This document shows, piece by piece, positions 1 to 64,000 of a stretch of 64,000 bases of DNA. How positions within the stretch are numbered: position 1 is the stretch's first letter; every line of letters starts with the position of its first letter. The notes below the pieces were generated by a model that worked only from the letters and a program-made list of their open reading frames with translations, was not told the DNA's origin and did no database searches. Where the stretch lies: positions 10,540 to 74,539 of the forward strand of contig JBAZZC010000003.1 of assembly GCA_041658985.1 (NCBI GenBank), in the 5' to 3' direction. The position numbers and the translations under genes were made by a program. Origin of the DNA: Minisyncoccota bacterium (GTDB lineage: Bacteria > Patescibacteriota > Minisyncoccia > Phycocordibacterales > DATDWN01).

Positions 1-71
1 GAGAAGTTGAATAGATTCTAGTTTTTAGTTGCTAGGTTTTAGAAAAAATTCTAGAAGCTAAAACCTATAAC

Positions 72-548
72 CTAGCCCCTATTTATTGCGAAATGGGTTA
101 GACCAATGGCAATGGCGTCAAATTCATCGTCACTTTTTGTTTTTGAGGTTATCACAATTAGTTTTCTGACCATATCTATAATTTGTCTTTTTTCACTTCG
201 GCCGTAACCAGTGATAGCAATTTTGACTTCGTTTGGTGTGTATTCAAAAACTTTTAAACCAAGAGAACTTCCTGTGTAGAGAATTACTCCACGGGCCTCT
301 GCCACAAGCATGGCTGTTTTCTGGTTTCCACTAAAAAACAATTTTTCTGTGGCCAGTGCAGTTGGTTTATGTTTTTTTATGACTTCTTTAATTCTATTTC
401 CAATCATAGCCAGTCTCTCGTTGTGTGGGAGTTTACTAGAAGTTTTGAAACATTCAGAAAAAACCAAAATTTCTTTTTGCTTAGCTTCTTTTTCTAGTAT
501 AGCTATTCCAAGTCTTTCGTATCCAGGGTCAATGGAGATAATAATCAT
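72..548 (-). CDS. ruvC: Crossover junction endodeoxyribonuclease RuvC
   Basis: 158 aa with an N-terminal MIIISIDPGYERLGIAI motif and conserved acidic residues typical of RuvC resolvase. Confidence 0.8.
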   Translation of the reverse strand: MIIISIDPGYERLGIAILEKEAKQKEILVFSECFKTSSKLPHNERLAMIGNRIKEVIKKHKPTALATEKLFFSGNQKTAMLVAEARGVILYTGSSLGLKVFEYTPNEVKIAITGYGRSEKRQIIDMVRKLIVITSKTKSDDEFDAIAIGLTHFAINRG

Positions 549-550
549 GA

Positions 551-593
551 TAATTTCTAATTAACCTAATTATTCTAATTTCTAAATAATAAC
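551..593. repeat. AT-rich inverted-repeat arm (left) flanking the four-helix-bundle gene cassette
   Basis: TAATTTCTAATTAACCTAATTATTCTAATTTCTAAATAA here; its reverse complement recurs at 961-1010, and related copies lie at 14488-14583 and 48603-48712. Confidence 0.6.
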
Positions 594-610
594 CAATAAT
601 TAATTAACAA

Positions 611-958
611 TTATTTTACTTTTTTAAATATACTATTAAAAATCAGATTTAATTCTTTTGCCTCAATCCACAACTTAATAGCTTTTTCTCTGCAATCTGG
701 AACGGCAACAGCCACCATTCGTAAGAAATGTTTCGTTTCCCTAGATTCTTTTTTACAGATTCCAATTTTATGTTTAAAGTCTTTACCACTTTCAGCATCA
801 TCCGCTTCACAGTAATTAGCTCCAACACTTGTGCCACATTTTACTAACTGATTTATTATCGGTTTAGTTATTTCATTTTTTATCAAACCAGAACAAAAGA
901 TAATAATATTTTCTCCAAATTTAGCAGTTCTTTCTTCAAGGTCGAATTTGTTATTCAT
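611..958 (-). CDS. four-helix-bundle protein (TIGR02436-like, 23S rRNA intervening-sequence protein family)
   Basis: 115 aa helical protein whose sequence resembles the four-helix-bundle family. It is bracketed by inverted repeats. Confidence 0.6.
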   Translation of the reverse strand: MNNKFDLEERTAKFGENIIIFCSGLIKNEITKPIINQLVKCGTSVGANYCEADDAESGKDFKHKIGICKKESRETKHFLRMVAVAVPDCREKAIKLWIEAKELNLIFNSIFKKVK

Positions 959-960
959 TG

Positions 961-1010
961 GGGTTTATTTAGAAATTAGGTCAATTAGAATAATTAGGTT
1001 AATTACCCCC
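961..1010. repeat. AT-rich inverted-repeat arm (right) of the four-helix-bundle cassette
   Basis: The reverse complement shares 23 identical bp (TAATTAACCTAATTATTCTAATT) plus TCTAAATAA with 551-593. Confidence 0.6.
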
Positions 1011-1015
1011 ATGCT

Positions 1016-1546
1016 TTACTCCGCATTTGTGTATACCTCCTGCACCTCATCGTTTTCCTCAAGTTCATCTATAAGTTCTCCTAATTTTTCTCCATCTTCA
1101 TCAGAAAGGGGAACTGTTGTTTGGGCTGTCCAACCGCTACCTGGAGTATGTGTGAAGGCCCATGTGGCAGAGCCGATACCAGCAAGTGGGTGGCCGTGTT
1201 TTGTCAGAATGGCTTTTATTTCTTGTGCAGCTTTGTTGTGATTGTCTGTCAAAACATCTATTATCATTGCGCATCCGCCCGGGCCATATGCCTCGTATAC
1301 AATTGACTCCATCGCGACCCCGCCCTCAGAGAACTTCTTGATTGCTCTTTCTATATTGTCTTTTGGTACATTTGCAGCACGAGCCTTTTCAATGGCGGAT
1401 TTTAATCCAGGAGAATTTATATTTCCCATGGCCTTTTTTGCCTCAACAGTAATAAGTTTAACCATCTTTCCGTAGATTTTGGATTTTTGGGCGTCAGTTT
1501 CTCCCTTTTGTCTTTTTATTTTTGACCATTTATTGTGTCCACTCAT
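1016..1546 (-). CDS. YebC/PmpR family DNA-binding regulator (shortened form)
   Basis: N-terminal MSGHNKWSKIKRQK and C-terminal DEVQEVYTNAE match YebC. At 176 aa it lacks part of the middle domain. Confidence 0.75.
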   Translation of the reverse strand: MSGHNKWSKIKRQKGETDAQKSKIYGKMVKLITVEAKKAMGNINSPGLKSAIEKARAANVPKDNIERAIKKFSEGGVAMESIVYEAYGPGGCAMIIDVLTDNHNKAAQEIKAILTKHGHPLAGIGSATWAFTHTPGSGWTAQTTVPLSDEDGEKLGELIDELEENDEVQEVYTNAE

Positions 1547-1554
1547 ATTGGTTT

Positions 1555-2607
1555 TTATAGTAAAGTGCCTCTATTTGGTGGTGTAAGTCCCAAGTGCTCA
1601 TAACCAGATACTGCTACCGTTCGTCCTCGCGGTGTTCTTTCAAGGAAGCCGAGTTGTATTAAATATGGCTCGTTGAATTCCTCAATTGTTGCTTGCTCTT
1701 CCGACATGGCGGCGGCCAAAGTATTGAGCCCAACTGGCCCACCGGCAAATTTATTTATTATGGTGTGTAAAATATCTCTGTCGGCGGGAGAGAGCCCAAC
1801 TTCATCAATACCGAGAAGTTTCAAAGTTTCGTCAACAGATTTTTTTGTTAGTTTTGTCTTGTGGACTTGGGCAAAGTCTCGACAGCGTTTCAAAAAGTAA
1901 TTGGCTGTTCTTGGGGTGTATCTACTTCTTTTGGCAATTTCAATCCCAGCTTCTTTTTCCAAGTCAATACCTAAAATTTTTGCCGACCTTACTAAGATTT
2001 TTTGAATCTCTTCATTTGTGTAGAATTCTAGTTTAAATATTCCTCCGGAGAAGCGTGAGCGGAGAGGGGAGGAAATCATGGCAATTCTTGTTGTTGCGCC
2101 GATTAAAGTAAATGGTGGGAGTTCTAGCTGTATAGTACGAGCTGAAGGCCCTTTGCCAATAATAATGTCTAGTGACCCTGATTCCATAGCGGGGTAAAGG
2201 ATTTCCTCAATAGTTTTGTTTAGTCGGTGTATTTCATCTATAAACAAAATATCTCCTGGCGAGAGGTTGGTCAGTATTGAAGCAAGGTCCCCGATTTTTT
2301 CTATAGCTGGACCGGAAGTCACTTTCATCTGAGCGTTTATTTCTTTTGAAACAAGGTGGGCGAGGGTTGTCTTGCCTAATCCCGGTGGACCGTAAAAAAG
2401 AATGTGTTCTGGTGGGTGGTTTCTCTCTTTAGCTGCGGTAAGTAGGATATGGAGGTTGTTTTTTATGCTTGTTTGACCAACATAATCGTCCCATTTTGAT
2501 GGACGAAGGGTTGTATCAAGAAAAAGATTTTCTTTGTCTCCAATAATATCCAAATTCTCACCTTTTTTGGCCTTGTTTTTTGGTGTTGTTTTCTTGTTGC
2601 CAAGCAT
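1555..2607 (-). CDS. ruvB: Holliday junction branch migration ATPase RuvB
   Basis: Walker A motif GPPGLGKTTLA plus an AAA+ module and the RuvB C-terminal winged helix. The length (350 aa) fits RuvB. Confidence 0.9.
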   Translation of the reverse strand: MLGNKKTTPKNKAKKGENLDIIGDKENLFLDTTLRPSKWDDYVGQTSIKNNLHILLTAAKERNHPPEHILFYGPPGLGKTTLAHLVSKEINAQMKVTSGPAIEKIGDLASILTNLSPGDILFIDEIHRLNKTIEEILYPAMESGSLDIIIGKGPSARTIQLELPPFTLIGATTRIAMISSPLRSRFSGGIFKLEFYTNEEIQKILVRSAKILGIDLEKEAGIEIAKRSRYTPRTANYFLKRCRDFAQVHKTKLTKKSVDETLKLLGIDEVGLSPADRDILHTIINKFAGGPVGLNTLAAAMSEEQATIEEFNEPYLIQLGFLERTPRGRTVAVSGYEHLGLTPPNRGTLL

Positions 2608-2698
2608 ATACCTATATTATATACTATTGTCTACCTCCGCCAGCACCAAAATTGAGTCTTGACACGAAAAGTTTTTTATGCTAGACTGTCCGTGACAT

Positions 2699-2834
2699 AT
2701 CCGCACACCAACTTTAGTATTGTGTCTTATCGTTGCGGGTATGGTAATTATACTATGTAGTGGTGGGGATAAAAACACTGAGAAGTATACTTATATTAGA
2801 CACGGAGCAACGATACTAAAGTTGGTGTGCGGAT
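2699..2834 (+). repeat. R135 inverted-repeat element, copy A
   Basis: Termini are ATCCGCACACCAACTTTAGTAT ... ATACTAAAGTTGGTGTGCGGAT. Inner modules TGTGTCTTA and CGTTGC are permuted between the arms. Confidence 0.8.
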
Positions 2835-3147
2835 GAATTTGAAAAAAAAGATTACATTAAAAGGTTTTGAGGTTTTTTGGTTCCAAAATATAAATCTCTA
2901 AGCAACTAAGCGTTTACGTTTACGAGTCTTTCTACGAGGACATTCTGGGTATTACTTTATGTAATATTCTGGAATTATCCTTTGTGAAAAACTTAGCTTT
3001 TGGTTTGATTATTGAAAGTGTTGCTTAGAGATTTATGTCTTGGAACTATCGTCCCGCCGACTGGCGGCTTTTTTGTTCCCAAAGATTATCTCTATTTACT
3101 AGTATAGATATGAAACAATTTTCTGCAAGAGTTTTTAGTATTAGAGC

Positions 3148-4824
3148 CTATTCGGTTTCAATGTCAACCACTCTTTGCAATTCTTCCAAAGTAGTTATCC
3201 CTTGCAAAACTTTTAATATACCGTCTTGTCTTAAGTTCAAAATGTTTTGGGGTTTGGCGGCTTTTTCTATTTCTCTTTCACTTGGGTTATCCTTAACTAC
3301 ATTTTCAATATTTTCGTCCATGGTGATGGCCTCGTAGATTCCTATTCTACTTTTGTATCCAAGCATATTACATTTGTCACATCCGACTGCTTGCCAGATA
3401 TGTGTTTGGTCAATTCCATCTAAGTATGTTTTGTCAGTTATCGTATCTAAAATCTTATCTATGGTTACTTTACTCTCTCCATTAAGTGAAATCTGTTTTT
3501 TACATTCTGGGCAAAGTACTCTGACCAACCGCTGGGCTATTGCAAGATTTAAGGCAGAAGAAATAATTTTTGGATTAACTCCGAGGTCAATTAGGCGAGG
3601 GAATGTTCCTGCTGCCGTGTTGGTGTGAAGGGTAGAGAAGACAAGGTGACCCGTCAGGGCCGAGTTGATGGCAATCTCTGCTGTTTCTCCGTCTCTAATC
3701 TCACCAACCATAATAATATCGGGGTCCTGGCGAAGGGCACTTCGCAGACCTTCAGCAAATCCGTAATTCTTTTTTTCGTCTGTTTGGGTTTGAACTATTC
3801 CTGGCAGATGATACTCAATCGGATTTTCTATGGTGATTATTTTTATTTCTGGAGTGTGAACTTTTCTTAGAAATGCGTACAGTGCGGTAGTTTTACCAGA
3901 GCCGGTTGGACCAGTATTCAAAATCATGCCGTTTGGCTTACTCATCTCATGGAGAATAATTTTTAACAGACGTGGATGAATTCCTAAACTCTCAAGCGGG
4001 ACAGAAATAGAATTTGGATTAAGAACTCGAAGCACCACTGATTCGCTGTATGCTCCTGGCAGAAGGGAGGTTCTGATTTCAATTTCACCTTCGTTTATTT
4101 TTATACTAAAACGACCGTCCTGTGCGCCATAAACATTTAATTTTAAGTTAGAAATTAGTTTGATACGGGAGAGGAGTAATTTATATGTTTCTAAATCAAA
4201 ACGTAAAATATCAGTGAGCATACCGTCGAGTCTGTATCTTAACCTGACATAGTCTTCCTCTGCTTCTAGGTGGACATCAGAGGCGTTGGTAGCGATTGCT
4301 CCGGCTAAAATGATTTCCATTATTCTGGAGATACGGTAACTTTTTTTCATTTGCAAAACTTCCTCAATCAGACTTTGAACATCGGGTATAGTGTGAACTT
4401 TGGCTAAAAAGTCTGTGATTTGTTCGTTGGAAATATCCAAAGCCCCTGACTTTGTTTCAAATGAATATGATAAATCTTTATATCTGTCCCAGACTTTATT
4501 CAAACTGGCGTGGGAAACCATAAAAAGTTCTATGGTGTAACCTTTGGCTTTCAAGGCATTTAAGGCTTCTACTGTTTTAGGGTTTTCGGGAGATAGAGCT
4601 CCAATACTTAGAACTTTATCAACTTCATTGAACACGGCGATTTGGGCTTCGCGTGTTTCCACCTCCCCGATAACCCGAAGGGCGTCTATGTTTATTGGGG
4701 TAATAGTTAAATCAAGATAAGAGACCCCGTACTTTGACGACAGTATTTGAGCAAGCTCTTCTTCCTCTTGTCTGCGGAGGTCGTCCACTCGTTTATTTTG
4801 TTTGTCTTCATCAAAGATAACCAT
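3148..4824 (-). CDS. pilB: Type IV pilus assembly / type II secretion ATPase (PilB/GspE family)
   Basis: Walker A motif GPTGSGKTT, a GspE N-terminal domain and a C-terminal CxxC zinc motif; 558 aa. Confidence 0.85.
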   Translation of the reverse strand: MVIFDEDKQNKRVDDLRRQEEEELAQILSSKYGVSYLDLTITPINIDALRVIGEVETREAQIAVFNEVDKVLSIGALSPENPKTVEALNALKAKGYTIELFMVSHASLNKVWDRYKDLSYSFETKSGALDISNEQITDFLAKVHTIPDVQSLIEEVLQMKKSYRISRIMEIILAGAIATNASDVHLEAEEDYVRLRYRLDGMLTDILRFDLETYKLLLSRIKLISNLKLNVYGAQDGRFSIKINEGEIEIRTSLLPGAYSESVVLRVLNPNSISVPLESLGIHPRLLKIILHEMSKPNGMILNTGPTGSGKTTALYAFLRKVHTPEIKIITIENPIEYHLPGIVQTQTDEKKNYGFAEGLRSALRQDPDIIMVGEIRDGETAEIAINSALTGHLVFSTLHTNTAAGTFPRLIDLGVNPKIISSALNLAIAQRLVRVLCPECKKQISLNGESKVTIDKILDTITDKTYLDGIDQTHIWQAVGCDKCNMLGYKSRIGIYEAITMDENIENVVKDNPSEREIEKAAKPQNILNLRQDGILKVLQGITTLEELQRVVDIETE

Positions 4825-4861
4825 GTAAATATAATAACATTTCTTTTCAAGACACGCACAA

Positions 4862-4992
4862 AATCAAGAGTTTCTTTTTCATTGTATCTCTCAGAGAGAC
4901 ACGCATAAATTTCTGCTGAAATTTTGCTTGAGTTCGGCTCGACAGCCTCACTAGTCTCTCTTCAAGACACAACTCAACAAAACTCTTGATTT
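4862..4992 (+). promoter_or_regulatory. Conserved promoter/operator module, copy 1: TTGTAT-17-ATAAAT with a TCTCTCAGAGAGA palindrome in the spacer and a distal GTCTCTC
   Basis: About 85% identical to the reverse complement of 60462-60580, which lies upstream of recA. The -35 is at 4882-4887 and the -10 at 4905-4910. Short flanking inverted repeat AAATCAAGAGTTT / AAACTCTTGATTT. Confidence 0.55.
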
Positions 4993-5010
4993 TTAGCACC
5001 ATTAACTTAT

Positions 5011-5039
5011 TTGACAGAAGTGATAAAAGGGTGTATAAT
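5011..5039 (+). promoter_or_regulatory. Consensus sigma70 promoter (TTGACA-17-TGnTATAAT) for the GC-rich lipoprotein gene
   Basis: TTGACA at 5011-5016, a 17-nt spacer, and an extended -10 (TGTATAAT) at 5032-5039. A GGAGG Shine-Dalgarno lies at 5055-5059. Confidence 0.6.
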
Positions 5040-5069
5040 GTGGGATAGAGGCATGGAGGTGCCTGCGGT

Positions 5070-5729
5070 ATGAAAACATTGAGATTGCTCATGGTGTTAG
5101 CGGTCGTCGTTTCGGTGGCGGCCTGCGCCGGCAAGGTGGCTCCGGCCACCATTCCGCTCAGTGAGCGGATCGCCGAACTCAAGGCCCAGGAGGCCGAGAG
5201 GTTGGCGAACGAGACCCCCGAGGACCGGGCCATCAGGGCTCGCGCCGAGGAAATCGAGCGCGAGATGGCGACGAAGAAGGCCCGCGAGGAGGCCAAGAGG
5301 AGTGGCTCGCCGGCCATGCGCAAGGCCATTAAGGAGTTTGAGAAGGCCAAGAAGGCCATCACGAACTCCGGCCTTCAGGGGTGCGACCCGAGTACGGTCG
5401 ACGTCCACCCGGATGTGGCGCCGCGTCGGAACGCTAGTTCAACCGTGAAGGTTCAGGCGTTCAATCAGGGGCAGGTCCCCGTTGATATCTATGAGCCAAA
5501 ACACGGGCTAGTCGTTCGCAACCTGTGCCCCGGAGGGTCACTGACCCTCTTCCGGGCACGTCGGCTCGGGATTGACCCGGACTACATCCAGTTTCGGTAT
5601 GTCGCCAAGGCGATATTGTCGGACGGGCGGATGCTGACGGCTGAGTCACAGCAATACCAACTATCCAAGTACGACTGGTCGTCCGGTCGAGGGCGACAGG
5701 AGTACGACTGGTACATCGAGGTTCGATGA
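5070..5729 (+). CDS. Hypothetical secreted lipoprotein, GC-rich (about 62% GC), probably horizontally acquired
   Basis: Signal peptide with a lipobox (LAVVVSVAACAG). A strong promoter and Shine-Dalgarno precede it. The high GC makes the overlapping antisense ORFs artefacts. Confidence 0.6.
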   Translation: MKTLRLLMVLAVVVSVAACAGKVAPATIPLSERIAELKAQEAERLANETPEDRAIRARAEEIEREMATKKAREEAKRSGSPAMRKAIKEFEKAKKAITNSGLQGCDPSTVDVHPDVAPRRNASSTVKVQAFNQGQVPVDIYEPKHGLVVRNLCPGGSLTLFRARRLGIDPDYIQFRYVAKAILSDGRMLTAESQQYQLSKYDWSSGRGRQEYDWYIEVR

Positions 5730-5767
5730 GGTAGTCCACGCAACGTGCTGGCACCTCTGCACAACTG

Positions 5768-5810
5768 CCGGGAGGAGGGGTTCACACCCATCCTCCCAGG
5801 CGGTTTTTTC
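5768..5810 (+). terminator. GC-rich hairpin plus T-run terminator after the lipoprotein gene
   Basis: GGGAGGAGGGG ttcaca CCCATCCTCCC followed by GGCGGTTTTTTC. Confidence 0.55.
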
Positions 5811-5925
5811 ATCCAGGCACCAACTAAACGAGTTGAGCTCGTTTTTTCAATTTTTATTTTTGTTATTCGATGAACAGAATTGGCTAGAAGTAATACCGTG
5901 ATCTCGTTTAGTTGGTGCCTGGATG
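5810..5925 (+). repeat. Divergent R135-family element with perfect 25-bp terminal inverted repeats and an internal terminator-like hairpin
   Basis: CATCCAGGCACCAACTAAACGAGAT and its exact reverse complement ATCTCGTTTAGTTGGTGCCTGGATG. The interior has AACGAG-ttgag-CTCGTT followed by TTTTTT. The arm consensus resembles copy A (ATCC..CAC.CAACT). Confidence 0.6.
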
Positions 5926-5932
5926 AATATAA

Positions 5933-6066
5933 ATCCGCACACTAATTTTGCCATCGTTCTATTTTTTAAAACAAAACCAATACCATTTTTATTTTCTTAC
6001 TCAACTTCACACAAGTTAATATATTTGATTTAGAACTAAAAATAATGGCAAATTTAGTGTGCGGAT
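5933..6066 (+). repeat. R135 inverted-repeat element, copy B
   Basis: ATCCGCACACTAATTTTGCCAT ... ATGGCAAATTTAGTGTGCGGAT. It ends 22 nt before the tsaE start codon. Confidence 0.8.
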
Positions 6067-6088
6067 AAAATTATGCTAATATGTCTTT

Positions 6089-6523
6089 ATGAAATTTGTT
6101 TCAGAAAATTTAGAACAAACCCAAAAAATCGCAAATGATTTTGTCTCTACACTTTTATCAAATCCTGATAGGGCGACGGTTGTTGGTTTATACGGAAATC
6201 TTGGTGCAGGAAAAACCACATTTACTCAGTGTATAGCCAAAGCTTTTGGTGTGATTGATACAGTAACAAGTCCGACTTTTGTCCTGGAAAAGATTTATGA
6301 ACTAACCGACCAAAAGTTTACCCACTTAATTCATATAGATGCATATAGAATAGAAAAATCCAGTGAGCTTTTACATCTTGGTTGGAATGACTTAATTTCT
6401 GACCCAAACAACATAGTTCTTATTGAATGGCCAGAGAGGGTAGCGGACATTATGCCAGAGCATATAAAAATAAATCTTAGTCATATAACAGAAAATAGTC
6501 GGGAAATTGAGATTTTGGAATAA
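6089..6523 (+). CDS. tsaE: tRNA threonylcarbamoyladenosine biosynthesis protein TsaE
   Basis: P-loop motif YGNLGAGKTTF; the ~140 aa YjeE-family length fits TsaE. Confidence 0.8.
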   Translation: MKFVSENLEQTQKIANDFVSTLLSNPDRATVVGLYGNLGAGKTTFTQCIAKAFGVIDTVTSPTFVLEKIYELTDQKFTHLIHIDAYRIEKSSELLHLGWNDLISDPNNIVLIEWPERVADIMPEHIKINLSHITENSREIEILE

Positions 6524-6531
6524 TGGTATAA
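6522..6531 (+). promoter_or_regulatory. Extended -10 element (TGGTATAAT) placing a transcription start at the first nucleotides of R135 copy C
   Basis: TG at 6524-6525 and TATAAT at 6527-6532, about 7 nt upstream of the element start at 6535. Confidence 0.35.
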
Positions 6532-6534
6532 TTC

Positions 6535-6669
6535 ATCCGCACACTAAATTTGGCATTATCTCATAGTTGCTATACATGTGGTTATGTCAAATTTAATAAT
6601 CATGTTTAAATATAAGTATGCATCTAGAATTTGAGATAATAGCAACGATGCCAAAATTAGTGTGCGGAT
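6535..6669 (+). repeat. R135 inverted-repeat element, copy C
   Basis: ATCCGCACACTAAATTTGGCAT ... ATGCCAAAATTAGTGTGCGGAT. It ends 3 nt before the polA ATG. Confidence 0.8.
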
Positions 6670-6672
6670 AAA

Positions 6673-9024
6673 ATGGCCAAACCTAAAAGCAAAAAAACAC
6701 TGGTACTTCTTGATGTGCATGCTATTTTGCATCGTGCCTATCACGCCCTTCCGGAGTTTGAATCAAGTAAAGGTGAGCCGACGGGAGCTCTTTATGGGCT
6801 TTGCACCATGCTTATCAAGCTGGTAAAAGATTTTAATCCAGACTACATTATTGCTTGTTATGATTTGCCAGAGCCGACCTTACGACACGAAGCATATGGA
6901 GAATATAAGGCTGGTCGTAAAAAAGCTGACGATAATTTAGTAAAGCAGTTGGAGAGGTCAAAGGACGTTTTCAAGGCCATGAATGTGCCGATGTATTCGT
7001 CCCCAGGATTTGAGGCAGACGATATGCTTGGCACCATTGTTGAGAGCTTAAAAAATAACAAAGATATAGATATTGTTATTGCTTCTGGAGATATGGACAC
7101 CATGCAACTTATAAATGGTGATAGGGTGCGGGTTTACACTTTAAAGAAGGGAATAAAGGACACCATTATTTATAACGAGAAAGCAGTGATGGAAAGATGG
7201 GGCTTTGCTCCAAAACTTTTAACCGACTACAAGGGGTTGAGGGGCGACCCGTCGGATAACATAATTGGTATTGTGGGTATTGGGGAAAAAACAGCAGAAG
7301 AATTAATTCAAAAATTTGGTTCGATAGAAAATATATATAAAGAAATTAAAAATCCAAAATCTAAAATTCACAAAGAAGTTAGACCGAGGGTTTTAGAACT
7401 ACTTAAAACGGGAGAGGAAGAAGCTTTGTTTAGCAAAATGCTGGCTACCATTCGAATTGATGCACCGATTTATTTTACAATGCCCACAAAAATTTGGCGG
7501 GATGATATAGATATGAAAAAAGTTCAAGATTTGTTTTCACAATTTGAATTTAGAATGCTGGGGCAGAAATTTGCCGAGAGTCTATCTCTGGACATGCCAG
7601 AAAGAGCAGAAATAATGGCTAATCCTAAGGACGTATTTGAAGTTGGACTATTGCTCTGGGTAGTGGATTCAAACAAAACAAATTCTACGTTAGATGATAT
7701 TTTGTCGTATACCAGAAGCGACAATCTATCTGATGCTCGGAAGGTTTTGGAGAAGACAATAAAAGACCAAGACCTATCTTTTGTTGTAGAAAAAATAGAA
7801 AAGCCACTTATGCCAATTGTTGAGACAATGAAAGAGGTTGGTATAAAAATAGACACCGAAAGACTAAAAATTTTATCAAAGAAATACCACACAGAATTAT
7901 CGTCACTTGAGAAAAAAATATGGAAAATTGTCGGTGAGGAATTTAATATTAATTCACCAAAACAATTAGGTGAGATGCTTTTTGTTAAAATGGGGCTTAA
8001 AGTAAAAAACCAAAAGAAAACAGCTAGTGGTGGATTTTCTACAAAGGAATCAGAGTTGGAAAAATTAAAGGAAGAGTATCCGATTGCTGGATTAATCCTG
8101 GAGTATCGTAAATTAGCAAAACTTCTTGGCACTTATATAGATACCATGCCAACCCAAGTAGATAAAGGTGATAGGTTACATGCTAATTTTTTACAAGCTG
8201 GGACAACCACTGGCAGAATGGCAAGTCAGGACCCGAATTTGCAAAACATTCCAAATAAAACAGAGCTTGGTCGAGAAATTCGTAAATCGTTTATTGCCGA
8301 AAAAGGCTGGAAACTTATTTCGTTTGATTATTCCCAGATAGAGCTTCGTATTGCTGCTTTCTTGTCGGGGGATAAGAAACTAATTGAGATTTTTAAAACA
8401 GGCCAGGATGTCCACACTGCTGTGGCTTGCGAAGTTTTCGGAGTCAAACCAGAAGAGGTAACAAAGGAGATGAGAATAAAAGCAAAAACCATAAATTTTG
8501 GTGTGATGTATGGAATGGGTGTAACTGCTCTACAGAAAAATATTAAAACAAACAGAGAGGAGGCCCAGGAATTTTTGAATGGATATTTTAATAAATTTTC
8601 TGGACTAGCTGAATATCTAGAAAAAGTAAAAAGGGAAACGGCCCAAAAGGGCTTTACCTCGACATTTTTTGGTCGCAGGAGATATTTTCCTGAAATCAAT
8701 TCCAGACTACCTTTTATGAAGGCCCAAGCAGAAAGAATGGCAGTCAATGCGCCGATACAGGGGACAGAGGCAGACATAATCAAAATGGCTATGATAGAAA
8801 TTGATAGATTTATAAAAAGTAAGAATTTAGAAAAGAACGTCCAATTGCTTTTGCAGGTTCATGATGAGTTGGTATACGAAGCAAAAGAAAATATAGTTAA
8901 TTCAATAACTCCAGAAATAAAAGTAATAATGGAAAATATAATTGACCCAAAAAAAATACACGGAATAGTTTGTGTAGCGAATAGCTCCTTTGGAGACAAT
9001 TGGGCAGAAATGATATCAGTATAA
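6673..9024 (+). CDS. polA: DNA polymerase I (5'-3' exonuclease plus polymerase domains; 3'-5' exonuclease region reduced)
   Basis: N-terminal FEN-like domain, a helix-hairpin-helix, and polymerase motifs A (DYSQIELR), B (RIKAKTINFGVMYG) and C (QVHDELV). 783 aa. Confidence 0.9.
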   Translation: MAKPKSKKTLVLLDVHAILHRAYHALPEFESSKGEPTGALYGLCTMLIKLVKDFNPDYIIACYDLPEPTLRHEAYGEYKAGRKKADDNLVKQLERSKDVFKAMNVPMYSSPGFEADDMLGTIVESLKNNKDIDIVIASGDMDTMQLINGDRVRVYTLKKGIKDTIIYNEKAVMERWGFAPKLLTDYKGLRGDPSDNIIGIVGIGEKTAEELIQKFGSIENIYKEIKNPKSKIHKEVRPRVLELLKTGEEEALFSKMLATIRIDAPIYFTMPTKIWRDDIDMKKVQDLFSQFEFRMLGQKFAESLSLDMPERAEIMANPKDVFEVGLLLWVVDSNKTNSTLDDILSYTRSDNLSDARKVLEKTIKDQDLSFVVEKIEKPLMPIVETMKEVGIKIDTERLKILSKKYHTELSSLEKKIWKIVGEEFNINSPKQLGEMLFVKMGLKVKNQKKTASGGFSTKESELEKLKEEYPIAGLILEYRKLAKLLGTYIDTMPTQVDKGDRLHANFLQAGTTTGRMASQDPNLQNIPNKTELGREIRKSFIAEKGWKLISFDYSQIELRIAAFLSGDKKLIEIFKTGQDVHTAVACEVFGVKPEEVTKEMRIKAKTINFGVMYGMGVTALQKNIKTNREEAQEFLNGYFNKFSGLAEYLEKVKRETAQKGFTSTFFGRRRYFPEINSRLPFMKAQAERMAVNAPIQGTEADIIKMAMIEIDRFIKSKNLEKNVQLLLQVHDELVYEAKENIVNSITPEIKVIMENIIDPKKIHGIVCVANSSFGDNWAEMISV

Positions 9025-9103
9025 TGTATAACGTATTATGTATAAAACACTGACCCAGATTCCATACGTTATACTTTATACATAATACTTTATACATACT
9101 CAT

Positions 9104-9817
9104 ATGATTTATTTTTTACACGGCACAGATACACACAAAAGTCGGAAGAAAATGCATGAAGTTTTGCAGAGTCTTTCTGCTAAAAGACCAAATTCTGAAA
9201 TTTTTAAAATAACAACGGAAAATTGGAGCGAGGGGCAATTCAATGAGCTTTTAGAATCACAGGGATTATTTGATAAAAAATATATTGTTGTTTTAGATTC
9301 TCTTTTCTCAAACAAGGAAGCTAAGGAAATTGTTGCGGGTGGATTAAAAAAAATGCAAGAAGCAGAACATTGGTTTTTGATTTTAGATGGCAAGATTGAT
9401 TCAGCAACAGTAAAAAAAGTAGAAAAAGCCTCTTATAAATCACAGGAATTTAGTGAGAAGGAAGTAAAAAAAGAATCACCAATCATTTTTTCTATTACAG
9501 ACAAACTTTTAAACAGAGATAAAAAGAAATTATGGATTTCATTTACTGATTTGTTAAGTCAGGGAATACCAGTAGAGGAAATTCACGGAGTGCTTTTTTG
9601 GGCAATGAAAAATATGATTATAGCCGGAAAGGTTTCAAGTCAAAAAGAATCTGGGTTAGCACCTTTCTCATACAGTAAAGCGCTTTCTGGAAGTAGAAAC
9701 TATAAATCAGAGGAATTACAAAAAATGTCATCCGATTTGATTGAGATGACACACAGGGTTCGTCAGGGGGAGGGGGATTTAGAAGTGATGATGGAGAAGT
9801 GGATTTTGGAGAGATAA
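9104..9817 (+). CDS. Hypothetical protein, possibly a DNA polymerase III delta subunit (HolA-like)
   Basis: N-terminal MIYFLHGTD resembles the start of the delta subunit. It lies directly downstream of polA. The similarity is weak. Confidence 0.4.
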   Translation: MIYFLHGTDTHKSRKKMHEVLQSLSAKRPNSEIFKITTENWSEGQFNELLESQGLFDKKYIVVLDSLFSNKEAKEIVAGGLKKMQEAEHWFLILDGKIDSATVKKVEKASYKSQEFSEKEVKKESPIIFSITDKLLNRDKKKLWISFTDLLSQGIPVEEIHGVLFWAMKNMIIAGKVSSQKESGLAPFSYSKALSGSRNYKSEELQKMSSDLIEMTHRVRQGEGDLEVMMEKWILER

Positions 9818-9821
9818 ATTC

Positions 9822-9865
9822 TTAAAAACGAAAGGGGCCCCAAGCGACAAAAATGTCGGGGCCCC
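9822..9865 (-). terminator. GGGGCCCC...GGGGCCCC hairpin, T-rich on the minus strand
   Basis: Two self-complementary octamers at 9834-9841 and 9858-9865, followed on the minus strand by TTTCGTTTTTAAG. Confidence 0.4.
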
Positions 9866-9884
9866 ATGTCGGACCAGACCGAGG

Positions 9885-10034
9885 TTACCGGAGAACGTTG
9901 TCGTGTCTCAGTCGTCGGCGGAAATCACCGAGAAGGAGACGAATGACAAGTCCGGCAACAATCACGTAGGCTAACATCGCTGCGCCTACGACGGAGTCTT
10001 TCACTGCCACCACGGAAGACGTTATCTTGTGCAT
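9885..10034 (-). CDS. Small GC-rich hydrophobic peptide (49 aa), hypothetical
   Basis: ATG preceded by an AAGGAGAGG Shine-Dalgarno. Hydrophobic core LAYVIVAGLVIRLLL. GC is about 57% against a ~34% background. Confidence 0.35.
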   Translation of the reverse strand: MHKITSSVVAVKDSVVGAAMLAYVIVAGLVIRLLLGDFRRRLRHDNVLR

Positions 10035-10313
10035 CCGAACCTCTCCTTGGTGAGTTGTGACCTCTTTGATTAATGCTACTCAGAAGTTTAGAAAAAGCAA
10101 ATATAAGAATTAAACAGGGTGTGAATTGGACTTTCTTGAGATTTTTGTTATATTTTGTAGGTTAATAGAGTGTTTACGGTCAGGGATAATTTTCTTGCCG
10201 TCGCAAGAAAATTTCCACGACCCTGCCTCGCCTGTTTTGCATGGTAGCAAAACATGGCTGTGGCTCGCAAAAGCTTTTAATAAGTCAAAGCAGTTTGATT
10301 TATTAAAGCATTT

Positions 10314-10386
10314 GCGCCCGTAGCTCAGTCGGTAGAGCAGCTCCCTTTTAAGGAGATGGTCGCAGGTTCGATTCCTGCCGGGCGCA
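10314..10386 (+). tRNA. tRNA-Lys (anticodon TTT)
   Basis: Acceptor stem GCGCCCG/CGGGCGC, D-arm TAGCTCAGTCGGTAGAGC, anticodon loop CTTTTAA, T-arm GGTTCGATTCC. Confidence 0.85.
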
Positions 10387-10660
10387 CAATTAAAAAATCT
10401 CTGTGGTGGGGATTTTTTAATTGTGCGCCCGGAGCAAGAGTGTGGGGCACTCTTGCGTCAGGAATCGAACAGATTCACGGTTTACGCTCGCAGAAGCGAG
10501 TGTTGTGAATCTGCGTTTTAAATTCTGATGAGTGACGACGAATCAGAATTTAAAAAGATTCCGTCCAGAAAAGGTGTACTGACCATGTAATGGTCGATAT
10601 TCCTGCCGGGCGCACAAACCAAAAAATCTCCACTGCTGGAGATTTTTTGCACTAGTGTGC
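10387..10660. repeat. tRNA-Lys 3'-end duplications and hairpin repeats (scars of site-specific integration)
   Basis: A direct copy of the tRNA 3' end (CGATATTCCTGCCGGGCGCACAA) lies at 10595-10617. An inverted, interrupted copy lies near 10425-10475. Hairpins AAAAAATCTCC..GGAGATTTTTT are shared with repeats at 18566-18703 and 23259-23396. Confidence 0.55.
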
Positions 10661-10775
10661 TGACCGGAATACAATATAATTATAATAACTTTTAGTTGAG
10701 AGTTGAGTTTAGGTTTTATAAAAAGCAGGCACACAGAGATTCCCTGTGTGCCTGTTCAAGTGGTACTCTCCGACC

Positions 10776-12185
10776 TTACCCCAAGCGCTTGAGAAAAGCT
10801 GTTACTTCGGGCGGTAGCGGGAGCGATGGCGAAAAGACCGCTTCGTATTTGTAGTGACGGTAGGCGCCGAACACGCTCTGGAGTTCTTCTGGCGTGTGCG
10901 TCTCGTCTTGAACGACCTTCTTAATCGCCCCCAGAAGATGAGGGAAATCGACAGCAAGAGAGAAAAGCTTGTGAAGCACATCCACTTGCAGTCGATGTGG
11001 CAGACGAATTGGAGACCGGTAGTGATATGTCGAGAAGACACTCTCAACACTGTCAATCAAACCCTCCCGCAAACTCTGCTCCCCGAGCCGAGTCCCTGGA
11101 TAGGGGGTGAAAATTGAAACCCAGGCAAAATCAGGTTTGAGTTGAGTGTTGAACTCAACCGTCTCGTAGTCGTTGTCCAAGGTTGTGCCGGGAAAACCCA
11201 AAATATTCTGGGTAAAAACGGCAATACCCTGGGCGCCAAGCAACTTCCGCGCCAGAATCATCTGGGCTTTGCTAATCCGCCTGCCCAAAAGTTCTGTGCG
11301 CACCTTGTCATTACCAGCTTCTACACCCATGAAAATCTTCGCGCAACCTCCTTGCTTTAAGAGTGTAGCAACTTCTTCGTTTACCAAATCGGCCCGCAGG
11401 GAACAGATAAACGGCATGCCGATCTCAGCACGATACCTCGACACAAAGGTGCGAAGTCGAGGTCGATCAAGTACGAAAATGTCGTCGTGAAAATTGATGG
11501 TTTTCAGATTATGGTGCATCTTCAGTTCCACCAGCTCCGCCATCAAATTTTCCGCCGAGCGAGTTCTGACAAACTTCCCCTTGCTCATATAAAGAGTGCG
11601 CAAGGGTCTATTGGCGCAGTACGAACAGTCGTAGGGGCAACCTCGACTTGAAAAGACGCAATATTCCCCGTCAGCGGGAACGCGCTGAAAGAGATCTCGG
11701 TCTGGGAAAGGCAACGCATCGAGGTTCGCCACTAGTGGGCGCACTTCATTGCGATACACGACACCCTTCTCCTTGATCCAGAAATTGCGTATTTCTCTGA
11801 TCGATGAGTGGGTTTTGATCGCTTGGGCCAGCTCCACAACCGCCTCATCTCCCTCTCCGATTCCAATGACGTCCACCGCCTCATGTGTCAGAATCTCTGG
11901 CACAAGAGTCGGATGAAAACCACCAAAAACAGAGAGAAATGGGTGCCGCCGCTTGAGCCGACTGCACAATTCCAAACAATGCGTCTGTTCGCCCGTGATG
12001 ACGCTAAACATCACCACATCCGGAACGAATTCTTCGAATATTCGTTCGGTATCCTCTTGGCTGGACAGAGAGCCGCGGACGACAAACCCATGTTGCTTGA
12101 GTGCTGACGAGAGATACATCGCCCCAAGCGGTTCATCGACCAAAGCAGGACTAACGATCAAAATCCGCGGGTAATCTTTGTCCAT
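10776..12185 (-). CDS. B12-binding domain radical SAM protein (GC-rich, about 55% GC)
   Basis: CxxxCxxC motif (CPYDCSYCAN), an N-terminal cobalamin-binding-like domain, a GGAGG Shine-Dalgarno, and foreign base composition. Confidence 0.75.
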   Translation of the reverse strand: MDKDYPRILIVSPALVDEPLGAMYLSSALKQHGFVVRGSLSSQEDTERIFEEFVPDVVMFSVITGEQTHCLELCSRLKRRHPFLSVFGGFHPTLVPEILTHEAVDVIGIGEGDEAVVELAQAIKTHSSIREIRNFWIKEKGVVYRNEVRPLVANLDALPFPDRDLFQRVPADGEYCVFSSRGCPYDCSYCANRPLRTLYMSKGKFVRTRSAENLMAELVELKMHHNLKTINFHDDIFVLDRPRLRTFVSRYRAEIGMPFICSLRADLVNEEVATLLKQGGCAKIFMGVEAGNDKVRTELLGRRISKAQMILARKLLGAQGIAVFTQNILGFPGTTLDNDYETVEFNTQLKPDFAWVSIFTPYPGTRLGEQSLREGLIDSVESVFSTYHYRSPIRLPHRLQVDVLHKLFSLAVDFPHLLGAIKKVVQDETHTPEELQSVFGAYRHYKYEAVFSPSLPLPPEVTAFLKRLG

Positions 12186-12196
12186 TTCTCAAACCT

Positions 12197-12270
12197 CCAG
12201 GTTTGATACTACAATGTTGATAGTCTTTTCTAGGAACTTCTAAGTTTGATAATACAATGTTTATAGGTCT
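12197..12270. repeat. Imperfect tandem direct repeat (~31-bp unit GTTTGATAcTACAATGTTgATAGTCT) upstream of the radical SAM gene
   Basis: Two units at 12197-12226 and 12239-12270. Confidence 0.5.
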
Positions 12271-12326
12271 ATTGTCAATATTTAAATAAAATTTACACCG
12301 CCCTCATCTCCCTAATATACAACAGC

Positions 12327-12749
12327 TTAAAACTTATATTCTTCTTTCATTGACCGACGATACCAAAGGTAGGATATAATTGCCAACCCCAACAAAATCC
12401 AAGCAAGTAATGGTCCGGGTGTGTACGTGTCGGCAACATTCCACAGATTGATTTTTTGTAGGGAGATAGAGCCGTTTACTGTGGCAACATCATCAATAAG
12501 ATTGCTGTCCCGTGTTTCTATATACTTCAGATTTTCTTGTCCATATTTAATTCGTGTATCAACTCCGCCTATCTTTGTTTGATAATTTCTGTTTTCATTT
12601 ATAATTTCAGATTCAAGATTGCCAATCTCAACTTGCAACTGATTAATTTTATTTAGAATCTCTGCCTGACGTACTGGTGTCGCAATTTTATACTCGGCTT
12701 TGAGGGTTGTTACTTCTGAATTTATAGAGTTAATCCTAGTTTGATACAA
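12327..12749 (-). CDS. Hypothetical coiled-coil protein with a C-terminal transmembrane helix
   Basis: TTG start. The same frame stays open upstream into the end of the preceding gene, so this may be a frameshifted extension. Confidence 0.4.
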   Translation of the reverse strand: MYQTRINSINSEVTTLKAEYKIATPVRQAEILNKINQLQVEIGNLESEIINENRNYQTKIGGVDTRIKYGQENLKYIETRDSNLIDDVATVNGSISLQKINLWNVADTYTPGPLLAWILLGLAIISYLWYRRSMKEEYKF

Positions 12750-12805
12750 AGAAATGTTTTGGTTGTGATTTCTTACGATTTGTTGTCTTTCTGCGTTTAA
12801 ATCAC

Positions 12806-13552
12806 TTAGGTTGTTTTGGACTTGCTTCTGGTTTTGTTCAAGGGCTTGTTTTTGAGAAAGAAGGTTTTAGAATTTGTTTGTTCAATGTAAAATCTTGACC
12901 CCACTAAGTTTTTTACCTCTTCTCTGAAAGCATCAAATTCACTTTTTGGTATAGCAAAACTAATGTCGCCCCATTTGTCTCCGCTATTTGATGTATCCAC
13001 CCTTCCGTTAAAGCCCCTAACCATGATTTCTATCCTATTTTTTGTATCGGACACTTGTCTAGTTTGAAGTGTTGCATTGTAGTTAATTTTTAGAAACTCC
13101 CTTTTATCAGAAATGGCTCCGCTTGGTTGTGGCACTGGAGGAGTTGGTCTGTAAATGTTTATTTCTGGAGCATACATAACCCTAGATTCATCTGAGGCGA
13201 CTATTTTATTAGCAGTATTACCTGTTGCACTGGTTTGTTCTACTGAATCTCTAGCATTGTTGCTGTAGTCAATTGCTTCTACAGAAGGTATTTCAATACC
13301 ACCGCTTGAGACGGTGAAGTTTTTACTGACACCACCTGAACCATAGCTTATAAGTAGAGTAATTACGGCCATTGTTGCAAAGGCATATGAAAACCATGGA
13401 GAATGATGTTGGGCGTAAGGAGATATTTTATCTACAACGACAGGAACATTTGATAAAATCTCTCTTTTTAGCGCCTCATTATTTTGAGGTGTTTGTTGTT
13501 TGTTTTTTCCCCAAGATTCAAGTATGTCATGAATTGTTTTGTGATTAGTCAT
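12806..13552 (-). CDS. Putative anti-sigma factor (membrane-anchored)
   Basis: Overlaps the ECF sigma gene by 4 bp (ATGA). N-terminal cytoplasmic segment, then a transmembrane helix (ATMAVITLLISYG), then an extracytoplasmic domain. Confidence 0.5.
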   Translation of the reverse strand: MTNHKTIHDILESWGKNKQQTPQNNEALKREILSNVPVVVDKISPYAQHHSPWFSYAFATMAVITLLISYGSGGVSKNFTVSSGGIEIPSVEAIDYSNNARDSVEQTSATGNTANKIVASDESRVMYAPEINIYRPTPPVPQPSGAISDKREFLKINYNATLQTRQVSDTKNRIEIMVRGFNGRVDTSNSGDKWGDISFAIPKSEFDAFREEVKNLVGSRFYIEQTNSKTFFLKNKPLNKTRSKSKTT

Positions 13553-14040
13553 ATTTGTTGGTTTTTAAGTATAAGTTTTGCGGCTCCCAAAGCACGGTGC
13601 ATTCTGACTCTTATTGTCACAGGATTTGTTTTAAGAATTTTTGCAATATTGTTTAGTGGCAGGCCGGCGATATAGTGTAAATTAATAAGCTCTTGGTCAC
13701 TTAGAGAAAGTTGAGCTAACATTTGGTCTATAAAAATTTTATCTTCTTCTTTTGAATTTATTTCTTCTTTGTCGTGTATTACGGGGTCAAACGGAATTTC
13801 TCTTTTGGGTTTGCGCCAATGTTGTTTGCACTCATTTCGGGCGATGGCAAATAGCCACGAAGAAAAACTAGTGTCATTGCGATTATCAAATTTAGGAAGC
13901 GCCTCAATAGCCTTAAGCCAGGTGGTCTGTAATATGTCTTCGGCCAGGTTTTTGTCGTGCAGGGTGTTCACTAGATAACCGTATAATCTTGGGGTTATAG
14001 TATCCCACAGCGCACCAATGTGGTCTTTATTTAAGGTCAT
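13549..14040 (-). CDS. ECF-type RNA polymerase sigma-70 factor
   Basis: Region 2 (DILQTTWLKAIE ... WLFAIARNE) and a region 4 helix-turn-helix (LSDQELINLHYIAGLPLNNIAKIL). Confidence 0.8.
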   Translation of the reverse strand: MTLNKDHIGALWDTITPRLYGYLVNTLHDKNLAEDILQTTWLKAIEALPKFDNRNDTSFSSWLFAIARNECKQHWRKPKREIPFDPVIHDKEEINSKEEDKIFIDQMLAQLSLSDQELINLHYIAGLPLNNIAKILKTNPVTIRVRMHRALGAAKLILKNQQI

Positions 14041-14115
14041 TTTATTTATGAAGTATGATCACATTAAGTATAATGCATCAACTAGGCAAAATGTTACAAT
14101 TTGACCAATTTTTAT

Positions 14116-14484
14116 TTATAGAGGCAGATCTAAAGCAAAAAATCCTGGGCCAGTGAACAATAAAGACAATAGAATAACTTTTATTACCACATATAAAATT
14201 TTCTTCTCTGTTGAAAAAGTAGCTGAGTTATTTTCTAAAAAATAATCAAAACAAATTACTAAGATGGAAACAATAGCTGCTATTTGTGTATAAAAACCAG
14301 CAATGAGTAAAATACCAGACAAAATATAAATAACTGCTGACCAACTGTAGATTTTCTGGTTACGCTCTTTTCCGAGATATATCATAAACAGACCTACAGT
14401 TAGACGGAGTAAGGTTGGAGCGATAAGTCCAAGAAAAAATAATTGTGGAAAAACAGCTAATGGATGCATGAAAATAGTATACAA
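14116..14484 (-). CDS. DoxX-like small membrane protein
   Basis: Four predicted transmembrane helices; 122 aa. Confidence 0.4.
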   Translation of the reverse strand: MYTIFMHPLAVFPQLFFLGLIAPTLLRLTVGLFMIYLGKERNQKIYSWSAVIYILSGILLIAGFYTQIAAIVSILVICFDYFLENNSATFSTEKKILYVVIKVILLSLLFTGPGFFALDLPL

Positions 14485-14487
14485 TAA

Positions 14488-14583
14488 CTAATTTCTAATT
14501 ACTAATTAATCTAAATAATGACCAAACCCCAATAATCAGCTAGTATTTCTTTAGAAATTAGAAATTAGGTTAATTAGAAATTT
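14488..14583. repeat. Cargo-less pair of four-helix-bundle-cassette-type inverted repeats (MITE-like)
   Basis: CTAATTTCTAATTACTAATTAATCTAAATAATGACC, a 27-bp spacer, then TTAGAAATTAGAAATTAGGTTAATTAGAAATTT. Confidence 0.5.
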
Positions 14584-14612
14584 GTTTGGTATGTGTTATA
14601 TTGCTATAAATT

Positions 14613-15095
14613 ATGAAAAAATCTAACCTTCAGATTTCTGTCTTACTGCACAATATTCGTAGTACTCACAATGTTGGGTCTATTTTTCGGACCTCTGATG
14701 CTCTGGGTATCACCAAGATTTATTTATCTGGATTTTCTCCTACACCGGTAGATAAATTTGGAAAACCAAGAAAAGATATCACAAAAGTAGCCTTGGGTGG
14801 AGAAAAAAATATTTCTTGGGAGTATTCAAAAAATCCAGAAAAAATAATTAAAAAACTAAAAAAATCTAACTATCAAATAATTGGTTTGGAACAAACAAAA
14901 AATTCACAGGATTATAAAAAGGTAAAAATTAAATCCCCGACTTTATTTATAGTAGGGAATGAGGTGGAAGGGGTTGAAAGAAAGATTTTATCTCTTTGTG
15001 ATGTTCTAGTTGAAATACCAATGAAAGGTAAAAAGGAGTCACTAAACGTTTCTGTGGCTTTCGGGGTGGCTCTCTTTAGAATACTTAATATTTGA
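14613..15095 (+). CDS. SpoU/TrmH family RNA 2'-O-methyltransferase
   Basis: SPOUT motifs HNVGSIFRTSDALG and IVGNEVEGV. Confidence 0.75.
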   Translation: MKKSNLQISVLLHNIRSTHNVGSIFRTSDALGITKIYLSGFSPTPVDKFGKPRKDITKVALGGEKNISWEYSKNPEKIIKKLKKSNYQIIGLEQTKNSQDYKKVKIKSPTLFIVGNEVEGVERKILSLCDVLVEIPMKGKKESLNVSVAFGVALFRILNI

Positions 15096-15972
15096 GTGTA
15101 TCCACCACTTTTCCAAAATTATCGTATAGAATAATAACCTCACGTTTGTCTTTCCATAAACTCTCACCACGTTTTAGATATACTCTCCACTCTTTCAAAT
15201 AAAAATCCTTGTCATTTTTATGAGTGTCTACGCACGAAGAATAGTTTATTTTTTTTGATATAAAGTTATTACACTCAACACCCAAATATTGTGGGGGTGT
15301 TTCCGTTTGGATTCTGCACGTTGGCATTGAATCAATATAGTCAAAACAACGGTCATTGGCTGTTATTTTTGGTATGGAAGAAAGGTCCTCGTCTCTAGGT
15401 GCCGGACAATTGCTGTTTAGGTAAGGAACAAAAGTTTGAAATTGTCCGAGATATCCAGAACATTTGTTGGCTCTAAAACTGCTACCATTTGGAGAAATAC
15501 CGGTAATGAGATATAAAGTATCTCCGCCGATTAGAAATATATTATCTTCTGTGTTCATTACTCCAGCAAAAAATAAGTATGATGCTTTTGGTATTAATAT
15601 TTGATTTTTTGTGTTCAGGCTTTTTAAAATCCAGCCAGTAACGGGTACCGTTCCCGTCGCATTATTGGCCATTTTTATGGTGACATATTCTTGGCTTGGA
15701 TTTGTGGACCTATTTATATATGAAAGTGTTATCACCCCCTTGTACTGACTCTGGGTTTTTTTGTCCTCCTCTATCTGAAGTTGCTTTTTTAAATCATCAA
15801 TCTGATTTTGGGTGTCTATAATTTTTTGTTCAACTGATACCTCTGTCTGTTTTTGGGTTTCATTGCCGGTGGGGGCTGGTTGGGTGACACCGGCGTTTTT
15901 ACTACCACCAAATAAAGCAATGGCCACGATAGCCAGTAGAATTAAAATTCCTGTTGAGTCTTCTTTACTCAT
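15085..15972 (-). CDS. Membrane-anchored secreted protein, possibly with a lamin-tail-like domain
   Basis: N-terminal transmembrane helix, a coiled coil, a NATGTVPVTGWILKS motif, and a Cys-rich C-terminus. Confidence 0.35.
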   Translation of the reverse strand: MSKEDSTGILILLAIVAIALFGGSKNAGVTQPAPTGNETQKQTEVSVEQKIIDTQNQIDDLKKQLQIEEDKKTQSQYKGVITLSYINRSTNPSQEYVTIKMANNATGTVPVTGWILKSLNTKNQILIPKASYLFFAGVMNTEDNIFLIGGDTLYLITGISPNGSSFRANKCSGYLGQFQTFVPYLNSNCPAPRDEDLSSIPKITANDRCFDYIDSMPTCRIQTETPPQYLGVECNNFISKKINYSSCVDTHKNDKDFYLKEWRVYLKRGESLWKDKREVIILYDNFGKVVDTLKY

Positions 15973-16011
15973 ATTTCTCTATTTTACAACAAAATTACCC
16001 AAAATGCTTTA

Positions 16012-16146
16012 CCCGCACACCAATTTTGGCATTGTCTCTATATTGCCACATCAATAATTATATAAAGAACGAGTCATTTTCATCTAAGTAAGGTTGTTTA
16101 ATTATCTTGAGAGACTGGGCAATGATGCCAAATTTGGTGTTCGGGT
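16012..16146 (+). repeat. R135 inverted-repeat element, copy D
   Basis: CCCGCACACCAATTTTGGCAT ... ATGCCAAATTTGGTGTTCGGGT. It ends exactly at the mutM stop codon. Confidence 0.8.
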
Positions 16147-17046
16147 TTATTTTTGGTGGACATTGCAAAAATGGCTAGTTCTACCCCCGATTATCTTTCT
16201 CATAATAATCCCTCGGCAGTCCTTTTTTAGACATTTTTCTTCTGTCCTTTGGTAAACCTTGTGGCTGTTTTGAAATCTACCTCTTTTTCCATCAACATTC
16301 CTGTAGTCTGACATAGAATCTCCTCCCATTTTGATTGACTTTGTAAGAATGGTTTTTATGGCTTTCCACATGGTTTTTAACTCTTTGTCTTTTAAGTTTG
16401 AAGTTTTTCGTTCCGGATGTATTTCTGCCGTCCACAAGATTTCGTCCGAATAAATATTACCAATTCCAGCGAGGATTGTTTGGTCCATTAAAACAGTTTT
16501 TATTTTTCCGTTGGGTTTTTTCAATAATTGTTTTTTTAATGTTTCTAGAGATAAGCCGGGGATTGATTCTGGTCCCAAGATTGTTAGGTCAATAACTTCG
16601 TTTCTTTTGCTGGTTTCAAAAAGAGTTACTTTGGCAAATTTGCGCATGTCGGAGAAAGCCAGGTGTTTCTTGTTTGAAAATGTAAATAAGAGATGAATAA
16701 ATTTATTGAATGGGTCAGAAAGAAGTTTTTCGTTACTTCTCCACTTTTTGTTTTCCCAGAGATATTTTCCATATAAAAAGTGTCCAGTCATTTTCATATG
16801 AGCCAAGATTGTTTTGTTGTTTGTCAGGTGAATAAGAATATTTTTTCCTCTCCGCTCGGTGTTTTTTACTTTTTCACCAACGACTTCCTCTCTAAAATGT
16901 TCGAAAAAACCCTTGTTTTTAATTACATCCTCTCGTTTATTTTTTGTTCGCAAAAAATAATCAGACCAAACATCTGTGATTTTGAGATTTTTAATGGTTC
17001 TGTTGAGACCATTAACTGTCGTTTGTACTTCGGGCAATTCAGGCAT
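16147..17046 (-). CDS. mutM: Formamidopyrimidine-DNA glycosylase (Fpg/MutM family)
   Basis: MPELPEV N-terminus (catalytic Pro2) and a C-terminal zinc finger with four Cys/His. Confidence 0.85.
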   Translation of the reverse strand: MPELPEVQTTVNGLNRTIKNLKITDVWSDYFLRTKNKREDVIKNKGFFEHFREEVVGEKVKNTERRGKNILIHLTNNKTILAHMKMTGHFLYGKYLWENKKWRSNEKLLSDPFNKFIHLLFTFSNKKHLAFSDMRKFAKVTLFETSKRNEVIDLTILGPESIPGLSLETLKKQLLKKPNGKIKTVLMDQTILAGIGNIYSDEILWTAEIHPERKTSNLKDKELKTMWKAIKTILTKSIKMGGDSMSDYRNVDGKRGRFQNSHKVYQRTEEKCLKKDCRGIIMRKIIGGRTSHFCNVHQK

Positions 17047-17054
17047 TTTGTATT

Positions 17055-17087
17055 TACTTTATGGACTTTATAACTTTATAAACTTTT
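17055..17087. repeat. Tandem 9-bp ACTTTATAA-type repeats in the mutM promoter region
   Basis: TACTTTATGGACTTTATAACTTTATAAAC. Similar arrays lie at 37144-37180 and 54041-54073. Confidence 0.5.
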
Positions 17088-17093
17088 GACTCA

Positions 17094-17681
17094 CTACGAT
17101 AGTAGTTTCATTGCCTTTTTTATTTTTTCCCCGGTACTTTTTTCACCCCCTGCTTTTTTCAGTGCTTCTCGCGCCTCACGTTCACCAAACCCCAGAGATT
17201 TTAGGGCCTCGAGAGCGTCAATGTCGTCGGAAAGGGAAGACCCATCACTTCCAACGTGTTCTAGCTTGTCTCGGAGTTCTACAACTATTTTCTCGGCATT
17301 TTTCTTGCCAACCCCGGAGACTTTTGTAAGATGTGCCGTGTCACCTGTAACTATTGCCTGGCGTAAGTTTTGGAGTGAAGCGATGTTTAAGATACCAAGG
17401 GCCGACTTTGGTCCAATGCCAGAAACGGTTAAGAGAAGCTCAAAAAAGTTAAGTTCCTCCCTCGTTCCAAATCCATATAAATCTAGGGCATTTTCTCTAA
17501 CAGCCAAATGTGTCCAAAATTCTGTCGTAGCTTGCGCCTTATATGATTTATTGCCTTCGCTTCGCTCCGGCGAGGACAGGGAGGCTGTATTTGTGTAGAT
17601 TTTATAACCAACACCAGAAACATCCAGTGTTATTGATTTTAAGTCTTGGTGTATTATCTTTCCTTTTAAATATCCAATCAT
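17094..17681 (-). CDS. ruvA: Holliday junction DNA helicase RuvA, carrying a 52-bp in-frame repeat insertion
   Basis: MIGYLKGKI start and HhH motifs (VSGIGPKSA). The loop sequence SPERSEGNKSYKAQATT is encoded by a segment shared with rlmI. Confidence 0.85.
   Translation of the reverse strand: MIGYLKGKIIHQDLKSITLDVSGVGYKIYTNTASLSSPERSEGNKSYKAQATTEFWTHLAVRENALDLYGFGTREELNFFELLLTVSGIGPKSALGILNIASLQNLRQAIVTGDTAHLTKVSGVGKKNAEKIVVELRDKLEHVGSDGSSLSDDIDALEALKSLGFGEREAREALKKAGGEKSTGEKIKKAMKLLS
17522..17573 (-). repeat. 52-bp GC-rich in-frame repeat (copy in ruvA)
   Basis: 50 of 52 bp identical to 34096-34147. Encodes SPERSEGNKSYKAQATT. Confidence 0.8.
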
Positions 17682-17844
17682 AATAGCTATTGTATCATTT
17701 TGTTGTGTTTTTTCGAAGTTTGTGTATTATATTACCAATATGCCTATAACCCCATACCAGAGCAAAGCTCGGTACGGGGCAGGAAGTTCCAGTTTTGATT
17801 TTATTTATGTAAATACAATTATTATATAAATCGGTTTATATCAT

Positions 17845-18105
17845 ATGCCCATAACAACATCAGCAAAAAAAGCCCTAAGAGGCTCCAAAAGAAAGAGGGA
17901 GTTTAATATTGTTAAAAAAGAACTTTTAAACAAGGCTGTTAAGAAAGTTAAAAAGTTGATTGTAGAAAAAAAGACAAAAGAAGCTCTTGCTATGATGCCG
18001 GAGGTTCAGAAGATAATTGATAAGTCTGTAAAAACGGGATTATTAAAGAAAAACACTGCAGCCAGAAAGAAGTCAAGAATCTCTGCCATGATAAAAAAAA
18101 CTTAA
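17845..18105 (+). CDS. rpsT: 30S ribosomal protein S20
   Basis: Lys/Arg-rich helical 86 aa with the SAKKALR motif. Confidence 0.8.
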   Translation: MPITTSAKKALRGSKRKREFNIVKKELLNKAVKKVKKLIVEKKTKEALAMMPEVQKIIDKSVKTGLLKKNTAARKKSRISAMIKKT

Positions 18106-18112
18106 AAACAAA

Positions 18113-18137
18113 AAACCTGACGAAAGTCAGTTTTTTT
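18113..18137 (+). terminator. Rho-independent terminator after rpsT
   Basis: AAACCTGAC gaaa GTCAG followed by TTTTTTT. Confidence 0.7.
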
Positions 18138-18558
18138 GTTAAACTTTGTTTATATGACCGGAAAGAGTAAAAGCGACAGAATTTTTAGTATTGATATATG
18201 GAGATATTTAGTAAACTTTTGGACACTGGTTATTTATATTATTGTTGTAGCTGACTTTTTTATGAGGAATAGTCTGGTGGAATTTCTTGGGCCAATCTGT
18301 GCTATCTACATTGCTCTTCTGGCTGTCTATACTACCCAAAAAGAGTTTGAACGATGGCATGATGAAAATATTGGCAAACATCCCGGGGAAGTATATGTAA
18401 TAGTTTGGACTGCCTTAATTGTTGTATTAATTGTTCTAGAAATTATTTACCAAGAGAGTTATGTATTACCAAGTGAAGCTTTTTCAACATATGTTGTAGT
18501 GATGGGTATATTAGCAATCTCAAGAAGGTCAAAGGCAAATTATTGTCGTATAAAATAA
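18136..18558 (+). CDS. Hypothetical membrane protein
   Basis: Three or four transmembrane helices; no recognisable family. Confidence 0.4.
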   Translation: MLNFVYMTGKSKSDRIFSIDIWRYLVNFWTLVIYIIVVADFFMRNSLVEFLGPICAIYIALLAVYTTQKEFERWHDENIGKHPGEVYVIVWTALIVVLIVLEIIYQESYVLPSEAFSTYVVVMGILAISRRSKANYCRIK

Positions 18559-18565
18559 AAACTTT

Positions 18566-18703
18566 GTGGTCAGGAATATTTTGCTCGTCGTCACTCGCAA
18601 AATTTCATGACCCTGACTCAGCTGTTTTTTCTGTTGAAAAAACATGCTTCCGTCCAGCACATAACAATAAAAATCTCCAGCAGTGGAGATTTTTATTGTT
18701 ATG
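18566..18703. repeat. tRNA-flanking hairpin repeat X1
   Basis: About 85% identical to 23259-23396. Contains a 22-bp-stem hairpin GCACATAACAATAAAAATCTCC..GGAGATTTTTATTGTTATGTGC abutting the tRNA 3' end. Confidence 0.7.
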
Positions 18704-18775
18704 TGCTCACGGCAGGAATCGAACCTGCATTTCTCCCTTCGCAGGGGAGTGTCTTATCCATTCAACGACGCGAGC
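18704..18775 (-). tRNA. tRNA-Arg (anticodon GCG as read; the exact anticodon needs checking)
   Basis: Acceptor GCTCGCG/CGTGAGC, anticodon stem CTCCC/GGGAG with loop CTGCGAA, T-arm GCAGGTTCGATTCCTGC. Confidence 0.65.
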
Positions 18776-18802
18776 TATAAAAAAAAGAGTAACACAAAGA
18801 TA

Positions 18803-19258
18803 TTAGAATCCAAAGTAAAGCAATAGTTTTTCGAGTAACGGCTCAGCGTGTTCCTCTTCTAGCAGATGTTGTGAGAGGGCCTCACGAATCTGCTCTGGTT
18901 CAACGTCTTCTATAAGAATCATCACGAAAGGCATAAGTACCTTTTTAGATTTTAGTAATATCCTAGGGTAAGAATCACGAGTCTCAATCCAAAACGACTC
19001 AAGTTCTTTATATGGATAATTATTTTTTCCTACAGCAATCCCAGCCTCGCCGATGTCTATAGTGATTATTTCTGGTTTTTTTGAAGCAAAAAGAGAGAGA
19101 GTAAAAGAAGAAACAATTATAAGAATGGCAAAAATCAAGTTGTTTAATATTATTGAAATTAAGGCGATTGATACAGTAACAATACCAACGGTCCAGTACC
19201 AGTCGGGGGTTTTTTCTTTGTGTAAGTATTCAATCGTTTCCCAGGATAAATTTTGCAT
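18803..19258 (-). CDS. Hypothetical membrane protein
   Basis: The ORF in the track extends into tRNA-Ser. The start was moved to the internal Met (MQNLSWET). Confidence 0.4.
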   Translation of the reverse strand: MQNLSWETIEYLHKEKTPDWYWTVGIVTVSIALISIILNNLIFAILIIVSSFTLSLFASKKPEIITIDIGEAGIAVGKNNYPYKELESFWIETRDSYPRILLKSKKVLMPFVMILIEDVEPEQIREALSQHLLEEEHAEPLLEKLLLYFGF

Positions 19259-19281
19259 ATAATTAAGTATAACAAATTTTG

Positions 19282-19366
19282 CGGAAGCGGTGAGATTCGA
19301 ACTCACGGTACCTTGCGGCACTTCGGTTTTCAAGACCGATGCACTAAGCCTCTATGCGACGCTTCC
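19282..19366 (-). tRNA. tRNA-Ser (anticodon TGA)
   Basis: 85 nt with a long variable arm. Anticodon loop CTTGAAA, T-arm GTGAGTTCGAATCTCAC. Confidence 0.75.
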
Positions 19367-19462
19367 GTGCTTGGAATAATGACATATTTTATGGATATTT
19401 TCAAATAAAACAAAAACCACCCAGAAGAAACAGGATGGTTTTTGTCTTTTTGTTTTGTTAAA

Positions 19463-19741
19463 TTATGCTTGGTGTTCTGTCTCTACTGTATATTTTTTTG
19501 CCACAAAATATATGTAGATTATTTCCAAGATACCCAGGGTGTTAACTACAAGCAAAATAATAAACCACCACTTGCTTGATAATCGTGCAGCTTTCCACAA
19601 GGCCCAGCCTTTCCAAGCTAGTGACCAAACGATTAATAATGCTACAACCCAAGGTGCAACTTTTAGAAAAGGCAACATTTCAGGTTGTGTTAGAAAACTT
19701 GTTATTGTTGTTTCCATCCCATTAGAAGTAGGGCTCAGCAA
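19463..19741 (-). CDS. Small hypothetical membrane protein
   Basis: Two transmembrane helices with a Trp-rich segment (WKGWALWKAARLSSKWW). Confidence 0.35.
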   Translation of the reverse strand: MLSPTSNGMETTITSFLTQPEMLPFLKVAPWVVALLIVWSLAWKGWALWKAARLSSKWWFIILLVVNTLGILEIIYIYFVAKKYTVETEHQA

Positions 19742-19893
19742 ACTTTGTTGTTGTGATACCTACTCAAATTAATTTATAAAGATTTATTGCTATCTACAAT
19801 TTCCCGTTAACTTCTAACGGGATAAATAATCATTAATTATATCAAAAATATATTTTCCTAGCTACTAAACGCTAGCTACTATATACTATTCTT

Positions 19894-20277
19894 ATGAAAT
19901 ATCTTGGTATTGATTATGGTTCAAAACGAATTGGCCTGGCGGTTTCTGATGAGGCTGGTAGTTTTGCTTTTCCCTTGAAAGTTTTAAGTAATTCAGAAAA
20001 TCTAATTAAAGAATTGGTTGAAATATGTAGGGAAAACAATGTGGAAGGGGTTGTGGTGGGGGAGTCAAAAGATTATCTTCAAAAAGACAATGAGATTATG
20101 GATGAAATTTTGCCATTTGTTGAGGATTTAAAAAATGTACTTAACCTGCCAATATATATGCACCCAGAATTTTTGACTTCCCAGGAGGCCGAGAGATTGC
20201 AGGGTAAAAACGATATGCATGATGCTAGTGCAGCGGCTCTTATTTTAAAAAGTTATTTGGATTCATCCGCACACTAA
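19894..20277 (+). CDS. ruvX: Putative pre-16S rRNA nuclease / Holliday junction resolvase-like protein YqgF (RuvX)
   Basis: MKYLGIDYGSKRIGLAVSD N-terminus typical of YqgF. Confidence 0.8.
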   Translation: MKYLGIDYGSKRIGLAVSDEAGSFAFPLKVLSNSENLIKELVEICRENNVEGVVVGESKDYLQKDNEIMDEILPFVEDLKNVLNLPIYMHPEFLTSQEAERLQGKNDMHDASAAALILKSYLDSSAH

Positions 20278-20395
20278 GTTTAGCATCGTTGCCATTTTTT
20301 GTGGTTTGGCTAACGTTCAATTTTTTGTAATATCCCGTGTATTATAGTTGTATGTGTTGTGGCAACAAAAATAATGCTAAACTTAGTGTGCGGAT
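20265..20395 (+). repeat. R135 inverted-repeat element, copy E
   Basis: ATCCGCACACTAAGTTTAGCAT ... ATGCTAAACTTAGTGTGCGGAT. The left arm overlaps the ruvX stop codon. Confidence 0.8.
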
Positions 20396-20419
20396 AAAAA
20401 AATAATAAAAATTAATTTT

Positions 20420-20776
20420 ATGGCAGTTTCAATTGATGATTTTAAAAAACTAGAAATAAAAGTTGGCCAGATTCTTAGCGTGGAAAAAATTGAAAACACA
20501 GACAAACTCTTAAAGTTGTCTGTCGATTTTAACGAAGGAACTTTTCGTCAAATAATTTCAGGGATTTCGTCATATTTTTCTGACCCACAGGTTTTGGTGG
20601 GGAAAAAGTGTGCTTTTGCAACCAATCTAGAGCCTAGAGTTATAATGGGTCTTGAAAGTCAGGGTATGATTTTGGCGGTAAGTGGGCTGAAACAGTCAAA
20701 AGATGATTTAGAAGATAGTTTTTTCTCTCTTTTAGAGGTGGAGAAAGATGTTCCGGCAGGAAGTGCTGTTAAGTGA
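20420..20776 (+). CDS. tRNA-binding protein (CsaA/Trbp111 EMAP-like domain, free-standing)
   Basis: OB-fold tRNA-binding motif (KLEIKVGQILSVEKIENTDKLLKLSVDFNEG) like the MetRS C-terminal domain. Confidence 0.7.
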   Translation: MAVSIDDFKKLEIKVGQILSVEKIENTDKLLKLSVDFNEGTFRQIISGISSYFSDPQVLVGKKCAFATNLEPRVIMGLESQGMILAVSGLKQSKDDLEDSFFSLLEVEKDVPAGSAVK

Positions 20777-20806
20777 TTGTTAAAAAACACACCAGAATGA
20801 TATAAT

Positions 20807-21796
20807 TTGACAATGAATCTCAAGAGGATATCTAATATTTTTCCTTCTCCTAGGTTTTTAAGTCTTCCTTTTGCAGGTTTGTCTATTTCCGATTCAGCCA
20901 TTCATTGTGTCCAGTTTAGTGGAGGAAAAAAACCATTACATATTGAAAAATATACGGAAAGGGCTCTTCCTGCGGATGTTATTGTTTCTGGACAAATAAA
21001 TGACAAGGAGGCCTTGGTAGATATTTTGAAAGTTTTAAAAAAAGACCTAAAACTTGGTCGGGTAAAGGTATCCTTACCAGAAGAAAAAGCCTATTTATTT
21101 ACAGCCAAGATTCCAAGGGTGACTCAAGAAGAAATAAGAAGTGCCATAGAATCTAAAATGGAAGAAAATGTTCCAGTTTCTCCAAATGAACTAACTTTTG
21201 ATTACAAAATAATTGACCGTAGTCAGAAGGAATATCTTATTGTGTCTGTTTCTACATTACCAATAACACTTGTTGATTTGTATGTGGAGATTTTCGAAAA
21301 GGCAGAATTGCCACTTCTTTCTTTAGAGATAGAATCACAGGCAATTGCTAGGTCTTTATTGCGGAGAGAAAATCCAGAAAATTTAGACACAGTTCTTATT
21401 GTCAATTTTGGGCCAGAAAAAGTTGGTTTGTATGTGGTGGTGGACAGGGTTGTACATTTTACGTCTACGGTTTCCATTAAAGGAGAATCCTCAAAAGCTT
21501 TGGATTTTCTGTCGCAAGAGATAAAAAGACTTTATGTATATTGGCACACCTTAAAACAAAATGCTGGTAGGCCAGAGAAAAAAATAAATCAGATTATTGT
21601 TTGTGGTGAGGGTTTCAAAGATGAAATTGTTTCTTACTTATCTACAAGCAGTCAAACCCCCACTGTCTTGGGAAATGTTTGGACAAACGCATTTGATGTA
21701 AACACTGAAGTTCCAGAAATTCTATTTACTGATTCTTTGCGATATGCCACTTCGGTTGGACTAGCTCTTCCATCTAGTATCTTAATACAAGAATAA
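20807..21796 (+). CDS. pilM: Type IV pilus assembly protein PilM (actin-like ATPase)
   Basis: Length and actin-fold motifs fit PilM. It is followed by pilN and pilO homologues. Confidence 0.65.
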   Translation: MTMNLKRISNIFPSPRFLSLPFAGLSISDSAIHCVQFSGGKKPLHIEKYTERALPADVIVSGQINDKEALVDILKVLKKDLKLGRVKVSLPEEKAYLFTAKIPRVTQEEIRSAIESKMEENVPVSPNELTFDYKIIDRSQKEYLIVSVSTLPITLVDLYVEIFEKAELPLLSLEIESQAIARSLLRRENPENLDTVLIVNFGPEKVGLYVVVDRVVHFTSTVSIKGESSKALDFLSQEIKRLYVYWHTLKQNAGRPEKKINQIIVCGEGFKDEIVSYLSTSSQTPTVLGNVWTNAFDVNTEVPEILFTDSLRYATSVGLALPSSILIQE

Positions 21797-21804
21797 AAAT
21801 CGAA

Positions 21805-22356
21805 ATGTTTAATTCACTTCCATACGAGTTAAAAGAAAAAATAAGGTCTGAATATCACCTTCGTCTACTTATTGTCGTATTTGTTTCTATTATTTGTATT
21901 CAGATATTCTTTTTAATTATTCTACTTCCATCATGGTTTATTTCTCTAAACAAAGAAAAAGAAATTATTTTACAAACAAAAAAAACCGACAGTTTATCAT
22001 TGGACTCAGAGATTAGCATGATTAATTCTAAAATTAAATCTGTAAATGCAAGATTAAATATAATTAATTCAACCCTTGAGTATCCAAAAGCTACATTTTT
22101 TATTGATAGTATTCTTTCAAAAAAAACCGATAATATTTATATAAAGGAATTGATGTATACCTCTTTAAGTAACAACACAGGTAAAATTGTTCTTGCTGGT
22201 ATATCAAAGACAAGAGAATCTCTCGTTTCTTTCGTTAAGGAACTTGAGGGGTTAAAACTTTTTGAAAATGTTGATTTACCGATATCAAATTTTACGAAAG
22301 ACAAGGACATTAATTTTTCTATAAACATGACAATAGCATCACAACATGTACAGTAA
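21805..22356 (+). CDS. pilN: PilN-like pilus assembly protein
   Basis: N-terminal transmembrane helix plus a coiled-coil periplasmic domain, in the pilM-N-O gene order. Confidence 0.5.
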   Translation: MFNSLPYELKEKIRSEYHLRLLIVVFVSIICIQIFFLIILLPSWFISLNKEKEIILQTKKTDSLSLDSEISMINSKIKSVNARLNIINSTLEYPKATFFIDSILSKKTDNIYIKELMYTSLSNNTGKIVLAGISKTRESLVSFVKELEGLKLFENVDLPISNFTKDKDINFSINMTIASQHVQ

Positions 22357-22915
22357 TAAATTATTAAAAATAATACTTGCAATACTTAGCTTATTAGTCG
22401 TAGTTGTTTTTTTGATATGTTATTTTGTCTATGAAGATATCAGACATAAAAACGAAAATTATCATACTCTTTTATACAACCTATCCTTTCGAAATGATAA
22501 ACAAAATTATTTGACTTACGCACAAAAAACAATAGGTAGTTTGAGTTTAGATATTAATCGTATGGACGACTCAATTATTTCTAAAAAGGGAGAGGTGGAA
22601 TTTATTGAAAACCTTGAATCAGTTGCTCGGGGAAGTGGTCTCTCTATAGAGATAAATTCTCTTATTCTCAATAATAATTCAAATCTTGCTTCAAGTTCAA
22701 TAGATATTCTTAAAATCAAAGCAAAGACTAAGGGCTCTTGGTCAGCCAGTTATACTTTTTTGACACGATTAGAGCTGTTGCCTTTTAAGTTGAGAGTTAA
22801 CAAATTTGGTCTTGTCAGTATTGATAAAGAAGTTACTTCTACTGAAATTAGAATGGCTGTGTCTAGTGGCATTTGGCAAAGCGAGTTTGAAATTGATGTT
22901 CTAAAGTACAAATAA
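22346..22915 (+). CDS. pilO: PilO-like pilus assembly protein
   Basis: Single transmembrane helix plus a periplasmic domain, in operon context. Confidence 0.45.
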   Translation: MYSNKLLKIILAILSLLVVVVFLICYFVYEDIRHKNENYHTLLYNLSFRNDKQNYLTYAQKTIGSLSLDINRMDDSIISKKGEVEFIENLESVARGSGLSIEINSLILNNNSNLASSSIDILKIKAKTKGSWSASYTFLTRLELLPFKLRVNKFGLVSIDKEVTSTEIRMAVSSGIWQSEFEIDVLKYK

Positions 22916-22916
22916 A

Positions 22917-23252
22917 ATGAAAAATTTACTCCAAAAAATTAAATTCTTTTATACTAAGATAATAAAGAAAGAAGAAATATATAAGAGACGAGCAATAAGA
23001 CCTGCGCAAGACTGGTCTATTATTCTGATTATAAATATTGTTATTTTTTGTATATTACTTATTTTTGCTTCCTATTTTTATATACAAATTAGAAGAGATA
23101 AGTTGTTTGCTATAACCGAAGCGAACATAATAAATGAGACGAAAATAAATTCAGTGCTTCTAAAGAAAACAATAAACGATATTAATCTTCGTGAGGAATT
23201 AACCAACAACCTTAAAAATAGTGGAATAAGGTTTCCTGACCCATCTATGTAA
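22917..23252 (+). CDS. Small transmembrane hypothetical protein (possibly PilP-like)
   Basis: One transmembrane helix, translationally coupled to the preceding gene. Confidence 0.35.
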   Translation: MKNLLQKIKFFYTKIIKKEEIYKRRAIRPAQDWSIILIINIVIFCILLIFASYFYIQIRRDKLFAITEANIINETKINSVLLKKTINDINLREELTNNLKNSGIRFPDPSM

Positions 23253-23258
23253 ACTTAT

Positions 23259-23396
23259 GTGGTCAGGAATATTTTTGTTTCCGTCAAAACAAAAATTTCA
23301 CGACCCTGACTCGGCTGTTTTTTCTACTGAAAAAACATGCCTTCGTCTAGCACATAACAACAAAAATCTCCAGCAGTGGAGATTTTTGTTGTTATG
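23259..23396. repeat. tRNA-flanking hairpin repeat X2
   Basis: About 85% identical to 18566-18703. Same hairpin abutting the 3' end of tRNA-Arg(TCT). Confidence 0.7.
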
Positions 23397-23468
23397 TGCT
23401 CTCGGTTGGAATCGAACCAACATCAAAGCCTTAGAAGAGCTCTACTCTATCCATTGAGCTACGAGAGC
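23397..23468 (-). tRNA. tRNA-Arg (anticodon TCT)
   Basis: Acceptor GCTCTCG/CGAGAGC, anticodon loop CTTCTAA, T-arm GTTGGTTCGATTCCAAC. Confidence 0.75.
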
Positions 23469-23550
23469 GATAACGATAGGTTATCATAGAAAATCATTTA
23501 ATTCCACAAAATATGTGTTATTATTTTCTCTATAACACTCAAATAAATCT

Positions 23551-24345
23551 ATGAAAATTATTAATCCAGAAAAAGAATTTATTATTGTTAGGCACAGTAT
23601 GTTGAATGGGGTAGGTTATTCTTTTAAAAATGCAATTCAAGAATCATTAACTTTACAAAGTTATATAGGTGATAAAAAAATTGTTGTCTGTTTTGAGGGG
23701 GATTTACATCAAATACAAGAAAACGGTGAGATTGTCTTTACTCACAGAAACACTATTAAAGTTGATATTGAGACATCACTACGGTTTAGAGAAATGGGGA
23801 TTATTTCATCTCTTGATGAGGTTGTGGAAGCGGTTTTGTCTTTTAAAAAAGAGTCGCCTGGCACACGTCTGATTTTTTGTATTGAATTAAAACAAATCAC
23901 ATGGTTTTCAACAATTAAAAAAACAATGCTTAAACTAAAAGAAAACAATATTACAGAAGTATATTTTGATTCATTTAATGGAAATAAATTAGATGAAGTT
24001 TCAGAAATAAACAAACAAATAGGAACAAATTTTGAAAGGAGTTTTCATGTAATAGGAAATATTTCAAAAATTATATTATCTCTTAAAAAACCAAGATACG
24101 GATATGATGTATTAACGGTTCCTTTGGCTACATCTTTTGGAAAACTAAATAAACCGTTAATTAATGGTGCTGTAAACTCACACCACATACTTAATAGGAT
24201 TGCAAAGTTAGACAATGTTTTTGGGGCTTATGTCAGGTTCCGAGAAGGGAACCCATTATTTTTATTGTTTAATTCTGTGCGTAACACAAAATGGTTTAGA
24301 GGAAAGCATGTTATGAGGTCACATCAGATTGTTGAAAAAAAATAA
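23551..24345 (+). CDS. Hypothetical protein, distantly similar to glycerophosphodiester phosphodiesterase (GDPD/PLC-like TIM barrel)
   Basis: FIIVRHS ... CFEGDLHQIQENGEIVFTHRN resembles GDPD motifs (HRG ... ExD ... HD). It is flanked by two tRNA genes. Confidence 0.35.
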   Translation: MKIINPEKEFIIVRHSMLNGVGYSFKNAIQESLTLQSYIGDKKIVVCFEGDLHQIQENGEIVFTHRNTIKVDIETSLRFREMGIISSLDEVVEAVLSFKKESPGTRLIFCIELKQITWFSTIKKTMLKLKENNITEVYFDSFNGNKLDEVSEINKQIGTNFERSFHVIGNISKIILSLKKPRYGYDVLTVPLATSFGKLNKPLINGAVNSHHILNRIAKLDNVFGAYVRFREGNPLFLLFNSVRNTKWFRGKHVMRSHQIVEKK

Positions 24346-24347
24346 TT

Positions 24348-24421
24348 GTGCGGGATGGAGGGCTCGAACCCCCGACATCGTCAGTGTAAATGACGCGCTC
24401 TACCAACTGAGCTAATCCCGC
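24348..24421 (-). tRNA. tRNA-Val (anticodon TAC)
   Basis: GCGGGATTAGCTCAGTTGGTAGAGC..., anticodon loop TTTACAC, T-arm GGGGGTTCGAGCCCTCC. Confidence 0.85.
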
Positions 24422-24501
24422 ATGTGTTATTTATACAGGAAAAAGTGAGCTATTTCAAGTTTTACTAGAAAAATTATTAATAATAAGATATCATTGGAAA
24501 A

Positions 24502-25197
24502 ATGAGTAATGAACTAAAAATTCCAAATTGTGTTGGTATTATTATGGACGGTAACCGTCGCTGGGCGGAATCAAAGGGCAAGCCTAGGATAGAGGGACAT
24601 CGTTCCGGAGGGGAAAAGTTAAAAGAAGTGACTAAATGGGTAAAAGAAGCTGGTATAAACCACCTTGTTTTGTATACATTTTCTAATGAGAATTGGAATC
24701 GCTCACCCGAGGAGGTTTCTTACATGCGTGATTTAATGGGGAAATATCTTACTGAAGAATTGAGTCATTTTAATAAAGAGGGGGGTATTTTGCGTTGTAT
24801 CGGAGACCTCTCTCGTTTTCCGGCAGACCTGCAAGAAAAATTAAAACATGTGGAAAAAGAAACAGCGGGTAATCCTGGTCCTCACATATATCTAGCTTTG
24901 AGTTATGGTGGCCGACAAGAAATCATTCATGCAGTAAAAGAAATAGTAAAGGAAAATCCAAAGGTAGAGGATGTGACCGAAGAATATTTTGCAAAACATT
25001 TACAAACTTATCCTATGCCTGACCCGGATATTATTATTCGTACTTCGGGAGAAATGCGTTTGTCCGGATTTTTGCCGTGGCAAGGGGTTTACAGTGAATT
25101 ATTTTTTGTAAAAACTCTTTGGCCTGATTTTTCCAAGGAAGAATTTGTAAAAATTATTGAAGAATATGGTAATCGTGACCGGAGGATTGGAAAATAG
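24502..25197 (+). CDS. uppS: Isoprenyl transferase (undecaprenyl diphosphate synthase)
   Basis: GIIMDGNRRWA motif and a C-terminal RTSGE motif. Confidence 0.9.
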   Translation: MSNELKIPNCVGIIMDGNRRWAESKGKPRIEGHRSGGEKLKEVTKWVKEAGINHLVLYTFSNENWNRSPEEVSYMRDLMGKYLTEELSHFNKEGGILRCIGDLSRFPADLQEKLKHVEKETAGNPGPHIYLALSYGGRQEIIHAVKEIVKENPKVEDVTEEYFAKHLQTYPMPDPDIIIRTSGEMRLSGFLPWQGVYSELFFVKTLWPDFSKEEFVKIIEEYGNRDRRIGK

Positions 25198-25205
25198 TAT
25201 TTAGA

Positions 25206-25928
25206 ATGGAAATAGAAATTTTATATGAGGATGAAAATGTTGTGGCAGTGAATAAACAGGCGGGTCTTATTGTGCATGGAGACGGGAAGACTGACGGGCT
25301 GACTCTGGTAAATTGGGTTTTGAAAAAATATCCTAAAATAAAAGAAGTTGGTGAACCCGGAAGAAATGCAAAAGGGGAAATAATTTTTCGTCCGGGTATT
25401 GTTCATCGATTGGACCGAGAGACCTCAGGGGTTATGCTAATTGCAAAAAATCAAGAATCTTTCGAAAATCTAAAAAAACAATTTCAAAATCACGAAATTA
25501 ATAAAATTTATCATGCTTTTGTTGTGGGGGAGATGAAAACTATGCAGGGAAAAATTGAAAGACCCATTGGCCGAAGTTCAAAAGATTTTAGGATGTGGTC
25601 TGCCCAAAGAGGAGCAAGGGGAGAAATGAGAGAGGCAATTACTGATTATCGAGTGATATCTAAAACGTTAGGATATTCATTTGTAGAGGTTTCTCCAAAG
25701 ACCGGCAGGACCCATCAAATAAGGGTGCATTTTAAGGCGATCAGCTATCCTTTGGTTTGTGACTCCCTATATGCTCCAAAAGGCCAAAATACTCTTGGTT
25801 TTAATCGCTTAGCCCTACATGCGTACCAAGTTACTTTTACAGACTTAAAGGGAAAGTTACATACAATAACAGCACCATACCCAGATGATTTTAAAAAAGC
25901 CTTACTTTTATTGCAAAGCCCGAAGTAG
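25206..25928 (+). CDS. RluA family pseudouridine synthase
   Basis: Catalytic motif HRLDRETSGVMLIAK. Confidence 0.8.
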   Translation: MEIEILYEDENVVAVNKQAGLIVHGDGKTDGLTLVNWVLKKYPKIKEVGEPGRNAKGEIIFRPGIVHRLDRETSGVMLIAKNQESFENLKKQFQNHEINKIYHAFVVGEMKTMQGKIERPIGRSSKDFRMWSAQRGARGEMREAITDYRVISKTLGYSFVEVSPKTGRTHQIRVHFKAISYPLVCDSLYAPKGQNTLGFNRLALHAYQVTFTDLKGKLHTITAPYPDDFKKALLLLQSPK

Positions 25929-25963
25929 TGTGTTAGTCTGTTATTCGTTATCATAAAAAACAA

Positions 25964-26410
25964 ATGACGCCACCAAAACCCAAAGAAACGATAGAGAAAA
26001 TAGTCTTAGCGCCGGTTAAGGCCGAAGATCGACAAAAGCTGGATATCCGTTCGGGCGATACTGTTCGTGTGTGGCAAAAGATTATTGAAAAGGGAAAAAT
26101 CAGATTGCAGGCATTTGAAGGTTTAGTTATAGCTGTTAAGCATGGTAAAGAGGATGGCGCAACATTTACAGTAAGACGGGTAGCATCGGGAGTTGGGGTT
26201 GAGAAAATTTTTCCTCTATATTCTCCAATGATTGATTCTGTTGAAACACTCAAACGTTCAAAAGTAAGACGAGCGAAACTTTATCATATTCGCGAAAAGG
26301 CGGCCAAAGAAATTCGTCGACAAATGAGAAACATTCGTGCTCTACCAGACAATACTCCAAGTGCGGACGAAGTTGTTGAGGAAGTAGTGGCAGAAACTCC
26401 AATCGAATAG
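25964..26410 (+). CDS. rplS: 50S ribosomal protein L19
   Basis: [28 protein letters not shown] ... [21 protein letters not shown] matches L19. Confidence 0.85.
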
Positions 26411-26517
26411 AAAATAAAAAGCATCCGAAAAATAATATCTTTTGAATAGTTATGTTTTATAAAATATTTTTATAGGTCAGTCGGTACTGGTTTATATTTA
26501 ATAGGTCTATTTTTCTT

Positions 26518-26539
26518 ATCATACGATATATCGTATGAT
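26518..26539. promoter_or_regulatory. Perfect 22-bp palindrome ATCATACGATATATCGTATGAT, 9 nt upstream of the HTH gene
   Basis: Self-complementary. Identical copy at 26937-26958. The core TACGATATATCGTA also occurs at 59159-59184. Confidence 0.6.
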
Positions 26540-26548
26540 ATAAATACT

Positions 26549-26935
26549 ATGCCTCACATATCAAAACAATTTTTAGAAAAGAAGAAGTTTCAAGATATCC
26601 ATAGCCAGTTATTTAAAGTTATTAATATGCTTGTGAGAGAAGGAAAGACAACGGCGATTTTAAATGAACTTTTTACAAAGACAGAAAAATTAATGCTTGC
26701 AAAAAGACTAGCTATTATATTTATGTTGGATCAAAAAGAATCATCTTATGCCATATCAAATATTCTTAAGGTAAGCCAATCAACTGTTGCACTAATGTCA
26801 CTTAAACAAGAAAATGGGAAATATTCGGATATAATAAAAGAAATGAGGAAGCAAAATAATTTTTGGATACAACTTCAGAAAATTATTCCACCACGTGTTG
26901 GCAGAAATCGTTTTAAGAATTTTCTTCAGTTCTAA
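26549..26935 (+). CDS. TrpR/YerC-YecD-like helix-turn-helix DNA-binding protein
   Basis: 128 aa with HTH-like region KRLAIIFML ... SYAISNILKVSQSTV. Exactly bracketed by identical palindromes. Confidence 0.45.
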   Translation: MPHISKQFLEKKKFQDIHSQLFKVINMLVREGKTTAILNELFTKTEKLMLAKRLAIIFMLDQKESSYAISNILKVSQSTVALMSLKQENGKYSDIIKEMRKQNNFWIQLQKIIPPRVGRNRFKNFLQF

Positions 26936-26936
26936 T

Positions 26937-26958
26937 ATCATACGATATATCGTATGAT
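26937..26958. promoter_or_regulatory. Second copy of the 22-bp perfect palindrome, 2 nt after the stop codon
   Basis: ATCATACGATATATCGTATGAT. Confidence 0.6.
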
Positions 26959-27073
26959 ATTATATGTATAAAGGAATAAACGACATGTCTATATTAAAGA
27001 GAAAAAAGTTGAAAATCAATGAATCTTTAAGTACTATTGGAATATCTCGGGTTTGAGAGTGTCGTCATTTAAA

Positions 27074-27158
27074 GCGCGAGTGGTGAAATTGGCATACACG
27101 CTAGCATGAGGTGCTAGTGCCGTAAGGCGTGGAGGTTCAAGTCCTCTCTCGCGCACCA
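27074..27158 (+). tRNA. tRNA-Leu (anticodon GAG), with encoded CCA
   Basis: GCGCGAGTGGTGAAATTGGCA..., anticodon loop ATGAGGT, a long variable arm, and 3' CTCGCGCACCA. Confidence 0.85.
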
Positions 27159-27220
27159 ACAGAGATGTTGCTTTTTGTCTCCAGTGCTACAATATAAACA
27201 TTACAATTTAACCTAAAACC

Positions 27221-27976
27221 ATGTACTACGCACTCGGAATTATAATTGTTTTGCTTTTACTTTCTCTTCGTGTAGTCAAAGAGTATGAACGAGGGGTGAT
27301 TTTCTTTCTTGGTAAATGCACCGGAATTCGTGGGCCAGGACTCATCATTCTTATTCCAATTTTGGAAATGATGACACGGGTACAACTCCGAACCATCACC
27401 ATGGCTATTCCATCTCAAAAAATTATTTCGAAAGATAACGTTTCTATTGATATTGCGGCGGTGGCTTATTATCATGTTGTTGACCCAATCAAAGCGACAG
27501 TCGCCATTGAAAATGTTTACGATGCTGTAAACCAGATAAGTCAAACAACTGTTAGAAATGTTGTTGGGCAGTTCCAGCTTGACCAACTTTTATCACAGAC
27601 AAGTCAAATCAATATGCAGATAAAAAATGTTATTGATGAACACACCGAGCCTTGGGGTGTACAGGTTACAGCCGTGGAAATAAAAGATATTGTTTTACCT
27701 GATAACATGCAGAGAGCTATGGCAAAGGAAGCGGAAGCGGAGCGAGAAAGAAGAGCAAAAATCGTAGCAGCCCAGGGTGAGTTTCAAGCAGCGGTTAAAC
27801 TTGGTGAGGCTGCAGATATTATGTCTATGCATCCAGTGGCACTTCAACTGCGTACACTTCAAACAATGGCTGAAATAAGTGTAGAGAAAAATTCAACAAT
27901 TATTTTTCCCGCACAATTTATGACAACAGTCAGTGAGGCTATATCAATGATAAAGGCAGATAGTAAAAATAAATAA
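27221..27976 (+). CDS. SPFH/Band 7 (stomatin-like) membrane protein
   Basis: N-terminal transmembrane helix, a PHB domain, and a C-terminal coiled coil (AKEAEAERERRAKI). Confidence 0.8.
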   Translation: MYYALGIIIVLLLLSLRVVKEYERGVIFFLGKCTGIRGPGLIILIPILEMMTRVQLRTITMAIPSQKIISKDNVSIDIAAVAYYHVVDPIKATVAIENVYDAVNQISQTTVRNVVGQFQLDQLLSQTSQINMQIKNVIDEHTEPWGVQVTAVEIKDIVLPDNMQRAMAKEAEAERERRAKIVAAQGEFQAAVKLGEAADIMSMHPVALQLRTLQTMAEISVEKNSTIIFPAQFMTTVSEAISMIKADSKNK

Positions 27977-28028
27977 TCAACAAGGTATACTACTCTTGTA
28001 AGGAGACAACGGATAAATAATAAAAATC

Positions 28029-28580
28029 ATGTTATATACGAGGAAAGGAGATCAGGGTGACACATCAACATTTGGTTGTGACCAAAGAATTTCAAAAAGT
28101 TCAGCAATAGCTGAAGCTTTGGGTTCTATGGATGAAATTAATTCTTTTCTCGGTATTTGTAAAATAAAATCAACCGAAAAAAATCTTAAGCTTGGTGATA
28201 AAAATATTAGTGACATTGTGCATGATATTCAACAAACACTTTTCATAATTCAAGCAGAATTGGCTGGTGCCGACAAAAAGGTAGCAGAAGAAAAAGTTTT
28301 AGAAATTGAGGGTTTGATAGGAGAGATAGAAAAATTGCTTCCACCAATAAAATCCTTTTTTATTTCGGGGGGAACAGAACTTGGGGCCACATTTGATGTG
28401 GCTCGGACTATTGCCAGGAGGGCAGAGAGGCGAGTGGTGCAGGTGATAGAAGAGGGAACCCGACCCGTTGGTCCAAATACAAAAAAATACATGAACCGAT
28501 TATCTAGTATTCTCTATGCTCTAGCTAGACTTTCTAACCACTTGGGTGGTATAAATGAGGAGTCTCCAAGTTATAAATAG
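28029..28580 (+). CDS. Cob(I)yrinic acid a,c-diamide adenosyltransferase, PduO type
   Basis: MLYTRKGDQGDTS N-terminus; the ~180 aa helical bundle length fits PduO-type enzymes. Confidence 0.75.
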   Translation: MLYTRKGDQGDTSTFGCDQRISKSSAIAEALGSMDEINSFLGICKIKSTEKNLKLGDKNISDIVHDIQQTLFIIQAELAGADKKVAEEKVLEIEGLIGEIEKLLPPIKSFFISGGTELGATFDVARTIARRAERRVVQVIEEGTRPVGPNTKKYMNRLSSILYALARLSNHLGGINEESPSYK

Positions 28581-28601
28581 TGTTATAATTCAGGAGTTAA
28601 T

Positions 28602-28673
28602 GGTGGCTATGGTGTAGCGGTAACACAGAAGCTTGTGGAGCTTTTATCTCCGGTTCGACCCCGGATAGCCACC
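28602..28673 (+). tRNA. tRNA-His (anticodon GTG) with G-1
   Basis: G + GTGGCTA acceptor pairing with TAGCCAC + C73. Anticodon loop TTGTGGA. Confidence 0.8.
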
Positions 28674-28677
28674 CAAG

Positions 28678-28773
28678 ATGACGGGAACTTATTTTCAAGG
28701 AAATAGTTTACATCCTCAACATATTTCAGTTGGGGCCGTTTTAGTCAATGAAAAGGGTGAGATTTGTGGATAA
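28678..28773 (+). pseudogene. Truncated Nudix hydrolase N-terminal fragment (31 codons)
   Basis: MTGTYFQGNSLHPQHISVGAVLVNEKGEICG* resembles the start of a Nudix fold but stops before the Nudix box. Confidence 0.3.
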
Positions 28774-28781
28774 CTATGGAC

Positions 28782-28811
28782 TTGACTTATAATACCCCCT
28801 GGGGGTATAAT
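28782..28811 (+). promoter_or_regulatory. Promoter TTGACT-18-TATAAT with the CsoR-type operator ATACCCCCTGGGGGTAT in the spacer
   Basis: -35 at 28782-28787. A perfect 17-bp GC-rich palindrome at 28792-28808 overlaps the -10 at 28806-28811. Matches the known CsoR operator pattern (TACCC..GGGTA). Confidence 0.65.
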
Positions 28812-28840
28812 GATCATGTTATCAAATAATTAATAAATAT

Positions 28841-29062
28841 ATGATGTACTATTACAGCAACTTCCTTCCGTTTTCTTTTTTTGGACCAGTACTTATGGTT
28901 CTATTTTGGGTTTTAGTTATTTATTTAATTATTTCTCTCCTTAGGAGAACACCACACCATTACGAAGGTAATAATGCAGTAGAAATATTGAAGGAAAGAT
29001 ATGCCAGGGGTGAAGTCACCAAGGAACAATTTGAAGTAATAAAAAAAGATTTACAAAAGTAA
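28841..29062 (+). CDS. SHOCT domain membrane protein
   Basis: Transmembrane helix plus a C-terminal ILKERYARGEVTKEQFEVIKKDL SHOCT motif. Confidence 0.75.
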   Translation: MMYYYSNFLPFSFFGPVLMVLFWVLVIYLIISLLRRTPHHYEGNNAVEILKERYARGEVTKEQFEVIKKDLQK

Positions 29063-29067
29063 TCATA

Positions 29068-29178
29068 TGAATCCCGTACGAAATTTATGTTATTTGTCTT
29101 ACGGGATAAATATTAGTAAATAATAGTTAATAAAAAATAAAGGTGAATAAATAGCTTTTATTTCGTACGGGATGAATT
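29068..29178. promoter_or_regulatory. Three ATCCCGTACGGGAT-type (CGTACG-core) sites between SHOCT and csoR
   Basis: TGAATCCCGTACGAAAT (29068-29084), TTACGGGAT (29099-29107), and ATTTCGTACGGGATGAATT (29160-29178, overlapping the csoR ATG). The outer sites are mutual inverted repeats. Confidence 0.5.
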
Positions 29179-29435
29179 TACCAAAACAAAAACTTATTCG
29201 TCGACTAAAAATAATTGAAGGACAGGTTCGTGGACTTCAAGAAATGATAGAGAAAGACGTTTATTGTATTGATATCATCACTCAAACATCAGCCGTTAAA
29301 CAGGCACTTTCAGGTATTGAGGATGTTTTAATGGAAAGTCATTTAGAAACTTGTTTAGTACACCAAATTAAAAAAGGCAAAGAAAAACAAGCAACGGGAG
29401 AAATGCTGAAAGTTTATAGGTTAAAAAGAAAATAA
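29172..29435 (+). CDS. csoR: CsoR/RcnR family metal-sensing transcriptional repressor
   Basis: [28 protein letters not shown] with Cys/His ligands at the conserved positions. Confidence 0.85.
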
Positions 29436-29437
29436 CT

Positions 29438-31732
29438 ATGAGTGATACAAAAACTTACCGAATAAAAGGTATGCACTGTGCGTCATGTGCAAATATTATA
29501 GAAAAGACTTTCAGAAAAATTGAAGGTGTTTATCATGCCGAAGTAAATTATGGTACTGAAAAGACAAAAGTTTCTTTTGATGAGACAAAAACTAATCCTC
29601 ATCATCTTTCAAAAAAAATTGAACCACTTGGTTATTCTTTGATTATTCCGACAGCGGAGTCCATGGGGATGTCGGAAAGTGAACATGCGAAGCATCTTGG
29701 ATTAAATCAGTCAAAGCAGGAAAAATTAGCAGAGGTAAAAAGTATGAAAAATAAAGTTTATTCTATTTTACCTTTGGCTGTTATAAGTATTATCATAATG
29801 AGTTGGGATATTTTCTCCCAATTTGGATTAGTTAATGAGCCCTCATTCTTTTGGAGAAATATTTTTCAATATCTTCTTCCTTTGATGGCAGTGATTACAT
29901 TTGCAGTTTTGGGAAAGCCATATTTACTGGGTGTGTATCGTTTTGCGCGTTATGGCAAAGCAAACATGGATACCCTTATAGGTGTAGGAACGTCGGTGGC
30001 TTTTATATATAGTGTGATTGTTACTTTTTTTACAGAAAGTCTAAAATCATTTATAAATGTTTCCAGTGTATATTTCGACGTTACTATTATAGTTATTACT
30101 TTTATAGCTCTAGGAAAATATTTAGAGGCTCGTTCAAAAATAAAAACAGGAGATGCTATAGAAAAGCTTCTGAATCTTCAAGCCAAGACGGCTTTAGTAA
30201 TTCGTGAGGGGGTAGAAATAGAAGTACCAATAGACCAAGTTGTTCACGGTGATTTAATAATAATAAAACCAGCAGGAAAAATTCCTGTTGACGGCGTTCT
30301 TGTTTCAGGAAGTTCTTATGTAGATGAGTCAATGGTTACAGGGGAACCAATGCCTGTTTCTAAAAAAATTGGTGATAGTGTTGTTTCTGGAACAATAAAT
30401 ACAAATGGGACATTTACGCTCAAGGCGACAAAAATTGGTTCGGAAACCATGCTTGCTAGAATCATAAAAATGGTTGAAGAAGCACAAGGAAGTAAGGCTC
30501 CTATTCAAGCTCTTGCTGATAAAATATCAGGGGTTTTTGTGCCCATTGTTCTGGTTATTTCAGTTCTTTCTCTAATTTTGTGGCTTAGTATAGGTTCACA
30601 ATATTTAGGGTTTTCACAAGCACTTTCATTTGGTCTGGTTTCTTTTGTTGGTATTCTTGTTATCGCTTGTCCGTGTGCTCTAGGACTTGCAACACCGACA
30701 GCAATTATTGTTGGAGTAGGAAAGGGGGCGAGTGAAGGAATATTGATTAAAGATGCTGGAACATTAGAAAAATTAGGAAAAGTAAATGTGGTTGTGGTTG
30801 ATAAGACGGGAACATTAACCTATGGAAAACCAGAGCTTACATCAATACAAAATTTGTCTAACAAAACGGACAATGAACTCGTTTCGGTCTTGGCTTCATT
30901 AGAAAAAAGTTCTGAACATCCGATTGCTCATGCAGTTGTTTCATACGCAAATGAAAAGAAAATTGAACTTAAGTCAGTAAGTGCGTTTGACGCCATTAAG
31001 GGTAAGGGGATACAAGGTGAGATTGATGGAGTAAAATATTATGCGGGCAATACAAAACTGATACAAGATTTAGGCTTATCATTTGATACAGAATTATTTG
31101 AGAGAGAAACGATTGAAGGAAAAACTCCTATCATTGTTGCTATAAATGAGAAAGTTTTGGGTGTGGTAATGGTGGCAGATGCAATTAAACCAGAAGCGGT
31201 TGAGGCTGTAAAAAATCTTCACAAACTTGGAATAAAAATAGTAATGCTTACTGGGGATGATAAAAATACCGCGGAATTTATCGCCAAACAGGTTGGTATT
31301 GATGAAGTGGTAGCAGAGGTCATGCCTGAGGACAAATTGAATAAAATTAAGGAACTTCAGTCTCAAGGTAAGATAGTTGCTATGGCCGGAGATGGGGTCA
31401 ATGATGCTCCAGCCTTAGCCCAGGCAGATGTTGGTATAGCAATGGCCACGGGAACTGATGTGGCTATAGAAAGCGCTGGAATTACTCTTCTCCATGGAGA
31501 TATATCAAAACTTGTCAAGGCAATCAATTTATCAAAAATGACAATGCGGGGTATTAAACAAAATTTATTTTGGGCCTTCATATATAATATAGTTGGTATT
31601 CCGCTCGCTGGTGGATTATTTTATCCCATTTTCGGATGGATGTTGTCACCAGTTTTTGCGGGGTTCGCTATGGCTATGTCTTCTGTGTCTGTGGTAGGCA
31701 ACTCACTTCGCTTAAAGACAAAAAAATTATGA
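29438..31732 (+). CDS. copA: Copper-translocating P1B-type ATPase
   Basis: N-terminal HMA motif (MHCASCA), a CPC transmembrane motif, DKTGTLT phosphorylation site, and GDGVNDAP. Confidence 0.9.
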
Positions 31733-32754
31733 AAAACGTAACTTATACATTTCATGTGGAGGGTATGCACTGCAAATCATGCAGTTTAGTAATTGAACAG
31801 GAACTTTCTGACTTATCATATGTAGAATCAGTTCAGGTGAACGGACACAAACACACAGTAACAGTCACGGGTGATTTTGAGGGTGTACCACAAGAAGAAT
31901 TAGCAAAAGACTTTTCTGTTTTACTTGCTTCACAGGGGTACACTTTTTCAGTGGAGAAAAAGGAAATCATTAAAAATTGGAGCGATTTCAAAATTGCTAT
32001 ACCGGTAGCATTGGGGTTTGTTGCGTTGTTTGTACTATTGCAAAAAATAGGGATTGTAAATATTGTAGATGCAACAAAAATGACATACGGTACTTCTTTT
32101 ATGGTTGGTATTATTGCTTCTCTTTCATCTTGTGCCGCAGTTGTTGGAGGTCTCCTTCTTTCTATGTCTGCCACTTTTGCAAAAGAAGGAGATAGGTTTA
32201 AGCCACAGTTTATGTTTCATGGCGGACGCCTTATTTCCTTTTTTGTCTTCGGAGGAATAATTGGCTTAATTGGTTCGGCTTTTACATTGAGTATTAGCGC
32301 ATCATTTACCCTTGGAATAATAATCGGTTTGGTGATGTTGATTCTAGGAATTAATCTTCTTGATGTTTTTCATTTCACAAAAAGATTTCAACCAGCAATG
32401 CCAAAATTTCTCTCTAAACATGCACTTGGTGTTTCAAAATTAAATCACGCAGCTACGCCATTTTTGGTGGGAATAGTTACATTTTTCTTGCCATGTGGTT
32501 TTACCCAATCAATGCAAATATACACTCTCTCCACCGGCAATTTTCTTTCGGGTGGGTTGACTATGCTGGTTTTTGCCTTGGGTACATTACCAGTACTTGC
32601 CTTAATTAGTTTCAGCTCATTCAATATTAAAAATAGTTCAAAATCTAGTGTATTCTTTAAATCTGCTGGACTTATTGTTATAATGTTTGCTTTATTTAAT
32701 ATTATTAATAGTTTAGTGGTTGTCGGAGTTATTCCGCCAGTTTTCAGTTTCTAG
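31729..32754 (+). CDS. Heavy-metal-associated domain fused to a polytopic membrane protein (putative metal permease, CcdA/TauE-like)
   Basis: Start moved to MKNV, overlapping the copA stop as ATGA. HMA motif GMHCKSC; transmembrane Cys motifs SSCAAV and FLPCGF. Confidence 0.55.
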
Positions 32755-32766
32755 TAGAATAAATAT

Positions 32767-33156
32767 ATGAAAGGAATCACTATATCAATAATAATTGCTG
32801 TTGGTCTTATCGGTGCAGTTCTTATTCTTGGAAAAAACAAATCTGGACCAGGAGAGGGTATTCCCGTTAATAATGTAACTATAGTAGATGGAAAACAAAT
32901 TATTGAGATACAAGCCAAAGGAGGATATTCTCCTAGAAAAAGTGTGGCCAAAGCCGGTATACCGACGATTATTCGTTTTAATACAGCAGGAACTTTTGAC
33001 TGTTCTTCTTTTGTCCGTATTCCGAGTATGAATATAAGTCAAAATCTTTCTCAGTCTGGTACTACAGACATAGATCTGGGTAGTCCTACAGTTGCTATCT
33101 TACAAGGAATGTGTGGAATGGGGATGTATCCCTTTGAAATAAATTTTACAAACTAG
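32767..33156 (+). CDS. Membrane-anchored cupredoxin-like copper-binding protein
   Basis: N-terminal transmembrane helix, a beta-rich domain ending in the Cys/Met-rich GMCGMGMYPFE. Sits in the copper operon. Confidence 0.5.
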   Translation: MKGITISIIIAVGLIGAVLILGKNKSGPGEGIPVNNVTIVDGKQIIEIQAKGGYSPRKSVAKAGIPTIIRFNTAGTFDCSSFVRIPSMNISQNLSQSGTTDIDLGSPTVAILQGMCGMGMYPFEINFTN

Positions 33157-33196
33157 TTTTTGGAGTTTGATATTAATACTGTTATAATAAACTCTT

Positions 33197-33721
33197 ATGA
33201 AACAGGAATTTTCTGTGCACCTTGAGACCAAAAAATATCAAACTCGTTATCGTGCGGAGTTTATTACTATTACAAAAGATGTTGAAAAAGCGATAGAAAA
33301 AGCTGGTATAAAAAGAGGAACTGTATTAATTCAAACCCTTCACACAACTTGTGGTATATGGGTGAACGAAAATGAAAAAAATCTTATAGGCCCATCAGAA
33401 GAGCTTGGCTACACGTCTGATTTAAGGAAGGTTTTGGACAATTTTGCTAATCCTGCTTTGGAGTATGGTCATAATGACGTTCGTGATGGAAAAAATGTCA
33501 ACGGGAAACGTAATACGCATTTGTGTGAGCCGGATGAAAATGGAGTAATTCATGAATGTATAAATGGCCATGCCCACGCCCAGGCCTTTTTGGTTCACCC
33601 GTCAATTACGCTTATTGTGGAAGATGGAAAACTTTTGCGAGGTAGTTGGCAAGAGATAATGCTTGTTGAACTAGATCACGACAGAGAAAGAACTGTTTCT
33701 TTTCTTGTGTCTGGTCAATAA
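33197..33721 (+). CDS. YjbQ family secondary thiamine-phosphate synthase (UPF0047)
   Basis: QTLHTTCGIWVNENE ... HECINGHAHAQAF motifs. Confidence 0.7.
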   Translation: MKQEFSVHLETKKYQTRYRAEFITITKDVEKAIEKAGIKRGTVLIQTLHTTCGIWVNENEKNLIGPSEELGYTSDLRKVLDNFANPALEYGHNDVRDGKNVNGKRNTHLCEPDENGVIHECINGHAHAQAFLVHPSITLIVEDGKLLRGSWQEIMLVELDHDRERTVSFLVSGQ

Positions 33722-33726
33722 CTTTT

Positions 33727-34647
33727 ATGATAGATAATATTTTAATCACTGAAAAATCAGTTGACTACGAACTGCTCGATAGTGGCGAGGGGGAAAAATT
33801 AGAGAGATATGGAAAGGTTGTTCTTTCTCGTCCAGACCCACAAGCCATCTGGTCAAAGTCATTACCTGAATCAGAATGGAAAAAAGCTGATGCCGTCTTC
33901 AGTCGTGTCGGTACAACAGGGAAATGGGAAGTAGTAGCTAGTAGTAAGCATCTAGCATCTAAAGGGGGGTTTTGGAACATTCAATTAGATAACTTAACTT
34001 TTCAGTTACAACTTTTACCTTCAAAACATATTGGAGTTTTTTCAGAACAGAGTGAACAGTGGAAATGGCTAGAGGAAAAAATTGTTTCCCGTATTTCGCC
34101 GGAGCGAAGCGAAGGCAACAAAACATATAAGGCGCAAGCTACGACAGTTCTGAATTTATTTGGTTACACGGGTGGTGCCAGTTTGGCTTGCGCCAGGGCT
34201 GGAGCAGAAGTTTGTCATGTAGATAGTTCAGAATTTGCTGTTGATTTGGCTCATACTAATATGAAACTTTCTGGCCTTTCGGATAAAAAAATAAGATTTA
34301 TTGTTGATGATGTCAGAAAATTTGTGGAAAGAGAAATAAAAAGAAAGAAAAAATACGACGTAATTATTTTAGACCCACCTATTTATGGTAAGGGCACGAA
34401 AAAAGAAGTGTGGAAGGTTGAAGATGACTTGTTGCCTTTTTTGCTTCACCTAAAAAATATTATTTCAGATAATCCATTAGCTATCGTTCTAAATGGTTAT
34501 GCTTCAAATTATTCTAGCATCACCTACGTTCAATTACTTGAAACTTTAAAATTAAAAGGCAAAATTACTCACGGTGAATTGGCTATAAAGGAATCATCAG
34601 CTGGTAGGCTCTTGCCTTGCGGCATATTTGCTCGTTGGGAACAGTAA
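33727..34647 (+). CDS. Class I SAM-dependent rRNA methyltransferase (RlmI/YccW-like), carrying a 52-bp in-frame repeat insertion
   Basis: PUA-like N-terminus, SAM-binding motif LNLFGYTGGASLA, and ILDPP. The ISPERSEGNKTYKAQATT segment is encoded by the repeat shared with ruvA. Confidence 0.75.
   Translation: MIDNILITEKSVDYELLDSGEGEKLERYGKVVLSRPDPQAIWSKSLPESEWKKADAVFSRVGTTGKWEVVASSKHLASKGGFWNIQLDNLTFQLQLLPSKHIGVFSEQSEQWKWLEEKIVSRISPERSEGNKTYKAQATTVLNLFGYTGGASLACARAGAEVCHVDSSEFAVDLAHTNMKLSGLSDKKIRFIVDDVRKFVEREIKRKKKYDVIILDPPIYGKGTKKEVWKVEDDLLPFLLHLKNIISDNPLAIVLNGYASNYSSITYVQLLETLKLKGKITHGELAIKESSAGRLLPCGIFARWEQ
34096..34147 (+). repeat. 52-bp GC-rich in-frame repeat (copy in the rlmI-like gene)
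   Basis: TCGCCGGAGCGAAGCGAAGGCAACAAAACATATAAGGCGCAAGCTACGACAG; 50 of 52 bp identical to the reverse complement of 17522-17573. Confidence 0.8.
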
Positions 34648-35191
34648 AGAAATGAACTCACTTGATATATTTATTCAAAATTATTTTTCCACAGTACGTA
34701 CACCATTTACGACAGAATTTGCCTATATTGTTAGCCGTTTTTTTGATGTGACTGATTGGGAGGGTGCGATTGCCTTTATAGCCATGGTTTTTTGTATTTT
34801 TGTTTTGATTTATTTATTTAGGAATAAAAAATATAGTTTTTTATTCCTCTTTACCCTTTTTTGTGGGGCAATTATAATTTATTTTTTAAAAATGCTCTTT
34901 GGGGTTGCTCGTCCTCTTGATGGAGTAATTATTGCGTTTGGTCAGAGTTTTCCTAGTTATCATGCGACTATGGCTACAATGTTTTTTGCAATGCTCATGT
35001 ATATATTTGATGATCATTTTAATAGTCTTGGACGGATAATATTTAACTTAGCTTGTGTCGTTGGTATTTTTCTTGTTGCTATAAGTCGTGTCTATTTGGG
35101 GGTACACTGGTTAAGTGATGTAATCGGTGGTATTGTGCTTGGTGTGTTAATCTGTTTTATGGCAACCAAGGTTTTTAAATATTTTAAATAG
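34628..35191 (+). CDS. PAP2 superfamily phosphatase (membrane)
   Basis: PAP2 motifs KxxxxxxRP (KMLFGVARP), PSYH (SFPSYH) and SRVYLGVHWLSDV. Confidence 0.8.
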   Translation: MLVGNSKEMNSLDIFIQNYFSTVRTPFTTEFAYIVSRFFDVTDWEGAIAFIAMVFCIFVLIYLFRNKKYSFLFLFTLFCGAIIIYFLKMLFGVARPLDGVIIAFGQSFPSYHATMATMFFAMLMYIFDDHFNSLGRIIFNLACVVGIFLVAISRVYLGVHWLSDVIGGIVLGVLICFMATKVFKYFK

Positions 35192-35192
35192 T

Positions 35193-36032
35193 ATGCTTTT
35201 ACTTTCAGGCAAGGAAGTACAGGAATATCTTAAGGATGAACTCGAGAAAAAAATTGAGCATCTTGGTGTTGTACCAAAGCTGGTTATTTTACAAATAGGT
35301 GATAATGAACAATCAAATGTTTATATCAAAAGAAAGAAAAAATTTGGAGAAGAATTAGGTATTGCTGTTGAGCACAGGAAATTTGAAGAAAATATTAAAG
35401 AGGAAGATTTGTTGAAAAATATTGAAAAATATAATCAAGACAAAACAGTTGGTGGTATTATTGTCCAACTTCCAATACCAAAAAATCTAAATAAATCAAA
35501 TGTCTTAAATGCGATTACTCTAAAAAAAGATGTTGATGGTTTGGGAGTTGTTCAAACTGGTTTGTTTTACAGTGGAGACTCACAAGCAATTACTCCGGCT
35601 ACAGCACGAGGGATTATTTCTCTTTTGGATTTTTACAAAATTAATTTGGAATCAAAAAATGTAGTAGTTATTGGTCGGTCTAGTTTGGTTGGTAGGCCCG
35701 TAGGGGAGATGTGTCTTAAAAGAAACGCAACGGTTACAATTTGTCATTCACACACAAAAGATTTAAAAGAAATCACAAAGAAAGCGGATATCTTGATTGT
35801 TGCTTGTGGTGTGCCTTGCCTTGTAGATTCTTCTTATGTAAAAGAGGGTCAGGTTGTTGTTGATGTCGGGATTCATCGTACCAGGGGTGGCCTCTGTGGG
35901 GATGTAGATTTTGATGATGTAAAAAATATTATTTCGGCTATTTCTCCTGTGCCTGGCGGTGTTGGGCCCCTAACAGTAGTGTCTCTGTTTCAGAATCTAG
36001 TAGATTGCACAGTAGACATGCAAAAATCTTAA
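35193..36032 (+). CDS. folD: Bifunctional methylenetetrahydrofolate dehydrogenase/cyclohydrolase
   Basis: Rossmann-fold motifs (VVVIGRSSLVGRPV) and an overall match to FolD. Confidence 0.85.
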   Translation: MLLLSGKEVQEYLKDELEKKIEHLGVVPKLVILQIGDNEQSNVYIKRKKKFGEELGIAVEHRKFEENIKEEDLLKNIEKYNQDKTVGGIIVQLPIPKNLNKSNVLNAITLKKDVDGLGVVQTGLFYSGDSQAITPATARGIISLLDFYKINLESKNVVVIGRSSLVGRPVGEMCLKRNATVTICHSHTKDLKEITKKADILIVACGVPCLVDSSYVKEGQVVVDVGIHRTRGGLCGDVDFDDVKNIISAISPVPGGVGPLTVVSLFQNLVDCTVDMQKS

Positions 36033-36067
36033 ATTGTGTTATAATGACAGTATTATTAAATTAAATT

Positions 36068-36203
36068 CATCCGCACACTAACATTAGTATTGTGTCTTAC
36101 GTTGCTCTACTGGGTATTAAACAGAGTAATGAAGGATAAAATGATGAAGTAAACAAATCAAGATTAGACACAATTGCAACGATACCAATGTTAGTGTGCG
36201 GAT
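36068..36203 (+). repeat. R135 inverted-repeat element, copy F
   Basis: ATCCGCACACTAACATTAGTAT ... ATACCAATGTTAGTGTGCGGAT. The interior is related to copy A. It ends 8 nt before the next ATG. Confidence 0.8.
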
Positions 36204-36211
36204 AAAATTTT

Positions 36212-37066
36212 ATGAACCAATTATTTGATACCTCTAATTTAGATAATCCACAAAAAAGACGATTTCTCAATGCCCTAATAGCCACCTTTATTTTATTGGC
36301 TATCTTTCTTGGTGTTAAGATTATTAATTCTATAAAGGAATACTCTTATATTGGTAGTGGAGTTTATCCGACAAACACCATTATGGTTTCTGGAACAGGT
36401 GAAGTTTTTGCTGTCCCAGATATTGCCTCTTTCTCTTTCTCTGTTAACGAGGTGGGTAAGACAGTAAAAGAGGCTCAGGATAAAGCAAGTACAAAGATGA
36501 ACTCAATTCTTGAGGCACTGAAAGGTATGGCCATTGAAGATAAAGATATTAAAACAACAGGATATAATTCTGGTCCAAAGTATGAATGGAAACAGGGTGT
36601 TTGTCCTCCAGTACCAATAGGAGAAGGAGTTGCTGGGGTGGATTATTACTGTTCACAAGGGAAGAATACCTTAGTTGGATATGAAGTTAATCAATCAATT
36701 ACTGTAAAGATTAGGAAAACAGATGAGGCTGGAAAAGCCTTAACTAAGGTTGGAGAACTCGGAGCAGAAGATATAAGTAGCTTATCGTTTGTGGTTGACG
36801 ACTTGGACGCTGTTAAAGCCGAAGCAAGAGATAAAGCCATCGTAAATGCAAAAGAAAAAGCAAAAAAACTTTCAAAATCACTTGGTATTAAATTGGTCAA
36901 AATAGTAAGTTATAGTGATTCAGGAGATTATTCTCCAATGTATTATGATGCTATGGAGGTGAAAGGTATGGGGGGTGGAATGGTTTCTTCTTCTGTTGCT
37001 CCACAAATTCCTGTTGGAGAGAACACAATCGTGTCAAACGTGTCCATCACCTACGAAGTAAAGTAG
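36212..37066 (+). CDS. SIMPL domain (DUF541) secreted protein
   Basis: N-terminal transmembrane/signal helix. The domain organisation fits the 26 kDa periplasmic immunogenic protein family. Confidence 0.55.
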   Translation: MNQLFDTSNLDNPQKRRFLNALIATFILLAIFLGVKIINSIKEYSYIGSGVYPTNTIMVSGTGEVFAVPDIASFSFSVNEVGKTVKEAQDKASTKMNSILEALKGMAIEDKDIKTTGYNSGPKYEWKQGVCPPVPIGEGVAGVDYYCSQGKNTLVGYEVNQSITVKIRKTDEAGKALTKVGELGAEDISSLSFVVDDLDAVKAEARDKAIVNAKEKAKKLSKSLGIKLVKIVSYSDSGDYSPMYYDAMEVKGMGGGMVSSSVAPQIPVGENTIVSNVSITYEVK

Positions 37067-37143
37067 ATTTGACTAATTAGGGGGAATGGAGTACTATTAT
37101 CTCATTCCCCAGGCGGGGTTTTTTAGTAAGAGAGTTTGAAGGT

Positions 37144-37180
37144 TACTTTATAACTTTCAACTTTATAACTTTATAACTTA
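37144..37180. repeat. Tandem ACTTTATAA 9-bp repeats immediately upstream of secE
   Basis: TACTTTATAACTTTCAACTTTATAACTTTATAACTTA. Confidence 0.5.
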
Positions 37181-37183
37181 TTC

Positions 37184-37363
37184 ATGAGCCTACTTACTTA
37201 TTTTAAAGATACGCAGGGAGAGTTGAAACATGTGTCTTGGCCAACTCGTAATCAAACAATTGCCTTCACTATTGTTGTTGTTCTTATTTCTGTGTTCGTT
37301 TCTTTTTTCTTGGGATTTTTTGATTATATTTTCGAATTGATTATTGGCAAGTTCATCATTTAA
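37184..37363 (+). CDS. secE: Preprotein translocase subunit SecE (59 aa; not in the ORF track)
   Basis: MSLLTYFKDTQGELKHVSWPTRNQTIAFTIVVVLI... with one transmembrane helix. Lies directly upstream of nusG. Confidence 0.75.
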   Translation: MSLLTYFKDTQGELKHVSWPTRNQTIAFTIVVVLISVFVSFFLGFFDYIFELIIGKFII

Positions 37364-37369
37364 CTTACT

Positions 37370-37915
37370 ATGTCAAAACAACAAATACACAGTACTAGAA
37401 ATTGGTATGTTGTTCATACATATGCCGGATATGAAAATGCGGTGATGCGTAATTTGAAACAGCGCATAGAATCACTTGGAATGGAGGATAAAATTTTTAA
37501 TGTCTTAGTTCCAACTGAGAAAAAAATAAAAATTAAAGGTGGAAAACGAGTCGAGGAGGAAGAAAAAATTTACCCTGGATATATTTTGGTAGACATGATA
37601 GTAACCGAAGATTCATGGTTTGTTGTTAGAAATACTCCTCGCGTAACTGGTTTTGTTGGCTCTGGTGTTTATCCTGTGCCGATTGACCCCAAGGAAGCAG
37701 AAGAGCTTTTTAAACGAATGGATGCACATACTGTTAAGCACAAGATTGACCTTTCTTTAAACGACGCTGTAACTATTGTGGACGGTCCGTTCAAAGACCT
37801 TGATGGTAAGGTTAGTGAGGTAGATGAAGAGCGGGGGAAAGTTAAGGTTTTGGTGGCTATGTTTGGCCGGGAAACCCCAGTAGAGTTGGACTTCTTGCAA
37901 GTCAAGAAAATTTAA
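37370..37915 (+). CDS. nusG: Transcription termination/antitermination factor NusG
   Basis: NGN domain (WYVVHTYAGYENAV) and KOW motif. Confidence 0.9.
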   Translation: MSKQQIHSTRNWYVVHTYAGYENAVMRNLKQRIESLGMEDKIFNVLVPTEKKIKIKGGKRVEEEEKIYPGYILVDMIVTEDSWFVVRNTPRVTGFVGSGVYPVPIDPKEAEELFKRMDAHTVKHKIDLSLNDAVTIVDGPFKDLDGKVSEVDEERGKVKVLVAMFGRETPVELDFLQVKKI

Positions 37916-37938
37916 GGTAATCTTGGAAACACACAATT

Positions 37939-38361
37939 ATGGCAAAGAAAATAACAAAAAAATTAAAGCTCGTTATTCCAGCAGGTAAGGCAACACCAGC
38001 TCCTCCTACGGGCCCGGCCCTAGGTCAGGCGGGGGTAGCTATTGGCGAGTTTGTTAAGCAGTTTAACGACGCCACAGCTAAAATGGTTGGAGATATTGTT
38101 CCTGTAGAAATTACAGTATATGAAGACAGGACATTCTCTTTTGTATTAAAAACACCTCCAACCTCAAGCCTTATTCTTAAGGCTCTAGGTAAAGAAAAAG
38201 GTTCAGGCAAAAACACTATTTCAAAAGTCGGAACTCTAACAAAGGCACAGTTAAAAGAAATCGCCGAAAAGAAACTGCCCGATTTGAGTGCAAACGACAT
38301 TGACGCTGCTATGAAAATTGTCGCTGGTTCGGCACGTTCAATGGGCGTTGATATCAAGTAA
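37939..38361 (+). CDS. rplK: 50S ribosomal protein L11
   Basis: [20 protein letters not shown] motif. Confidence 0.9.
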
Positions 38362-38367
38362 TTTTCT

Positions 38368-38760
38368 ATGGAAAAAGTATATCTAGGTTGTTCTCTAACT
38401 GGAGCACCTGAGTCTTTTAAATCAGAGGTAAAAGACCTGATTTTTCTCTTAGAAAAATCTTACACGGTTTTGCCTTTTTTTAGCTTCACCAATAAAATTG
38501 CGAAAAATAACCGCGAGGTCTTTGAATTTGATATGAATCAAATCAAAGAAGCTGATTTTATGATAGCTATTTGTTCACATCCATCAACAGGAATGGGTTA
38601 TGAAATCAAAGAAACATTATCACAAGGAAAAAAAGTTTTTGCTTTTGCTAAAGACGGAGATGGTGTCAGTAAATTTATAGATAATGGTATTATAGATTCC
38701 AACTACAAATTTTCCAGAGTAGAAAATTTAAAAGATATAATAAATATTATTTTTTCTTGA
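38368..38760 (+). CDS. Nucleoside 2-deoxyribosyltransferase-like protein
   Basis: KVYLGCSLTGA start and ICSHPSTGMGYEIKE; flavodoxin-like fold. Occupies the position where rplA is usually found. Confidence 0.4.
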   Translation: MEKVYLGCSLTGAPESFKSEVKDLIFLLEKSYTVLPFFSFTNKIAKNNREVFEFDMNQIKEADFMIAICSHPSTGMGYEIKETLSQGKKVFAFAKDGDGVSKFIDNGIIDSNYKFSRVENLKDIINIIFS

Positions 38761-39388
38761 TTGCGGGGTATTTTTCTTTGAGTTCTTTTATTTTTCCTTT
38801 TAGAATTAAAGAAGATTCATTTTGTTTTTCTTTTTTTATACCATCTATAACATCTCTCTTGTTATATTTACCTTTGTAAGCTCCAGTTGGTTCTTTGAGT
38901 TCTTCAAACACAATTTGACAGATTCTTTCCCCAGGGAAAATTCTAACTACTTGCGAAGATGTGTTGTTTCTTAAAGGAAGAACTAGTTGTCCCTCATATC
39001 CAGCATCTATCACCCCCGTTAAATCAAGAGACAAACCTTTTCTGTTGGTTGATGAACGAGGATATAATACCGCCATTAAATCATTAGGAATTTTTAATGA
39101 TTCAAGAGTTGAGGAAAGCACGTATTCTCCTGGCATGAGTTCAAAAAACTGTCCTTCTTCAAGTTCAACCACCTCAAACTTGTGTGCATTTGCTGTGTCA
39201 AAATTTGATAAAGAAAGTGTCTCGCGCCCTAGTTTTGTCATGCTCCAGGTTTTTGGAATCATAAAGGTAAAGCCGAGGCGCAAATCCACAGCGTGTTCCT
39301 GAAGTTGAAAAGAGTCAATTTCTGGTTTTATTACTAAATCGTTAGCCCTGATCCTTTCAATTATTTGTTTTTTTGTTATTACTGCCAT
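38747..39388 (-). CDS. dcd: dCTP deaminase (dUTPase superfamily)
   Basis: Dcd-like length and motifs (VIDAGYEGQLVLPLRN). Confidence 0.7.
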   Translation of the reverse strand: MAVITKKQIIERIRANDLVIKPEIDSFQLQEHAVDLRLGFTFMIPKTWSMTKLGRETLSLSNFDTANAHKFEVVELEEGQFFELMPGEYVLSSTLESLKIPNDLMAVLYPRSSTNRKGLSLDLTGVIDAGYEGQLVLPLRNNTSSQVVRIFPGERICQIVFEELKEPTGAYKGKYNKRDVIDGIKKEKQNESSLILKGKIKELKEKYPAIKKK

Positions 39389-39424
39389 GGTGTAAGTTTA
39401 TAAAATTTATGTGGTTTGTAAAGA

Positions 39425-39931
39425 TTACAGTGGAATGACTTTGTATTCCAATAAAACAACGTTATCAGAAAGTTTAGTTATATTTACCAAAGATAATTTT
39501 TTGTCTATGGCTTTGTTAAAAAGTTTTATACCAGATCCGAAAATGCGAGGCTCCATTGTCGCGTAGATAGTATCTACAAGTCCCGTTTCCATAAACATTG
39601 TGTAGATACTAGAGCCACCACAAATCGCAACCTCCTCATAACCACGAGATTCCAAATCTAATAGCAGGTCTTTTGGTGGTTTTTGTGTGATTTCCACCCC
39701 AATAATTTGTGGTGTTTCTGTCGGGGCGTAAACAATATTCAACCTATTTGGTAATGGTTTACCAATAGTTTGAAAAGTTGTGAGCCCCATTACTATTACC
39801 CCGGCTCTTTTTGTAACTTCTATAAAATGTTTTTTGTCAGTACCAGAAGTCCAGGCCATAGAAGTCTGTGTAGTTTCCTGTGATATAAAACCGTCTAGGG
39901 TTATGGCTGTTATTATAAATACTTTTACCAT
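39425..39931 (-). CDS. folA: Dihydrofolate reductase family protein
   Basis: ITAITLDGFIS N-terminus and the RibD-C/DHFR fold; 168 aa. Confidence 0.65.
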   Translation of the reverse strand: MVKVFIITAITLDGFISQETTQTSMAWTSGTDKKHFIEVTKRAGVIVMGLTTFQTIGKPLPNRLNIVYAPTETPQIIGVEITQKPPKDLLLDLESRGYEEVAICGGSSIYTMFMETGLVDTIYATMEPRIFGSGIKLFNKAIDKKLSLVNITKLSDNVVLLEYKVIPL

Positions 39932-39932
39932 A

Positions 39933-40769
39933 TTATAAAATTATTTTTATTCCTCGTATTGACTCCATTGGTTTATATTGCTTATTTAAATTATCAAATA
40001 TTTCCTCTACCAATTTTTTGTCTCCTTTTTCTGCTCGATTAAAGGAGTTTTTTGGTAATTTTAAAACAATTGGCTTATTGTTGTTTTTTCTCTTCATTAT
40101 TTCTTTTCCTGCAAAATAGTGTGTGTCATAGATATGTGCATTTGAAATCGAATGGGAATAAACCCCCGGTTTTACACCAAGTTTTTGTGCGAGCATACAT
40201 TGAAGTAAAGCAAACCCCGCCACGTCATGTGGAAATCCTAATAACATGTCATTTGAACGTACAATGAGATGAAGATGGAGTCGTCCGGCTATTATATTTG
40301 TTGTGAAAGTATAGGGACACGGTACATTTTTCTTGTTTACTCCACCCAGCCCATCGGACGCTGGGTCCCAAAACACCACCACCCCATGTCTGGAGCTCGG
40401 ATCTTTTAAAAGCAAATCTACCAATAATTTCATCTGATCTCTGCCAAAATGTTTTCTCATTCTGTATCCATAGGCAACAGTTACTACATCTCCCGGATTA
40501 GTAAAATCGTCCCATATTTTAGTAAAATCTCTCAGAAATATTTCTGGTTTTCTTGCTCCAGTTAAGAACCAAACTTGTTCTGCCACGAATACCTTAAGTG
40601 GTATTTTACGAAGTGTTAATAGTGGAAAGCCCTCCTTTTCTATATCAATGGAAAAATGTACTCCTGGGATTGCCTTTACCTTGTGTCCTGTGCGTTTATT
40701 AATGTCTACAAAGCCCTTTTTCATTATGTCGGAAATCAGGTTTTGGTATATTTGGTCAAATTTTGTCAT
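39933..40769 (-). CDS. thyA: Thymidylate synthase (ThyA family, divergent)
   Basis: VPCPY resembles the LPPCH active site; HIYDTH resembles HIYxNH. Neighbours are dcd, folA, a dCMP deaminase, tmk and glyA. Confidence 0.55.
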   Translation of the reverse strand: MTKFDQIYQNLISDIMKKGFVDINKRTGHKVKAIPGVHFSIDIEKEGFPLLTLRKIPLKVFVAEQVWFLTGARKPEIFLRDFTKIWDDFTNPGDVVTVAYGYRMRKHFGRDQMKLLVDLLLKDPSSRHGVVVFWDPASDGLGGVNKKNVPCPYTFTTNIIAGRLHLHLIVRSNDMLLGFPHDVAGFALLQCMLAQKLGVKPGVYSHSISNAHIYDTHYFAGKEIMKRKNNNKPIVLKLPKNSFNRAEKGDKKLVEEIFDNLNKQYKPMESIRGIKIIL

Positions 40770-40825
40770 TGTTTTTTTATACTCTATACTATATGCTATT
40801 TTCTGTGACTATCAACTATCCATAT

Positions 40826-41293
40826 ATGCCAGAAAATCGTGAAATAAAGATTGTTTCAAAAGACAACCATTTCATGAGTCTTGCCTGTGAAGCAAGAAAA
40901 AAAAGTAATGACTTACTCATTTCAACTGGTGTGGTTGCTGTAAAAGACGGAAAGGTGTTAGGTGAATCGTCAAATATGGCAGGATATAATTGGAAATGGT
41001 TAGTAACACAACATCAAAAATGGTTTTGTCCTAGAAGATGGTTTAAAGCTAAAACCGGAACTAAATATTGGCTTTGTCGTGGTTGTGCAACTAATAATAA
41101 ACATGCGGAGTCGCGTTTAGTGAATAGTTTTGATAAGGTCGGTAAATTGTCCGAATTAAATGGTGCTGATATCTATTTGTGTGGTCATTGGTGGTGTTGT
41201 AAACCTTGTTGGGATAATATGATTCGTGCTGGAATTAAAAATATCTATGTGTTGGAAGGAGCCAAGGAAAAATTTGATTCGAGGACGTGGTAG
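40826..41293 (+). CDS. dCMP deaminase (ComEB/cytidine-deaminase zinc fold)
   Basis: HAE and PCxxC zinc-ligand motifs. Start moved to MPENREIK. Confidence 0.7.
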   Translation: MPENREIKIVSKDNHFMSLACEARKKSNDLLISTGVVAVKDGKVLGESSNMAGYNWKWLVTQHQKWFCPRRWFKAKTGTKYWLCRGCATNNKHAESRLVNSFDKVGKLSELNGADIYLCGHWWCCKPCWDNMIRAGIKNIYVLEGAKEKFDSRTW

Positions 41294-41319
41294 TTATTAT
41301 TTATATAAACAAAAATAAC

Positions 41320-42012
41320 ATGAAGAAAGGAAAATTAATTGTTATAGATGGTATTGATGGGTCTGGTAAGGCCACTCAAGTAAAGCTCCTTGAGGAAAAA
41401 TTAAAGAAAAACAAAGTAAAAGTAAAAACCATAGATTTTCCTCGGTATTACGATAATTTTTTTGGGCAACTAATAGGGGAATATCTTTCTGGTAAGTATG
41501 GCGATTTTATTCAAATGGACCCCCGCGTAGCTTCTATTATGTACGCAGCAGATAGATTTGAATCAAGCAAACAGATAACAAAGTGGCTCAGGGAGGGCTT
41601 TGTGGTTATTGCAGATAGATACGCTAGTGCCAACCAGATTCATCAGGGTGGTAAAATAGATAATCCAAAAGAGAGAAAAATTTTCTTGGATTGGCTGGCA
41701 AAAATGGAATACGGCGTGTTTAATATTCCAAAACCAGATTTGGTCGTTTATCTTGACGTGCCTTTTGAGGTTAGTCGAGAATGGCTCCAGAAAAAAGTTG
41801 CCCAGAGAAAAAAGAAATATCTAAAAGGTAAAAAAGATGTTGCTGAAGATAATTTAATGCACCTTAAAAATTCTAGAAATAGTGCATTAAGTCTGTATAA
41901 AGAAAATAAAAACTGGGAAAAAGTTGAATGTTGCCCAAATAATATTTGCATGTCTCCAGAAGGAGTGCATGAAAAAGTTTATAAAATAATAAGAAGGAAA
42001 TTAAAAATCTGA
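41320..42012 (+). CDS. tmk: Thymidylate kinase
   Basis: P-loop motif IVIDGIDGSGKAT. Start moved to MKKGKLIV. Confidence 0.85.
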   Translation: MKKGKLIVIDGIDGSGKATQVKLLEEKLKKNKVKVKTIDFPRYYDNFFGQLIGEYLSGKYGDFIQMDPRVASIMYAADRFESSKQITKWLREGFVVIADRYASANQIHQGGKIDNPKERKIFLDWLAKMEYGVFNIPKPDLVVYLDVPFEVSREWLQKKVAQRKKKYLKGKKDVAEDNLMHLKNSRNSALSLYKENKNWEKVECCPNNICMSPEGVHEKVYKIIRRKLKI

Positions 42013-42018
42013 AATAGC

Positions 42019-43212
42019 ATGAGAGATAAACAAATAGAAAAGTTAATAGATGCTGAAAAGAAGAGACAAAAAAAAGTCATAAACCTTATTGCTTCTGAAA
42101 ACTATGTTTCAGATGACGTGTTGAAAGCTTTGGGTTCTGAACTTACCAATAAGTATGCCGAAGGATATTCAGCTCTTAGGTATTATGGTGGAAATGAGGT
42201 TGTTGATAAAATTGAAAATCTTTGCAAAGAAAGAGCCTTGAAACTTTTCAAATTGTCTCCCCAGAAATGGCACGTCAATGTTCAGCCCCTCTCAGGTTCA
42301 CCAGCAAATGTTGCTGTTTATTTAGCTCTTGTGCCAACTGGTGGAAAGATAATGGGAATGAATCTTCAAGATGGAGGGCATTTAACTCACGGGCACAAAG
42401 TCTCCATAACCGGCAAGATTTGGCAACAAGTGGCCTATGGTGTTGATAGTGTTACTGAAACGATTAATTATAAAGAAATAAAAAAAATGGCAGAGAAGGA
42501 GAAACCCCAGCTTATTGTGGCGGGTTTTACTGCATATCCAAGGGTTGTTGATTTTAAAAAGTTTCGTGAAATTGCTGATAGTGTGGGGGCGTTTTTAATG
42601 GTTGATATGTCACACCTAGCTGGGCTTGTGGCTGGGGGAGCATATCCAACACCTTTTCAATATGCTGATGTTGTTACCACTACCACACACAAAACCTTAC
42701 GAGGTCCTCGCTCGGCCATGATTTTCTCTAAAATAGACGGAAGAGAAATTTACAAAAAAATTGATAAAGCCGTTTTTCCCGGGATTCAAGGTGGTCCACA
42801 TTTAAACCAAATTGCTGCGATTGCTGTGGCATTAAAAGAGGCTGACACTCCAGCGTTTAAAAAATATGCAAAGCAAATAATAAAAAATGCAAAGGTCTTT
42901 TCCAATGAACTAGCAAAATTGGGCTGGAGAATTGTTTCCGGCGGTACAGACAGTCATTTAATTTTAGTAGACACCTGGATGAACGGTGCGGGAATTTCTG
43001 GAAAAGAGGCCAGTGATAGATTGGAAAAAAACGGCATCATTGTAAATAAAAATACTATTCCTGGAGAGACACGGTCTCCCATGGACCCTTCTGGTATTCG
43101 TCTCGGCACTGCGGCTGAAACAACTAGAGGTAAAAAAGAAAAAGATTTTATCCTAATTGCCCGAAGAATTGATAAAATTTTAAAGAAAAGTAAAACAAAC
43201 AATCCTTTATAA
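42019..43212 (+). CDS. glyA: Serine hydroxymethyltransferase
   Basis: PLP-binding motif TTTTHKTLRGPRS and overall SHMT length. Confidence 0.9.
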   Translation: MRDKQIEKLIDAEKKRQKKVINLIASENYVSDDVLKALGSELTNKYAEGYSALRYYGGNEVVDKIENLCKERALKLFKLSPQKWHVNVQPLSGSPANVAVYLALVPTGGKIMGMNLQDGGHLTHGHKVSITGKIWQQVAYGVDSVTETINYKEIKKMAEKEKPQLIVAGFTAYPRVVDFKKFREIADSVGAFLMVDMSHLAGLVAGGAYPTPFQYADVVTTTTHKTLRGPRSAMIFSKIDGREIYKKIDKAVFPGIQGGPHLNQIAAIAVALKEADTPAFKKYAKQIIKNAKVFSNELAKLGWRIVSGGTDSHLILVDTWMNGAGISGKEASDRLEKNGIIVNKNTIPGETRSPMDPSGIRLGTAAETTRGKKEKDFILIARRIDKILKKSKTNNPL

Positions 43213-43241
43213 ACCCATAAGGCAATGTTATAATCGGGTTT

Positions 43242-44960
43242 ATGAAGGAAATCTTAGAAGAAGAGCTTAAAACGATATTGCGAAATATTGGGATACAGAA
43301 TCCTACGATTACTTTTGATGTGCCTATTCACGTTGAACTGGGGGACTATTCTACAAATGTAGCTATGGCTTATGCAAAACAACTTGGGACAAAACCGGTT
43401 GATTTAGCAGAAGAAATAAAGAAAAAACTCACAGAGAAGAGTATAGAGAATATTTTTAAAATAAATGTTATTGCCCCCGGGTTTTTAAACTTCTTTTTTA
43501 ATGAGAATTATTTTGGCGGTGTTGTGAAAGAGATAATTTTAAAAAAAAATAAATATGGAGAGAGCGACTCTCTTCTAGGGCAAAAAATAATGGTTGAGTT
43601 TACTGACCCGAACCCATTTAAAGAATTTCACATTGGACATTTAATGAGTAACAGCATAGGTGAATCAATTTCTCGAATTTTAGAATCACAAGGGGCCAAG
43701 GTTTTTCGAGCCAACTGGCAAGGGGATGTTGGAGTCCATATTGCTAAGGCGGTGTGGGGCATGTTCCATTCACCACTTTCAAATGATGACAAATCGTCTA
43801 TAGAAAAATCTGTCATCTATCTTGGGAGGTGTTACGCACTTGGTGCTTCACAGTATGAAGAAGATGAAAAGGTAAAAAAGGAAATACAAGAAATAAATAA
43901 TAAGATTTATGAAAAAAGTGACTTAGAGATTAATGAGAAGTATGAATGGGGAAGAAAAGTCAGTTTAGACTATTTTGAAATAATCTACAAAAAACTTGGA
44001 ACAAAATTCGATTACTATTTCTTTGAAAGCAAAGAGGGGGTCCTTGGTAAAAAAATAGTAGAAGAATATTTAGAAAAAGGTATTTTTGAAAAAAGCGACG
44101 GGGCAGTTGTTTTTAAGGGTGAAAAATATGGCTTACACACAAGGGTTTTTATCAATTCAAATGATATACCAACATATGAAGCCAAAGAGTTAGGCCTGAA
44201 CCGAGAGAAATTTATTGTTGAACCAAAGCTTGATCAGTCAGTCATAATTACCGGAAATGAGATAAATGAGTATTTTAAGGTTTTACTGCAGGTTATTTCT
44301 CTGATATTTCCGGAGGTTGGTCAAAAAACAAAACACATTTCTCATGGGATGCTCCGATTACCCGAGGGCAAAATGTCTTCACGAACCGGCAATGTTATTA
44401 CAGCCGAATCACTAATATTAGAAGTTCAACAGAAGACTCTTGAAAAAATGAAAGACAGGAGAATGAGTGAAAAAACACAACAAGAAATTTCTGAGACCAT
44501 AGCTATTGGTGCCCTGAAATATTCCATCCTAAAACAAACGACTGGAAAGGACATAATTTTTGATTTTGATAAGTCGGTTTCATTTGAAGGGGATTCTGGT
44601 CCATATTTACAATATGCAACTGTGCGGGCAAATTCTATTCTAAAAAAATCCGCCTCTTCGGCGGACCAGCCGATGAGGCTGGGCGAAATACCAGAAAATT
44701 GGAAGACCACAAATTTAGAGAGAATTCTTGAGAGATTTCCGTCTGTGATGGAGAGGGCGGGGACAGAGTATGCGCCAAGTCACATTGCCACCTACCTTAT
44801 TGAACTGTCAGGAGAATTCAATTCGTTTTATGCTTCCCACAAAATAATTAATGAGACCGACCCAACATCTTCCTATCGATTAGCCTTAACTCAAGCTTTT
44901 GTTTATATAATGACTTCAGGACTTAATCTTCTGGCGATCAAAATTCCGGAACAAATGTAG
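43242..44960 (+). CDS. argS: Arginine--tRNA ligase
   Basis: HIGH motif in FTDPNPFKEFHIGH, a KMSSR-type motif, and a DALR anticodon-binding domain. Confidence 0.9.
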   Translation: MKEILEEELKTILRNIGIQNPTITFDVPIHVELGDYSTNVAMAYAKQLGTKPVDLAEEIKKKLTEKSIENIFKINVIAPGFLNFFFNENYFGGVVKEIILKKNKYGESDSLLGQKIMVEFTDPNPFKEFHIGHLMSNSIGESISRILESQGAKVFRANWQGDVGVHIAKAVWGMFHSPLSNDDKSSIEKSVIYLGRCYALGASQYEEDEKVKKEIQEINNKIYEKSDLEINEKYEWGRKVSLDYFEIIYKKLGTKFDYYFFESKEGVLGKKIVEEYLEKGIFEKSDGAVVFKGEKYGLHTRVFINSNDIPTYEAKELGLNREKFIVEPKLDQSVIITGNEINEYFKVLLQVISLIFPEVGQKTKHISHGMLRLPEGKMSSRTGNVITAESLILEVQQKTLEKMKDRRMSEKTQQEISETIAIGALKYSILKQTTGKDIIFDFDKSVSFEGDSGPYLQYATVRANSILKKSASSADQPMRLGEIPENWKTTNLERILERFPSVMERAGTEYAPSHIATYLIELSGEFNSFYASHKIINETDPTSSYRLALTQAFVYIMTSGLNLLAIKIPEQM

Positions 44961-44999
44961 TTATTTACAAAAGTATATATTTTAGTTAATATTTAAGTA

Positions 45000-45178
45000 T
45001 AAGCAGTAAAGAGACCAATCACCTCTATGGCTTTGGGAAGAAAGCAGAAATGCAAATAGAACCCAACGGGTGGCCCGTTATAGCCGTAAAGAGAAGTAAG
45101 CAAGGTGGTACCACGAGAAACTCGTCCTTGCATAGCAAGTGTTTGCTGTGTAGGGACGGGTTTTTTATTACAAAAAAT
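45000..45178 (+). promoter_or_regulatory. T-box riboswitch leader with an AUC (Ile) specifier upstream of ileS
   Basis: T-box sequence AAGGTGGTACCACGAG (45102-45117). A 16-bp terminator stem plus GGTTTTTT follows at 45122-45168. The specifier loop ACCAATCAC carries AUC followed by a purine, in the AGAG/CTCT stem at 45010-45030. Confidence 0.55.
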
Positions 45179-48100
45179 ATGGAAAAAGAAAAAATAGAAA
45201 AAAGTGAAGTTGCACTGAAAGAAGAAAAAATCCTGGAGTTTTGGGAGAAAAGTGAAATTTTCAAAAAAACCCTAGAAAAAGAGGCACCAAAAGGGGAGTT
45301 TGTCTTTTACGATGGGCCTCCATTTGCCACTGGTTTGCCTCATCAGGGGACATTGCTTGGTTCCATTGCTAAGGACCTAATTCCTCGCTACAAAACGATG
45401 CGAGGCTACAGTGTGCGTCGTAGATGGGGTTGGGATTGTCACGGTTTACCTATAGAAAATCTTGTAGAGAAGAAACTTGGCCTCAAGCATAAAAAAGATA
45501 TTGAAGAAATGGGTATAGAAAAATTTAACGAAGAATGTCGCAGTCAAGTGTTGACATATGTTCATGATTGGAAAGTGTACATTGACCGCGTGGCTCGTTG
45601 GGTTGATTTTGAGGGCTCTTACAAAACCATGGATTCTAGTTATACCGAAAGTATTTGGTGGGCACTCAAACAAATGAATGACAAAGGCTTGCTTTACGAA
45701 GGCAGAAAAGTTCTTTTGTATTGTCCAAGATGCGAGACTCCTCTTTCTAAAGCAGAGATTGCTATGGACAACTCATATAAAGATATAACGGAAGAGGCGG
45801 TGACAATAAAGTTTAAAATAAAAAATCCAGAAAAACATAAATTACCCCAGAACACATATTTACTTGCATGGACAACAACCCCGTGGACATTACCTGGAAA
45901 CGTTGCACTTGCAGTTGGTAATGATATTGAATATCAAGTAATGAAAAAGGGGCAAGAAACCTATGTTGTTTCTACACAGGTATGGAAACAGGGAATCTTG
46001 GGAGAGTTTGGCAACCTAGCAATAGGAGATGTTCGTAAGGGGGCTGATTTGGTTGGTTTGGAATACGAACCACTTTACGAAATACCTGTTGTAAAAAATA
46101 GTGGCAAAAAAGCTTGGTATGTTACCTCGGCTGATTTTGTTAATACAGAAGAGGGAACGGGTATTGTGCATACGGCGGTAATTTATGGAGAGGATGACTA
46201 TCAACTTGGTCTAAAAGTTGATTTACCAATGGTTCCACTGCTTTTGCCAAATGGAGAGTTTAATAATGAGGCTCCGGAATTTATTCGTGGAATGTATGTG
46301 AAAAAGGCCGAGAGATATATAAAAGAAGATTTGGAAAAAAGAGACTTGCTTTTCAGTAAGACCATGAACACTCACTCATACCCTCATTGTTATCGTTGCG
46401 AAACCCCCCTTATATACAACGCTCTCTCAAGCTGGTTTATTAATATTCAAAAAATAAAAAAACAAGTTATTGATTTGAATGAAAATATAAACTGGGTTCC
46501 GGACCATCTTAAACATGGACGTTTTCTAGATATTGCTCAAAATGCTCCGGACTGGACAATAAGCAGAAATCGCTATTGGGCATCGCCACTGCCAATCTGG
46601 AAAGATGACAAGGGTAAATATATTGTTATTGGAAGTATTTCTGAACTTAAGGATTACATTGGTCGTCGCAATAATTATTTTCTCTTACGTCATGGAGAAT
46701 CGGAAGGAAATGCAAAGGGTGTTATAAGTTGTAAGAAAGATGGTAAAGACTCACTGACTTCTCTTGGTAGAGAAGAATCTCTCTCTTCTGTAAAAGAACT
46801 CAAAAATAAAAAAATAGACATTATTATTTCATCGCCTTTTGTAAGGACACGTGAAACTGCCGAAATTATTGCCGAAGAGATGGGGATTCCAAAAGAGGAA
46901 ATTATCTATGATGATTTGCTTGGTGAGATTTCTTGTGAAAAGTACGATGGGGAATTGTGGACAGGTTTTAATTTCAGGAAAAAAGAAGAAGGGGTTGAAA
47001 CTCCACGCCAGGTTCTCTCGCGAACAATGAAAGTTATGTATGGATTAGATAAAAAATATGAAAGCAAAAACATTTTAATTATTGGACACGGGGGACCACT
47101 TAGAATAATCAAACTTGCGTCAAGTGGTTTAGCAGAGGAAGATATCATGAAGCATTATTATGATGACCCACCAAGAAACGCAAAAACGATTGACTGTGAT
47201 TTTGTGGCATTGCCTCACAATGGGGCATATGAAATTGATTTACACAGGCCATACATTGATGAGGTTGTGCTACATGACAAAGACGGTTCTATTCTCAAGC
47301 GAATACCAGAGGTTATTGACTGTTGGGTTGAATCTGGGTCAATGCCTTTTGCCGAATATAATTATCCGTATTCAAATAAAGAAGAATTTGAGAAAAGAGC
47401 TCCAGGAGATTTTGTGGCTGAGTATATAGCCCAAACCAGAACTTGGTTTTACTACATGCATGTCATCTCTACGGCTCTTTTTGGACGGGAATCTTTTAAA
47501 AATGTTTTGACTACCGGAAATATTCAAGCCAGTGACGGAAGTAAAATGAGTAAGTCAAAGAGTAACTACACAGACCCATTGCTTCTCATGAATAAATACG
47601 GTGCTGACGCTCTGCGTTACTACATGATGACTTCTGTTGTGATGCAGGCAGAGGATTTAAACTTTAAAAATGATGATGTCAAAGAAGTTAACCAAAGAAT
47701 GTTAAATATCTTGCGAAATGTTTTATCTTTCTATGAAATGTATAAGACGGATTTTACTGGAATCCCAAGCAAAAATAATGTTTTGGATAAATGGATTTGT
47801 TCTAGGTTGGCAGTTTTGCACAAAGAAGTAACTGAGGGTCTGGAGAAGTATGACACAATCCGTTCTGGGCGGCCGATAAGACTTTTTATAGAAGATTTAT
47901 CAACTTGGTATTTGCGTCGCTCAAGAGACAGATTCAAATCAGAAAACTTAGAGGAGAGAAAAGAGGTCTCAGAATGTACCGCTTTTATTTTGGTAGAACT
48001 TGCAAAAATAATGGCTCCGTTTACGCCATATATTGCCGAGGAAATTTATCAGGGTGTTAAAGGAAAAAATCATAAAGAAAGTGTACATTTAGAAAATTGG

Positions 48101-48604
48101 ACAGAAAGCATGGAGGATTTTTTAGACAGGGAACTTATTGTTCAAATGCAAAAAGTCAGGGAGGTGGTTACCCAAGCCTTAGATTTACGTCAGAAAGCTG
48201 GGTACAGTGTTAGACAACCTCTGCCATCTCTTGTTGTGTCGCAAAATTTTTCTAAAGAACTATTAGATATTATTGCTGATGAGGTCAATGTAAAAGAAAT
48301 AAAGGTCTTGGAAGGAAGTGAGGTAAGATTGGACACAACCTTAACCGAAGAATTGAAAAACGAAGGAATTGCTCGTAGTGTTATTCGTGGTATCCAGGAT
48401 GTAAGAAAAAATGAAGGTCTTAATCCAGGCGAGAGAATAAAGCTGATTATTTGTGCAGATGAAAAAATAAAATCTGTGATTGTTTCTTTTGAGATTTTAA
48501 TCAAATCTCCAACACAGGTGGTGGAGATAATATACTCAAACGAAAAACAAACTCACGCCATTTCTTTGGGTTCCGGCGAGATGACGGTAACAGTATCTAG
48601 ATAA
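45179..48604 (+). CDS. ileS: Isoleucine--tRNA ligase with an inserted histidine-phosphatase (PGAM-like) domain
   Basis: PHQGT (a HIGH variant), WTTTPWTLPGN, and KMSKS. An internal segment of ~190 aa carries the LLRHGESEGN and IIGHGGPL catalytic motifs of the histidine phosphatase superfamily. Start moved to MEKEKIEK, downstream of the T-box. Confidence 0.85.
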   Translation: MEKEKIEKSEVALKEEKILEFWEKSEIFKKTLEKEAPKGEFVFYDGPPFATGLPHQGTLLGSIAKDLIPRYKTMRGYSVRRRWGWDCHGLPIENLVEKKLGLKHKKDIEEMGIEKFNEECRSQVLTYVHDWKVYIDRVARWVDFEGSYKTMDSSYTESIWWALKQMNDKGLLYEGRKVLLYCPRCETPLSKAEIAMDNSYKDITEEAVTIKFKIKNPEKHKLPQNTYLLAWTTTPWTLPGNVALAVGNDIEYQVMKKGQETYVVSTQVWKQGILGEFGNLAIGDVRKGADLVGLEYEPLYEIPVVKNSGKKAWYVTSADFVNTEEGTGIVHTAVIYGEDDYQLGLKVDLPMVPLLLPNGEFNNEAPEFIRGMYVKKAERYIKEDLEKRDLLFSKTMNTHSYPHCYRCETPLIYNALSSWFINIQKIKKQVIDLNENINWVPDHLKHGRFLDIAQNAPDWTISRNRYWASPLPIWKDDKGKYIVIGSISELKDYIGRRNNYFLLRHGESEGNAKGVISCKKDGKDSLTSLGREESLSSVKELKNKKIDIIISSPFVRTRETAEIIAEEMGIPKEEIIYDDLLGEISCEKYDGELWTGFNFRKKEEGVETPRQVLSRTMKVMYGLDKKYESKNILIIGHGGPLRIIKLASSGLAEEDIMKHYYDDPPRNAKTIDCDFVALPHNGAYEIDLHRPYIDEVVLHDKDGSILKRIPEVIDCWVESGSMPFAEYNYPYSNKEEFEKRAPGDFVAEYIAQTRTWFYYMHVISTALFGRESFKNVLTTGNIQASDGSKMSKSKSNYTDPLLLMNKYGADALRYYMMTSVVMQAEDLNFKNDDVKEVNQRMLNILRNVLSFYEMYKTDFTGIPSKNNVLDKWICSRLAVLHKEVTEGLEKYDTIRSGRPIRLFIEDLSTWYLRRSRDRFKSENLEERKEVSECTAFILVELAKIMAPFTPYIAEEIYQGVKGKNHKESVHLENWTESMEDFLDRELIVQMQKVREVVTQALDLRQKAGYSVRQPLPSLVVSQNFSKELLDIIADEVNVKEIKVLEGSEVRLDTTLTEELKNEGIARSVIRGIQDVRKNEGLNPGERIKLIICADEKIKSVIVSFEILIKSPTQVVEIIYSNEKQTHAISLGSGEMTVTVSR

Positions 48605-48712
48605 TTTCTAATTTTCAATTCTCAATTTTCAAACAATTTCCAATTATAAAATTTCTGAATTAGTAGATTAATTTATTTTTTAGACATTAAAAATTAGAAA
48701 TTGAAAATTTTT
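48603..48712. repeat. AT-rich inverted-repeat pair related to the four-helix-bundle cassette IRs, between ileS and recO
   Basis: TAATTTCTAATTTTCAATTCTCAATTTTC ... AAAAATTAGAAATTGAAAATTTTT. Shares the TAATTTCTAATT start with 551-593. Confidence 0.45.
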
Positions 48713-49300
48713 CTCATGTCCTATCACATTTACACCACAGATGGAATAATTTTAAAACGCAAAACATTTGGAGAAGCCAATGTCTTGTTACATGTTTTAA
48801 CTTATGATTTAGGTTTAATTATTGCTTCGGCTCAGGGGGCCAGACTGTCTTCTTCTAAGCTTCGTTCGGCCCTTCAAGAATATACACTTAATTCCATCTC
48901 GTGCGTTAAAGGTAAAAATGGATGGAAAATGACAAACGCTGTAGAAAAAGAAAACTTCTTTTTTAATTATCCTGCTTATTCTCACAAAACTTTGTCCCAA
49001 GTTGGCTTTGTCTTATTAAAGATGATTCCTGGAGAATCTCCCCACAAAGAAATTTTTCAAACCATAAAGACAGGTTTTGAATTTCTGAAATTTTTGCCGG
49101 AGAAACATGTATCAGATTTTGAGGTTTTGATTGTTTTGCGTATTTTACATCAGCTTGGATATGTAGAAAACAAAAAAGACACAGATAGCTTTTTAGAAAA
49201 TAATGAAGAGTGGAACGAATTAATTCTTGAAAAAGTACTAAAAAACAAGAAAAACATCATTCCAATAATAAACAAGGCCCTAAAGGAAAGTCAGTTATAG
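48701..49300 (+). CDS. recO: DNA repair protein RecO
   Basis: N-terminal OB fold (DGIILKRKTFGEANVLLHVLT) and a Lys-rich region (KGARLSSSKLRS). TTG start. Confidence 0.65.
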   Translation: MKIFLMSYHIYTTDGIILKRKTFGEANVLLHVLTYDLGLIIASAQGARLSSSKLRSALQEYTLNSISCVKGKNGWKMTNAVEKENFFFNYPAYSHKTLSQVGFVLLKMIPGESPHKEIFQTIKTGFEFLKFLPEKHVSDFEVLIVLRILHQLGYVENKKDTDSFLENNEEWNELILEKVLKNKKNIIPIINKALKESQL

Positions 49301-49312
49301 TCAACGTTTAAA

Positions 49313-51229
49313 TTGTTGTGGTATAATATTTGGATGGAATTCGAAAAAAGCAGTATAGAGCGTCTAAAAAGGACTTTATATTCTAGAAATGAAAATGTTG
49401 TTCCGAAGGAAAAACGTACTCCTGTTTCTGGTAAAGAAGTCAATGCCCCTACCGACTGGGGCACAAAACCATCTTTTGATATTCCAATTGACGATACCAT
49501 GACCAAACGAAATCATTCATTTTTTAACAAATTTCTAATTGGTTCTTTCGTTTTCTTTTTTGTTGCCCTTGCTGTGGCTGTTTTTATCTTTTTTGGAGGA
49601 ATGAATACCATTTCTTCCAACAACTTAAATATAAAAATAGTAGCTCCGAGTTCCATGTCTTCTGGAGAAGAGCTTCTGGTGGAGCTTTCTATTATAAATG
49701 ATAATCGTGCAGATTTAGAGCAGGTGGCCTTTTTCGTTGATTATCCAGAGGGAGCTTTGTCAGTTGGAGAAAACAAACCTTTGTCCCGTGATAAAGTAGA
49801 TTTGGGTGTTATTTCTAGTGGTGGCAGTAAAGATTATGTGGTTCGTGCAATATTGTCTGGCGAGAAAGAAACAGTTAAGACTTTTCATTTCAAAATAGAA
49901 TATAAAGTAAAAGGGTCAAATGCTGTTTTTTCAAAGGAAAAAACTTATGATGTCATAATTAGTTCATCACCAATCATTCTAGACGTTTCATATCCAAAAG
50001 AGATAAATTCTGGTCAAGAGGTAAACTTGTCTATAGATTTAATTTCTAATTCAAATGTGATAATTAAAAACTCTCTAATAAAAATTGAATATCCATACGG
50101 TTTTACTTATAAAAACTCAAACATAAAACCTTCAAGAGATAATTCTGTTTGGAATACAGGCGACCTGAAAAATGGTGATAAAAAAACTTTGCTAATTAAT
50201 GGTGTTTTGGTTGGTCAGAATTTAGAAGATAGGTCTTTCAAAATATCTGCGGGGACCCAAAAACCTGGAACAACAGTAGATTTTGAAACGCCATTAGCTA
50301 CTAGTGTGGTGACAATAGGAATACGCAAGTCATTTTTTGATCTTGTTATCGATTCAGAGCCTGTCTCAGTAATGGGTTATCTTATGCCAGTGACAATTAA
50401 GTGGCAAAATATTTTACCTGATAAGATATTGAACACAAACATAGTGGCAACAATCTCTGGGAATATTTTTGACAGAACAACTGTGAAAGCTAACGATGGT
50501 GGATTTTATAGGTCAGTTGATGATACTATCCTTTGGGACAAAAACAGTACAAGTAATTTAACAAGTATCTCTCCGGGTGATTCCGGTGAGGTCTCATTTC
50601 TAATTTCTTCTCTTCGAGATTCAATTCAGACTAAGTCAATAAAAAATCCACATATTGACGTAAATATAAAATCAACAGGAGACCGCTCTGGAACAGAAAC
50701 TGGAATAGTCTCGTCCAGTGAAAATATTACAATAAAAATTTCGTCATCCTTTGTGCTTACCGTCAAAGCTTTTCGTAATCTCGGACCGTTTAGTAATATA
50801 GGACCTATTCCTCCTAGAGCAGATAAAGAATCTACTTATACAGTAGTCTGGACATTGACCAATGCGAATAATGATCTGAAAGACACCTTAGTGACAGCTG
50901 TCTTACCAGCCGGAGTAGAATGGAAAAATGAAATTTCTCCTATCGGGGAAAAATTAAGTTTTAACCAGGAAACAAGAGTCTTATCATGGAATATAGGTAA
51001 TGTCTCCTTAGGTACAGGTTTCACTTATTCACCAAAGGAAGTTTATTTTAAAATTGGAATAATTCCAAGTGTTAGTCAAATTAATTCTATTCCAAATTTG
51101 CTTTCTAAAATTAATTTAATAACCACTGATACTTATACAGAAACACAACTAACATCTGATATTTTTTCGGTTACTACCCAGTATTCTGACCCAAGTTATA
51201 AAAGTGGTGATAATATGGTTGTGAAATAA
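49313..51229 (+). CDS. Large membrane-anchored extracellular hypothetical protein
   Basis: N-terminal transmembrane helix (FLIGSFVFFFVALAVAVFIFFGG) followed by ~550 aa of beta-rich repeats. Confidence 0.5.
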   Translation: MLWYNIWMEFEKSSIERLKRTLYSRNENVVPKEKRTPVSGKEVNAPTDWGTKPSFDIPIDDTMTKRNHSFFNKFLIGSFVFFFVALAVAVFIFFGGMNTISSNNLNIKIVAPSSMSSGEELLVELSIINDNRADLEQVAFFVDYPEGALSVGENKPLSRDKVDLGVISSGGSKDYVVRAILSGEKETVKTFHFKIEYKVKGSNAVFSKEKTYDVIISSSPIILDVSYPKEINSGQEVNLSIDLISNSNVIIKNSLIKIEYPYGFTYKNSNIKPSRDNSVWNTGDLKNGDKKTLLINGVLVGQNLEDRSFKISAGTQKPGTTVDFETPLATSVVTIGIRKSFFDLVIDSEPVSVMGYLMPVTIKWQNILPDKILNTNIVATISGNIFDRTTVKANDGGFYRSVDDTILWDKNSTSNLTSISPGDSGEVSFLISSLRDSIQTKSIKNPHIDVNIKSTGDRSGTETGIVSSSENITIKISSSFVLTVKAFRNLGPFSNIGPIPPRADKESTYTVVWTLTNANNDLKDTLVTAVLPAGVEWKNEISPIGEKLSFNQETRVLSWNIGNVSLGTGFTYSPKEVYFKIGIIPSVSQINSIPNLLSKINLITTDTYTETQLTSDIFSVTTQYSDPSYKSGDNMVVK

Positions 51230-51272
51230 GGAAAGTGGCGAGAATCTAGCATCTAAGTTAATATAGGGTATT

Positions 51273-52661
51273 ATGACTGAAAACAAGAATGACAGAATGG
51301 AAAAGATAGTCTCGCTTTGCAAGAGACGTGGTTTTGTTTATCCATCCTCAGAAATATATGGTGGTTTTGCCGGTGTGTATGATTTTGGACCAATGGGAGT
51401 TGAGCTTGAAAATAATCTCAAAACACATTGGTGGAAATGGATGGTTCATAAAAGACAAGATGTTGTTGGACTAGACTCTAGTATTTTTATGAGCCCACAA
51501 ATTTGGGAGGCCTCTGGTCATACTAAGGGTTTTTCTGACCCAATGGCTGAGTGTAAGGAATGCAATACCAGAATAAGAGTCGATAAGGTACTAAACGATT
51601 TAGGAATTTTTGCTGATGAAAAAATGTCCGAAGAAGAAATCAACAAGCTTTTTGATGAGAATAAATCAAAAATTAAATGTCCTAATTGTAAAAAGCAAAA
51701 TTTTACAAAAGTCAGGAAGTTTAATGTGTTGGTAAAGTCCAATCTTGGTGATTTTACTGAATCCAATTCTAGTCCGTCATATTTGAGAGGAGAAACTTGC
51801 CAAGGGATATATGTAAATTTCAAAAACGTTCTTGATTCACAGCATCCAAAATTGCCTTTTGGTATTGCTCAGATTGGTAAAGCATTTAGGAATGAAATTT
51901 CTGCAAGGCAGTTTCTTTTTAGACTCAGGGAGTTTGAACAGATGGAAATGGAATATTTTACAAGGCCAAAGGATGAAATGGGTGAATATGAAAAATTAAA
52001 AGAATATAGATGGAAGGCAATTTTAAGTCTGGGAATTAAAGAAGAAAATTTGCGATGGAAAAAACACGATAACTTGGTTTTTTACGCAAAAGAAGCATAT
52101 GACATAGAATACAACTTTCCATGGGGATTTGATGAACTAGAGGGGATTCATGCTCGTGGAAATTACGATTTAACACAACATTCTAGTGGGTCAGGAAAAG
52201 AATTGGTCTATCAAGACGAAGAAACAAATGAAAAATTTATTCCGCACATTGTTGAGTCGTCTGGTGGTGTCAGTCGGTTATTTTTTGCAATTCTTTGTGA
52301 CGCTTATCATGAAGACGAAATGGGCGGAGAGACTAGGATTCTTCTAAAACTAAAACCAAGTATTGCACCAATTAAGGTTGCTGTTTTTCCACTTCTAAAA
52401 AACAAACCAGAACTTGTAAATAAAGCCAAGGAAATTTTTGGTTTATTAAATGAAGAAATTCAACCGGTAACATTTGACGATAATGGAAACATAGGCAAAC
52501 GATATCGTAGACAAGATGAGATTGGCACACCATTCTGTGTGACGATTGATTTTGAAACAATTGAAAAAGATGCTGGAGTAACTGTTCGTAATCGTGACAC
52601 TGGAGAACAAGAAAGGGTTCCTGTTATTGAGCTAGTTTCATATCTTAAATCTAAAATATAA
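51273..52661 (+). CDS. glyQS: Glycine--tRNA ligase (dimeric alpha2 type) with a Zn-ribbon insertion
   Basis: Class II motifs (FRNEISARQFLFRLREFEQMEME), a C-terminal anticodon-binding domain, and a CxxC...CxxC insert. Confidence 0.85.
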   Translation: MTENKNDRMEKIVSLCKRRGFVYPSSEIYGGFAGVYDFGPMGVELENNLKTHWWKWMVHKRQDVVGLDSSIFMSPQIWEASGHTKGFSDPMAECKECNTRIRVDKVLNDLGIFADEKMSEEEINKLFDENKSKIKCPNCKKQNFTKVRKFNVLVKSNLGDFTESNSSPSYLRGETCQGIYVNFKNVLDSQHPKLPFGIAQIGKAFRNEISARQFLFRLREFEQMEMEYFTRPKDEMGEYEKLKEYRWKAILSLGIKEENLRWKKHDNLVFYAKEAYDIEYNFPWGFDELEGIHARGNYDLTQHSSGSGKELVYQDEETNEKFIPHIVESSGGVSRLFFAILCDAYHEDEMGGETRILLKLKPSIAPIKVAVFPLLKNKPELVNKAKEIFGLLNEEIQPVTFDDNGNIGKRYRRQDEIGTPFCVTIDFETIEKDAGVTVRNRDTGEQERVPVIELVSYLKSKI

Positions 52662-52793
52662 ATCCGAACACTAACTTTGGCATCGTTGCACATCTCCACA
52701 CGTAGATGTAAACGATAGTCTAGATGTAGATTCATATTTTGTATTAATACTCACTTAGCAACAAGGAGATAATGCCAAAGTTAGTGTGCGGAT
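52662..52793 (+). repeat. R135 inverted-repeat element, copy G
   Basis: ATCCGAACACTAACTTTGGCAT ... ATGCCAAAGTTAGTGTGCGGAT. It begins 1 nt after the glyQS stop codon. Confidence 0.8.
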
Positions 52794-52963
52794 AAGTTTT
52801 TACAAAACAAGATTTAGGTGGTACTATTGGCCTATGGATCCCGTTAGAAATCCCTTGGTTGATTTGTAAAAAATGGATTTTAACGAGAAACCTAATTATT
52901 AAGATATATTAACTAATTAAATGCGGAAAGGCTTTAGTAAAAGGCTTTCCTATTTCTAACGGG

Positions 52964-54034
52964 ATGGATAAAGAGCAAGTCATTAGTATTAGTCTTGGTA
53001 CAATTATTAAGACAGTATTTGTTATTTTGTTTTTTGCACTCCTTTTTTACTTGAAGGATTTAGTTCTTGTGTTACTTTTGTCTATAGTCATTGCTTCTGC
53101 TGTAGAACCAGGGACACAATGGCTTGTTCGGCGCAGAATACCCCGTCTTTTTTCTGTGATTTTCATATATGTAGCCATTGCTATATGTTTTGCTGGTGTT
53201 ATCTTTTTTCTTTTAATACCACTACTTTCTGAATCAAGTGATCTTTTAAGAAATTTTCCAACCTATTTTAAGGCCGGAAGTATTTCTAATTCATTAAATA
53301 ATAACAACTTTTTTTCCTCACAATCAATAAACAGTTTTACGAACAGTCTAAATTTAGAACAAATTACTGAACAGATTAATAATATTATAAATGGTATATA
53401 TTCAAATACGTTCAATACCGTTGCTGTCTTTTTTGGAGGAGTCTTATCTTTTCTTTTAACGGTAATTTTGTCTTTTTATCTAGCCATGGAGGAAGACGGT
53501 GTTGGTAAATTTTTGAAAGCCATCTCTCCCATTAAACACGAAAAATACATAACTTCTCTTTGGAAAAGGTCTCAAAGAAAAATAGGTCTTTGGATGCAAG
53601 GACAGCTTATTTTGGCAATTATTATTGGAACACTTGTTTATCTAGGCCTACTAATCATTAATGTTCCCAATGCCTTACTTCTGGCCACCCTGGCCGCTGT
53701 TTTTGAGATTATTCCACTTTTTGGACCAATTCTTGCCTCAATACCGGCCATTGCAATTGCTTTTATGACTGGAGGAGTTTCTTTGGCTGCCCTTGTTGCT
53801 GGCTTGTATATTATTATTCACCAATTTGAGAATCAACTTATTTATCCACTGGTTGTCAAAAAAGTTGTTGGTGTTTCACCGATAGTTTCCATAATGGCGC
53901 TGGCTATTGGATGGCAATTAGCCGGATTTGTCGGTGTTATTCTGTCGGTTCCATTAGCTTCGGCCATTATTGAATTTTTTGATGATATTGAAAAGGATAA
54001 AATTGAGAAATTCGAAAAGATGAATGCTCAGTAA
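52964..54034 (+). CDS. AI-2E family transporter (PerM/UPF0118)
   Basis: Eight transmembrane helices with the FEIIPLFGPILASIPAI motif. Confidence 0.75.
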   Translation: MDKEQVISISLGTIIKTVFVILFFALLFYLKDLVLVLLLSIVIASAVEPGTQWLVRRRIPRLFSVIFIYVAIAICFAGVIFFLLIPLLSESSDLLRNFPTYFKAGSISNSLNNNNFFSSQSINSFTNSLNLEQITEQINNIINGIYSNTFNTVAVFFGGVLSFLLTVILSFYLAMEEDGVGKFLKAISPIKHEKYITSLWKRSQRKIGLWMQGQLILAIIIGTLVYLGLLIINVPNALLLATLAAVFEIIPLFGPILASIPAIAIAFMTGGVSLAALVAGLYIIIHQFENQLIYPLVVKKVVGVSPIVSIMALAIGWQLAGFVGVILSVPLASAIIEFFDDIEKDKIEKFEKMNAQ

Positions 54035-54040
54035 GTCGAA

Positions 54041-54073
54041 AGTTTATAAAGTCTGTAAAGTCCATAAAGTAGA
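54041..54073. repeat. Tandem TTATAAAGT-type 9-bp repeats (reverse orientation) immediately upstream of metG
   Basis: AGTTTATAAAGTCTGTAAAGTCCATAAAGTAG. Confidence 0.5.
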
Positions 54074-55513
54074 ATGCAAAAGAATTTTTATATTACGACC
54101 ACTTTGCCATATGTAAATTCAGACCCACACATCGGGTTTGCTATGGAAATTATCCGTGCCGATATAATTGCAAGAGCGAAAAAATTACAGGGGTTTGAGG
54201 TGTTTTTTAACACCGGAACAGATGAACACGGCCAAAAAATTTTGAAAGGAGCGGAAAAGGAAAACGAAGAAATAAAAAAATATGTTGATAAATATGCGGA
54301 ACGCTTCAGAGGTCTTATTGATTTACTTCAAATTTCTAACGACATTCATTTTATTAGAACAACGGATTTAGGCCACCAAAAAGCGGCAACACATTTTTGG
54401 AAAATTTGTGATGAAAACGGATTTATCTATAAAAAAGCATACAAGATAAAATATTGTGTCGGTTGTGAGTTGGAAAAAACTGACTCTGAACTTGAAAATG
54501 GTAAATGTCCTCTCCATCCTAATTCAGAAATTGAATTAATTGATGAAGAAAATTATTTTTTTAAGTTTTCTGCCTTTCAGGAAAAATTACTCAATCTGTA
54601 TTCAAAAAGACTGGATTTTGTAGTTCCTGATTTTAGGCAGAACGAAATTAAAATGTTTGTAGAAAGAGGGCTTGAGGATTTTTCTATCTCTCGATTAAAA
54701 TCAAAAATGTCCTGGGGAATACCTGTACCCGGAGATGACGAGCATGTTATGTATGTTTGGTTTGATGCATTGGTGAACTATATATCAACTTTAGGTTGGC
54801 CAGAAAACAAAGAAAACTTTGAAAAATTTTGGATGAATGGCACACCTATCCAATATGCTGGAAAGGATAATTTACGTCAGCAGAGTGCCATGTGGCAGGC
54901 CATGCTTTTGGCTGCCGATCTTCCTCTGTCACACCAGATTGTTATAAATGGTTTTTTCACAGGTGAAGGTGGGGTAAAAATGAGCAAAAGTATAGGCAAT
55001 GTTGTTAACCCCTATGATATTGTGGAGAAATATGGAGCAGAGGCTCTCCGATATTATGTTTGTGGTGAAGTCTCTATGTTTGAAGACAGCCCGGTCTCGG
55101 AAGAATTAATTAAATCATCTTATAACGCCAAATTAGCAAATGGTTTGGGTAATTTAGTTTCAAGAATAATGAAAATGGCTCAAGATAATTTGGATGAGCC
55201 AGTTTCAATCCCTGAATTTGAGGATATGCGTGAGTATTTTGGTTTACTTAATAAATATGAAATCGGAAAAGCTGTCCAAATGATTTGGACGGAGATAGGA
55301 GCAATGGATTTATTTATTCAAGAAAACCAGCCATTCAAAATAATTAAAACCGACAAAACAAAAGGCCAAAAAATGATATCTGATTTAGTTGTTCGGCTTT
55401 ATTCTGTTGCTAGAAAGCTCAATCCTATTCTACCAGAAACATCAGATAAAATTAAAAAACTTATAAAAGAAAATAAAGCTCCGGAGGTACCACTTTTTTT
55501 AAGAAAAGAATAA
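54074..55513 (+). CDS. metG: Methionine--tRNA ligase (short form without the C-terminal tRNA-binding domain)
   Basis: HIGH-type motif PHIGFA and KMSKS. The EMAP-like domain is a separate gene at 20420-20776. Confidence 0.9.
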   Translation: MQKNFYITTTLPYVNSDPHIGFAMEIIRADIIARAKKLQGFEVFFNTGTDEHGQKILKGAEKENEEIKKYVDKYAERFRGLIDLLQISNDIHFIRTTDLGHQKAATHFWKICDENGFIYKKAYKIKYCVGCELEKTDSELENGKCPLHPNSEIELIDEENYFFKFSAFQEKLLNLYSKRLDFVVPDFRQNEIKMFVERGLEDFSISRLKSKMSWGIPVPGDDEHVMYVWFDALVNYISTLGWPENKENFEKFWMNGTPIQYAGKDNLRQQSAMWQAMLLAADLPLSHQIVINGFFTGEGGVKMSKSIGNVVNPYDIVEKYGAEALRYYVCGEVSMFEDSPVSEELIKSSYNAKLANGLGNLVSRIMKMAQDNLDEPVSIPEFEDMREYFGLLNKYEIGKAVQMIWTEIGAMDLFIQENQPFKIIKTDKTKGQKMISDLVVRLYSVARKLNPILPETSDKIKKLIKENKAPEVPLFLRKE

Positions 55514-55514
55514 T

Positions 55515-56348
55515 ATGTTCGAATATTTTGATATTCACTCACACTTGGACGTGTCAGATTTTGATTCTGATAGGGAAAACGAAATTAAAAAAATGAAGGA
55601 ACAAAAGATTGGCACTATCACAATTGGTGTCGATTTTTTATCAAGTCAAAAGGCCATAGAATTATCAGAAAAAAATGAAAATATTTTTGCCACCGTTGGT
55701 CAACATCCGGAAGACATAAACACAGATTCTGTTTTTGACGAGAGAATAAAGACTTTAGTTGCTAATGAAAGAGTGGTTGGCATAGGGGAGTGTGGTCTGG
55801 ATTATTTTTATCTTTCTACAAACACCGAATCACGTCTAAAAAATGAATATATAAAAGAAGTTCAGAAAAAAATCTTTGAAGAACAAATTAAATTATCTGT
55901 TGAATTTCAGAAACCGTTAATGCTCCACATTCGACCGAGTAGGGGTTCTCAAGATGCCTATGTAGATACTCTGAATATTTTAGAGCATTACTCAAAGACC
56001 TATGGAAAAAAATTAAAAGGTAATTCACATTTTTTTGTCGGGGAATTAGATACCCTCAGGCAATTTTTAGATATTGGTTTTACCGTCTCATTTACCGGCG
56101 TTGTCACATTTAGTCGTGATTATGATGAGTTGGTCAGGTATGTGCCAATAGATATGATAATGTCCGAAACAGATGCTCCTTTTGTCGCTCCGACCCCGTA
56201 TCGTGGCACAAGAAATTCTCCAGTATATATTACCGAGGTGGTTAAGAAAATTGCCGAGATAAGGGGAGAAAATTTAGACAAAATGAAGGAGGTTTTAATA
56301 AACAATACACTCAAATATTTTCCGGGTATTTCTGTGGTTGCGTCCTAA
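55515..56348 (+). CDS. tatD: TatD family metal-dependent hydrolase
   Basis: FDIHSHLD N-terminus and TIM-barrel His/Asp/Glu ligands. Confidence 0.85.
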   Translation: MFEYFDIHSHLDVSDFDSDRENEIKKMKEQKIGTITIGVDFLSSQKAIELSEKNENIFATVGQHPEDINTDSVFDERIKTLVANERVVGIGECGLDYFYLSTNTESRLKNEYIKEVQKKIFEEQIKLSVEFQKPLMLHIRPSRGSQDAYVDTLNILEHYSKTYGKKLKGNSHFFVGELDTLRQFLDIGFTVSFTGVVTFSRDYDELVRYVPIDMIMSETDAPFVAPTPYRGTRNSPVYITEVVKKIAEIRGENLDKMKEVLINNTLKYFPGISVVAS

Positions 56349-56406
56349 GTTCATTTATGATACTGTGACTCACATGGAAATAGATATAAAGAGACAAGGC
56401 GAAGCT

Positions 56407-56889
56407 ATGATAAGCGATAAATTGACCATATACGAGGTCTCTTATTTACTTCTTCCATCCCTTGCCGTAGAGCAAGTTCCTGCTAAAGTAACAGCTCTAA
56501 AAAAGCTATTAACTTCTGTAGGTGGCCAAGTGATATCTGATGAGAGCCCAATTCTCATTGACCTCGCTTATTCAATGACCAAAGTTGTTCAAACTGTTCG
56601 CCACAAATGTACAATGGGGTACTTTGGGTGGGTGAAATTTGAAGTAAACAAGGAGGGGATAGAAGCAATAAAGAAAGGATTAGATATGGATAATGAAATC
56701 CTTCGTTATCTTATTATTAAAACTGTGCGCGAAAATACTCTTCTAAATGGCAAAATGAAATTGAAATTTGAAGATATTAAGAGACAAGGTGTTAGCTACG
56801 ACAGCGAAACAGTTGAAATGCCTGTTGTAGAAAAGGAGGCCACACCAGAGGAGATTGATAAGAGCATAGATGATCTTGTTATTGCTTAA
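56407..56889 (+). CDS. rpsF: 30S ribosomal protein S6 (with a C-terminal acidic extension)
   Basis: LTIYEVSYLL ... MGYFGWVKFE. Sits upstream of ssb and rpsR. The start is uncertain (track start is 56338). Confidence 0.7.
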   Translation: MISDKLTIYEVSYLLLPSLAVEQVPAKVTALKKLLTSVGGQVISDESPILIDLAYSMTKVVQTVRHKCTMGYFGWVKFEVNKEGIEAIKKGLDMDNEILRYLIIKTVRENTLLNGKMKLKFEDIKRQGVSYDSETVEMPVVEKEATPEEIDKSIDDLVIA

Positions 56890-56905
56890 TAAATAATAAA
56901 CTGCC

Positions 56906-57349
56906 ATGTATTTAAACAAAGCAATTATAATAGGAAATTTAACCAGAGATCCAGAAGTGAAAGCTATTCCTTCGGGGGTTAAGGTGGCTAGTTTTGGGGT
57001 GGCTACAAATCGAGTTTGGAAGGACAAGAATGGTGTTAAGCAAGAAAATGTAGATTTTCATAATGTAGTAGTTTTTGGTCGCCAAGCGGAAATCTGTGGA
57101 CAATATTTGAAGAAAGGTGGTTCTGTTTTGGTAGAGGGAAGAATGCAGACACGAAGTTGGGATGATGCTGGGGGTGTTAAAAAATACCGCACAGAAATCA
57201 TCGCAGACCGAATACAGTTTGGTCCAAAGAGAGATGCCCCTAGTGGAGCATACAGTGCTCCAGCCCCAACAGAAGACGAACATAAAAAAGCATTAGATAC
57301 TATAGAGTATCCGGAGGAAGAGATTAACCCCGAAGACATTCCCTTCTAA
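56906..57349 (+). CDS. ssb: Single-stranded DNA-binding protein
   Basis: OB fold and a C-terminal acidic tail ending in DIPF. Confidence 0.9.
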
Positions 57350-57369
57350 CTTTAAAAACTTTTAACTTC

Positions 57370-57585
57370 ATGAACTTTATGAACTCTAAGAAATGTTACT
57401 TTACTGAAAACAATATCAAATATATTGATTACAAAGATGTAGAGCTTTTAAAAAAGTTTCTTAATCCTCACGCTCGTATAATTTCTCGAAAGAGAACAGG
57501 AATCACCGCAAAACATCAACGCAATCTGGCAATGGCCATTAAGCGCTCTCGCTTTATGGGACTCTTGCCGTTTGTTTCTAGATAG
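57370..57585 (+). CDS. rpsR: 30S ribosomal protein S18
   Basis: [23 protein letters not shown] ... RITG motif. Confidence 0.9.
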
Positions 57586-57740
57586 CTCTGGTCTTTTTGT
57601 CCGATTTCAGCGTTGGAATTTCAAAAATTCTCGTCACCGTACGTTTAGTACGGCTCCTCGCATTTTTTCATTCCGCCTTGAACTCGAACAAAAATCCTCA
57701 GAGTTTCATTTCTCGACCTATCAAAACTTGCGTGGTCGTA

Positions 57741-57795
57741 TCTTTTTTGGAAACACAAACCCAGACGCTGGTCTGGGTTTGTGTTTCCAAAAAAG
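57741..57795. terminator. Bidirectional rho-independent terminator between convergent rpsR and efp
   Basis: 18-bp stem GGAAACACAAACCCAGAC gctg GTCTGGGTTTGTGTTTCC, flanked by TTTTTT on one side and AAAAAA on the other. Confidence 0.8.
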
Positions 57796-57821
57796 ATACG
57801 ACGAGCTAAAGTTTTGAAAAA

Positions 57822-58403
57822 CTAAAAGTTGTTACCACCGACTCGTTCAGAATACTCGCCAGTATCACTGTTGATTCGTATAACATCTCCTTCTTTTATA
57901 AACATAGGCACTTGAAGTTCGGCTCCTGTTTCTACCTTTACTGATTTTGTTCCTCCTTGAGCAGTATTGCCTTTGACAGCGGGGTGAGCCTCGATAACTT
58001 TTAGTTCAACCTTGATTGGCATTTTTACACCGATGGTTTTGTCTTGGAAAGATAGGACCTGAACAATTGAATCTTTTTTTAGAAATTGGCTTTGTGTGCC
58101 AATGTGAGATTCATCAATTTCAAATCTGTCGGATGGGTCTTTCGGGTCACAGAACCAAAATTCACCACGATTACTATATAAATATTTTACGTCTTTTGTT
58201 TCAATTTCTGCCTCCTCCACTTTTTCAGACACATGAAAAGATTGCTCTGTTACTTTGCCAGTAATGAGGTTTCGGAGCTTTGTGGCATTAACAGGTTTTC
58301 TCTGTTGTTTGCGGAAAACATGAGAGGTGAGTACTTCCCAAGGCTCGCCGTTAAAAACAATGTATTTTCTTTCTTTTATTTCGTCGTATGTAAGCTGTGA
58401 CAT
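57822..58403 (-). CDS. efp: Elongation factor P
   Basis: Three OB/KOW-like domains; the conserved loop lysine context is present. Confidence 0.9.
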   Translation of the reverse strand: MSQLTYDEIKERKYIVFNGEPWEVLTSHVFRKQQRKPVNATKLRNLITGKVTEQSFHVSEKVEEAEIETKDVKYLYSNRGEFWFCDPKDPSDRFEIDESHIGTQSQFLKKDSIVQVLSFQDKTIGVKMPIKVELKVIEAHPAVKGNTAQGGTKSVKVETGAELQVPMFIKEGDVIRINSDTGEYSERVGGNNF

Positions 58404-58550
58404 TCATAGAATATAGCCTATTTAGGCCGAAAAATCAACTCATAATGAGTTTTACTTTACTATCGGGGTCTACTTGACATCATAAATATTTGGGTATCTA
58501 ATAGTGGTGGGAGGTTGGGCGCCGCCTGGCCAAATTGAAAGAGGTGGAAG

Positions 58551-58754
58551 ATGGAACAAGTGTTAGCGGTTCAGGATTACTCACCGGCAGGGGACGAGAA
58601 ATTGTTCCAGGCAAAGATCAACGAGGATCTGAAGCCCTTTCTCACTTCAGCAAGATGGCGCACTAAGTCAGTTTGTGTGACAACGACGATGATTTCGGTC
58701 TGTGGAACCACGTGGGCACTGCGATGTGCTATCTTCGTTCTTTCTGACGACTAG
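58551..58754 (+). CDS. GC-rich small hypothetical ORF (67 aa)
   Basis: A GAGGTGG Shine-Dalgarno lies 4 nt before the ATG. It sits in a ~58% GC island. No family recognised. Confidence 0.25.
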   Translation: MEQVLAVQDYSPAGDEKLFQAKINEDLKPFLTSARWRTKSVCVTTTMISVCGTTWALRCAIFVLSDD

Positions 58755-58881
58755 CTCTAGGTACAACCGGTCCAGCGAGTTCCCTGCAAGGCAGGAAAAT
58801 CCGCTATCGTGGCCGGTTTTTCTGTATCAATTTAGTTGACAAAAATACAATTATATTTATAGTTAAGTTAGGAGGATAGTT

Positions 58882-59048
58882 GTGGAGAATTCAACAAAGG
58901 CTCATCTTGCCGTCATGTATCTCAGTGGTGTTGCGACCATCGTCGCAGTCACTGTTCTGCCGATCAATATCGGCTCGTGGGTGGGAATTCTCACCTTGAT
59001 CGTGTTTGCTGTTATGGCTCTCAAAACAGCCTGGCGGGTCAAAGTATA
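58882..59048 (+). CDS. GC-rich small membrane peptide (55 aa, GTG start)
   Basis: AGGAGG Shine-Dalgarno. Two hydrophobic helices. An upstream TTGACA-17-TATAGT promoter and a downstream terminator. Confidence 0.35.
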
Positions 59049-59075
59049 GTGATGTGATGTAGTCGACCGCCGGAA

Positions 59076-59103
59076 GGAAAACCACCGGTGGTTTTCCTTT
59101 TAT
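59076..59103 (+). terminator. Rho-independent terminator
   Basis: GGAAAACCACC/GGTGGTTTTCC perfect stem followed by TTTTAT. Confidence 0.7.
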
Positions 59104-59158
59104 AAAAATAATAATATACGAAAATTATGCGAATGATACGAATGAATACGAATGGTCA

Positions 59159-59184
59159 ATTTACTACGATATATCGTAGTAAAT
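59159..59184. promoter_or_regulatory. 26-bp perfect palindrome ATTTACTACGATATATCGTAGTAAAT (same core as the palindromes flanking the HTH gene)
   Basis: Shares the 14-bp core TACGATATATCGTA with 26518-26539 and 26937-26958. Preceded by GAATGATAC-type tandem repeats at 59130-59156. Confidence 0.5.
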
Positions 59185-59369
59185 CATAAAAACCAGAACG
59201 AAGCACAATCTCGTTGAGTCATGTCTTGAGAAAGGCCTTTCGCAGGAGTTTAGAAAATAAAGGAAGTATTCTGACTATTATTTTCTTGAACGACGAGAAG
59301 TTCGCTAGCTCACCAGAGCTAGATAGATTGCCTTTTGAGAGATATGACGAGAAAGAGATTGTGCGAATG

Positions 59370-60446
59370 TTATTCTTCGCTTGAGCTTGATTCGGTTTCG
59401 TTTACTGCGACAACAGAGCCTCCATTTTTGGCAAGGCCCTCGCGGATTTCTTTGAGTATAGCGTCGGCGATTTTTTTATTTACTTTATCTTTCAAAAATT
59501 GTCGTGTGGAATCATACCCACGACCAAGTTTTGTTTCTCCGTAATTGTACGACGTCCCAGATTTTTGAATTATCTTCATTTTCTCGCCGAGAGCAATAAG
59601 CTCACCCTCTCGAGAAATTCCCTCGTTATACATGAGATCAAACTCTGTTTGCTTGAATGGAGCAGCAACTTTATTTTTTACAACCTTTACTCTTATGCGT
59701 CCACCCATAATTTCTTCGCCTTTTTTAATTTGAGCAATCCTACGAATATCAATACGAACTGATGTATAGAATTTGAGTGCCTTTCCTCCAGGAGTTGTTT
59801 CAGGATTACCAAACATAACACCAATTTGCATTCTGATTTGGTTAATGAATATAACCAGCGTTTTTGATTTAGCCACGATAGCCGTTAGCTTGCGGAGGGC
59901 TTGTGACATAAGCCTAGCCTGTTTACCCACATGAAAGGCTCCCATATCACCCTCAATCTCATCTTTTGGTGTCAGGGCTGCCACAGAGTCAATCACAATC
60001 ACATCTATCTTGCCGGAGCGCACAAGAGACTCTACGATTTCCAGGGCCTGCTCACCATTGTCTGGTTGAGAAATAAGAAGTTGGTCTATCTTTACACCAA
60101 GCCTCTGTGAATACTCTGGGTCCATAGCGTGCTCTGCGTCAATGAATGCGCAGATGCCACCTTTCTTTTGAGCCTCAGCAATAACATGTAGAGACAAGGT
60201 GGTTTTACCAGATGACTCTGGTCCAAAGATTTCCACAATTCTTCCACGAGGAAGACCACCAACACCAAGAGCGGCATCCAGTCCAATTGAGCCAGTTGAA
60301 ATTGCGTTTACATCTACATGAGGTTTATCACCGAGCATCATTATAGAATCATCACCAAATTTCGTTCGGATTTCCCGAAGTGTGTTTTCTACATTTACTT
60401 TTCCAATTTCTCCCTTCTCTTCCTTCTTTTCTTTTTTCTTCATCAT
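59370..60446 (-). CDS. recA: Recombinase RecA
   Basis: Walker A motif [10 protein letters not shown]1/L2 loops, and the FIDAEHA motif. Confidence 0.95.
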
Positions 60447-60461
60447 AAAAAATATTAGTTA

Positions 60462-60580
60462 AGAAACTTTGTTGAGTTGTGTTTCGAAGAGAGACTAGTG
60501 AGCGCGACGGCGCGAACTCAAGCAAAATTTTAGTAAAAATTTATGCGTGTCTCTCAGAGAAATACAACGAGAAAAAAGTT
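60462..60580 (-). promoter_or_regulatory. Conserved promoter/operator module, copy 2 (recA promoter: TTGTAT-17-ATAAAT with a TCTCTGAGAGA palindrome)
   Basis: -10 at 60539-60544 and -35 at 60562-60567 on the minus strand. About 85% identical to 4862-4992. Inner hairpin GCGC-cgtc-GCGC versus GGCT-cgac-AGCC in copy 1, a compensatory change. Confidence 0.55.
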
Positions 60581-60591
60581 TCTGGTCGCTA

Positions 60592-60945
60592 TTAATACTC
60601 CTTCAGCACTAATTCTAATGTCTTCTCCGTATATTTTTTAAACTTATCTACGGCATCTAGCTTAATTATATTATACCCAGGGGACAGGAGCAATTTCTCC
60701 TTGAAGTATCCATCTTTGTCTGTAAATATAGGTCGACCATTCAGATTGAGATAGGCGACATTATAAGCTCTTCCGTCGATCTCAATAAGGGTTTGATTGT
60801 ATGTGGCTCCGTTCTGGGGGGTATAGACATCGATGACGGGACCTGTTAGGAGTTTTTGAGCTTGAAAGAGGGAATATCCGACTATTACCAAAACTAATAT
60901 GGAAATGAGGGAAATTCTGAGAACAGATATTGCACTTCTATTCAT
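60592..60945 (-). CDS. Hypothetical membrane-anchored protein
   Basis: N-terminal transmembrane helix followed by a ~90 aa beta-rich domain. Confidence 0.4.
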   Translation of the reverse strand: MNRSAISVLRISLISILVLVIVGYSLFQAQKLLTGPVIDVYTPQNGATYNQTLIEIDGRAYNVAYLNLNGRPIFTDKDGYFKEKLLLSPGYNIIKLDAVDKFKKYTEKTLELVLKEY

Positions 60946-60947
60946 GT

Positions 60948-63167
60948 TTATTCGCTTGGATTATTGGGCGGTATCTCATTGTCTGTATTCAGTGGTTCCA
61001 GAATTTCCCTTGGTTTTGCCCCAGAGCCCGGTCCTATAACCCCACGTTCCTCAAGCATATCAATGAGACGGGCAGCACGGGCATAACCAACGCCAAGTTT
61101 ACGTTGAAGGTAAGAGGTTGAGGCCTTACCGGCCTCTAAGACAGTTTGTCTTGCGTCTTCATACAAGTCATCATCTGCTTCCATTTTTTCGTCATCAATT
61201 GTTGCTTCAAATATGTTGTTTTTTTGGTCTGTTCCAGTGATATTTATTTCACTTGGAATTTCATTTTCATAGCTATCTACCAAATATTTAACCACTGACT
61301 TTGTTTCGGTTTCTGATATGTAAGCCGACTGAATCCTTTGTGGTTGTGACATTTCTCCCGAAAGGTAAAGCATATCTCCAGCACCAAGAAGTTTTTCTGC
61401 TCCGCCCATGTCTAATATAGTTCGTGAATCAATCTGTGATGCCACTTGCAGTGCGATACGTGAAGGAATGTTGGCTTTAATGAGCCCGGTGATGACATTT
61501 ACAGATGGCCTCTGGGTTGAAAGAATCAAATGAATTCCGACAGCACGACTCATTTGGGCTAGGCGAACGATAGCAGCTTCCAGTTCACGTGGATATGCCG
61601 ACATAATATCGGCCAATTCATCAATAACTATGATGATATATGGCATAGTCTCAACAACCTTATCCTCTGGGTTAATTTTCTTATTTTTGATTCTCTTTAG
61701 CTCTGGCTCAACAATATTTTTATGGTATGAAGCGATGTTTTGAAGACTCTCGGCTTGCAGAATATCATATCTTCTATCCATCTCTTTTGCCGCCCATTTC
61801 AAGGCTAAAATCGTCTTTTTTGCGTCCGTGATAACCGGGGTTAGGAGATGTGGAATCTTGTTATAAAGAGTTAGTTCTACTCGTTTTGGGTCAATCATAA
61901 TAAATTTAACGTTGTTTGGTGAGTTTCTGTAAAGAAGCGAAGTTATGATTGTGTGAATAGTGACTGACTTTCCAGAACCCGTAGCTCCAGCAATAAGAAG
62001 GTGTGGGGCCTTAGATAGATTAGCAAAATATGACATCCCCGATATTCCTCTTCCGAGAGAAATCAAAAGGGGTTTGTCAGAGTTTTGGAATTCATTTGAA
62101 GCGAGTAGTGTTCCAAGACCAACAGTTGTTTTTGTGTTGTTTGGTATCTCTATACCAACAAGAGATTTACCAGGGATGGGTGCTTCTATACGAATTGGAT
62201 GTGCCGCTAGAGCCAGAGACAAATCATTTTGTAAACCGACTATACGAGAAAGTTTTATACCCTCGGCTGGTTTCAAAGCGTATCTAGTAATAGATGGTCC
62301 GATGGAAATTTCATCCATCTCAACATTTATACCAAAATTAGCTAAAGTTCTTTTTATAATATTAGAATTTGCTTTTATATCACCAACACCAGGTTTACCA
62401 CGGTCTCCTTCAAGCAGTGACAGTGGTGGTGGTATGAATTCTTTACCATTAAGTAATAAAGGACTAATACCAAATTCATCTTTTATCTCGGTTGATTTTT
62501 TAAAAAGAGATTGGGTTTCTTCCAATTTAGTCATTTCTTTTTGGTCTGCTACGTTTAGAAGTTCTCCATTAGAAATGATTACTTCAGGTCCAGCATCTTC
62601 GGTTCCTGGAAGAATTTCTTTCTTTTGAAACAGGGATTTAATAAAGGTAAATTTTATTGGAGCATCAAAAATAGTCAAAAGAGAAATAATCACAAGAGCC
62701 ACCAAAATTATTACACTGACAAACACATCAAACATATTGAGAAGCGGTTTAGAAATAAATCCACCGATGACTCCACCACTTTCTGTTCCACCAACATTTT
62801 GAGAGAGGATATTTATTAGTGCTAATGAAGATATAAAAAACAATGTTCCACCGACAGTATGTGTTAAAGCAAGTTTTTTTTGAAGTGAACGAAAGAAGGA
62901 GACGCAAAGAATAAAAAATAATATAGGTAACAAGTAGTAACCAACCCCAAAAAGGTAATGAAATATTTTATAAGCACCGACCCCAACTTTCCCCCCCTTA
63001 TCTATTGGACCAGAAGAGAGAATCAAAAAAATCCCAAAAACAAAAAACACTACAGCAATGATTGTATTTAAGGTCTCTTTTTGCAAGTGGTTGGAATTTG
63101 TTTTATCTTCAAACTCTTTTTTCTTTTCTTTTCTTTTTTCTTTTTTATTTCTACCAAACATATACAC
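60948..63167 (-). CDS. ftsK: DNA translocase FtsK
   Basis: N-terminal transmembrane helices, Walker A motif GATGSGKSV, Walker B motif IIVIDELADIM, and a C-terminal gamma domain. Confidence 0.9.
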   Translation of the reverse strand: MYMFGRNKKEKRKEKKKEFEDKTNSNHLQKETLNTIIAVVFFVFGIFLILSSGPIDKGGKVGVGAYKIFHYLFGVGYYLLPILFFILCVSFFRSLQKKLALTHTVGGTLFFISSLALINILSQNVGGTESGGVIGGFISKPLLNMFDVFVSVIILVALVIISLLTIFDAPIKFTFIKSLFQKKEILPGTEDAGPEVIISNGELLNVADQKEMTKLEETQSLFKKSTEIKDEFGISPLLLNGKEFIPPPLSLLEGDRGKPGVGDIKANSNIIKRTLANFGINVEMDEISIGPSITRYALKPAEGIKLSRIVGLQNDLSLALAAHPIRIEAPIPGKSLVGIEIPNNTKTTVGLGTLLASNEFQNSDKPLLISLGRGISGMSYFANLSKAPHLLIAGATGSGKSVTIHTIITSLLYRNSPNNVKFIMIDPKRVELTLYNKIPHLLTPVITDAKKTILALKWAAKEMDRRYDILQAESLQNIASYHKNIVEPELKRIKNKKINPEDKVVETMPYIIIVIDELADIMSAYPRELEAAIVRLAQMSRAVGIHLILSTQRPSVNVITGLIKANIPSRIALQVASQIDSRTILDMGGAEKLLGAGDMLYLSGEMSQPQRIQSAYISETETKSVVKYLVDSYENEIPSEINITGTDQKNNIFEATIDDEKMEADDDLYEDARQTVLEAGKASTSYLQRKLGVGYARAARLIDMLEERGVIGPGSGAKPREILEPLNTDNEIPPNNPSE

Positions 63168-63378
63168 CTATTTTAACAGAGTACCATTCAAATCCAAAGT
63201 TTTTTGTTACAAATTTTTACAACAACAAAAAGACAATCTGTCTATTGTCAGTTTGTCTTTTAGTGTTATATAATGGACACACTTGACGGTATTAAAGACT
63301 GGTGGTATTATAAAGGACATGATAAGGACAAAACAGTAAAAGACATTGAATATAAAAGACATATCAATTACAAATAAA

Positions 63379-64000
63379 ATGGAATCCAACAAAGAACTTT
63401 CAACAGAAACATCACAGGAAAATGTCGACCCAATATCATTTTTTAATAAAAACAATGATTTTGTTTTAGCGTATAAAAAGACAGAAAAACTAGCTTCAGC
63501 CGTCTATATGATTACAAATTTGTTTTCGGACAATGAACCAATGAAATGGACTTTAAGAAAAAAAGCTGGAGAACTATTGTCTTTTATTCTTACTTATAAA
63601 GATACTCCGGAAGGTAGTTATGGTGATTTTATTTATAATACAAAAACTTTTACCACTGAGCTCATTTCATTTCTTGAGATTTCTTTACGTGGTGGACTTG
63701 TTTCTCAGATGAATTTTTCTATTTTAAAACAAGAGTTTTTAAATCTTTTAAGTATATTTAACAATGCCAATCCTACTTCAAAATATTCATCAAAAGAGAT
63801 GATATCAAAGGATTTTTTTAATGTTTTAGAAAACTATTCTAATATAGTAAAATCAGAAGGTGAAGATGATAAAATCTATAAAACACCCGAATCTATACCA
63901 TTAGCACACAAAATGTCCTTTAGCAGGATAAAGGACATAAATTTAGATACTAATAGAGATAACTTTAAAAAAACGAATCGCCAAAATATAATTCTTGATT
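63379..64000 (+). CDS. Hypothetical protein (partial; runs off the window end)
   Basis: Open frame from the ATG at 63379 with no stop before 64000. Preceded by TGTTATATAAT and TTGACG-17-TATTAT promoters. Confidence 0.4.
   Translation, partial: MESNKELSTETSQENVDPISFFNKNNDFVLAYKKTEKLASAVYMITNLFSDNEPMKWTLRKKAGELLSFILTYKDTPEGSYGDFIYNTKTFTTELISFLEISLRGGLVSQMNFSILKQEFLNLLSIFNNANPTSKYSSKEMISKDFFNVLENYSNIVKSEGEDDKIYKTPESIPLAHKMSFSRIKDINLDTNRDNFKKTNRQNIILD

Follow-up and report, generated by a model that had tools for sequence, protein, structure and literature searches.

Repeats beside the tRNA genes of the window

The stretch of DNA analysed here (the window, 64,000 nucleotides in length) comes from a metagenomic contig and is an ordinary segment of a CPR chromosome, with genes for RuvB, a PilB-like ATPase, PolA, HolA, Fpg, RuvA, S20, PilM, UppS, several aminoacyl-tRNA synthetases, RecA and FtsK, and it is syntenic with a locus from a Parcubacteria-labelled MAG (L003) and another from a Saccharibacteria-labelled MAG (L004). 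Three of its seven tRNA genes are followed by a small, repeated module; no such module was found at the tRNA-Ser, -Val, -Leu and -His genes of the window. In what follows, E designates the ~97-nt core of the module, R1 is a covariance model made from 79 distinct metagenomic copies of that core, and H1 is the long hairpin preceding it. The relevant features are as follows:

10178-10316, minus strand: fourth copy of the module, antisense, just upstream of tRNA-Lys (R1 84.0 bits, E = 1.6e-18)
10314-10387, plus strand: tRNA-Lys(TTT), with elements on both sides (ARAGORN; Rfam tRNA)
10380-10472, plus strand: interrupted long hairpin after tRNA-Lys (sequence and fold)
10461-10557, plus strand: degenerate E core of the T-loop ("class B") type, after tRNA-Lys (R1 40.2 bits, E = 6.5e-8; tip loop GAGTGACGACGA)
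10557-10599, plus strand: decayed copy of the tRNA T-loop/3' part (GATTCCGTCCAG), then conserved module M2 (AAAAGGTGTACTGACCATGTAATGGTCGAT) (sequence)
10600-10670, plus strand: second H1, after a tRNA-Lys direct repeat (exact repeat of the tRNA-Lys 3' end at 10600-10616; hairpin core 10622-10647)
18568-18655, minus strand: E core copy 1, after tRNA-Arg(GCG) (R1 match 18568-18665, 89.1 bits, E = 9e-20), with arms P2 (18616-18653) and P3 (18568-18615), ending ..CCTGACC, then ACA (18565-18567)
18656-18707, minus strand: hairpin H1 copy 1, a 52-nt palindrome (palindrome search and fold), in the order target-end segment a1 (18702-18707), spacer, core AAAAATCTCC-ACTGCT-GGAGATTTTT (18669-18694), complementary spacer, and segment a' TGTGCT (18656-18661)
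18703-18775, minus strand: tRNA-Arg(GCG) (ARAGORN; Rfam tRNA, 62 bits), with last bases AGCACA (18702-18707) equal to a1
23261-23348, minus strand: E core copy 2, after tRNA-Arg(TCT) (R1 match 23261-23358, 75.6 bits, E = 2e-16)
23349-23400, minus strand: hairpin H1 copy 2, with the same 26-nt core (23362-23387) and a compensated T>C / A>G change in the spacer
23396-23468, minus strand: tRNA-Arg(TCT) (ARAGORN; Rfam tRNA)

A sequence-only reading of the window had described hairpin-rich repeats of ~85% identity at 18566-18703 and 23259-23396, and an ungapped alignment places the figure at 119 of 138 positions (86%); identity is 69% for the adjoining tRNA-Arg genes and 53% for the next 60 nt past the modules. 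The same reading gave both modules a common start and a hairpin fused to the tRNA, and both details hold up. On the plus strand, each module opens with (G)TGGTCAGGAATA, and each ends with the 52-nt palindrome, at 18656-18707 and 23349-23400, respectively, whose outer stem takes in the last bases of the tRNA (AGCACA) and pairs them to TGTGCT. Both modules lie on the minus strand, directly 3' of their tRNA, and the segment a' at 18656-18661 is an inverted copy of the tRNA-Arg(GCG) end. The folds are far more stable than those of shuffled sequences (z = -7.7, -10.4 and -12.2), and the differences between the two Arg copies are compensatory in two hairpins, including changes in the E core of copy 1 relative to copy 2. 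Judging from synteny, the site of copy 2 is orthologous to that of an E element following tRNA-Arg(TCT) in L004.

The 22-nt hairpin core, AAATCTCC-N6-GGAGATTT, occurs exactly three times in the 64-kb window (0.04 expected), so that its reported recurrence at tRNA-Lys stands. The "inverted" orientation ascribed to that copy applies to window coordinates only, since tRNA-Lys is encoded on the plus strand and all three first-noted copies face the same way with respect to their tRNA. The motif GAGTGACGACGA is found twice in the window, at 10530 and 18585 (0.04 expected). Finally, the spurious ORFs sharing the NKNLQQWRF motif are indeed present in all three places (18543-18806, 23257-23457 and 10543-10734) and represent read-through of the hairpin into the tRNA genes.

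The tRNA-Lys complex

The tRNA-Lys locus is of the T-loop type and has a more elaborate arrangement, with M2 and a further tRNA-end repeat that bears its own hairpin. The interrupted hairpin consists of the tRNA 3' end and a terminator-like core (10380-10430), followed by an inserted hairpin B (10434-10456) and then by an inverted copy of the T arm, GTCAGGAATCGAAC (10457-10472). Further downstream, the second H1 has a core identical to that of the Arg copies, followed by a decayed inverted copy, TGTGCTGACCGGAAT. Two features of the locus were missing from the sequence-only reading. One is a direct duplication of the tRNA-Lys 3' end, with TTCCTGCCGGGCGCACA present at both 10372 and 10600. The other is the fourth, antisense copy, with an E core at 10178-10265 (R1 match 10178-10275) and an a' segment of GCTTTTGCG (10266-10274); its own hairpin (loop ACTGCT) extends into the antisense of the tRNA-Lys 5' end.

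The M2 module (AAAGGTGTAC-stem-loop-stem-CGAT, window 10568-10599) was also detected in seven other loci (L002, L004, L050, L088, L090, L101 and L124). It ends in a T-loop-like sequence and is positioned between copies of tRNA 3' ends, and it may represent another T-loop-targeting element. Convergent on the repeat complex is a B12-binding radical-SAM gene (10776-12185) in a stretch of 48% GC, as compared to ~36% elsewhere, and this gene may have been horizontally acquired.

A conserved fold on the sense strand

On the tRNA-sense strand, the consensus of the 79 copies reads a' - [A/G]G-N-CGGAGCG - stem - AGCA - stem - CG-CGAG-N'-C - GGGGTCGCG-GAAAT-xxxx - GAGYGRCGRCGA - xxxx-ATTATC-NGTGAC-C, and it forms two covarying hairpin arms, P2 and P3. 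P2 is composed of a helix (G-N-C/G-N'-C), a bulged G with tandem G.A/A.G pairs, a GCG/CGC segment and a variable stem capped by AGCA. Its N:N' pair (alignment columns 13-54) occurs in all four Watson-Crick types, with CG in 35 copies, AU in 20, GC in 19 and UA in four. P3 is a long hairpin with one bulged A, and its tip has G.A, A.G, G-C and Y-R pairs around a 4-nt loop. The invariance of GAAAT, the tip loop and ATTATC in P3 is partly imposed by the pattern used for retrieval; copies found by other routes (window copy 2 and those of L004 and L010) vary in these motifs.

Support for this structure is considerable. Across 79 copies, the 32-pair model leaves 93.7% of cells paired, versus 78.3% in shuffled alignments and 31-49% when partners are slid, and 430 double-sided changes were observed versus 114 expected; none of 500 shuffles reached the observed values. 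RNAalifold independently recovered 25 pairs, 17 of which show compensatory changes. E is, by its compensatory pairing, a conserved, structured single-stranded element, whether RNA or single-stranded DNA. Moreover, G.T pairs far outnumber A.C pairs (146 versus 17), placing the structure on the sense strand of the upstream gene. A copy of the T-loop type forms a three-way junction, whether folded as RNA or as DNA, in which a helix P1 (a':a2, where a2 is a direct copy of the gene end lying beyond E) closes P2 and P3.

Several known motifs were considered and set aside. A kink-turn is suggested by the tandem G.A (65 of 79 copies) and A.G (79 of 79) pairs, but the bulge is a single G rather than 3 nt. 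By inspection, the hammerhead, k-turn and group II domain V do not fit, as tandem G.A is the only one of their core features present. For a kissing contact of the H1 loop (CUGC) with the P2 loop (GCAG), co-occurrence is weak (20/17/17/43, odds ratio ~3), and the closing pair of the P2 loop varies.

Flanking copies of the target gene end

Each E core is preceded by a long hairpin in which the 3' end of the upstream gene (a1) pairs with an inverted copy of itself (a') that stops precisely where E begins. When the 126 nt upstream were searched for the complement of the last 10 nt before E, a match of at least 9/10 was found in 49 of 97 distinct copies and in none of the control. E is often followed by a2. 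Two types can be recognized. In the 3'-end type, which includes both Arg copies of the window, a' complements approximately positions 70-75 of the tRNA together with the trailer, E ends with GACC-ACA, and the repeat is limited to CACA. In the T-loop type, a' complements tRNA positions 54 to 65-73, and a direct tRNA repeat of 17-40 nt, starting from C56, follows E at ~25 loci. E elements are thus accompanied by a direct repeat of the 3' part of their target, as is characteristic of tRNA-targeting integrative elements; in the window this includes TTCCTGCCGGGCGCACA at tRNA-Lys, and the Arg copies repeat CACA only.

Whether the target is a tRNA, rplL or TopA-like gene, the junction obeys one rule: a2 comes directly after the terminal ...GAC of E. 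When complemented, a' gives the two bases left of the crossover and then the first bases of a. E is found at two discrete distances from the tRNA 3' end.

In this genome, the H1 core (UCUCC-ACUGCU-GGAGA followed by UUUUU) fits an intrinsic terminator by eye. It is absent from a consensus terminator scan, perhaps because its T-run belongs to the extended stem. A terminating role, one of the possibilities first raised for these modules, is plausible for the inner hairpin of this genome only; the hairpins of many relatives have no U-tract.

A family of CPR bacteria

Far from being peculiar to the window, the family is abundant in relatives, contrary to the outcome (no conservation there) that the sequence-only reading had named as its refutation. 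R1 recovered four copies in the 64-kb window and more than 140 copies in ~100 CPR loci, and a pattern describing the third hairpin (GAAAT-N4-8-GAGYGRCGRCGA-N4-8-ATTATC) occurs in at least 120 metagenomic loci. A scan for the hairpin core in one genome per species yielded ten loci, all labelled Patescibacteria (Saccharibacteria, Paceibacteria, Parcubacteria, Taylorbacteria and Minisyncoccia); in eight of the ten, the hairpin has an identical layout and immediately follows the 3' end of a tRNA, and R1 matches E beside the hairpin or tRNA in at least eight.

Most copies are situated downstream of a same-strand tRNA, with others after tmRNA or the 3' ends of protein genes. Among the matches listed, a same-strand tRNA ends within 400 nt upstream in 78 of 127 instances, representing 34 anticodons, and tRNAs within 400 nt upstream of E number 87 on the same strand versus four on the opposite strand. 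A profile search provided 22 further copies outside the pattern selection, 19 of which follow a same-strand tRNA. Targets other than tRNA genes include tmRNA, the final 19 nt of an rplL-like gene and, at three loci, ~70 nt at the end of a TopA-like zinc-ribbon gene. In some contigs, E follows every tRNA.

No match to E was found in 2.9 million viral contigs, 50,697 phage records and 72,556 plasmids, and a phage, plasmid or viral origin was rejected on these grounds. In Rfam 15, searched at the gathering threshold, only the tRNAs of the window were matched; in E-value mode, the segments 18400-18800 and 10250-10750 returned only tRNA and chance miRNA-like hairpins far below the cut-offs, and a canonical copy (L097, 8330-8600) gave no match at E <= 5. 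A literature search likewise found no description of the family, and the sole related item concerned group I introns at position 35/36 of tRNAs in Patescibacteria (PMC13011429). E elements are, in short, a widespread family lacking a catalogue entry in Rfam, and the modules of the window are its local tip.

Turnover and signs of integration

Arrangements suggestive of repeated insertion were encountered at several loci. One (L011) contains tandem units of 137 nt, and two others (L087 and L047) contain nested arrays; in L087 the youngest-looking copy adjoins the tRNA, and in L047 three successive tRNAs are each associated with an E variant. The syntenic locus L004 has E at its tRNA-Val gene, and the window has none there.

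A further sign comes from the TopA-like gene of L097, L022 and L041. Its intact ORF ends with ...KTIPERCSNKNCPNHNPHKLAKK, and a displaced copy situated right after E reads KTIPERCSNKTCPNHNPHKLAKK; the two encode the same ~22 residues, and ~25% of the nucleotides differ, mostly at synonymous sites. This pattern implies that both ends evolved as coding sequence in different lineages, and therefore that the element has moved horizontally with a gene end of its own, as is known for elements integrating into tRNA genes or icd. Sequence comparison thus indicates that E elements bring their own copy of the target gene end, with the diverged replacement end seen in these three related loci only.

One gene-carrying unit was found. 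In L016 (3018-4060), a unit of 842 bp with a 183-aa ORF, located after E, lies between identical hairpin-a'-E modules that also have identical 55-nt right flanks. No large cargo was found between tRNA and E, and neither a free or circular form nor a precisely empty site in a close relative was observed.

The two Arg copies of the window are 85% identical, and the orthologous Arg(TCT) copies of the window and L004 are 65% identical, indicating exchange within the genome. Copies within a genome are usually as divergent as those of different genomes (~66%), with the fold retained, and a general within-genome burst was rejected on this basis, the exact tandem duplicates and the Arg pair of the window excepted. 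The Arg(TCT) copy has an orthologously placed counterpart in a relative, where the proteins on either side are 34-88% identical. Such long retention, together with compensatory change, implies that selection acts on each copy, as would be expected for an RNA useful to the host or for an element on whose integrity the host depends.

The elements encode no integrase or recombinase and do not have room for a gene, and the 64-kb window yielded no gene for a recombinase, transposase or reverse transcriptase. When 2345 ORFs from 130 loci were clustered, no recurrent recombinase ORF was detected near E; a linked protein of any other kind was also rejected, as the largest clusters are housekeeping (TrmH, Ddl, RuvA, RbfA, IF-2, S20 and Fpg). 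Regulation of the downstream gene was discarded for lack of orientation bias, with 60 co-directional versus 42 convergent neighbours.

Relation to known elements

E elements have much in common with islands and prophages that use tyrosine integrases, such as e14 or phage 21 at icd. Like these, they insert at the T loop or the extreme 3' end, and like tRNA/tmRNA islands they bring a replacement 3' end, leave the displaced end as a direct repeat, form arrays at a single tRNA, and also use tmRNA and the 3' ends of protein genes. In contrast to islands and prophages, an E element measures ~130-250 bp, possesses no integrase or other gene, includes an inverted copy of the crossover-proximal target along with a 97-nt folded core, and serves dozens of target tRNAs within one family.

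A second resemblance is to integron attC sites and to the folded, single-stranded attP of CTX phage, an element that relies on the Xer recombinases of its host. Here, too, there is a strand-specific fold with bulged bases and no linear duplex site, the element occurs at gene 3' ends, and an inverted repeat can restore a duplex resembling the target; the E unit with an ORF even recalls an integron cassette. Unlike attC, however, E has no IntI nearby, its consensus has no R''/R' core sites (GTTRRRY; RYYYAAC...GTTRRRY), and it consists of two arms plus a stem derived from the target, where attC is a single hairpin. It is also aimed at tRNA genes and not at attI or dif, and recombination, as known for attC and CTX, is inferred for E. 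With no core sites, two arms and no integrase in the window, identity with attC was rejected.

The IS200/IS605 elements and their miniature derivatives, together with the IS110 bridge RNA, offer a third comparison, as they have single-strand hairpins at their ends, can exist as non-autonomous copies, and contain an internal sequence that complements the target across the cleavage site in a guide-like manner. The guide of E differs from that of IS200/IS605 in being 8-21 nt long and copied from the target rather than 4 nt, and the target end is duplicated. No TnpA, TnpB or DEDD recombinase was found in the 64-kb window, nor any Rfam match to the associated RNAs.

Like MITEs, REP/BIME and Correia-type repeats, E elements are small, multi-copy, hairpin-rich and intergenic, generate spurious ORFs, and are often terminator-like. 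They differ from all of these in having neither terminal inverted repeats of their own nor a fixed, short target-site duplication, and in the strict tie of their orientation and position to gene 3' ends. Classification as a MITE was rejected, as the two ends of E read AG-N-CGGAG... and ...ATTATCNGTGAC, and the inverted and direct copies on its flanks are specific to the target and vary in length. Finally, class C group II introns that insert after intrinsic terminators share with E a location immediately 3' of a hairpin on the transcribed strand; E is, by comparison, only 97 nt long, lacking domain V/VI and a reverse transcriptase. No group II intron turned up when Patescibacteria genomes were surveyed (PMC13011429).

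A probable mobile element and how it might move

Taken at a probability of roughly 0.55, the best explanation is that the modules are very small (~130-250 bp), gene-less, non-autonomous, site-specific integrative elements of CPR/Patescibacteria. They are best filed as a variant of the tRNA-targeting integrative elements with a structured core outside Rfam. The sequence-only reading had raised remnants of a tRNA-targeting mobile element as one option; direct repeats, arrays, non-tRNA targets and replacement ends favour the mobile element, and its description as a decayed remnant does not hold, as the family to which the window modules belong consists of complete, compact members with a conserved fold backed by covariation. 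Counting against integration, this explanation gives no account of how a1 and a' come to match more than 34 different tRNAs.

On this explanation, one element has four parts, read on the sense strand of its target gene. The first, a1, is a replacement for the 3' end of the target, reaching from the T loop (position 56) or approximately position 72 to the gene end, or covering up to ~70 nt in the case of a protein gene. The second is a hairpin, often terminator-like and represented in this genome by AAAAATCTCC-ACTGCT-GGAGATTTTT, and the third is a', which inverts the initial 6-19 nt of a1 together with 2 nt on the left side of the crossover. The fourth is the E core, and a2, the displaced end of the resident gene, comes directly after its ...GAC. 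A possible mechanism can be modelled on the folded attP of CTX phage, the attC sites of integrons and the guide pairing of IS608. Movement would presumably occur by site-specific recombination at the E|a junction, with a recombinase supplied in trans, and the folded sense strand, either as single-stranded DNA or as a transcript, would serve as the recombination module.

In the integrated state, the a1:a' helix would span the left junction and hold it 2 bp before E begins, and the right junction would fall at the base of P3, so that both ends, or the target and a', could meet at the E junction. A single-strand exchange would then release a small circle [a1-hairpin-a'-E], and the gene would be resealed with a2. 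Within the circle, a':a1 would close E as stem P1 and mimic the duplex target. Targeting of the sense strand in highly transcribed genes would make sense if transcription exposes the target as single-stranded DNA or provides the transcript itself. A 2-bp crossover of the serine-recombinase type was rejected, as the 2 nt differ at the two junctions (TT versus AC).

A bolder version, rather doubtful at present, is that E performs a programmable single-strand recombination of a new kind, in which a' acts as a guide that pairs across the cleavage site (2 nt plus 6-19 nt), and a host-encoded or unlinked recombinase, drawn in by the E junction, exchanges the gene's 3' end for the copy borne by the element. 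It is just as doubtful, if tempting, to suggest that this amounts to a gene-less, guide-directed system of integrative cassettes, specific to CPR bacteria and directed at the sense strand of highly transcribed genes.

Alternative explanations

A serious rival, with a probability of about one in four, is that E instead serves the host as a structured RNA acting in cis within the 3' trailers of tRNA transcripts and some others. Possible roles would be 3'-end processing, which the sequence-only reading had also raised, trailer removal, termination or insulation, or the production of a tRNA-like by-product RNA, in which RNase P, RNase Z or the CCA-adding enzyme would take P1 for an acceptor/T-arm stack; the gene-end repeats would be either functional or by-products of recombination. 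The fold does lie on the transcribed sense strand, it shows strong covariation and tandem G.A/A.G motifs typical of RNA, and E is co-oriented with the upstream tRNA. With so many relatives lacking a U-tract in their hairpins, E would be co-transcribed. Persistence at an orthologous site with the structure intact at ~65% identity, and the contigs in which every tRNA has an E, are also in accord with a host function, and long retention under structural constraint suits a host-useful element as well as an active, selfish one. Nonetheless, only three of the seven tRNAs in the window have the module, one copy is antisense and upstream of its tRNA, and others follow protein genes along with diverged duplicates of the coding end. 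Tandem and nested arrays and the ORF-carrying unit are hard to explain by function alone, and the inner hairpin of this genome resembles a terminator placed ahead of E. The two discrete distances between E and the tRNA end provide no fixed geometry for a processing site, and a ribozyme that cleaves the tRNA 3' end was rejected because of them.

Considerably less probable is the proposal that the modules are scars, namely the attachment-site-proximal ends of larger integrative elements or prophages that entered tRNA T loops or 3' ends by means of their own tyrosine integrases and were later deleted, leaving an element end and a displaced tRNA fragment. Williams is said to have described in 2002 that integrase-borne islands use the T-loop and 3'-end sublocations of tRNAs and leave direct repeats of the 3' part, and both traits are matched by E. 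Arrays of tRNA fragments downstream of a single tRNA, and the GC-rich, foreign-looking gene that adjoins the tRNA-Lys complex, could be interpreted in the same way. Yet no large element lies between the repeats in more than 100 loci (the sole ORF-carrying case is 842 bp), the viral, phage and plasmid collections contain no matches, the size is uniformly compact, and the fold is maintained by compensatory evolution, which is unlike a scar.

The idea that the modules are ordinary bidirectional terminators or chance hairpins, alike by accident, is invited by the A-tract/GC stem/loop/stem/T-tract of the inner hairpin between convergent genes of the window, but it is refuted by 86% identity over 138 nt with unrelated flanks, by R1 matches of E = 1e-16 to 1e-20, and by hundreds of homologues with covariation.

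Other repeats and features of the window

A second, unrelated family of repeats is represented by seven MITE-like copies of ~140 bp (2699-2839, 5926-6071, 6528-6674, 16004-16140, 20258-20400, 36063-36208 and 52655-52798), with terminal inverted repeats of ~35 bp (ATCCGCACACTAAnTTTGGCATCGTTGC ... GCAACGATGCCAAAnTTAGTGTGCGGAT) and a variable centre. A 52-nt segment, present at 17522-17573 and 34096-34147 with 96% complementarity, lies in frame within two unrelated genes, where it adds SPERSEGNK(S/T)YKAQATT to RuvA (approximately residues 37-53) and to a SAM-methyltransferase (approximately residues 123-140); it resembles the mobile in-frame insertions known as Rickettsia palindromic elements. 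A 110-nt repeat (4872-4981 and 60468-60577, 85% identical), whose two copies are inverted relative to each other, lies upstream of both the pilB-like gene and recA and holds the hairpin AAATTTCTGCTGAAATTT, with a CTGC loop motif as in the tRNA-linked H1.

A 25-nt palindrome, TATCATACGATATATCGTATGATAT, occurs on both sides of a 128-aa ORF (26549-26935), at 26517-26541 and 26936-26960, with a third, diverged copy near recA (59160-59184), and it looks like an operator. Between convergent genes beside the EF-P gene is a perfect palindrome of 32+32 nt with a 4-nt spacer (57735-57802). Finally, an isoleucyl-tRNA synthetase-like ORF of 1184 aa (45050-48604) has an inserted His_Phos_1 (histidine-phosphatase) domain at residues 544-697.

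Significance

CPR/Patescibacteria have genomes of ~1 Mb that are thought to be poor in mobile elements, and the presence of four E copies in 64 kb, or of E after every tRNA in some contigs, contrasts with that view. Under either explanation, R1 allows annotators to mask spurious ORFs and tRNA-fragment calls in CPR genomes, and E provides a concrete target for experiments with cultivated Saccharibacteria. If E is a cis-acting RNA, a widespread structured RNA linked to tRNA biogenesis would have gone uncatalogued in a major and poorly understood branch of bacteria. If it is a mobile element, it would be an integration module of compact size and without genes, which restores any gene that it enters and has an apparent target-matched guide, making it of interest for mobile-element biology and as a possible scaffold for programmable recombination.

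What the first reader, a model, noticed from the sequence alone, without database searches (positions are those of the whole stretch)
26518..26958. HTH regulator gene exactly bracketed by identical perfect 22-bp palindromes; third site with the same core at 59159
ATCATACGATATATCGTATGAT occurs 9 nt before the ATG and again 2 nt after the stop of a TrpR/YerC-like 128-aa gene. A 26-bp perfect palindrome with the same 14-bp core (TACGATATATCGTA) lies at 59159-59184 near the GC-rich island. Either the regulator auto-regulates and loops between two operators and has one remote target, or the gene is a palindrome-bounded mobile cassette.
Basis: seen in the sequence. Interest (0 to 1): 0.6.

Follow-up and report, generated by a model that had tools for sequence, protein, structure and literature searches.

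The report
Repressor gene bracketed by its operators
A small Trp-repressor-like gene of a candidate-phyla-radiation bacterium sits between two copies of its own probable DNA binding site, and the same layout, with binding sites that change in step with the protein, recurs in most of the roughly 80 relatives examined.

Summary
Identical perfect palindromes lie 9 nt before the ATG and at the stop codon of a 128-aa Trp_repressor-family gene. A third palindrome with the same 14-bp core lies about 185 nt after the recA stop.

This layout is a family trait, not a quirk of this locus. In 64 of 79 related Paceibacteria loci, the flanks on either side of the gene share an identical stretch of at least 12 nt. 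The palindrome differs between lineages but matches within each locus. It tracks the protein's recognition helix, and paralogues in one genome carry different palindromes. The sites are rare elsewhere: 96 at the gene against 3 in 822 kb of flanking DNA.

Conserved thrS–gene–gyrB synteny with different palindromes argues against a mobile cassette.

Best reading: these are the repressor's own operators.
- The upstream copy overlaps the core promoter of a nearly leaderless mRNA, giving autorepression.
- The downstream copy sits at the 3' end and probably acts as a roadblock or loop anchor. Its role is unresolved.

Lone sites of a related palindrome type favour gene 3' ends, which is odd for a classical repressor. 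I class this as a new variant of a known kind, of moderate to good interest.

The parts
26517..26540 (.). Upstream operator: a 24-bp perfect palindrome TATCATACGATATATCGTATGATA (core 26522-26535), 8 nt before the ATG
   Evidence: A same-position palindrome is present in relatives.
26534..26539 (+). -10-like hexamer TATGAT in the right arm of the upstream palindrome (inferred). It would place the transcription start about 2-3 nt before the ATG, giving a near-leaderless mRNA.
   Evidence: A TAnnnT element lies at centre +6..+11 in most upstream copies shown. The modal centre-to-ATG distance of 17 puts the A of the ATG at +18. The consensus promoter scan was not above chance, so this is inference.
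26549..26935 (+). 128-aa TrpR-fold HTH gene. The recognition helix starts at S76-Q77-S78-T79. The basic C-terminal tail PPRVGRNRFKNF is conserved.
   Evidence: Pfam PF01371 at 34 bits. AF2 model pLDDT 84, with Foldseek probability 0.99 to 1TRO, 1TRR and 3KOR. 96 homologues found. Alignment A1.
26933..26962 (.). Downstream operator: a 30-bp perfect palindrome TAATATCATACGATATATCGTATGATATTA that includes the TAA stop codon
   Evidence: A downstream copy is present in most relatives, with its centre usually 9-76 nt (extremes to 143 nt) after the stop. As RNA it folds at -14.4 kcal/mol but has no U-tract.
59159..59184 (.). Lone third palindrome ATTTACTACGATATATCGTAGTAAAT, about 185 nt after the recA stop, in a convergent and strain-variable spacer
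   Evidence: L210 has a palindrome at the same position with the same arms and a different palindromic centre. The identical 26-mer brackets a TrpR-like gene in another organism, L285.
59116..59152 (+). Four half-site-like direct repeats (ATACGAA, ATGCGAA, ATACGAA, ATACGAA) spaced 9-11 bp apart, next to site 3. Their relevance is unknown.

Best explanation
The 128-aa protein is a dimeric TrpR-fold repressor, and the palindromes are its own two-fold symmetric DNA operators. The gene and its two flanking operators form a self-contained autoregulatory unit that was inherited vertically and is conserved across the Paceibacteria relatives examined. The upstream operator overlaps the -10 region and start site of a leaderless or nearly leaderless mRNA, so bound repressor shuts off its own promoter and blocks read-through from the co-directional upstream gene. 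The downstream operator lies at or just after the stop codon. Bound repressor there most likely acts as a transcription roadblock or insulator against the usually convergent neighbour. It may also act as the second anchor of a repression loop of about 420 bp. A few lone sites elsewhere, such as site 3 after recA, would be extra targets. Shown here: the sequence facts, the family-wide bracket, the co-variation and the rarity of sites. Inferred: binding, autorepression, leaderless transcription and the role of the downstream copy.
For: (1) 64 of 79 family loci share an identical stretch of at least 12 nt between the upstream 100 nt and the downstream 300 nt. 48 of 76 share a palindromic 12-mer, against 3 of 1,286 control ORFs. 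Those 3 controls turned out to be family genes or a distant paralogue.
(2) The palindrome type differs between lineages (TACGATATATCGTA, TATCATATATGATA, ACCGATATATCGGT, AGCGATATATCGCT, CAGTATACTG, ACATTATAATGT, ACAGCGCTGT and others), but the two copies in each locus match.
(3) The strongest protein-DNA association is recognition-helix residue 78 with half-site base -4 (z = 16.7), and residue 77 associates with base -6. SPST goes with TACG in 19 of 20 loci, and SPAT with TATC in 11 of 11. These residues align to TrpR Ile79 and Ala80.
(4) Paralogues in one assembly or contig carry different palindromes: L163/L178, L147/L150, and two genes 1.2 kb apart in L201. So the sequence follows the gene, not the genome.
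(5) 100 of 107 family sites are symmetric through the centre, against 40 of 306 control inverted repeats. This is expected for a dimer on DNA, not for an RNA hairpin.
(6) Sites are rare away from the gene: 96 at gene flanks against 3 in 822 kb.
(7) TrpR-family proteins bind roughly 20-bp palindromes and often autoregulate (PMC9413887).
(8) Upstream geometry: a TAnnnT element at centre +6..+11, and a modal ATG at +18.
(9) The downstream copy is present whether the next gene is convergent (41 loci) or co-directional (18 loci).
Against: There are no binding, transcript-start or transcript-end data. The co-variation statistic does not correct for phylogeny, and other lineage-marker residues (54, 67) also score high. 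The promoter scan is at chance level (5 found against 4.8 expected). Shine-Dalgarno-like motifs are rare before all ORFs in a crude count (3 of 70), so their absence here is not distinctive. Perfect symmetry extends to 36-54 bp in some loci, and the downstream arm is the longer one in 21 loci against 12. That is more than one dimer needs. Lone sites of the related ACTAC type lie in 9 convergent, 18 tandem and 0 divergent spacers, often within 40 nt of a stop codon. This is the opposite of what promoter operators should show. No helical phasing was found between the two copies.
Confidence: 0.62

Rival explanations
1. The palindromes work mainly as RNA hairpins, either bidirectional terminators or 3'-end stabilisers, at the ends of adjacent transcription units. 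The upstream copy would end the upstream gene. The downstream copy would end the regulator and the convergent gene. Protein binding would be secondary or absent.
For: The hairpins fold at -11 to -16.6 kcal/mol with z-scores of -3.5 to -5.2. The upstream neighbour is co-directional in 48 of 62 paired loci and the downstream neighbour is convergent in 41 of 59. Lone sites favour gene 3' ends. Arms reach up to 27 nt. This genome does use long perfect hairpins after genes.
Against: There is no U-tract, and the terminator scan finds nothing at either site. A hairpin needs no symmetry in its loop, yet 100 of 107 sites are symmetric through the centre against 13% of control inverted repeats. A general terminator would not be nearly confined to one gene. 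It would not track recognition-helix residues or differ between paralogues in one genome.
Confidence: 0.15
2. The gene plus its palindromes is a mobile or recombining cassette, comparable to pdif modules or integron cassettes. The palindromes would be recombination sites, and lone copies would be scars or attachment sites.
For: The closest relatives (70-77% identity) carry the unit in different neighbourhoods and, in L007, in inverted orientation relative to rplS. Site 3 lies in a strain-variable spacer. A variant contig (L257) shares only the palindrome there, and a JGI contig ends at the branch point. A perfect palindrome is at once a direct and an inverted repeat.
Against: The thrS -> gene <- gyrB arrangement is kept in about 20 species that carry different palindrome types, which fits change in place rather than transfer (neighbours confirmed by Pfam). 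No integrase, transposase or Xer gene is called within +/-10 kb of the window's gene. More than 120 viral contigs carry the core but none has the gene. A host recombinase would impose one site type per genome, yet paralogues differ.
Confidence: 0.07
3. The protein is a dedicated boundary or termination factor rather than a promoter repressor. It would bind palindromes placed at gene 3' ends and stop RNA polymerase there, and it brackets its own gene as part of this role.
For: Lone ACTAC-type sites show 9 convergent, 18 tandem and 0 divergent contexts. That is p of about 0.002, or 7 against 0 after removing near-duplicate loci by eye. Many overlap or closely follow a stop codon. The downstream copy overlaps the stop codon in the window and sits close to it in others such as L154, L192 and L178. 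The downstream copy does not depend on neighbour orientation.
Against: ORF calling was crude. The lone-site set was drawn for one palindrome type only and includes near-duplicates. The upstream copy lies exactly where a classical operator would. Some lone or downstream sites sit at gene starts: rpsF in L210, and rpiB, fba and tpiA by N-terminal sequence motif only. No such factor is known in bacteria.
Confidence: 0.13

Closest known systems
E. coli TrpR and its autoregulated trpR operator
   Same: TrpR fold, Pfam PF01371, and a two-fold symmetric operator overlapping its own promoter. Some variants (TGTACGATATATCGTACA in L161, L174, L202) share the outer TGTAC/GTACA of the TrpR motif TGTAcTnGTnnACnAgTACA quoted in PMC9413887. 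The residues aligned to TrpR T44, R54 and T81 are conserved.
   Different: NCBIfam TrpR scores 13.3 bits against a 67.25 cut-off. The protein has an extra conserved basic C-terminal tail. There is a second operator after the stop codon. No trp genes are called within +/-10 kb. The operator has an 8-bp rather than a 10-bp inner spacing. The residue aligned to R84 is Leu in the window's protein.
HisR / YerC (TrpR-family histidine repressor of Firmicutes; PMC9413887)
   Same: These are the closest solved relatives by sequence: 3KOR, 3FRW and 3G1C, E = 5.6e-07 to 5.1e-06. HisR has lineage-specific 20-bp palindromic motifs, and about half of hisR genes have an upstream HisR site.
   Different: NCBIfam YerC/YecD scores 14.4 bits against a 42.2 cut-off. 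The HisR consensus cacTTTAnnnnnnTAAAgtg is unrelated. HisR has a single upstream site and a his/transport regulon. Here there are two sites around the gene and almost none elsewhere.
LacI with auxiliary operators; O3 lies at the 3' end of lacI (my own knowledge: Oehler et al. 1990; Abo et al. 2000)
   Same: A repressor with an operator at the 3' end of its own gene and another about 400 bp away. Looping and a roadblock that truncates its own mRNA are established there.
   Different: The fold is unrelated. LacI is a tetramer, and the oligomeric state here is unknown. In lac the operators serve the neighbouring operon, not a bracket around the repressor gene.
Tus-TerB and RTP-TerI (my own knowledge)
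   Same: A DNA-binding protein whose gene adjoins its own rare genomic sites and is autoregulated through them.
   Different: Ter sites are asymmetric and lie around the terminus. Here the sites are perfect palindromes, and the gene shows no GC-skew switch in 38 of 43 loci.
pdif modules / Xer-dependent cassettes (my own knowledge)
   Same: A gene bounded by two short palindromic sites.
   Different: No Xer or integrase gene is called within +/-10 kb. Synteny is conserved. The site sequence follows the enclosed gene's HTH, not a host recombinase.

Membership tests
TrpR family (Pfam PF01371, Trp_repressor) | Sequence match above the curated threshold | tested here: met
   34 bits against a cut-off of 27. 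Nearly all homologues listed carry PF01371.
TrpR family (Pfam PF01371, Trp_repressor) | TrpR-like all-helical fold with an HTH | tested here: met
   AF2 model pLDDT 84. Foldseek probability 0.99 and target-normalised TM 0.65-0.77 to 1TRO, 1TRR, 6F7F and 3KOR.
TrpR family (Pfam PF01371, Trp_repressor) | Binds a two-fold symmetric operator of about 18-20 bp | not testable with these tools
   Indirect support only: palindromes of 22-30 bp, co-variation with helix residues 77/78, and symmetry through the centre.
TrpR (equivalog TIGR01321) / YerC-YecD = HisR (TIGR02531) | Equivalog-level sequence match | tested here: not met
   13.3 bits against 67.25, and 14.4 bits against 42.2.
TrpR / HisR amino-acid repressors | Operators in front of trp/aro or his/transport genes | tested here: not met
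   No such genes are called within +/-10 kb of the window's gene or of P0006 and P0009. In 822 kb of family flanks only 3 extra sites were found, none at an amino-acid gene. A whole-genome scan was not possible.
TrpR / HisR amino-acid repressors | Corepressor-contacting residues (TrpR T44, R54, T81, R84) | tested here: inconclusive
   They align to T43, R53, T79 and L82. The first three are conserved. Position 82 is Arg in many relatives but Leu here (hhalign probability only 50%).
Mobile cassette (integron cassette, pdif module, MITE-like) | Associated recombinase, or variable presence within a conserved context | tested here: not met
   No recombinase gene is called within +/-10 kb. The thrS-gene-gyrB slot is conserved in about 20 species. 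Empty-site alleles could not be searched for.
Intrinsic terminator | GC-rich stem followed by a U-tract | tested here: not met
   No terminator-like hit at either palindrome. The stems are AT-rich and lack a T-run.
Replication fork trap (Tus/Ter, RTP/Ter) | Sites and gene at the terminus (GC-skew switch); polar, asymmetric sites | tested here: not met
   Skew has the same sign on both sides in 38 of 43 loci. The sites are perfect palindromes.
Looping repressor with auxiliary operator | Two or more operators bound together by an oligomer; helical phasing | tested here: inconclusive
   Two operators lie 419-622 bp apart. Phasing R = 0.12-0.18, p > 0.1. Oligomeric state is unknown.

The most novel reading that the evidence does not exclude
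Paceibacteria TrpR-like proteins may be site-specific boundary factors. Each would bind a lineage-specific palindrome placed at stop codons or between convergent genes and halt RNA polymerase there, acting as a protein roadblock terminator or insulator. Its own gene would be fenced on both sides by the same site.
Probability: 0.15. Interest if true: 0.8.

Novelty: new variant of a known kind. Interest (0 to 1): 0.58.

Why it matters
Almost nothing is known about transcription control in candidate-phyla-radiation bacteria, which have very few regulators and have rarely been cultured alone. This is a widespread family: 288 loci in species-representative genomes encode a relative. Its likely operator can be read directly from the two flanks of each gene. 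That yields dozens of natural protein-operator pairs, including paralogues with different sites within one genome. Together they form a ready-made data set for a TrpR-fold recognition code and a source of compact, insulated, self-regulating parts. The conserved second operator at the stop codon, and the 3'-end bias of lone sites, hint at a role in ending or insulating transcription. Such a role would be new for this fold. I found no description of this architecture in the searchable literature.

Tried and rejected
1. Phage or mobile link. The 14-mer is too short for collection scans.
2. Replication terminus or Ter-like trap. This was prompted by the cumulative GC skew levelling off near 58-60 kb in the window. 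It is rejected because 38 of 43 family loci show no skew switch at the gene.
3. Helical phasing of the two operators. No signal was found.
4. The downstream copy as the promoter operator of the next gene. The next gene is convergent in 41 of 59 paired loci, and no conserved small ORF follows the site.
5. Canonical promoter and terminator scans around the gene were at chance level.
6. Lack of a Shine-Dalgarno motif as evidence for a leaderless mRNA. This was dropped because only 3 of 70 ORFs in the window show such a motif in a crude count.
7. A structured-RNA identity for the GC-rich island. Rfam gave nothing credible.
8. recA linkage of site 3 in metagenomes. The ATTTACTAC-N8-GTAGTAAAT scan found 117 loci and none has recA. 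Instead it revealed a second subfamily bracketed by that palindrome, plus lone sites.
9. A search for a paralogue or further sites in about 17 kb beyond the window ends. None was found.
10. A look-up of FtsK from the GTG start failed because the exact product is not on record.
11. One literature query was rejected by the tool for a term of more than four words.

Full report
**Observation.** The finding is accurate. ATCATACGATATATCGTATGAT lies at 26518-26539, with 9 nt before the ATG at 26549. It recurs at 26937-26958, starting at the second base after the TAA stop at 26933-26935. Perfect symmetry runs to 24 bp upstream (26517-26540) and to 30 bp downstream (26933-26962, including the stop codon). 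A 26-bp perfect palindrome, ATTTACTACGATATATCGTAGTAAAT, lies at 59159-59184. The shared 14-bp core occurs 3 times against 0.11 expected, and none of 100 shuffles reached 3. Allowing 3 mismatches adds no sites. Only four perfect palindromes with arms of at least 8 nt exist in the window. Three are these sites.

**The gene.** The ORF at 26549-26935 (+) encodes 128 aa.
- It matches Pfam Trp_repressor at 34 bits against a cut-off of 27.
- It fails the NCBIfam equivalogs for TrpR (13.3 against 67.25) and YerC/YecD (14.4 against 42.2).
- An AlphaFold model (pLDDT 84) matches TrpR and YerC-like structures with Foldseek probability 0.99.
- The closest solved relatives by sequence are 3KOR, 3FRW and 3G1C.
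- The family has a nearly invariant N-terminus MPHIS, the motif T-x-T-E-K-x-M-L-A-K-R-L-A, a recognition helix starting S-P-S-T (SQST here), and a conserved basic tail PPRVGRNRFKNF that is modelled with low confidence.
- The source is a Candidatus Paceibacterota MAG.

**The bracket is a family trait.** Homologues at 77% and 70% identity (L004, L007) sit in different neighbourhoods. Each still has a palindrome with the same core 6 nt before the ATG and another 40-65 nt after the stop. The surrounding intergenic DNA shows no obvious similarity. A scan of one genome per GTDB species found 288 loci encoding relatives, and the best 80 are all Patescibacteria.
- In 64 of 79 loci, the 100 nt upstream and the 300 nt downstream share an identical stretch of 12-30 nt. 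The copies lie 419-622 bp apart, centre to centre.
- 48 of 76 family genes share a palindromic 12-mer between their flanks, against 3 of 1,286 control ORFs. Two of those three controls were family genes that my filter missed. The third is a more distant Trp_repressor paralogue (48 bits) in L201, itself bracketed by CTTTATCTTATAAGATAAAG.

**The palindrome follows the protein.** Palindrome types differ between lineages, but the two copies in a locus match. Types include TACGATATATCGTA, TATCATATATGATA, ACCGATATATCGGT, AGCGATATATCGCT, TAGCATATATGCTA, CAGTATACTG, ACATTATAATGT, TTCGATTAATCGAA, ACAGCGCTGT and GCGATGCATCGC.
- Among all pairs of protein position and half-site position, the strongest association is residue 78 with base -4 (z = 16.7). 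Residue 77 with base -6 is also high.
- SPST goes with TACG in 19 of 20 loci, and SPAT with TATC in 11 of 11. S[ST]ST goes with (A/C/T)(G/T)CG, and S[IL]ST with A(C/T)CG.
- These residues align with TrpR Ile79 and Ala80 at the start of the recognition helix.
- Phylogeny was not controlled, and lineage markers such as residues 54 and 67 also score high.
- Independent support comes from paralogues in one assembly or contig that carry different palindromes: DATEAC01 (L163/L178), CAYHDI01 (L147/L150), and two genes 1.2 kb apart in L201. A genome-wide agent such as a host recombinase, a restriction system or the termination machinery would not produce this.
- 100 of 107 family sites are symmetric right through the centre, against 40 of 306 control inverted repeats in the same loci. 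That fits a dimer on duplex DNA, not a hairpin loop.

**Not a mobile cassette.** In about 20 species the gene lies in the same slot, thrS -> gene <- gyrB, sometimes with a Ham1-family gene between. The neighbours were confirmed by Pfam. This one slot holds TACGAT-, TATCAT-, GCGAT- and CAGTAT-type palindromes. The simplest account is change in place, with both operators following the protein. No recombinase gene is called within +/-10 kb of the window's gene. None of more than 120 viral contigs carrying the core encodes a relative. The differing contexts of the nearest relatives fit ordinary rearrangement. In L007, rplS, rluD and a Cob_adeno_trans gene are still within 6 kb.

**Rarity and the third site.** Each locus's own 12-14-nt core occurs 96 times at gene flanks and 3 times elsewhere in 822 kb. 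The three are:
- window site 3;
- a 24-bp palindrome inside an RVT_1 reverse-transcriptase ORF (next to a bAvd gene, so probably a diversity-generating retroelement) in L007;
- a 36-bp palindrome 42 nt after a 572-aa ORF in L182.

About 17 kb beyond the window ends holds no further site and no paralogue.

Site 3 lies about 185 nt after the recA stop, in the recA-efp spacer. That spacer is 50 bp to 1.1 kb long in relatives and holds varying small GC-rich ORF cassettes. L210 (RecA 94% identical) has ATTTACTACATTATAATGTAGTAAAT about 201 nt after recA. It has the same arms as site 3 and a different centre that is still palindromic, so the site appears to be maintained.

A metagenome scan for ATTTACTAC-N8-GTAGTAAAT found 117 loci.
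- None is next to recA.
- Some are the two bracketing copies of a different TrpR-like subfamily (VSPTTVAK helix). L285 carries the exact site-3 26-mer on both sides of its gene.
- Others are lone sites.

Within SPST-type proteins the base before TACG varies freely (CATACG, CTTACG, CCTACG, ACTACG, TGTACG). The window's protein could therefore plausibly bind site 3, but an unseen paralogue could too.

A strain variant from the same metagenome (L257) shares window 59329-59207. It then diverges into another GC-rich cassette, a PIF1 helicase and the same palindrome. A JGI contig ends at that branch point.

**Upstream copy.** Aligned on the palindrome centre, most upstream copies show a TAnnnT element at +6..+11. 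The commonest centre-to-ATG distance is 17 nt. This puts the A of the ATG at +18, the position expected for a transcription start. In the window the distance is 20, which implies a leader of about 2-3 nt. This points to leaderless or near-leaderless mRNA with the operator over the -10 region and the start site. It is inference only. The generic promoter scan is at chance, and Shine-Dalgarno-like motifs are rare before all ORFs in a crude count (3 of 70).

**Downstream copy.**
- It is present with a convergent neighbour in 41 loci and a co-directional neighbour in 18, so it belongs to the regulator's own unit.
- It overlaps the stop codon in the window and lies close to it in several relatives.
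- Its perfect arm is the longer one in 21 loci against 12, reaching 27 nt.
- As RNA it would fold at -14.4 kcal/mol, but it has no U-tract and does not score as a terminator.
- In some lineages it also precedes a co-directional gene. By N-terminal sequence motif these look like rpiB, fba, tpiA, uvrA, udg and RNase H, and in two cases tRNAs.
- There is no helical phasing between the two copies.

The lone ACTAC-type sites lie in 9 convergent, 18 tandem and 0 divergent spacers. The expected counts are 4.8, 17.2 and 4.9. The convergent-against-divergent comparison gives p of about 0.002, or 7 against 0 after I removed near-duplicate loci by eye. Many are within 40 nt of a stop codon. This 3'-end bias is unexpected for a promoter repressor. 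It is the main reason I keep a roadblock or boundary function in play.

**Mechanism proposed.** A TrpR-fold dimer binds both palindromes. The outer sub-sites may be read by the basic tail or by a second dimer; in Nomurabacteria the site is CCTTAR-NN-TATCATATATGATA-NN-YTAAGG. The upstream complex represses the gene's own promoter. The downstream complex blocks polymerases leaving or entering the gene, and it may pair with the upstream complex in a loop. LacI, whose O3 operator lies at the end of lacI, is a precedent for both effects (my own knowledge). I put about 0.8 on the protein binding these sites, about 0.7 on autorepression, and much less on any single role for the downstream copy.

**Comparison and novelty.** TrpR-family repressors with roughly 20-bp palindromic, lineage-specific operators and a single autoregulatory site upstream are known (PMC9413887). 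Several features are different here:
- a distinct Patescibacteria clade that fails the TrpR and YerC equivalogs;
- a C-terminal tail;
- no amino-acid biosynthesis genes called within +/-10 kb;
- a conserved second operator at the 3' end, so the gene is fenced by its own sites;
- very few other sites;
- clear co-divergence of operator and helix, including paralogues with different sites in one genome.

Three literature searches found no description of this. I class it as a new variant of a known kind, with interest 0.58.

Noticed in passing
window 18656-18707, 23349-23400, 10620-10649: Two near-identical perfect hairpins with 24-nt arms (AGCACATAACAA[T/C]AAAAATCTCCA / TGGAGATTTTT...) abut the 3' ends of the two tRNA-Arg genes. 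A shorter relative (CAAAAAATCTCCA) lies at 10620-10649. They look like a repeated terminator module.
   Followed up: no
window 57735-57802: A perfect inverted repeat with 32-nt arms and a 4-nt loop lies between rpsR and efp.
   Followed up: no
window 58470-59100: The GC-rich island consists of small GC-rich ORFs: a 67-aa ORF at 58551-58754 and a 55-aa hydrophobic ORF at 58882-59049. Each has a TTGACA-type promoter and a GC-rich hairpin terminator. Neither has a Pfam or Rfam match. The recA-efp spacer that holds them is 50 bp to 1.1 kb long in relatives and carries different cassettes of the same style.
   Followed up: partly
L257 1-2627 against window 59207-59329; L333 end: A strain-level structural variant comes from the same metagenome (Ga0172379). 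It is identical over 123 nt of the recA 3' region. It then diverges into another GC-rich cassette, a PIF1-like helicase (557 aa) and the same 30-bp palindrome 6 nt after the helicase stop. The JGI recA contig ends at the branch point.
   Followed up: partly
window 59203-59212 and 59355-59364: A 10-nt inverted repeat, GCACAATCTC / GAGATTGTGC, encloses about 140 nt of the recA 3' region. Both arms are conserved in L210 while the interior differs. This may be a structured 3' UTR.
   Followed up: no
window 59116-59152: Four half-site-like direct repeats (ATACGAA, ATGCGAA, ATACGAA, ATACGAA) lie 9-11 bp apart next to the third palindrome.
   Followed up: no
L007 7571-7604: A 24-bp palindrome identical to that genome's downstream operator lies inside an intact RVT_1 reverse-transcriptase ORF. 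A bAvd gene sits next to it, so this is probably a diversity-generating retroelement.
   Followed up: no
L201 11572-12003: A second, distant Trp_repressor gene (143 aa, 48 bits) lies 1.2 kb from the first. It is bracketed by its own palindrome, CTTTATCTTATAAGATAAAG, so the bracket extends beyond the clade studied.
   Followed up: partly
L210 8124-8157: A 34-bp palindrome, TCCCATAATATACGATATATCGTATATTATGGGA, overlaps the start of rpsF between tatD and rpsF. It is a candidate regulated target in a relative.
   Followed up: no
window 58000-64000: The cumulative GC skew rises across the window and levels off at about 58-60 kb, where gene orientation flips at recA and ftsK. This may lie near the replication terminus, but too little sequence lies beyond it to tell.
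   Followed up: partly

Follow-up and report, generated by a model that had tools for sequence, protein, structure and literature searches.

The 64-kb stretch of DNA analyzed here (the window) carries what is probably a copper-inducible efflux operon of a member of the Paceibacterota (Patescibacteria), in which a MITE-like element, or small non-autonomous transposon, appears to have inserted at csoR in such a way that its target duplication regenerates the start codon; the probability of this joint reading of host, operon and insert is about 0.7. The ends of the element, which carry a CGTACG core, had been taken for additional operator-type palindromes in the first-pass annotation of this DNA. 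The features concerned are collected in Table 1.

Table 1. Position and basis of the copper operon features and of the family-B elements in the window
Feature	Position	Strand	Basis or remark
Third family-B element	19718..19821	-	adjoins the ATG at 19717 of a DUF5652 gene (-); fold z = -3.3
tRNA-His(GTG)	28603..28674	+	ARAGORN, Rfam, synteny; directly 5′ of the copper operon
31-codon ORF, earlier called Nudix-like	28678..28773	+	tRNA-to-promoter spacer; database searches without match
Terminator-like hairpin	28714-28735		in the tRNA-to-promoter spacer
Sigma-70-type promoter TTGACT-18-TATAAT	28782..28811	+	11/12 positions; relatives show like design
CsoR operator ATACCCCCTGGGGGTAT (TAC-X9-GTA)	28792..28808	+	overlaps promoter spacer and -10 element; published motif
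SHOCT-csoR-copA-(HMA-DsbD_2)-cupredoxin-like	28841-33156	+	copper operon gene order
SHOCT gene, small membrane protein with C-terminal SHOCT domain, begins MMYYY	28841..29062	+	Pfam; homologues
Left direct repeat ATGAAT, putative target-site duplication	29067..29072	+	4 nt after the SHOCT stop
uORF of 18 codons, MNPVRNLCYLSYGINISK	29067-29123	+	opens at the left ATGAAT
99-bp palindromic MITE-like insert, family B, CGTACG variant	29073..29171	+	inverted arms, RNA fold, L067 homology, empty sites
Left arm CCCGTACGAAAT	29073-29084	+	perfect 12-nt terminal repeat
Internal degenerate copy of the right arm	~29090-29105	+	inside the 99-bp insert
Right arm ATTTCGTACGGG	29160-29171	+	perfect 12-nt terminal repeat
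csoR, 87 aa	29172..29435	+	Pfam PF02583, 91 bits; aligned to 2hh7, 4m1p, 4adz
copA, P1B-type (P1B-1) Cu(I) ATPase	29438..31732	+	Pfam; motifs in translation
HMA-fused DsbD_2-family membrane protein	31729..32754	+	Pfam, NCBIfam
Cupredoxin-like protein, membrane-anchored, 129 aa	32767..33156	+	Pfam Cupredoxin_1, sub-cut-off
Second family-B element, CCCGTTAGAAAT...ATTTCTAACGGG	52840..52963	+	ATGGAT on both flanks; fold z = -4.8
AI-2E transporter gene	52964-54034	+	start codon adjoins the second family-B element

The copper operon and its operator

The operon is of a known and ordinary kind, CsoR-controlled copper export in an ultra-small Patescibacteria host, because the same combination of operator and promoter recurs in 112 of the 115 distinct related Patescibacteria csoR loci. 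These relatives, together with the Pfam content, the ligand triad and the fit of the operator to TAC-X9-GTA, uphold its initial description as a CsoR-type operon for copper resistance whose promoter contains a textbook operator. CsoR scores 91.2 bits against Trns_repr_metal (PF02583; cut-off 22.8), has the CsoR entries 4m1p, 4adz and 2hh7 as its best PDB matches, and is assigned to the copper-sensing branch, of which it has the x-C-H-C fingerprint. Its Cu(I) ligand triad, C32/H57/C61, aligns to C36/H61/C65 of M. tuberculosis CsoR, and Y31 and E77 align to Y35 and E81 of the same protein; the aligned residues are presumed to have the roles established for CsoR. CopA consists of E1-E2 ATPase, HAD and N-terminal HMA (GMHCASC) domains according to Pfam, and its translation contains the motifs CPC, DKTGT, YN and MxxSS (MAMSSVS). 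The start of the next gene, encoding the HMA-fused DsbD_2 protein, overlaps the copA stop codon (ATGA). The cupredoxin-like protein reaches 22.7 bits against Cupredoxin_1, which is under the cut-off of 27, and its L064 orthologue clears that cut-off with 33.5 bits; with this qualification, Pfam bears out the whole gene content first proposed, SHOCT, csoR, copA, an HMA-fused membrane protein and a cupredoxin-like gene. Gene-order counts place the cassette csoR-copA-HMA-DsbD_2-cupredoxin in at least 43 loci, with the cupredoxin-like gene as its fourth member. SHOCT, the first gene of the transcript in the window, lies upstream of csoR in only about nine related loci, and homologues of its product are found in L017, L018, L041, L105 and L108.

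The palindrome ATACCCCCTGGGGGTAT occurs only once in the 64-kb window, for which about 0.12 matches with three or fewer mismatches are expected by chance, and it fits the G-tract pseudopalindrome TAC-X9-GTA published as the CsoR operator motif (PMC3902906). The promoter was also correctly recognized around it: TTGACT (28782-28787) and TATAAT (28806-28811), separated by the 18-nt spacer in which the palindrome lies, make up the top promoter-like site within 28000-34000. By analogy with the family, CsoR tetramers would occupy the pseudopalindrome across the spacer and the -10 element in the absence of copper and block RNA polymerase; Cu(I) bound at the triad would take CsoR off the operator, and the SHOCT-csoR-copA-(HMA-DsbD_2)-cupredoxin transcript would then be produced.

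The operon resembles the csoR-copZA and csoR-copA operons of B. subtilis, S. lividans, M. tuberculosis, Listeria and S. aureus in three respects. First, it encodes a four-helix-bundle CsoR with a C-H-C Cu(I) site. Second, a TAC-X9-GTA G-tract pseudopalindrome overlaps its promoter. Third, csoR, which is presumably autoregulated here as it is there, is followed by a P1B-type Cu(I) ATPase gene. Unlike those operons, it begins with the gene for the SHOCT membrane protein and has no separate CopZ chaperone but the HMA-fused DsbD_2 and cupredoxin-like proteins instead, and the RLXR motif reads RLKI in its CsoR. The relatives differ in a further way: in 78 of the 112 operator-bearing loci the operator ends 10-14 nt before the csoR ATG, and the csoR mRNA is therefore apparently leaderless in these, that is, in most of the Patescibacteria relatives.

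The genomic setting is also shared. A tRNA-His gene followed by csoR is seen in L106 and L043/L157, and the arrangement of PduO, tRNA-His, the csoR operon and downstream yjbQ-methyltransferase-PAP2 is common to the Patescibacteria loci L106, L043/L157 and L067. The first-pass annotation had inferred from a 31-codon, Nudix-like N-terminal fragment that the operon landed in or next to a decayed gene. Since the position of the operon after tRNA-His is itself conserved, a recent landing is not supported, and no compositional break is seen at the operon. The fragment exists mechanically as an open frame and stops short of any Nudix box (GX5EX7REUXEEXGU). It has zero matches in Pfam, NCBIfam and PDB even at E <= 10 and no homologue in a search of 5.8 billion proteins, it resembles none of the three Nudix ORFs in the related loci examined, and it is not conserved in the syntenic loci L106 or L043. 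Nor is a Nudix gene present at the equivalent place in L106 and L043/L157, where tRNA-His is followed directly by the csoR promoter and the spacer sequence is unrelated. Most probably, the frame is open only by chance, within the spacer between tRNA and promoter.

A palindromic insert at the csoR start codon

Three CGTACG-type sites had been described between SHOCT and csoR, one of them overlapping the csoR start. Two are exact: ATCCCGTACGAAAT (29071-29084) and ATTTCGTACGGGAT (29160-29173) are perfect reverse complements of each other, and the second overlaps the csoR ATG. The third (about 29094-29107) differs from the idealised 14-mer at four positions and copies just the right arm, in degenerate form. 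Counted as matches to the idealised palindrome, the two sites do not exceed chance: 24 of 100 shuffles contain two or more. Beyond chance is the inverted repeat of which they are the ends: its arms are perfect over 12 nt and extend to 25 nt at 84% complementarity, the RNA folds with z = -5.2 to -5.8, and none of 200 shuffles folds as well.

The insert has ATGAAT on either side, the right copy being codons 1-2 of csoR. Removing the insert and one repeat from the window leaves 4 nt between the SHOCT stop and the ATG, exactly as in the empty site of L092, where the SHOCT stop, 4 nt and the ATG follow one another; the spacing in L010, likewise empty, is 3 nt. These features would be explained if a palindromic, non-autonomous element of 99 bp had entered at the csoR start and duplicated ATGAAT, or, in an equal description, had made a 4-bp TGAA duplication, the terminal T and A bases belonging to the element. 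The downstream copy of the repeat would keep the csoR start codon intact, while the upstream copy would open the uORF. Only four independent lineages among about 150 csoR loci scanned carry an insert at the csoR start; these inserts involve three unrelated arm sequences, and that of L130 is a tandem double copy. The insert of the window is homologous over its full length to an element of L067 located at yjbQ, and arms identical to its own are found in the unrelated genome L071.

Family B in the window and in related loci

Elements with the consensus arms CCCGTTAGAA...TTCTAACGGG are here called family B, of which the window holds three copies and the DNA examined twelve distinct ones; as the loci other than the window were chosen for carrying csoR, these copy statistics are biased towards the copper operon. 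All three window copies stand on start codons of unrelated genes, those for CsoR, the AI-2E transporter and the DUF5652 protein. Taking the twelve copies together, 11 adjoin the ATG or GTG of a real gene, with a Pfam match for seven of the downstream ORFs, and the exception (L065:1180) lies off any start codon. Family-B arms also occur at yjbQ and TMEM175 genes, and the family is found across Patescibacteria.

At their fourth position, the left and right hexamers vary jointly, with A/A, C/C in L071, and G/G in both the window copy at 52840 and L019. Such co-variation is predicted by a target duplication and not by a fixed element sequence. The duplication splits an ATGA stop/start overlap in L064, with the copA stop on the left copy and the GTG start of the next gene on the right one. 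Further empty sites are given by L039 for the L071 copy and by the window's own yjbQ start for the L067 copy. Exceptions to the duplication are L010, L106 and L137, whose left flank is an unduplicated ACTTGT, and L084, with one mismatch.

The hairpins of the family fold at z = -3.3 to -6.8. The CGTACG and GTTAG variants of the arms are distinguished by two neighbouring base pairs, with changes on both arms. The interiors of most copies cannot be aligned, while the arms are conserved. Such interiors are unusual for recently copied MITEs and also fit arms kept by selection. The roughly 1.1 Mb of DNA examined yielded no transposase or autonomous element with matching ends, nor was any transposase present among the window ORFs scanned. 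Family B has the terminal inverted repeats, the lack of a transposase ORF, the target duplication, the several copies and the presence/absence pattern with empty sites that define a MITE, and the hairpin element is probably mobile. The bias towards start codons likely reflects a target resembling ATGNAT, together with the survival, in compact genomes with common leaderless mRNAs, of only those insertions that regenerate a start or a stop/start.

Alternative readings of the inverted repeat

The element might be, first and foremost, a cis-regulatory RNA module under selection and not selfish DNA. It would then be a portable hairpin at the 5′ end, joined to a short uORF (M-N/D/H-P-V-R...), and would gate the AUG through translational coupling or attenuation, or else be cut (e.g. 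by RNase III) to recreate a leaderless mRNA. Its place directly on the AUG, its strong hairpins, the predicted occlusion of the AUG and the relief of this occlusion when the left arm is open, the compensatory changes on both arms, and the conservation of arms with drifting interiors would all agree with such a role. The internal copy of the right arm, present in the csoR and DUF5652 copies of the window and in L019, L067 and L106, would provide an alternative pairing, and in each of these it occupies the 5′ side as seen from the gene. There is also a precedent in the Correia elements, which are cut by RNase III in mRNAs (PMC10969869). However, the element is sporadic at orthologous genes, being present or absent among close relatives, and the genes downstream of it are functionally unrelated. 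The uORF peptides are alike only where the DNA arms are identical, and the duplicated flanks and the tandem copy of L130 speak for insertion and against a regulon. We consider it rather unlikely that the element is primarily such a module.

Far less probable is the proposal that the CGTACG-core sites, two or three in number, act as DNA operators through which CsoR, binding secondarily, or a second regulator exerts extra control on csoR and copA. Although the sites are partly palindromic, one of them overlaps the csoR start, and they contain GTA/TAC dyads, which anchor bound CsoR in S. lividans (PMC3902906), they are without the G-tract TAC-X9-GTA architecture and are missing in about 146 of 150 related csoR loci that retain the true operator. 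Matches to the idealised palindrome are no more numerous than chance allows, the sites are flanked by duplicated hexamers with known empty sites, and the same arms occur at unrelated genes (AI-2E transporter, DUF5652, yjbQ and TMEM175). The supposed additional operators are thus better described as terminal inverted repeats. Finally, a chance inverted repeat, many weak ones being present in this AT-rich spacer, or a simple intrinsic terminator separating SHOCT from csoR is ruled out by the presence of the element in several independent genomes, with identical arms in L071 and homologous copies elsewhere, besides the shuffling result and the fact that the stem ends on the AUG with no U-tract after it.

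Relation to known palindromic elements

The Correia elements of Neisseria (CREE/NEMIS) are MITEs, palindromic and roughly 100-150 bp long, which have terminal inverted repeats and duplicate a short target; they are often situated immediately before genes or after promoters, as at the mtrCDE efflux operon, and are co-transcribed, their hairpins being cleaved by RNase III (PMC10969869). The transposon-like family B is similarly short and palindromic, with terminal inverted repeats, target duplication and a hairpin fold. The arms of the two are unrelated in sequence, however, and the duplication made by Correia elements is TA, with no tie to start codons, whereas family B duplicates ATGNAT (or TGNA) and regenerates the start codon. 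Rickettsia palindromic elements (RPE) have spread in a reduced, compact genome at positions leaving the host gene functional (PMC10969869). Family B shares with them the palindromic structure, the compact genomes and the functional host gene, but RPE insert in frame within coding regions and add a peptide, whereas family B precedes the first codon and leaves the protein unchanged. Inserts of another type, the A-type, lie in copA of L010 and L106, and these are nearer to the RPE situation than family B is. The bcr1-type MITEs of the Bacillus cereus group are about 150 bp long, duplicate a specific short AT-rich target, TTTAT, and are transcribed with neighbouring genes. Their target and arms differ from those of family B, and they are not known to be associated with start codons.

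Predicted consequences for csoR translation

In the RNA, pairing of the arms is predicted on thermodynamic grounds to sequester the csoR AUG: opening the AUG region is calculated to cost 11.7 kcal/mol when the element is present versus 1.7 kcal/mol in the reconstructed empty site, and 3.8 kcal/mol if the left arm is kept unpaired. Translation of csoR would then need ribosomes arriving from SHOCT or from the uORF to melt the stem. It is conceivable, if rather unlikely, that family B is a mobile, start-codon-specific RNA control cassette of Patescibacteria, which inserts at ATGNAT, regenerates the start and is retained by the host for tuning translation. If this is true, family B would place a formerly leaderless or overlap-coupled gene under the gating of a 5′ hairpin and a short uORF of the M-N/D/H-P-V-R... 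type, or else the leader would be cut off and a leaderless mRNA recreated. At the copper locus, the element would thereby set the ratio of the CsoR repressor to the copper pump.

The copper locus and its relatives

The gene order proposed in the first-pass annotation, SHOCT-csoR-copA-HMA membrane protein-cupredoxin-like gene, agrees with Pfam; the match of the last gene is weak, and its orthologue in the comparison locus L064 passes the Pfam threshold. The TTGACT-18-TATAAT promoter, with the palindrome ATACCCCCTGGGGGTAT in its spacer, also stands as proposed, and no second operator-like palindrome occurs anywhere in the window. Comparison with CsoR regulon motifs supports the operator, since ATACCCCCTGGGGGTAT matches the TAC-X9-GTA G-tract pseudopalindrome common to the operators of S. 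lividans, S. aureus, Listeria and B. subtilis (PMC3902906). When CsoR is aligned to solved CsoR structures, its C32, H57 and C61 fall on the Cu(I) ligands C36, H61 and C65 of the M. tuberculosis protein. The window CsoR is identical to a protein annotated from a Candidatus Paceibacterota MAG, and relatives at 80-90% identity are found in Zambryskibacteria, Nomurabacteria, Kaiserbacteria and other Patescibacteria. Three independent assemblies (L081-L083) carry identical copies of the locus, so the features described here are not assembly artefacts.

Positions of the copper-operon features and of the two palindromic families in the window
Feature	Position	Remark
tRNA-His	28603-28674	upstream of operon
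TTGACT-18-TATAAT promoter	28782-28811	top promoter-like site of region
CsoR operator	28792-28808	single occurrence in window
SHOCT gene	28841-29062	Pfam
csoR (CsoR family)	29172-29435	Pfam
CopA-type ATPase with HMA domain	29438-31732	Pfam
HMA + DsbD_2 membrane protein	31729-32754	Pfam
Cupredoxin gene	32767-33156	weak Pfam match
Family B copy	19718-19821	minus strand
Family B copy	29073-29171	at csoR
Family B copy	52840-52963	at AI-2E transporter gene
Family A copies	2701-2832, 5935-6064, 6537-6667, 16012-16145, 20267-20393, 36071-36201, 52664-52791	also 5813-5922

The comparison set consisted of 80 genome loci and 80 metagenome loci encoding CsoR relatives; the main caveat is that all loci outside the 64-kb window were picked for carrying csoR. 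A TAC-X9/10-GTA palindrome lies upstream of csoR in 112 of 115 distinct loci, usually laid out as TTGACA, operator and TATACT, and in 78 of these operator-bearing loci 10-14 nt separate the end of the operator from the csoR ATG. In about 70% of related loci the -10 element overlaps the operator and is placed 6-8 nt before the csoR ATG, so that the csoR mRNA would be leaderless there. Judging from these spacings, csoR is evidently translated from leaderless mRNA in most related loci. Several window genes, among them yjbQ (33197) and the AI-2E gene, lack a Shine-Dalgarno sequence and have a -10-like hexamer 6-9 nt ahead of the ATG.

At least 43 loci share the order csoR-copA-HMA-DsbD_2-cupredoxin; in many others the contig stops short. 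A SHOCT gene stands upstream of csoR in about nine loci, a minority arrangement. SHOCT homologues of four comparison loci (L017, L018, L041 and L108) contain a Cys/His-rich insert between the membrane helix and the SHOCT domain (for example, HGKCAGGHCGRH and HGKCVGGNCSHGH), where the window protein has just HH; the composition of this insert suggests metal binding. The SHOCT-csoR spacer hairpin shows paired changes between L017 and L018 (GGATTCCAAC...GTTGGAAT versus GGATTCCCGC...GCGGGAAT). The copper locus is thus an ordinary member of the CsoR-CopA kind: almost all Patescibacteria copper cassettes share one CsoR operator-promoter design, mostly with leaderless csoR. The operon itself adds little, and the insert at the csoR start is more useful.

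The upstream flank

A truncated Nudix fragment had been proposed just upstream of the operon, which was suggested to have landed in or next to a decayed gene. The 31-codon ORF concerned has no match in Pfam (E <= 0.1, then E <= 10), NCBIfam or, by phmmer, PDB, and a search of 5.8 billion proteins with a 43-aa query returned nothing. The rest of a Nudix gene was sought by a regex scan of the comparison DNA for Nudix-box ORFs, none of which is similar to the 31-codon ORF by BLASTP. The spacer between tRNA-His and the promoter, which holds this ORF and also a terminator-like hairpin, is not conserved among the syntenic loci compared (L106, L043 and L157). The Nudix claim is therefore dropped, and the frame is treated as a probable chance ORF.

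The landing fares no better, because the gene order is conserved and the GC content is flat over the operon, without a shift. L106 has the order of the window (tRNA-Val, tRNA-Leu, PduO, tRNA-His, csoR), tRNA-His also directly precedes csoR in L043 and L157, and the downstream yjbQ-methyltransferase-PAP2 block is common to the window and L067. With no second copy of the tRNA-His 3′ end in the window, an att-like boundary is lacking, and integration at this tRNA was rejected for the window. Within L106 (2710-2915), the tRNA-His 3′ end CAACTCCCGATAGCCACCC recurs as a direct copy about 180 nt downstream, and one inverted copy lies between the tRNA and the csoR promoter; these repeats look like an att-type scar of a past integration.

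An insert at the csoR start

Three ATCCCGTACGGGAT-type palindromes with a CGTACG core had been noted between SHOCT and csoR as extra operator-type sites. Two of them (29071-29084 and 29160-29173) are present and are exact reverse complements, and the third turned out to be a degenerate copy of the right arm. Their reading as operators gives way to another one: they are the ends of a flank-duplicated insert that recurs at unrelated genes. The arms CCCGTACGAAAT (29073-29084) and ATTTCGTACGGG (29160-29171) enclose a 99-bp segment with ATGAAT on either side (29067-29072 and 29172-29177), and the right copy constitutes codons 1-2 of csoR. Removal of the element with one hexamer leaves a SHOCT stop-4 nt-ATG spacing, as in L092 (3 nt in L010), and a -10 element-6 nt-ATG spacing, as in L039. 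No plus-strand promoter-like site is present within 29063-29171.

Inserts at the csoR start occur in just four independent lineages among about 150 csoR loci. Besides the window, L071 has an insert with the same arms, another interior and ATGCAT on both sides; in L084 the 18-nt arms are unrelated, the left hexamer being ATGGAT and the right one ATGAAT; and L130 carries a third kind as a tandem pair, with ATGAAT bounding each copy. The two L130 copies (together 2741-3006) are 124-bp family-A-like elements between the csoR promoter and csoR, and further copies of the same arms are found at L130:2255-2554 and 3400-3464.

Rfam gave nothing above noise in the SHOCT-csoR spacer and tRNAs alone in the whole window, with no model for the element. 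An integron attC site, an IS200/IS605-type element and a small ribozyme were rejected by inspection: core motifs are lacking, the interiors are unconserved and there is a target duplication.

Family B copies and start codons

The window and comparison loci (1.1 Mb) were scanned without bias for inverted repeats lying between two direct copies of any 6-mer, and then for the arm motif alone. Family B, with consensus arms CCCGTTAGAA...TTCTAACGGG, has twelve distinct copies in this DNA, three within the window. Eleven of the twelve lie directly before a real gene's ATG or GTG; the genes are csoR (twice), copA, yjbQ and those for an AI-2E transporter, DUF5652, HMA-DsbD_2, a cupredoxin, a TMEM175-like channel, a DUF5673 protein and a 131-aa ORF without Pfam match. 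The left and right hexamers change together (A/A, C/C, G/G), as expected of target duplication. Where the duplication divides an ATGA stop/start overlap (L064), copA retains its stop in the left copy, and the next gene begins at a GTG from the right copy. For the window copy at 52840 and those of L019, L067, L071 and L084, the insertion site has its -10 element 6-8 nt before the ATG and is by this spacing a leaderless start.

The csoR copy aligns over its full length with the L067 copy at yjbQ, and the window yjbQ has no element, which is direct evidence for the same element at non-homologous sites. Its CGTACG arms differ from the GTTAG/CTAAC consensus at two adjacent base pairs, changed in both arms. 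Read in frame, the left arms CCC GTA CGA AAT and CCC GTT AGA AAT both give PVRN; this coding reading is too weak to count, since the same two changes also preserve arm pairing.

In L106 (3264-3535) and L010 (314-530) the csoR-copA spacer contains a family B element whose left flank is ATACTTGT, without a flanking duplication. The first copA codons of L106 also contain an A-type element, within which a new in-frame ATG replaces the N-terminus. In L010 a small GC-rich hairpin is flanked by two copies of roughly 39 nt from the copA 5′ end (MSNTKIYKIRGIH / MINKIYKIRGMHC).

Family A and other repeats

Family A, with arms (A)TTCAT-CCGCACACTAAnTTTGGCAT ... ATGCCAAAnTTAGTGTGCGG-ATAAAA and about 130 bp per element, is more abundant than family B, and its copies in the 64 kb (at least seven) are all intergenic. 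The arms are well conserved and the interiors unalignable between copies within one genome; the flanks are identical across copies and thus are not target duplications. The copy at 6537 ends 5 nt before the polA ATG, and that at 20267 is the source of the ruvX stop codon.

The two tRNA-Arg genes on the minus strand are each followed directly, on the 3′ side, by a hairpin with a perfect 24-nt stem, AGCACATAACAA[T/C]AAAAATCTCCA / TGGAGATTTTT.... These hairpins (18656-18707 and 23349-23400) are nearly identical and probably represent a shared terminator. At 57735-57802 there is a perfect 32-nt palindrome. GC-rich islands stand out from the genome (about 0.35 GC) at 5001-6000 (0.55), where a 219-aa ORF (5070-5729) has no Pfam match and there is no Rfam family, and at 10001-12200 (0.45-0.51), which includes a B12-binding radical SAM gene (10776-12185, minus). 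A 2.2-kb segment of L027 (1695-3866) is enclosed by inverted repeats roughly 100 bp long, of which at least 16 nt are perfect (CCCGTTCGGATACCCA...). It has ORFs of 366 and 234 aa, the first of which ends, by eye, in a restriction-endonuclease-like motif, and the segment may be cargo that two palindromic elements captured between them.

Mobility, RNA structure and an alternative

Family B elements have terminal inverted repeats, a flanking duplication, multiple copies and empty sites, and are adjacent to start codons. Their insertion would depend on a transposase acting in trans and on an ATGNAT-like target. Equivalently, the target may be TGNA and the element may have T...A ends, which would also account for the ATGAAT/ATGAAA pairs and the GTG start. 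Survivors would be limited to insertions that regenerate the start codon in a compact genome.

The element RNA is predicted to fold with z = -5.8, and opening of the region from -3 to +6 around the csoR AUG is predicted to cost 11.7 kcal/mol with the element versus 1.7 kcal/mol at the reconstructed empty site. The predicted cost falls to 3.8 kcal/mol when the left arm is held single-stranded, as a ribosome would hold it on the 18-codon upstream frame (29067-29123). This frame starts 4 nt after the SHOCT stop, so csoR translation may be coupled to upstream translation.

A selected hairpin function, instead of mobile DNA, stays a live rival on two grounds. First, no cognate IS or autonomous partner was found when family-like arm pairs 300-3500 bp apart were searched for in the 1.1 Mb; the only find, the 2.2-kb insert of L027, is unrelated. 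Second, the interiors of most family B copies do not align.

Relation to known elements and significance

As mobile DNA, the csoR insert resembles a Correia-type MITE in being palindromic and, by its position downstream of an efflux-operon promoter, presumably co-transcribed; Correia elements are RNase III substrates (PMC10969869). Like the Rickettsia RPEs, it sits in a reduced genome at positions compatible with genes. Unlike both, the family B insert regenerates a start codon. None of the top-ranked papers in a literature search joins MITEs or palindromic repeats with Patescibacteria, an absence that is not proof of novelty.

Palindromes misread as operators thus reveal a start-codon-associated palindromic element family of modest novelty, and the csoR insert cautions that inverted repeats near a regulator gene may be misread in this way. 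Palindromic elements of this kind would persist in ultra-small genomes by occupying and rebuilding start codons. If confirmed genome-wide, it would be a clear example of mobile DNA surviving where non-coding space is almost absent, and a natural experiment in which leaderless genes are turned into leadered, hairpin-gated ones.
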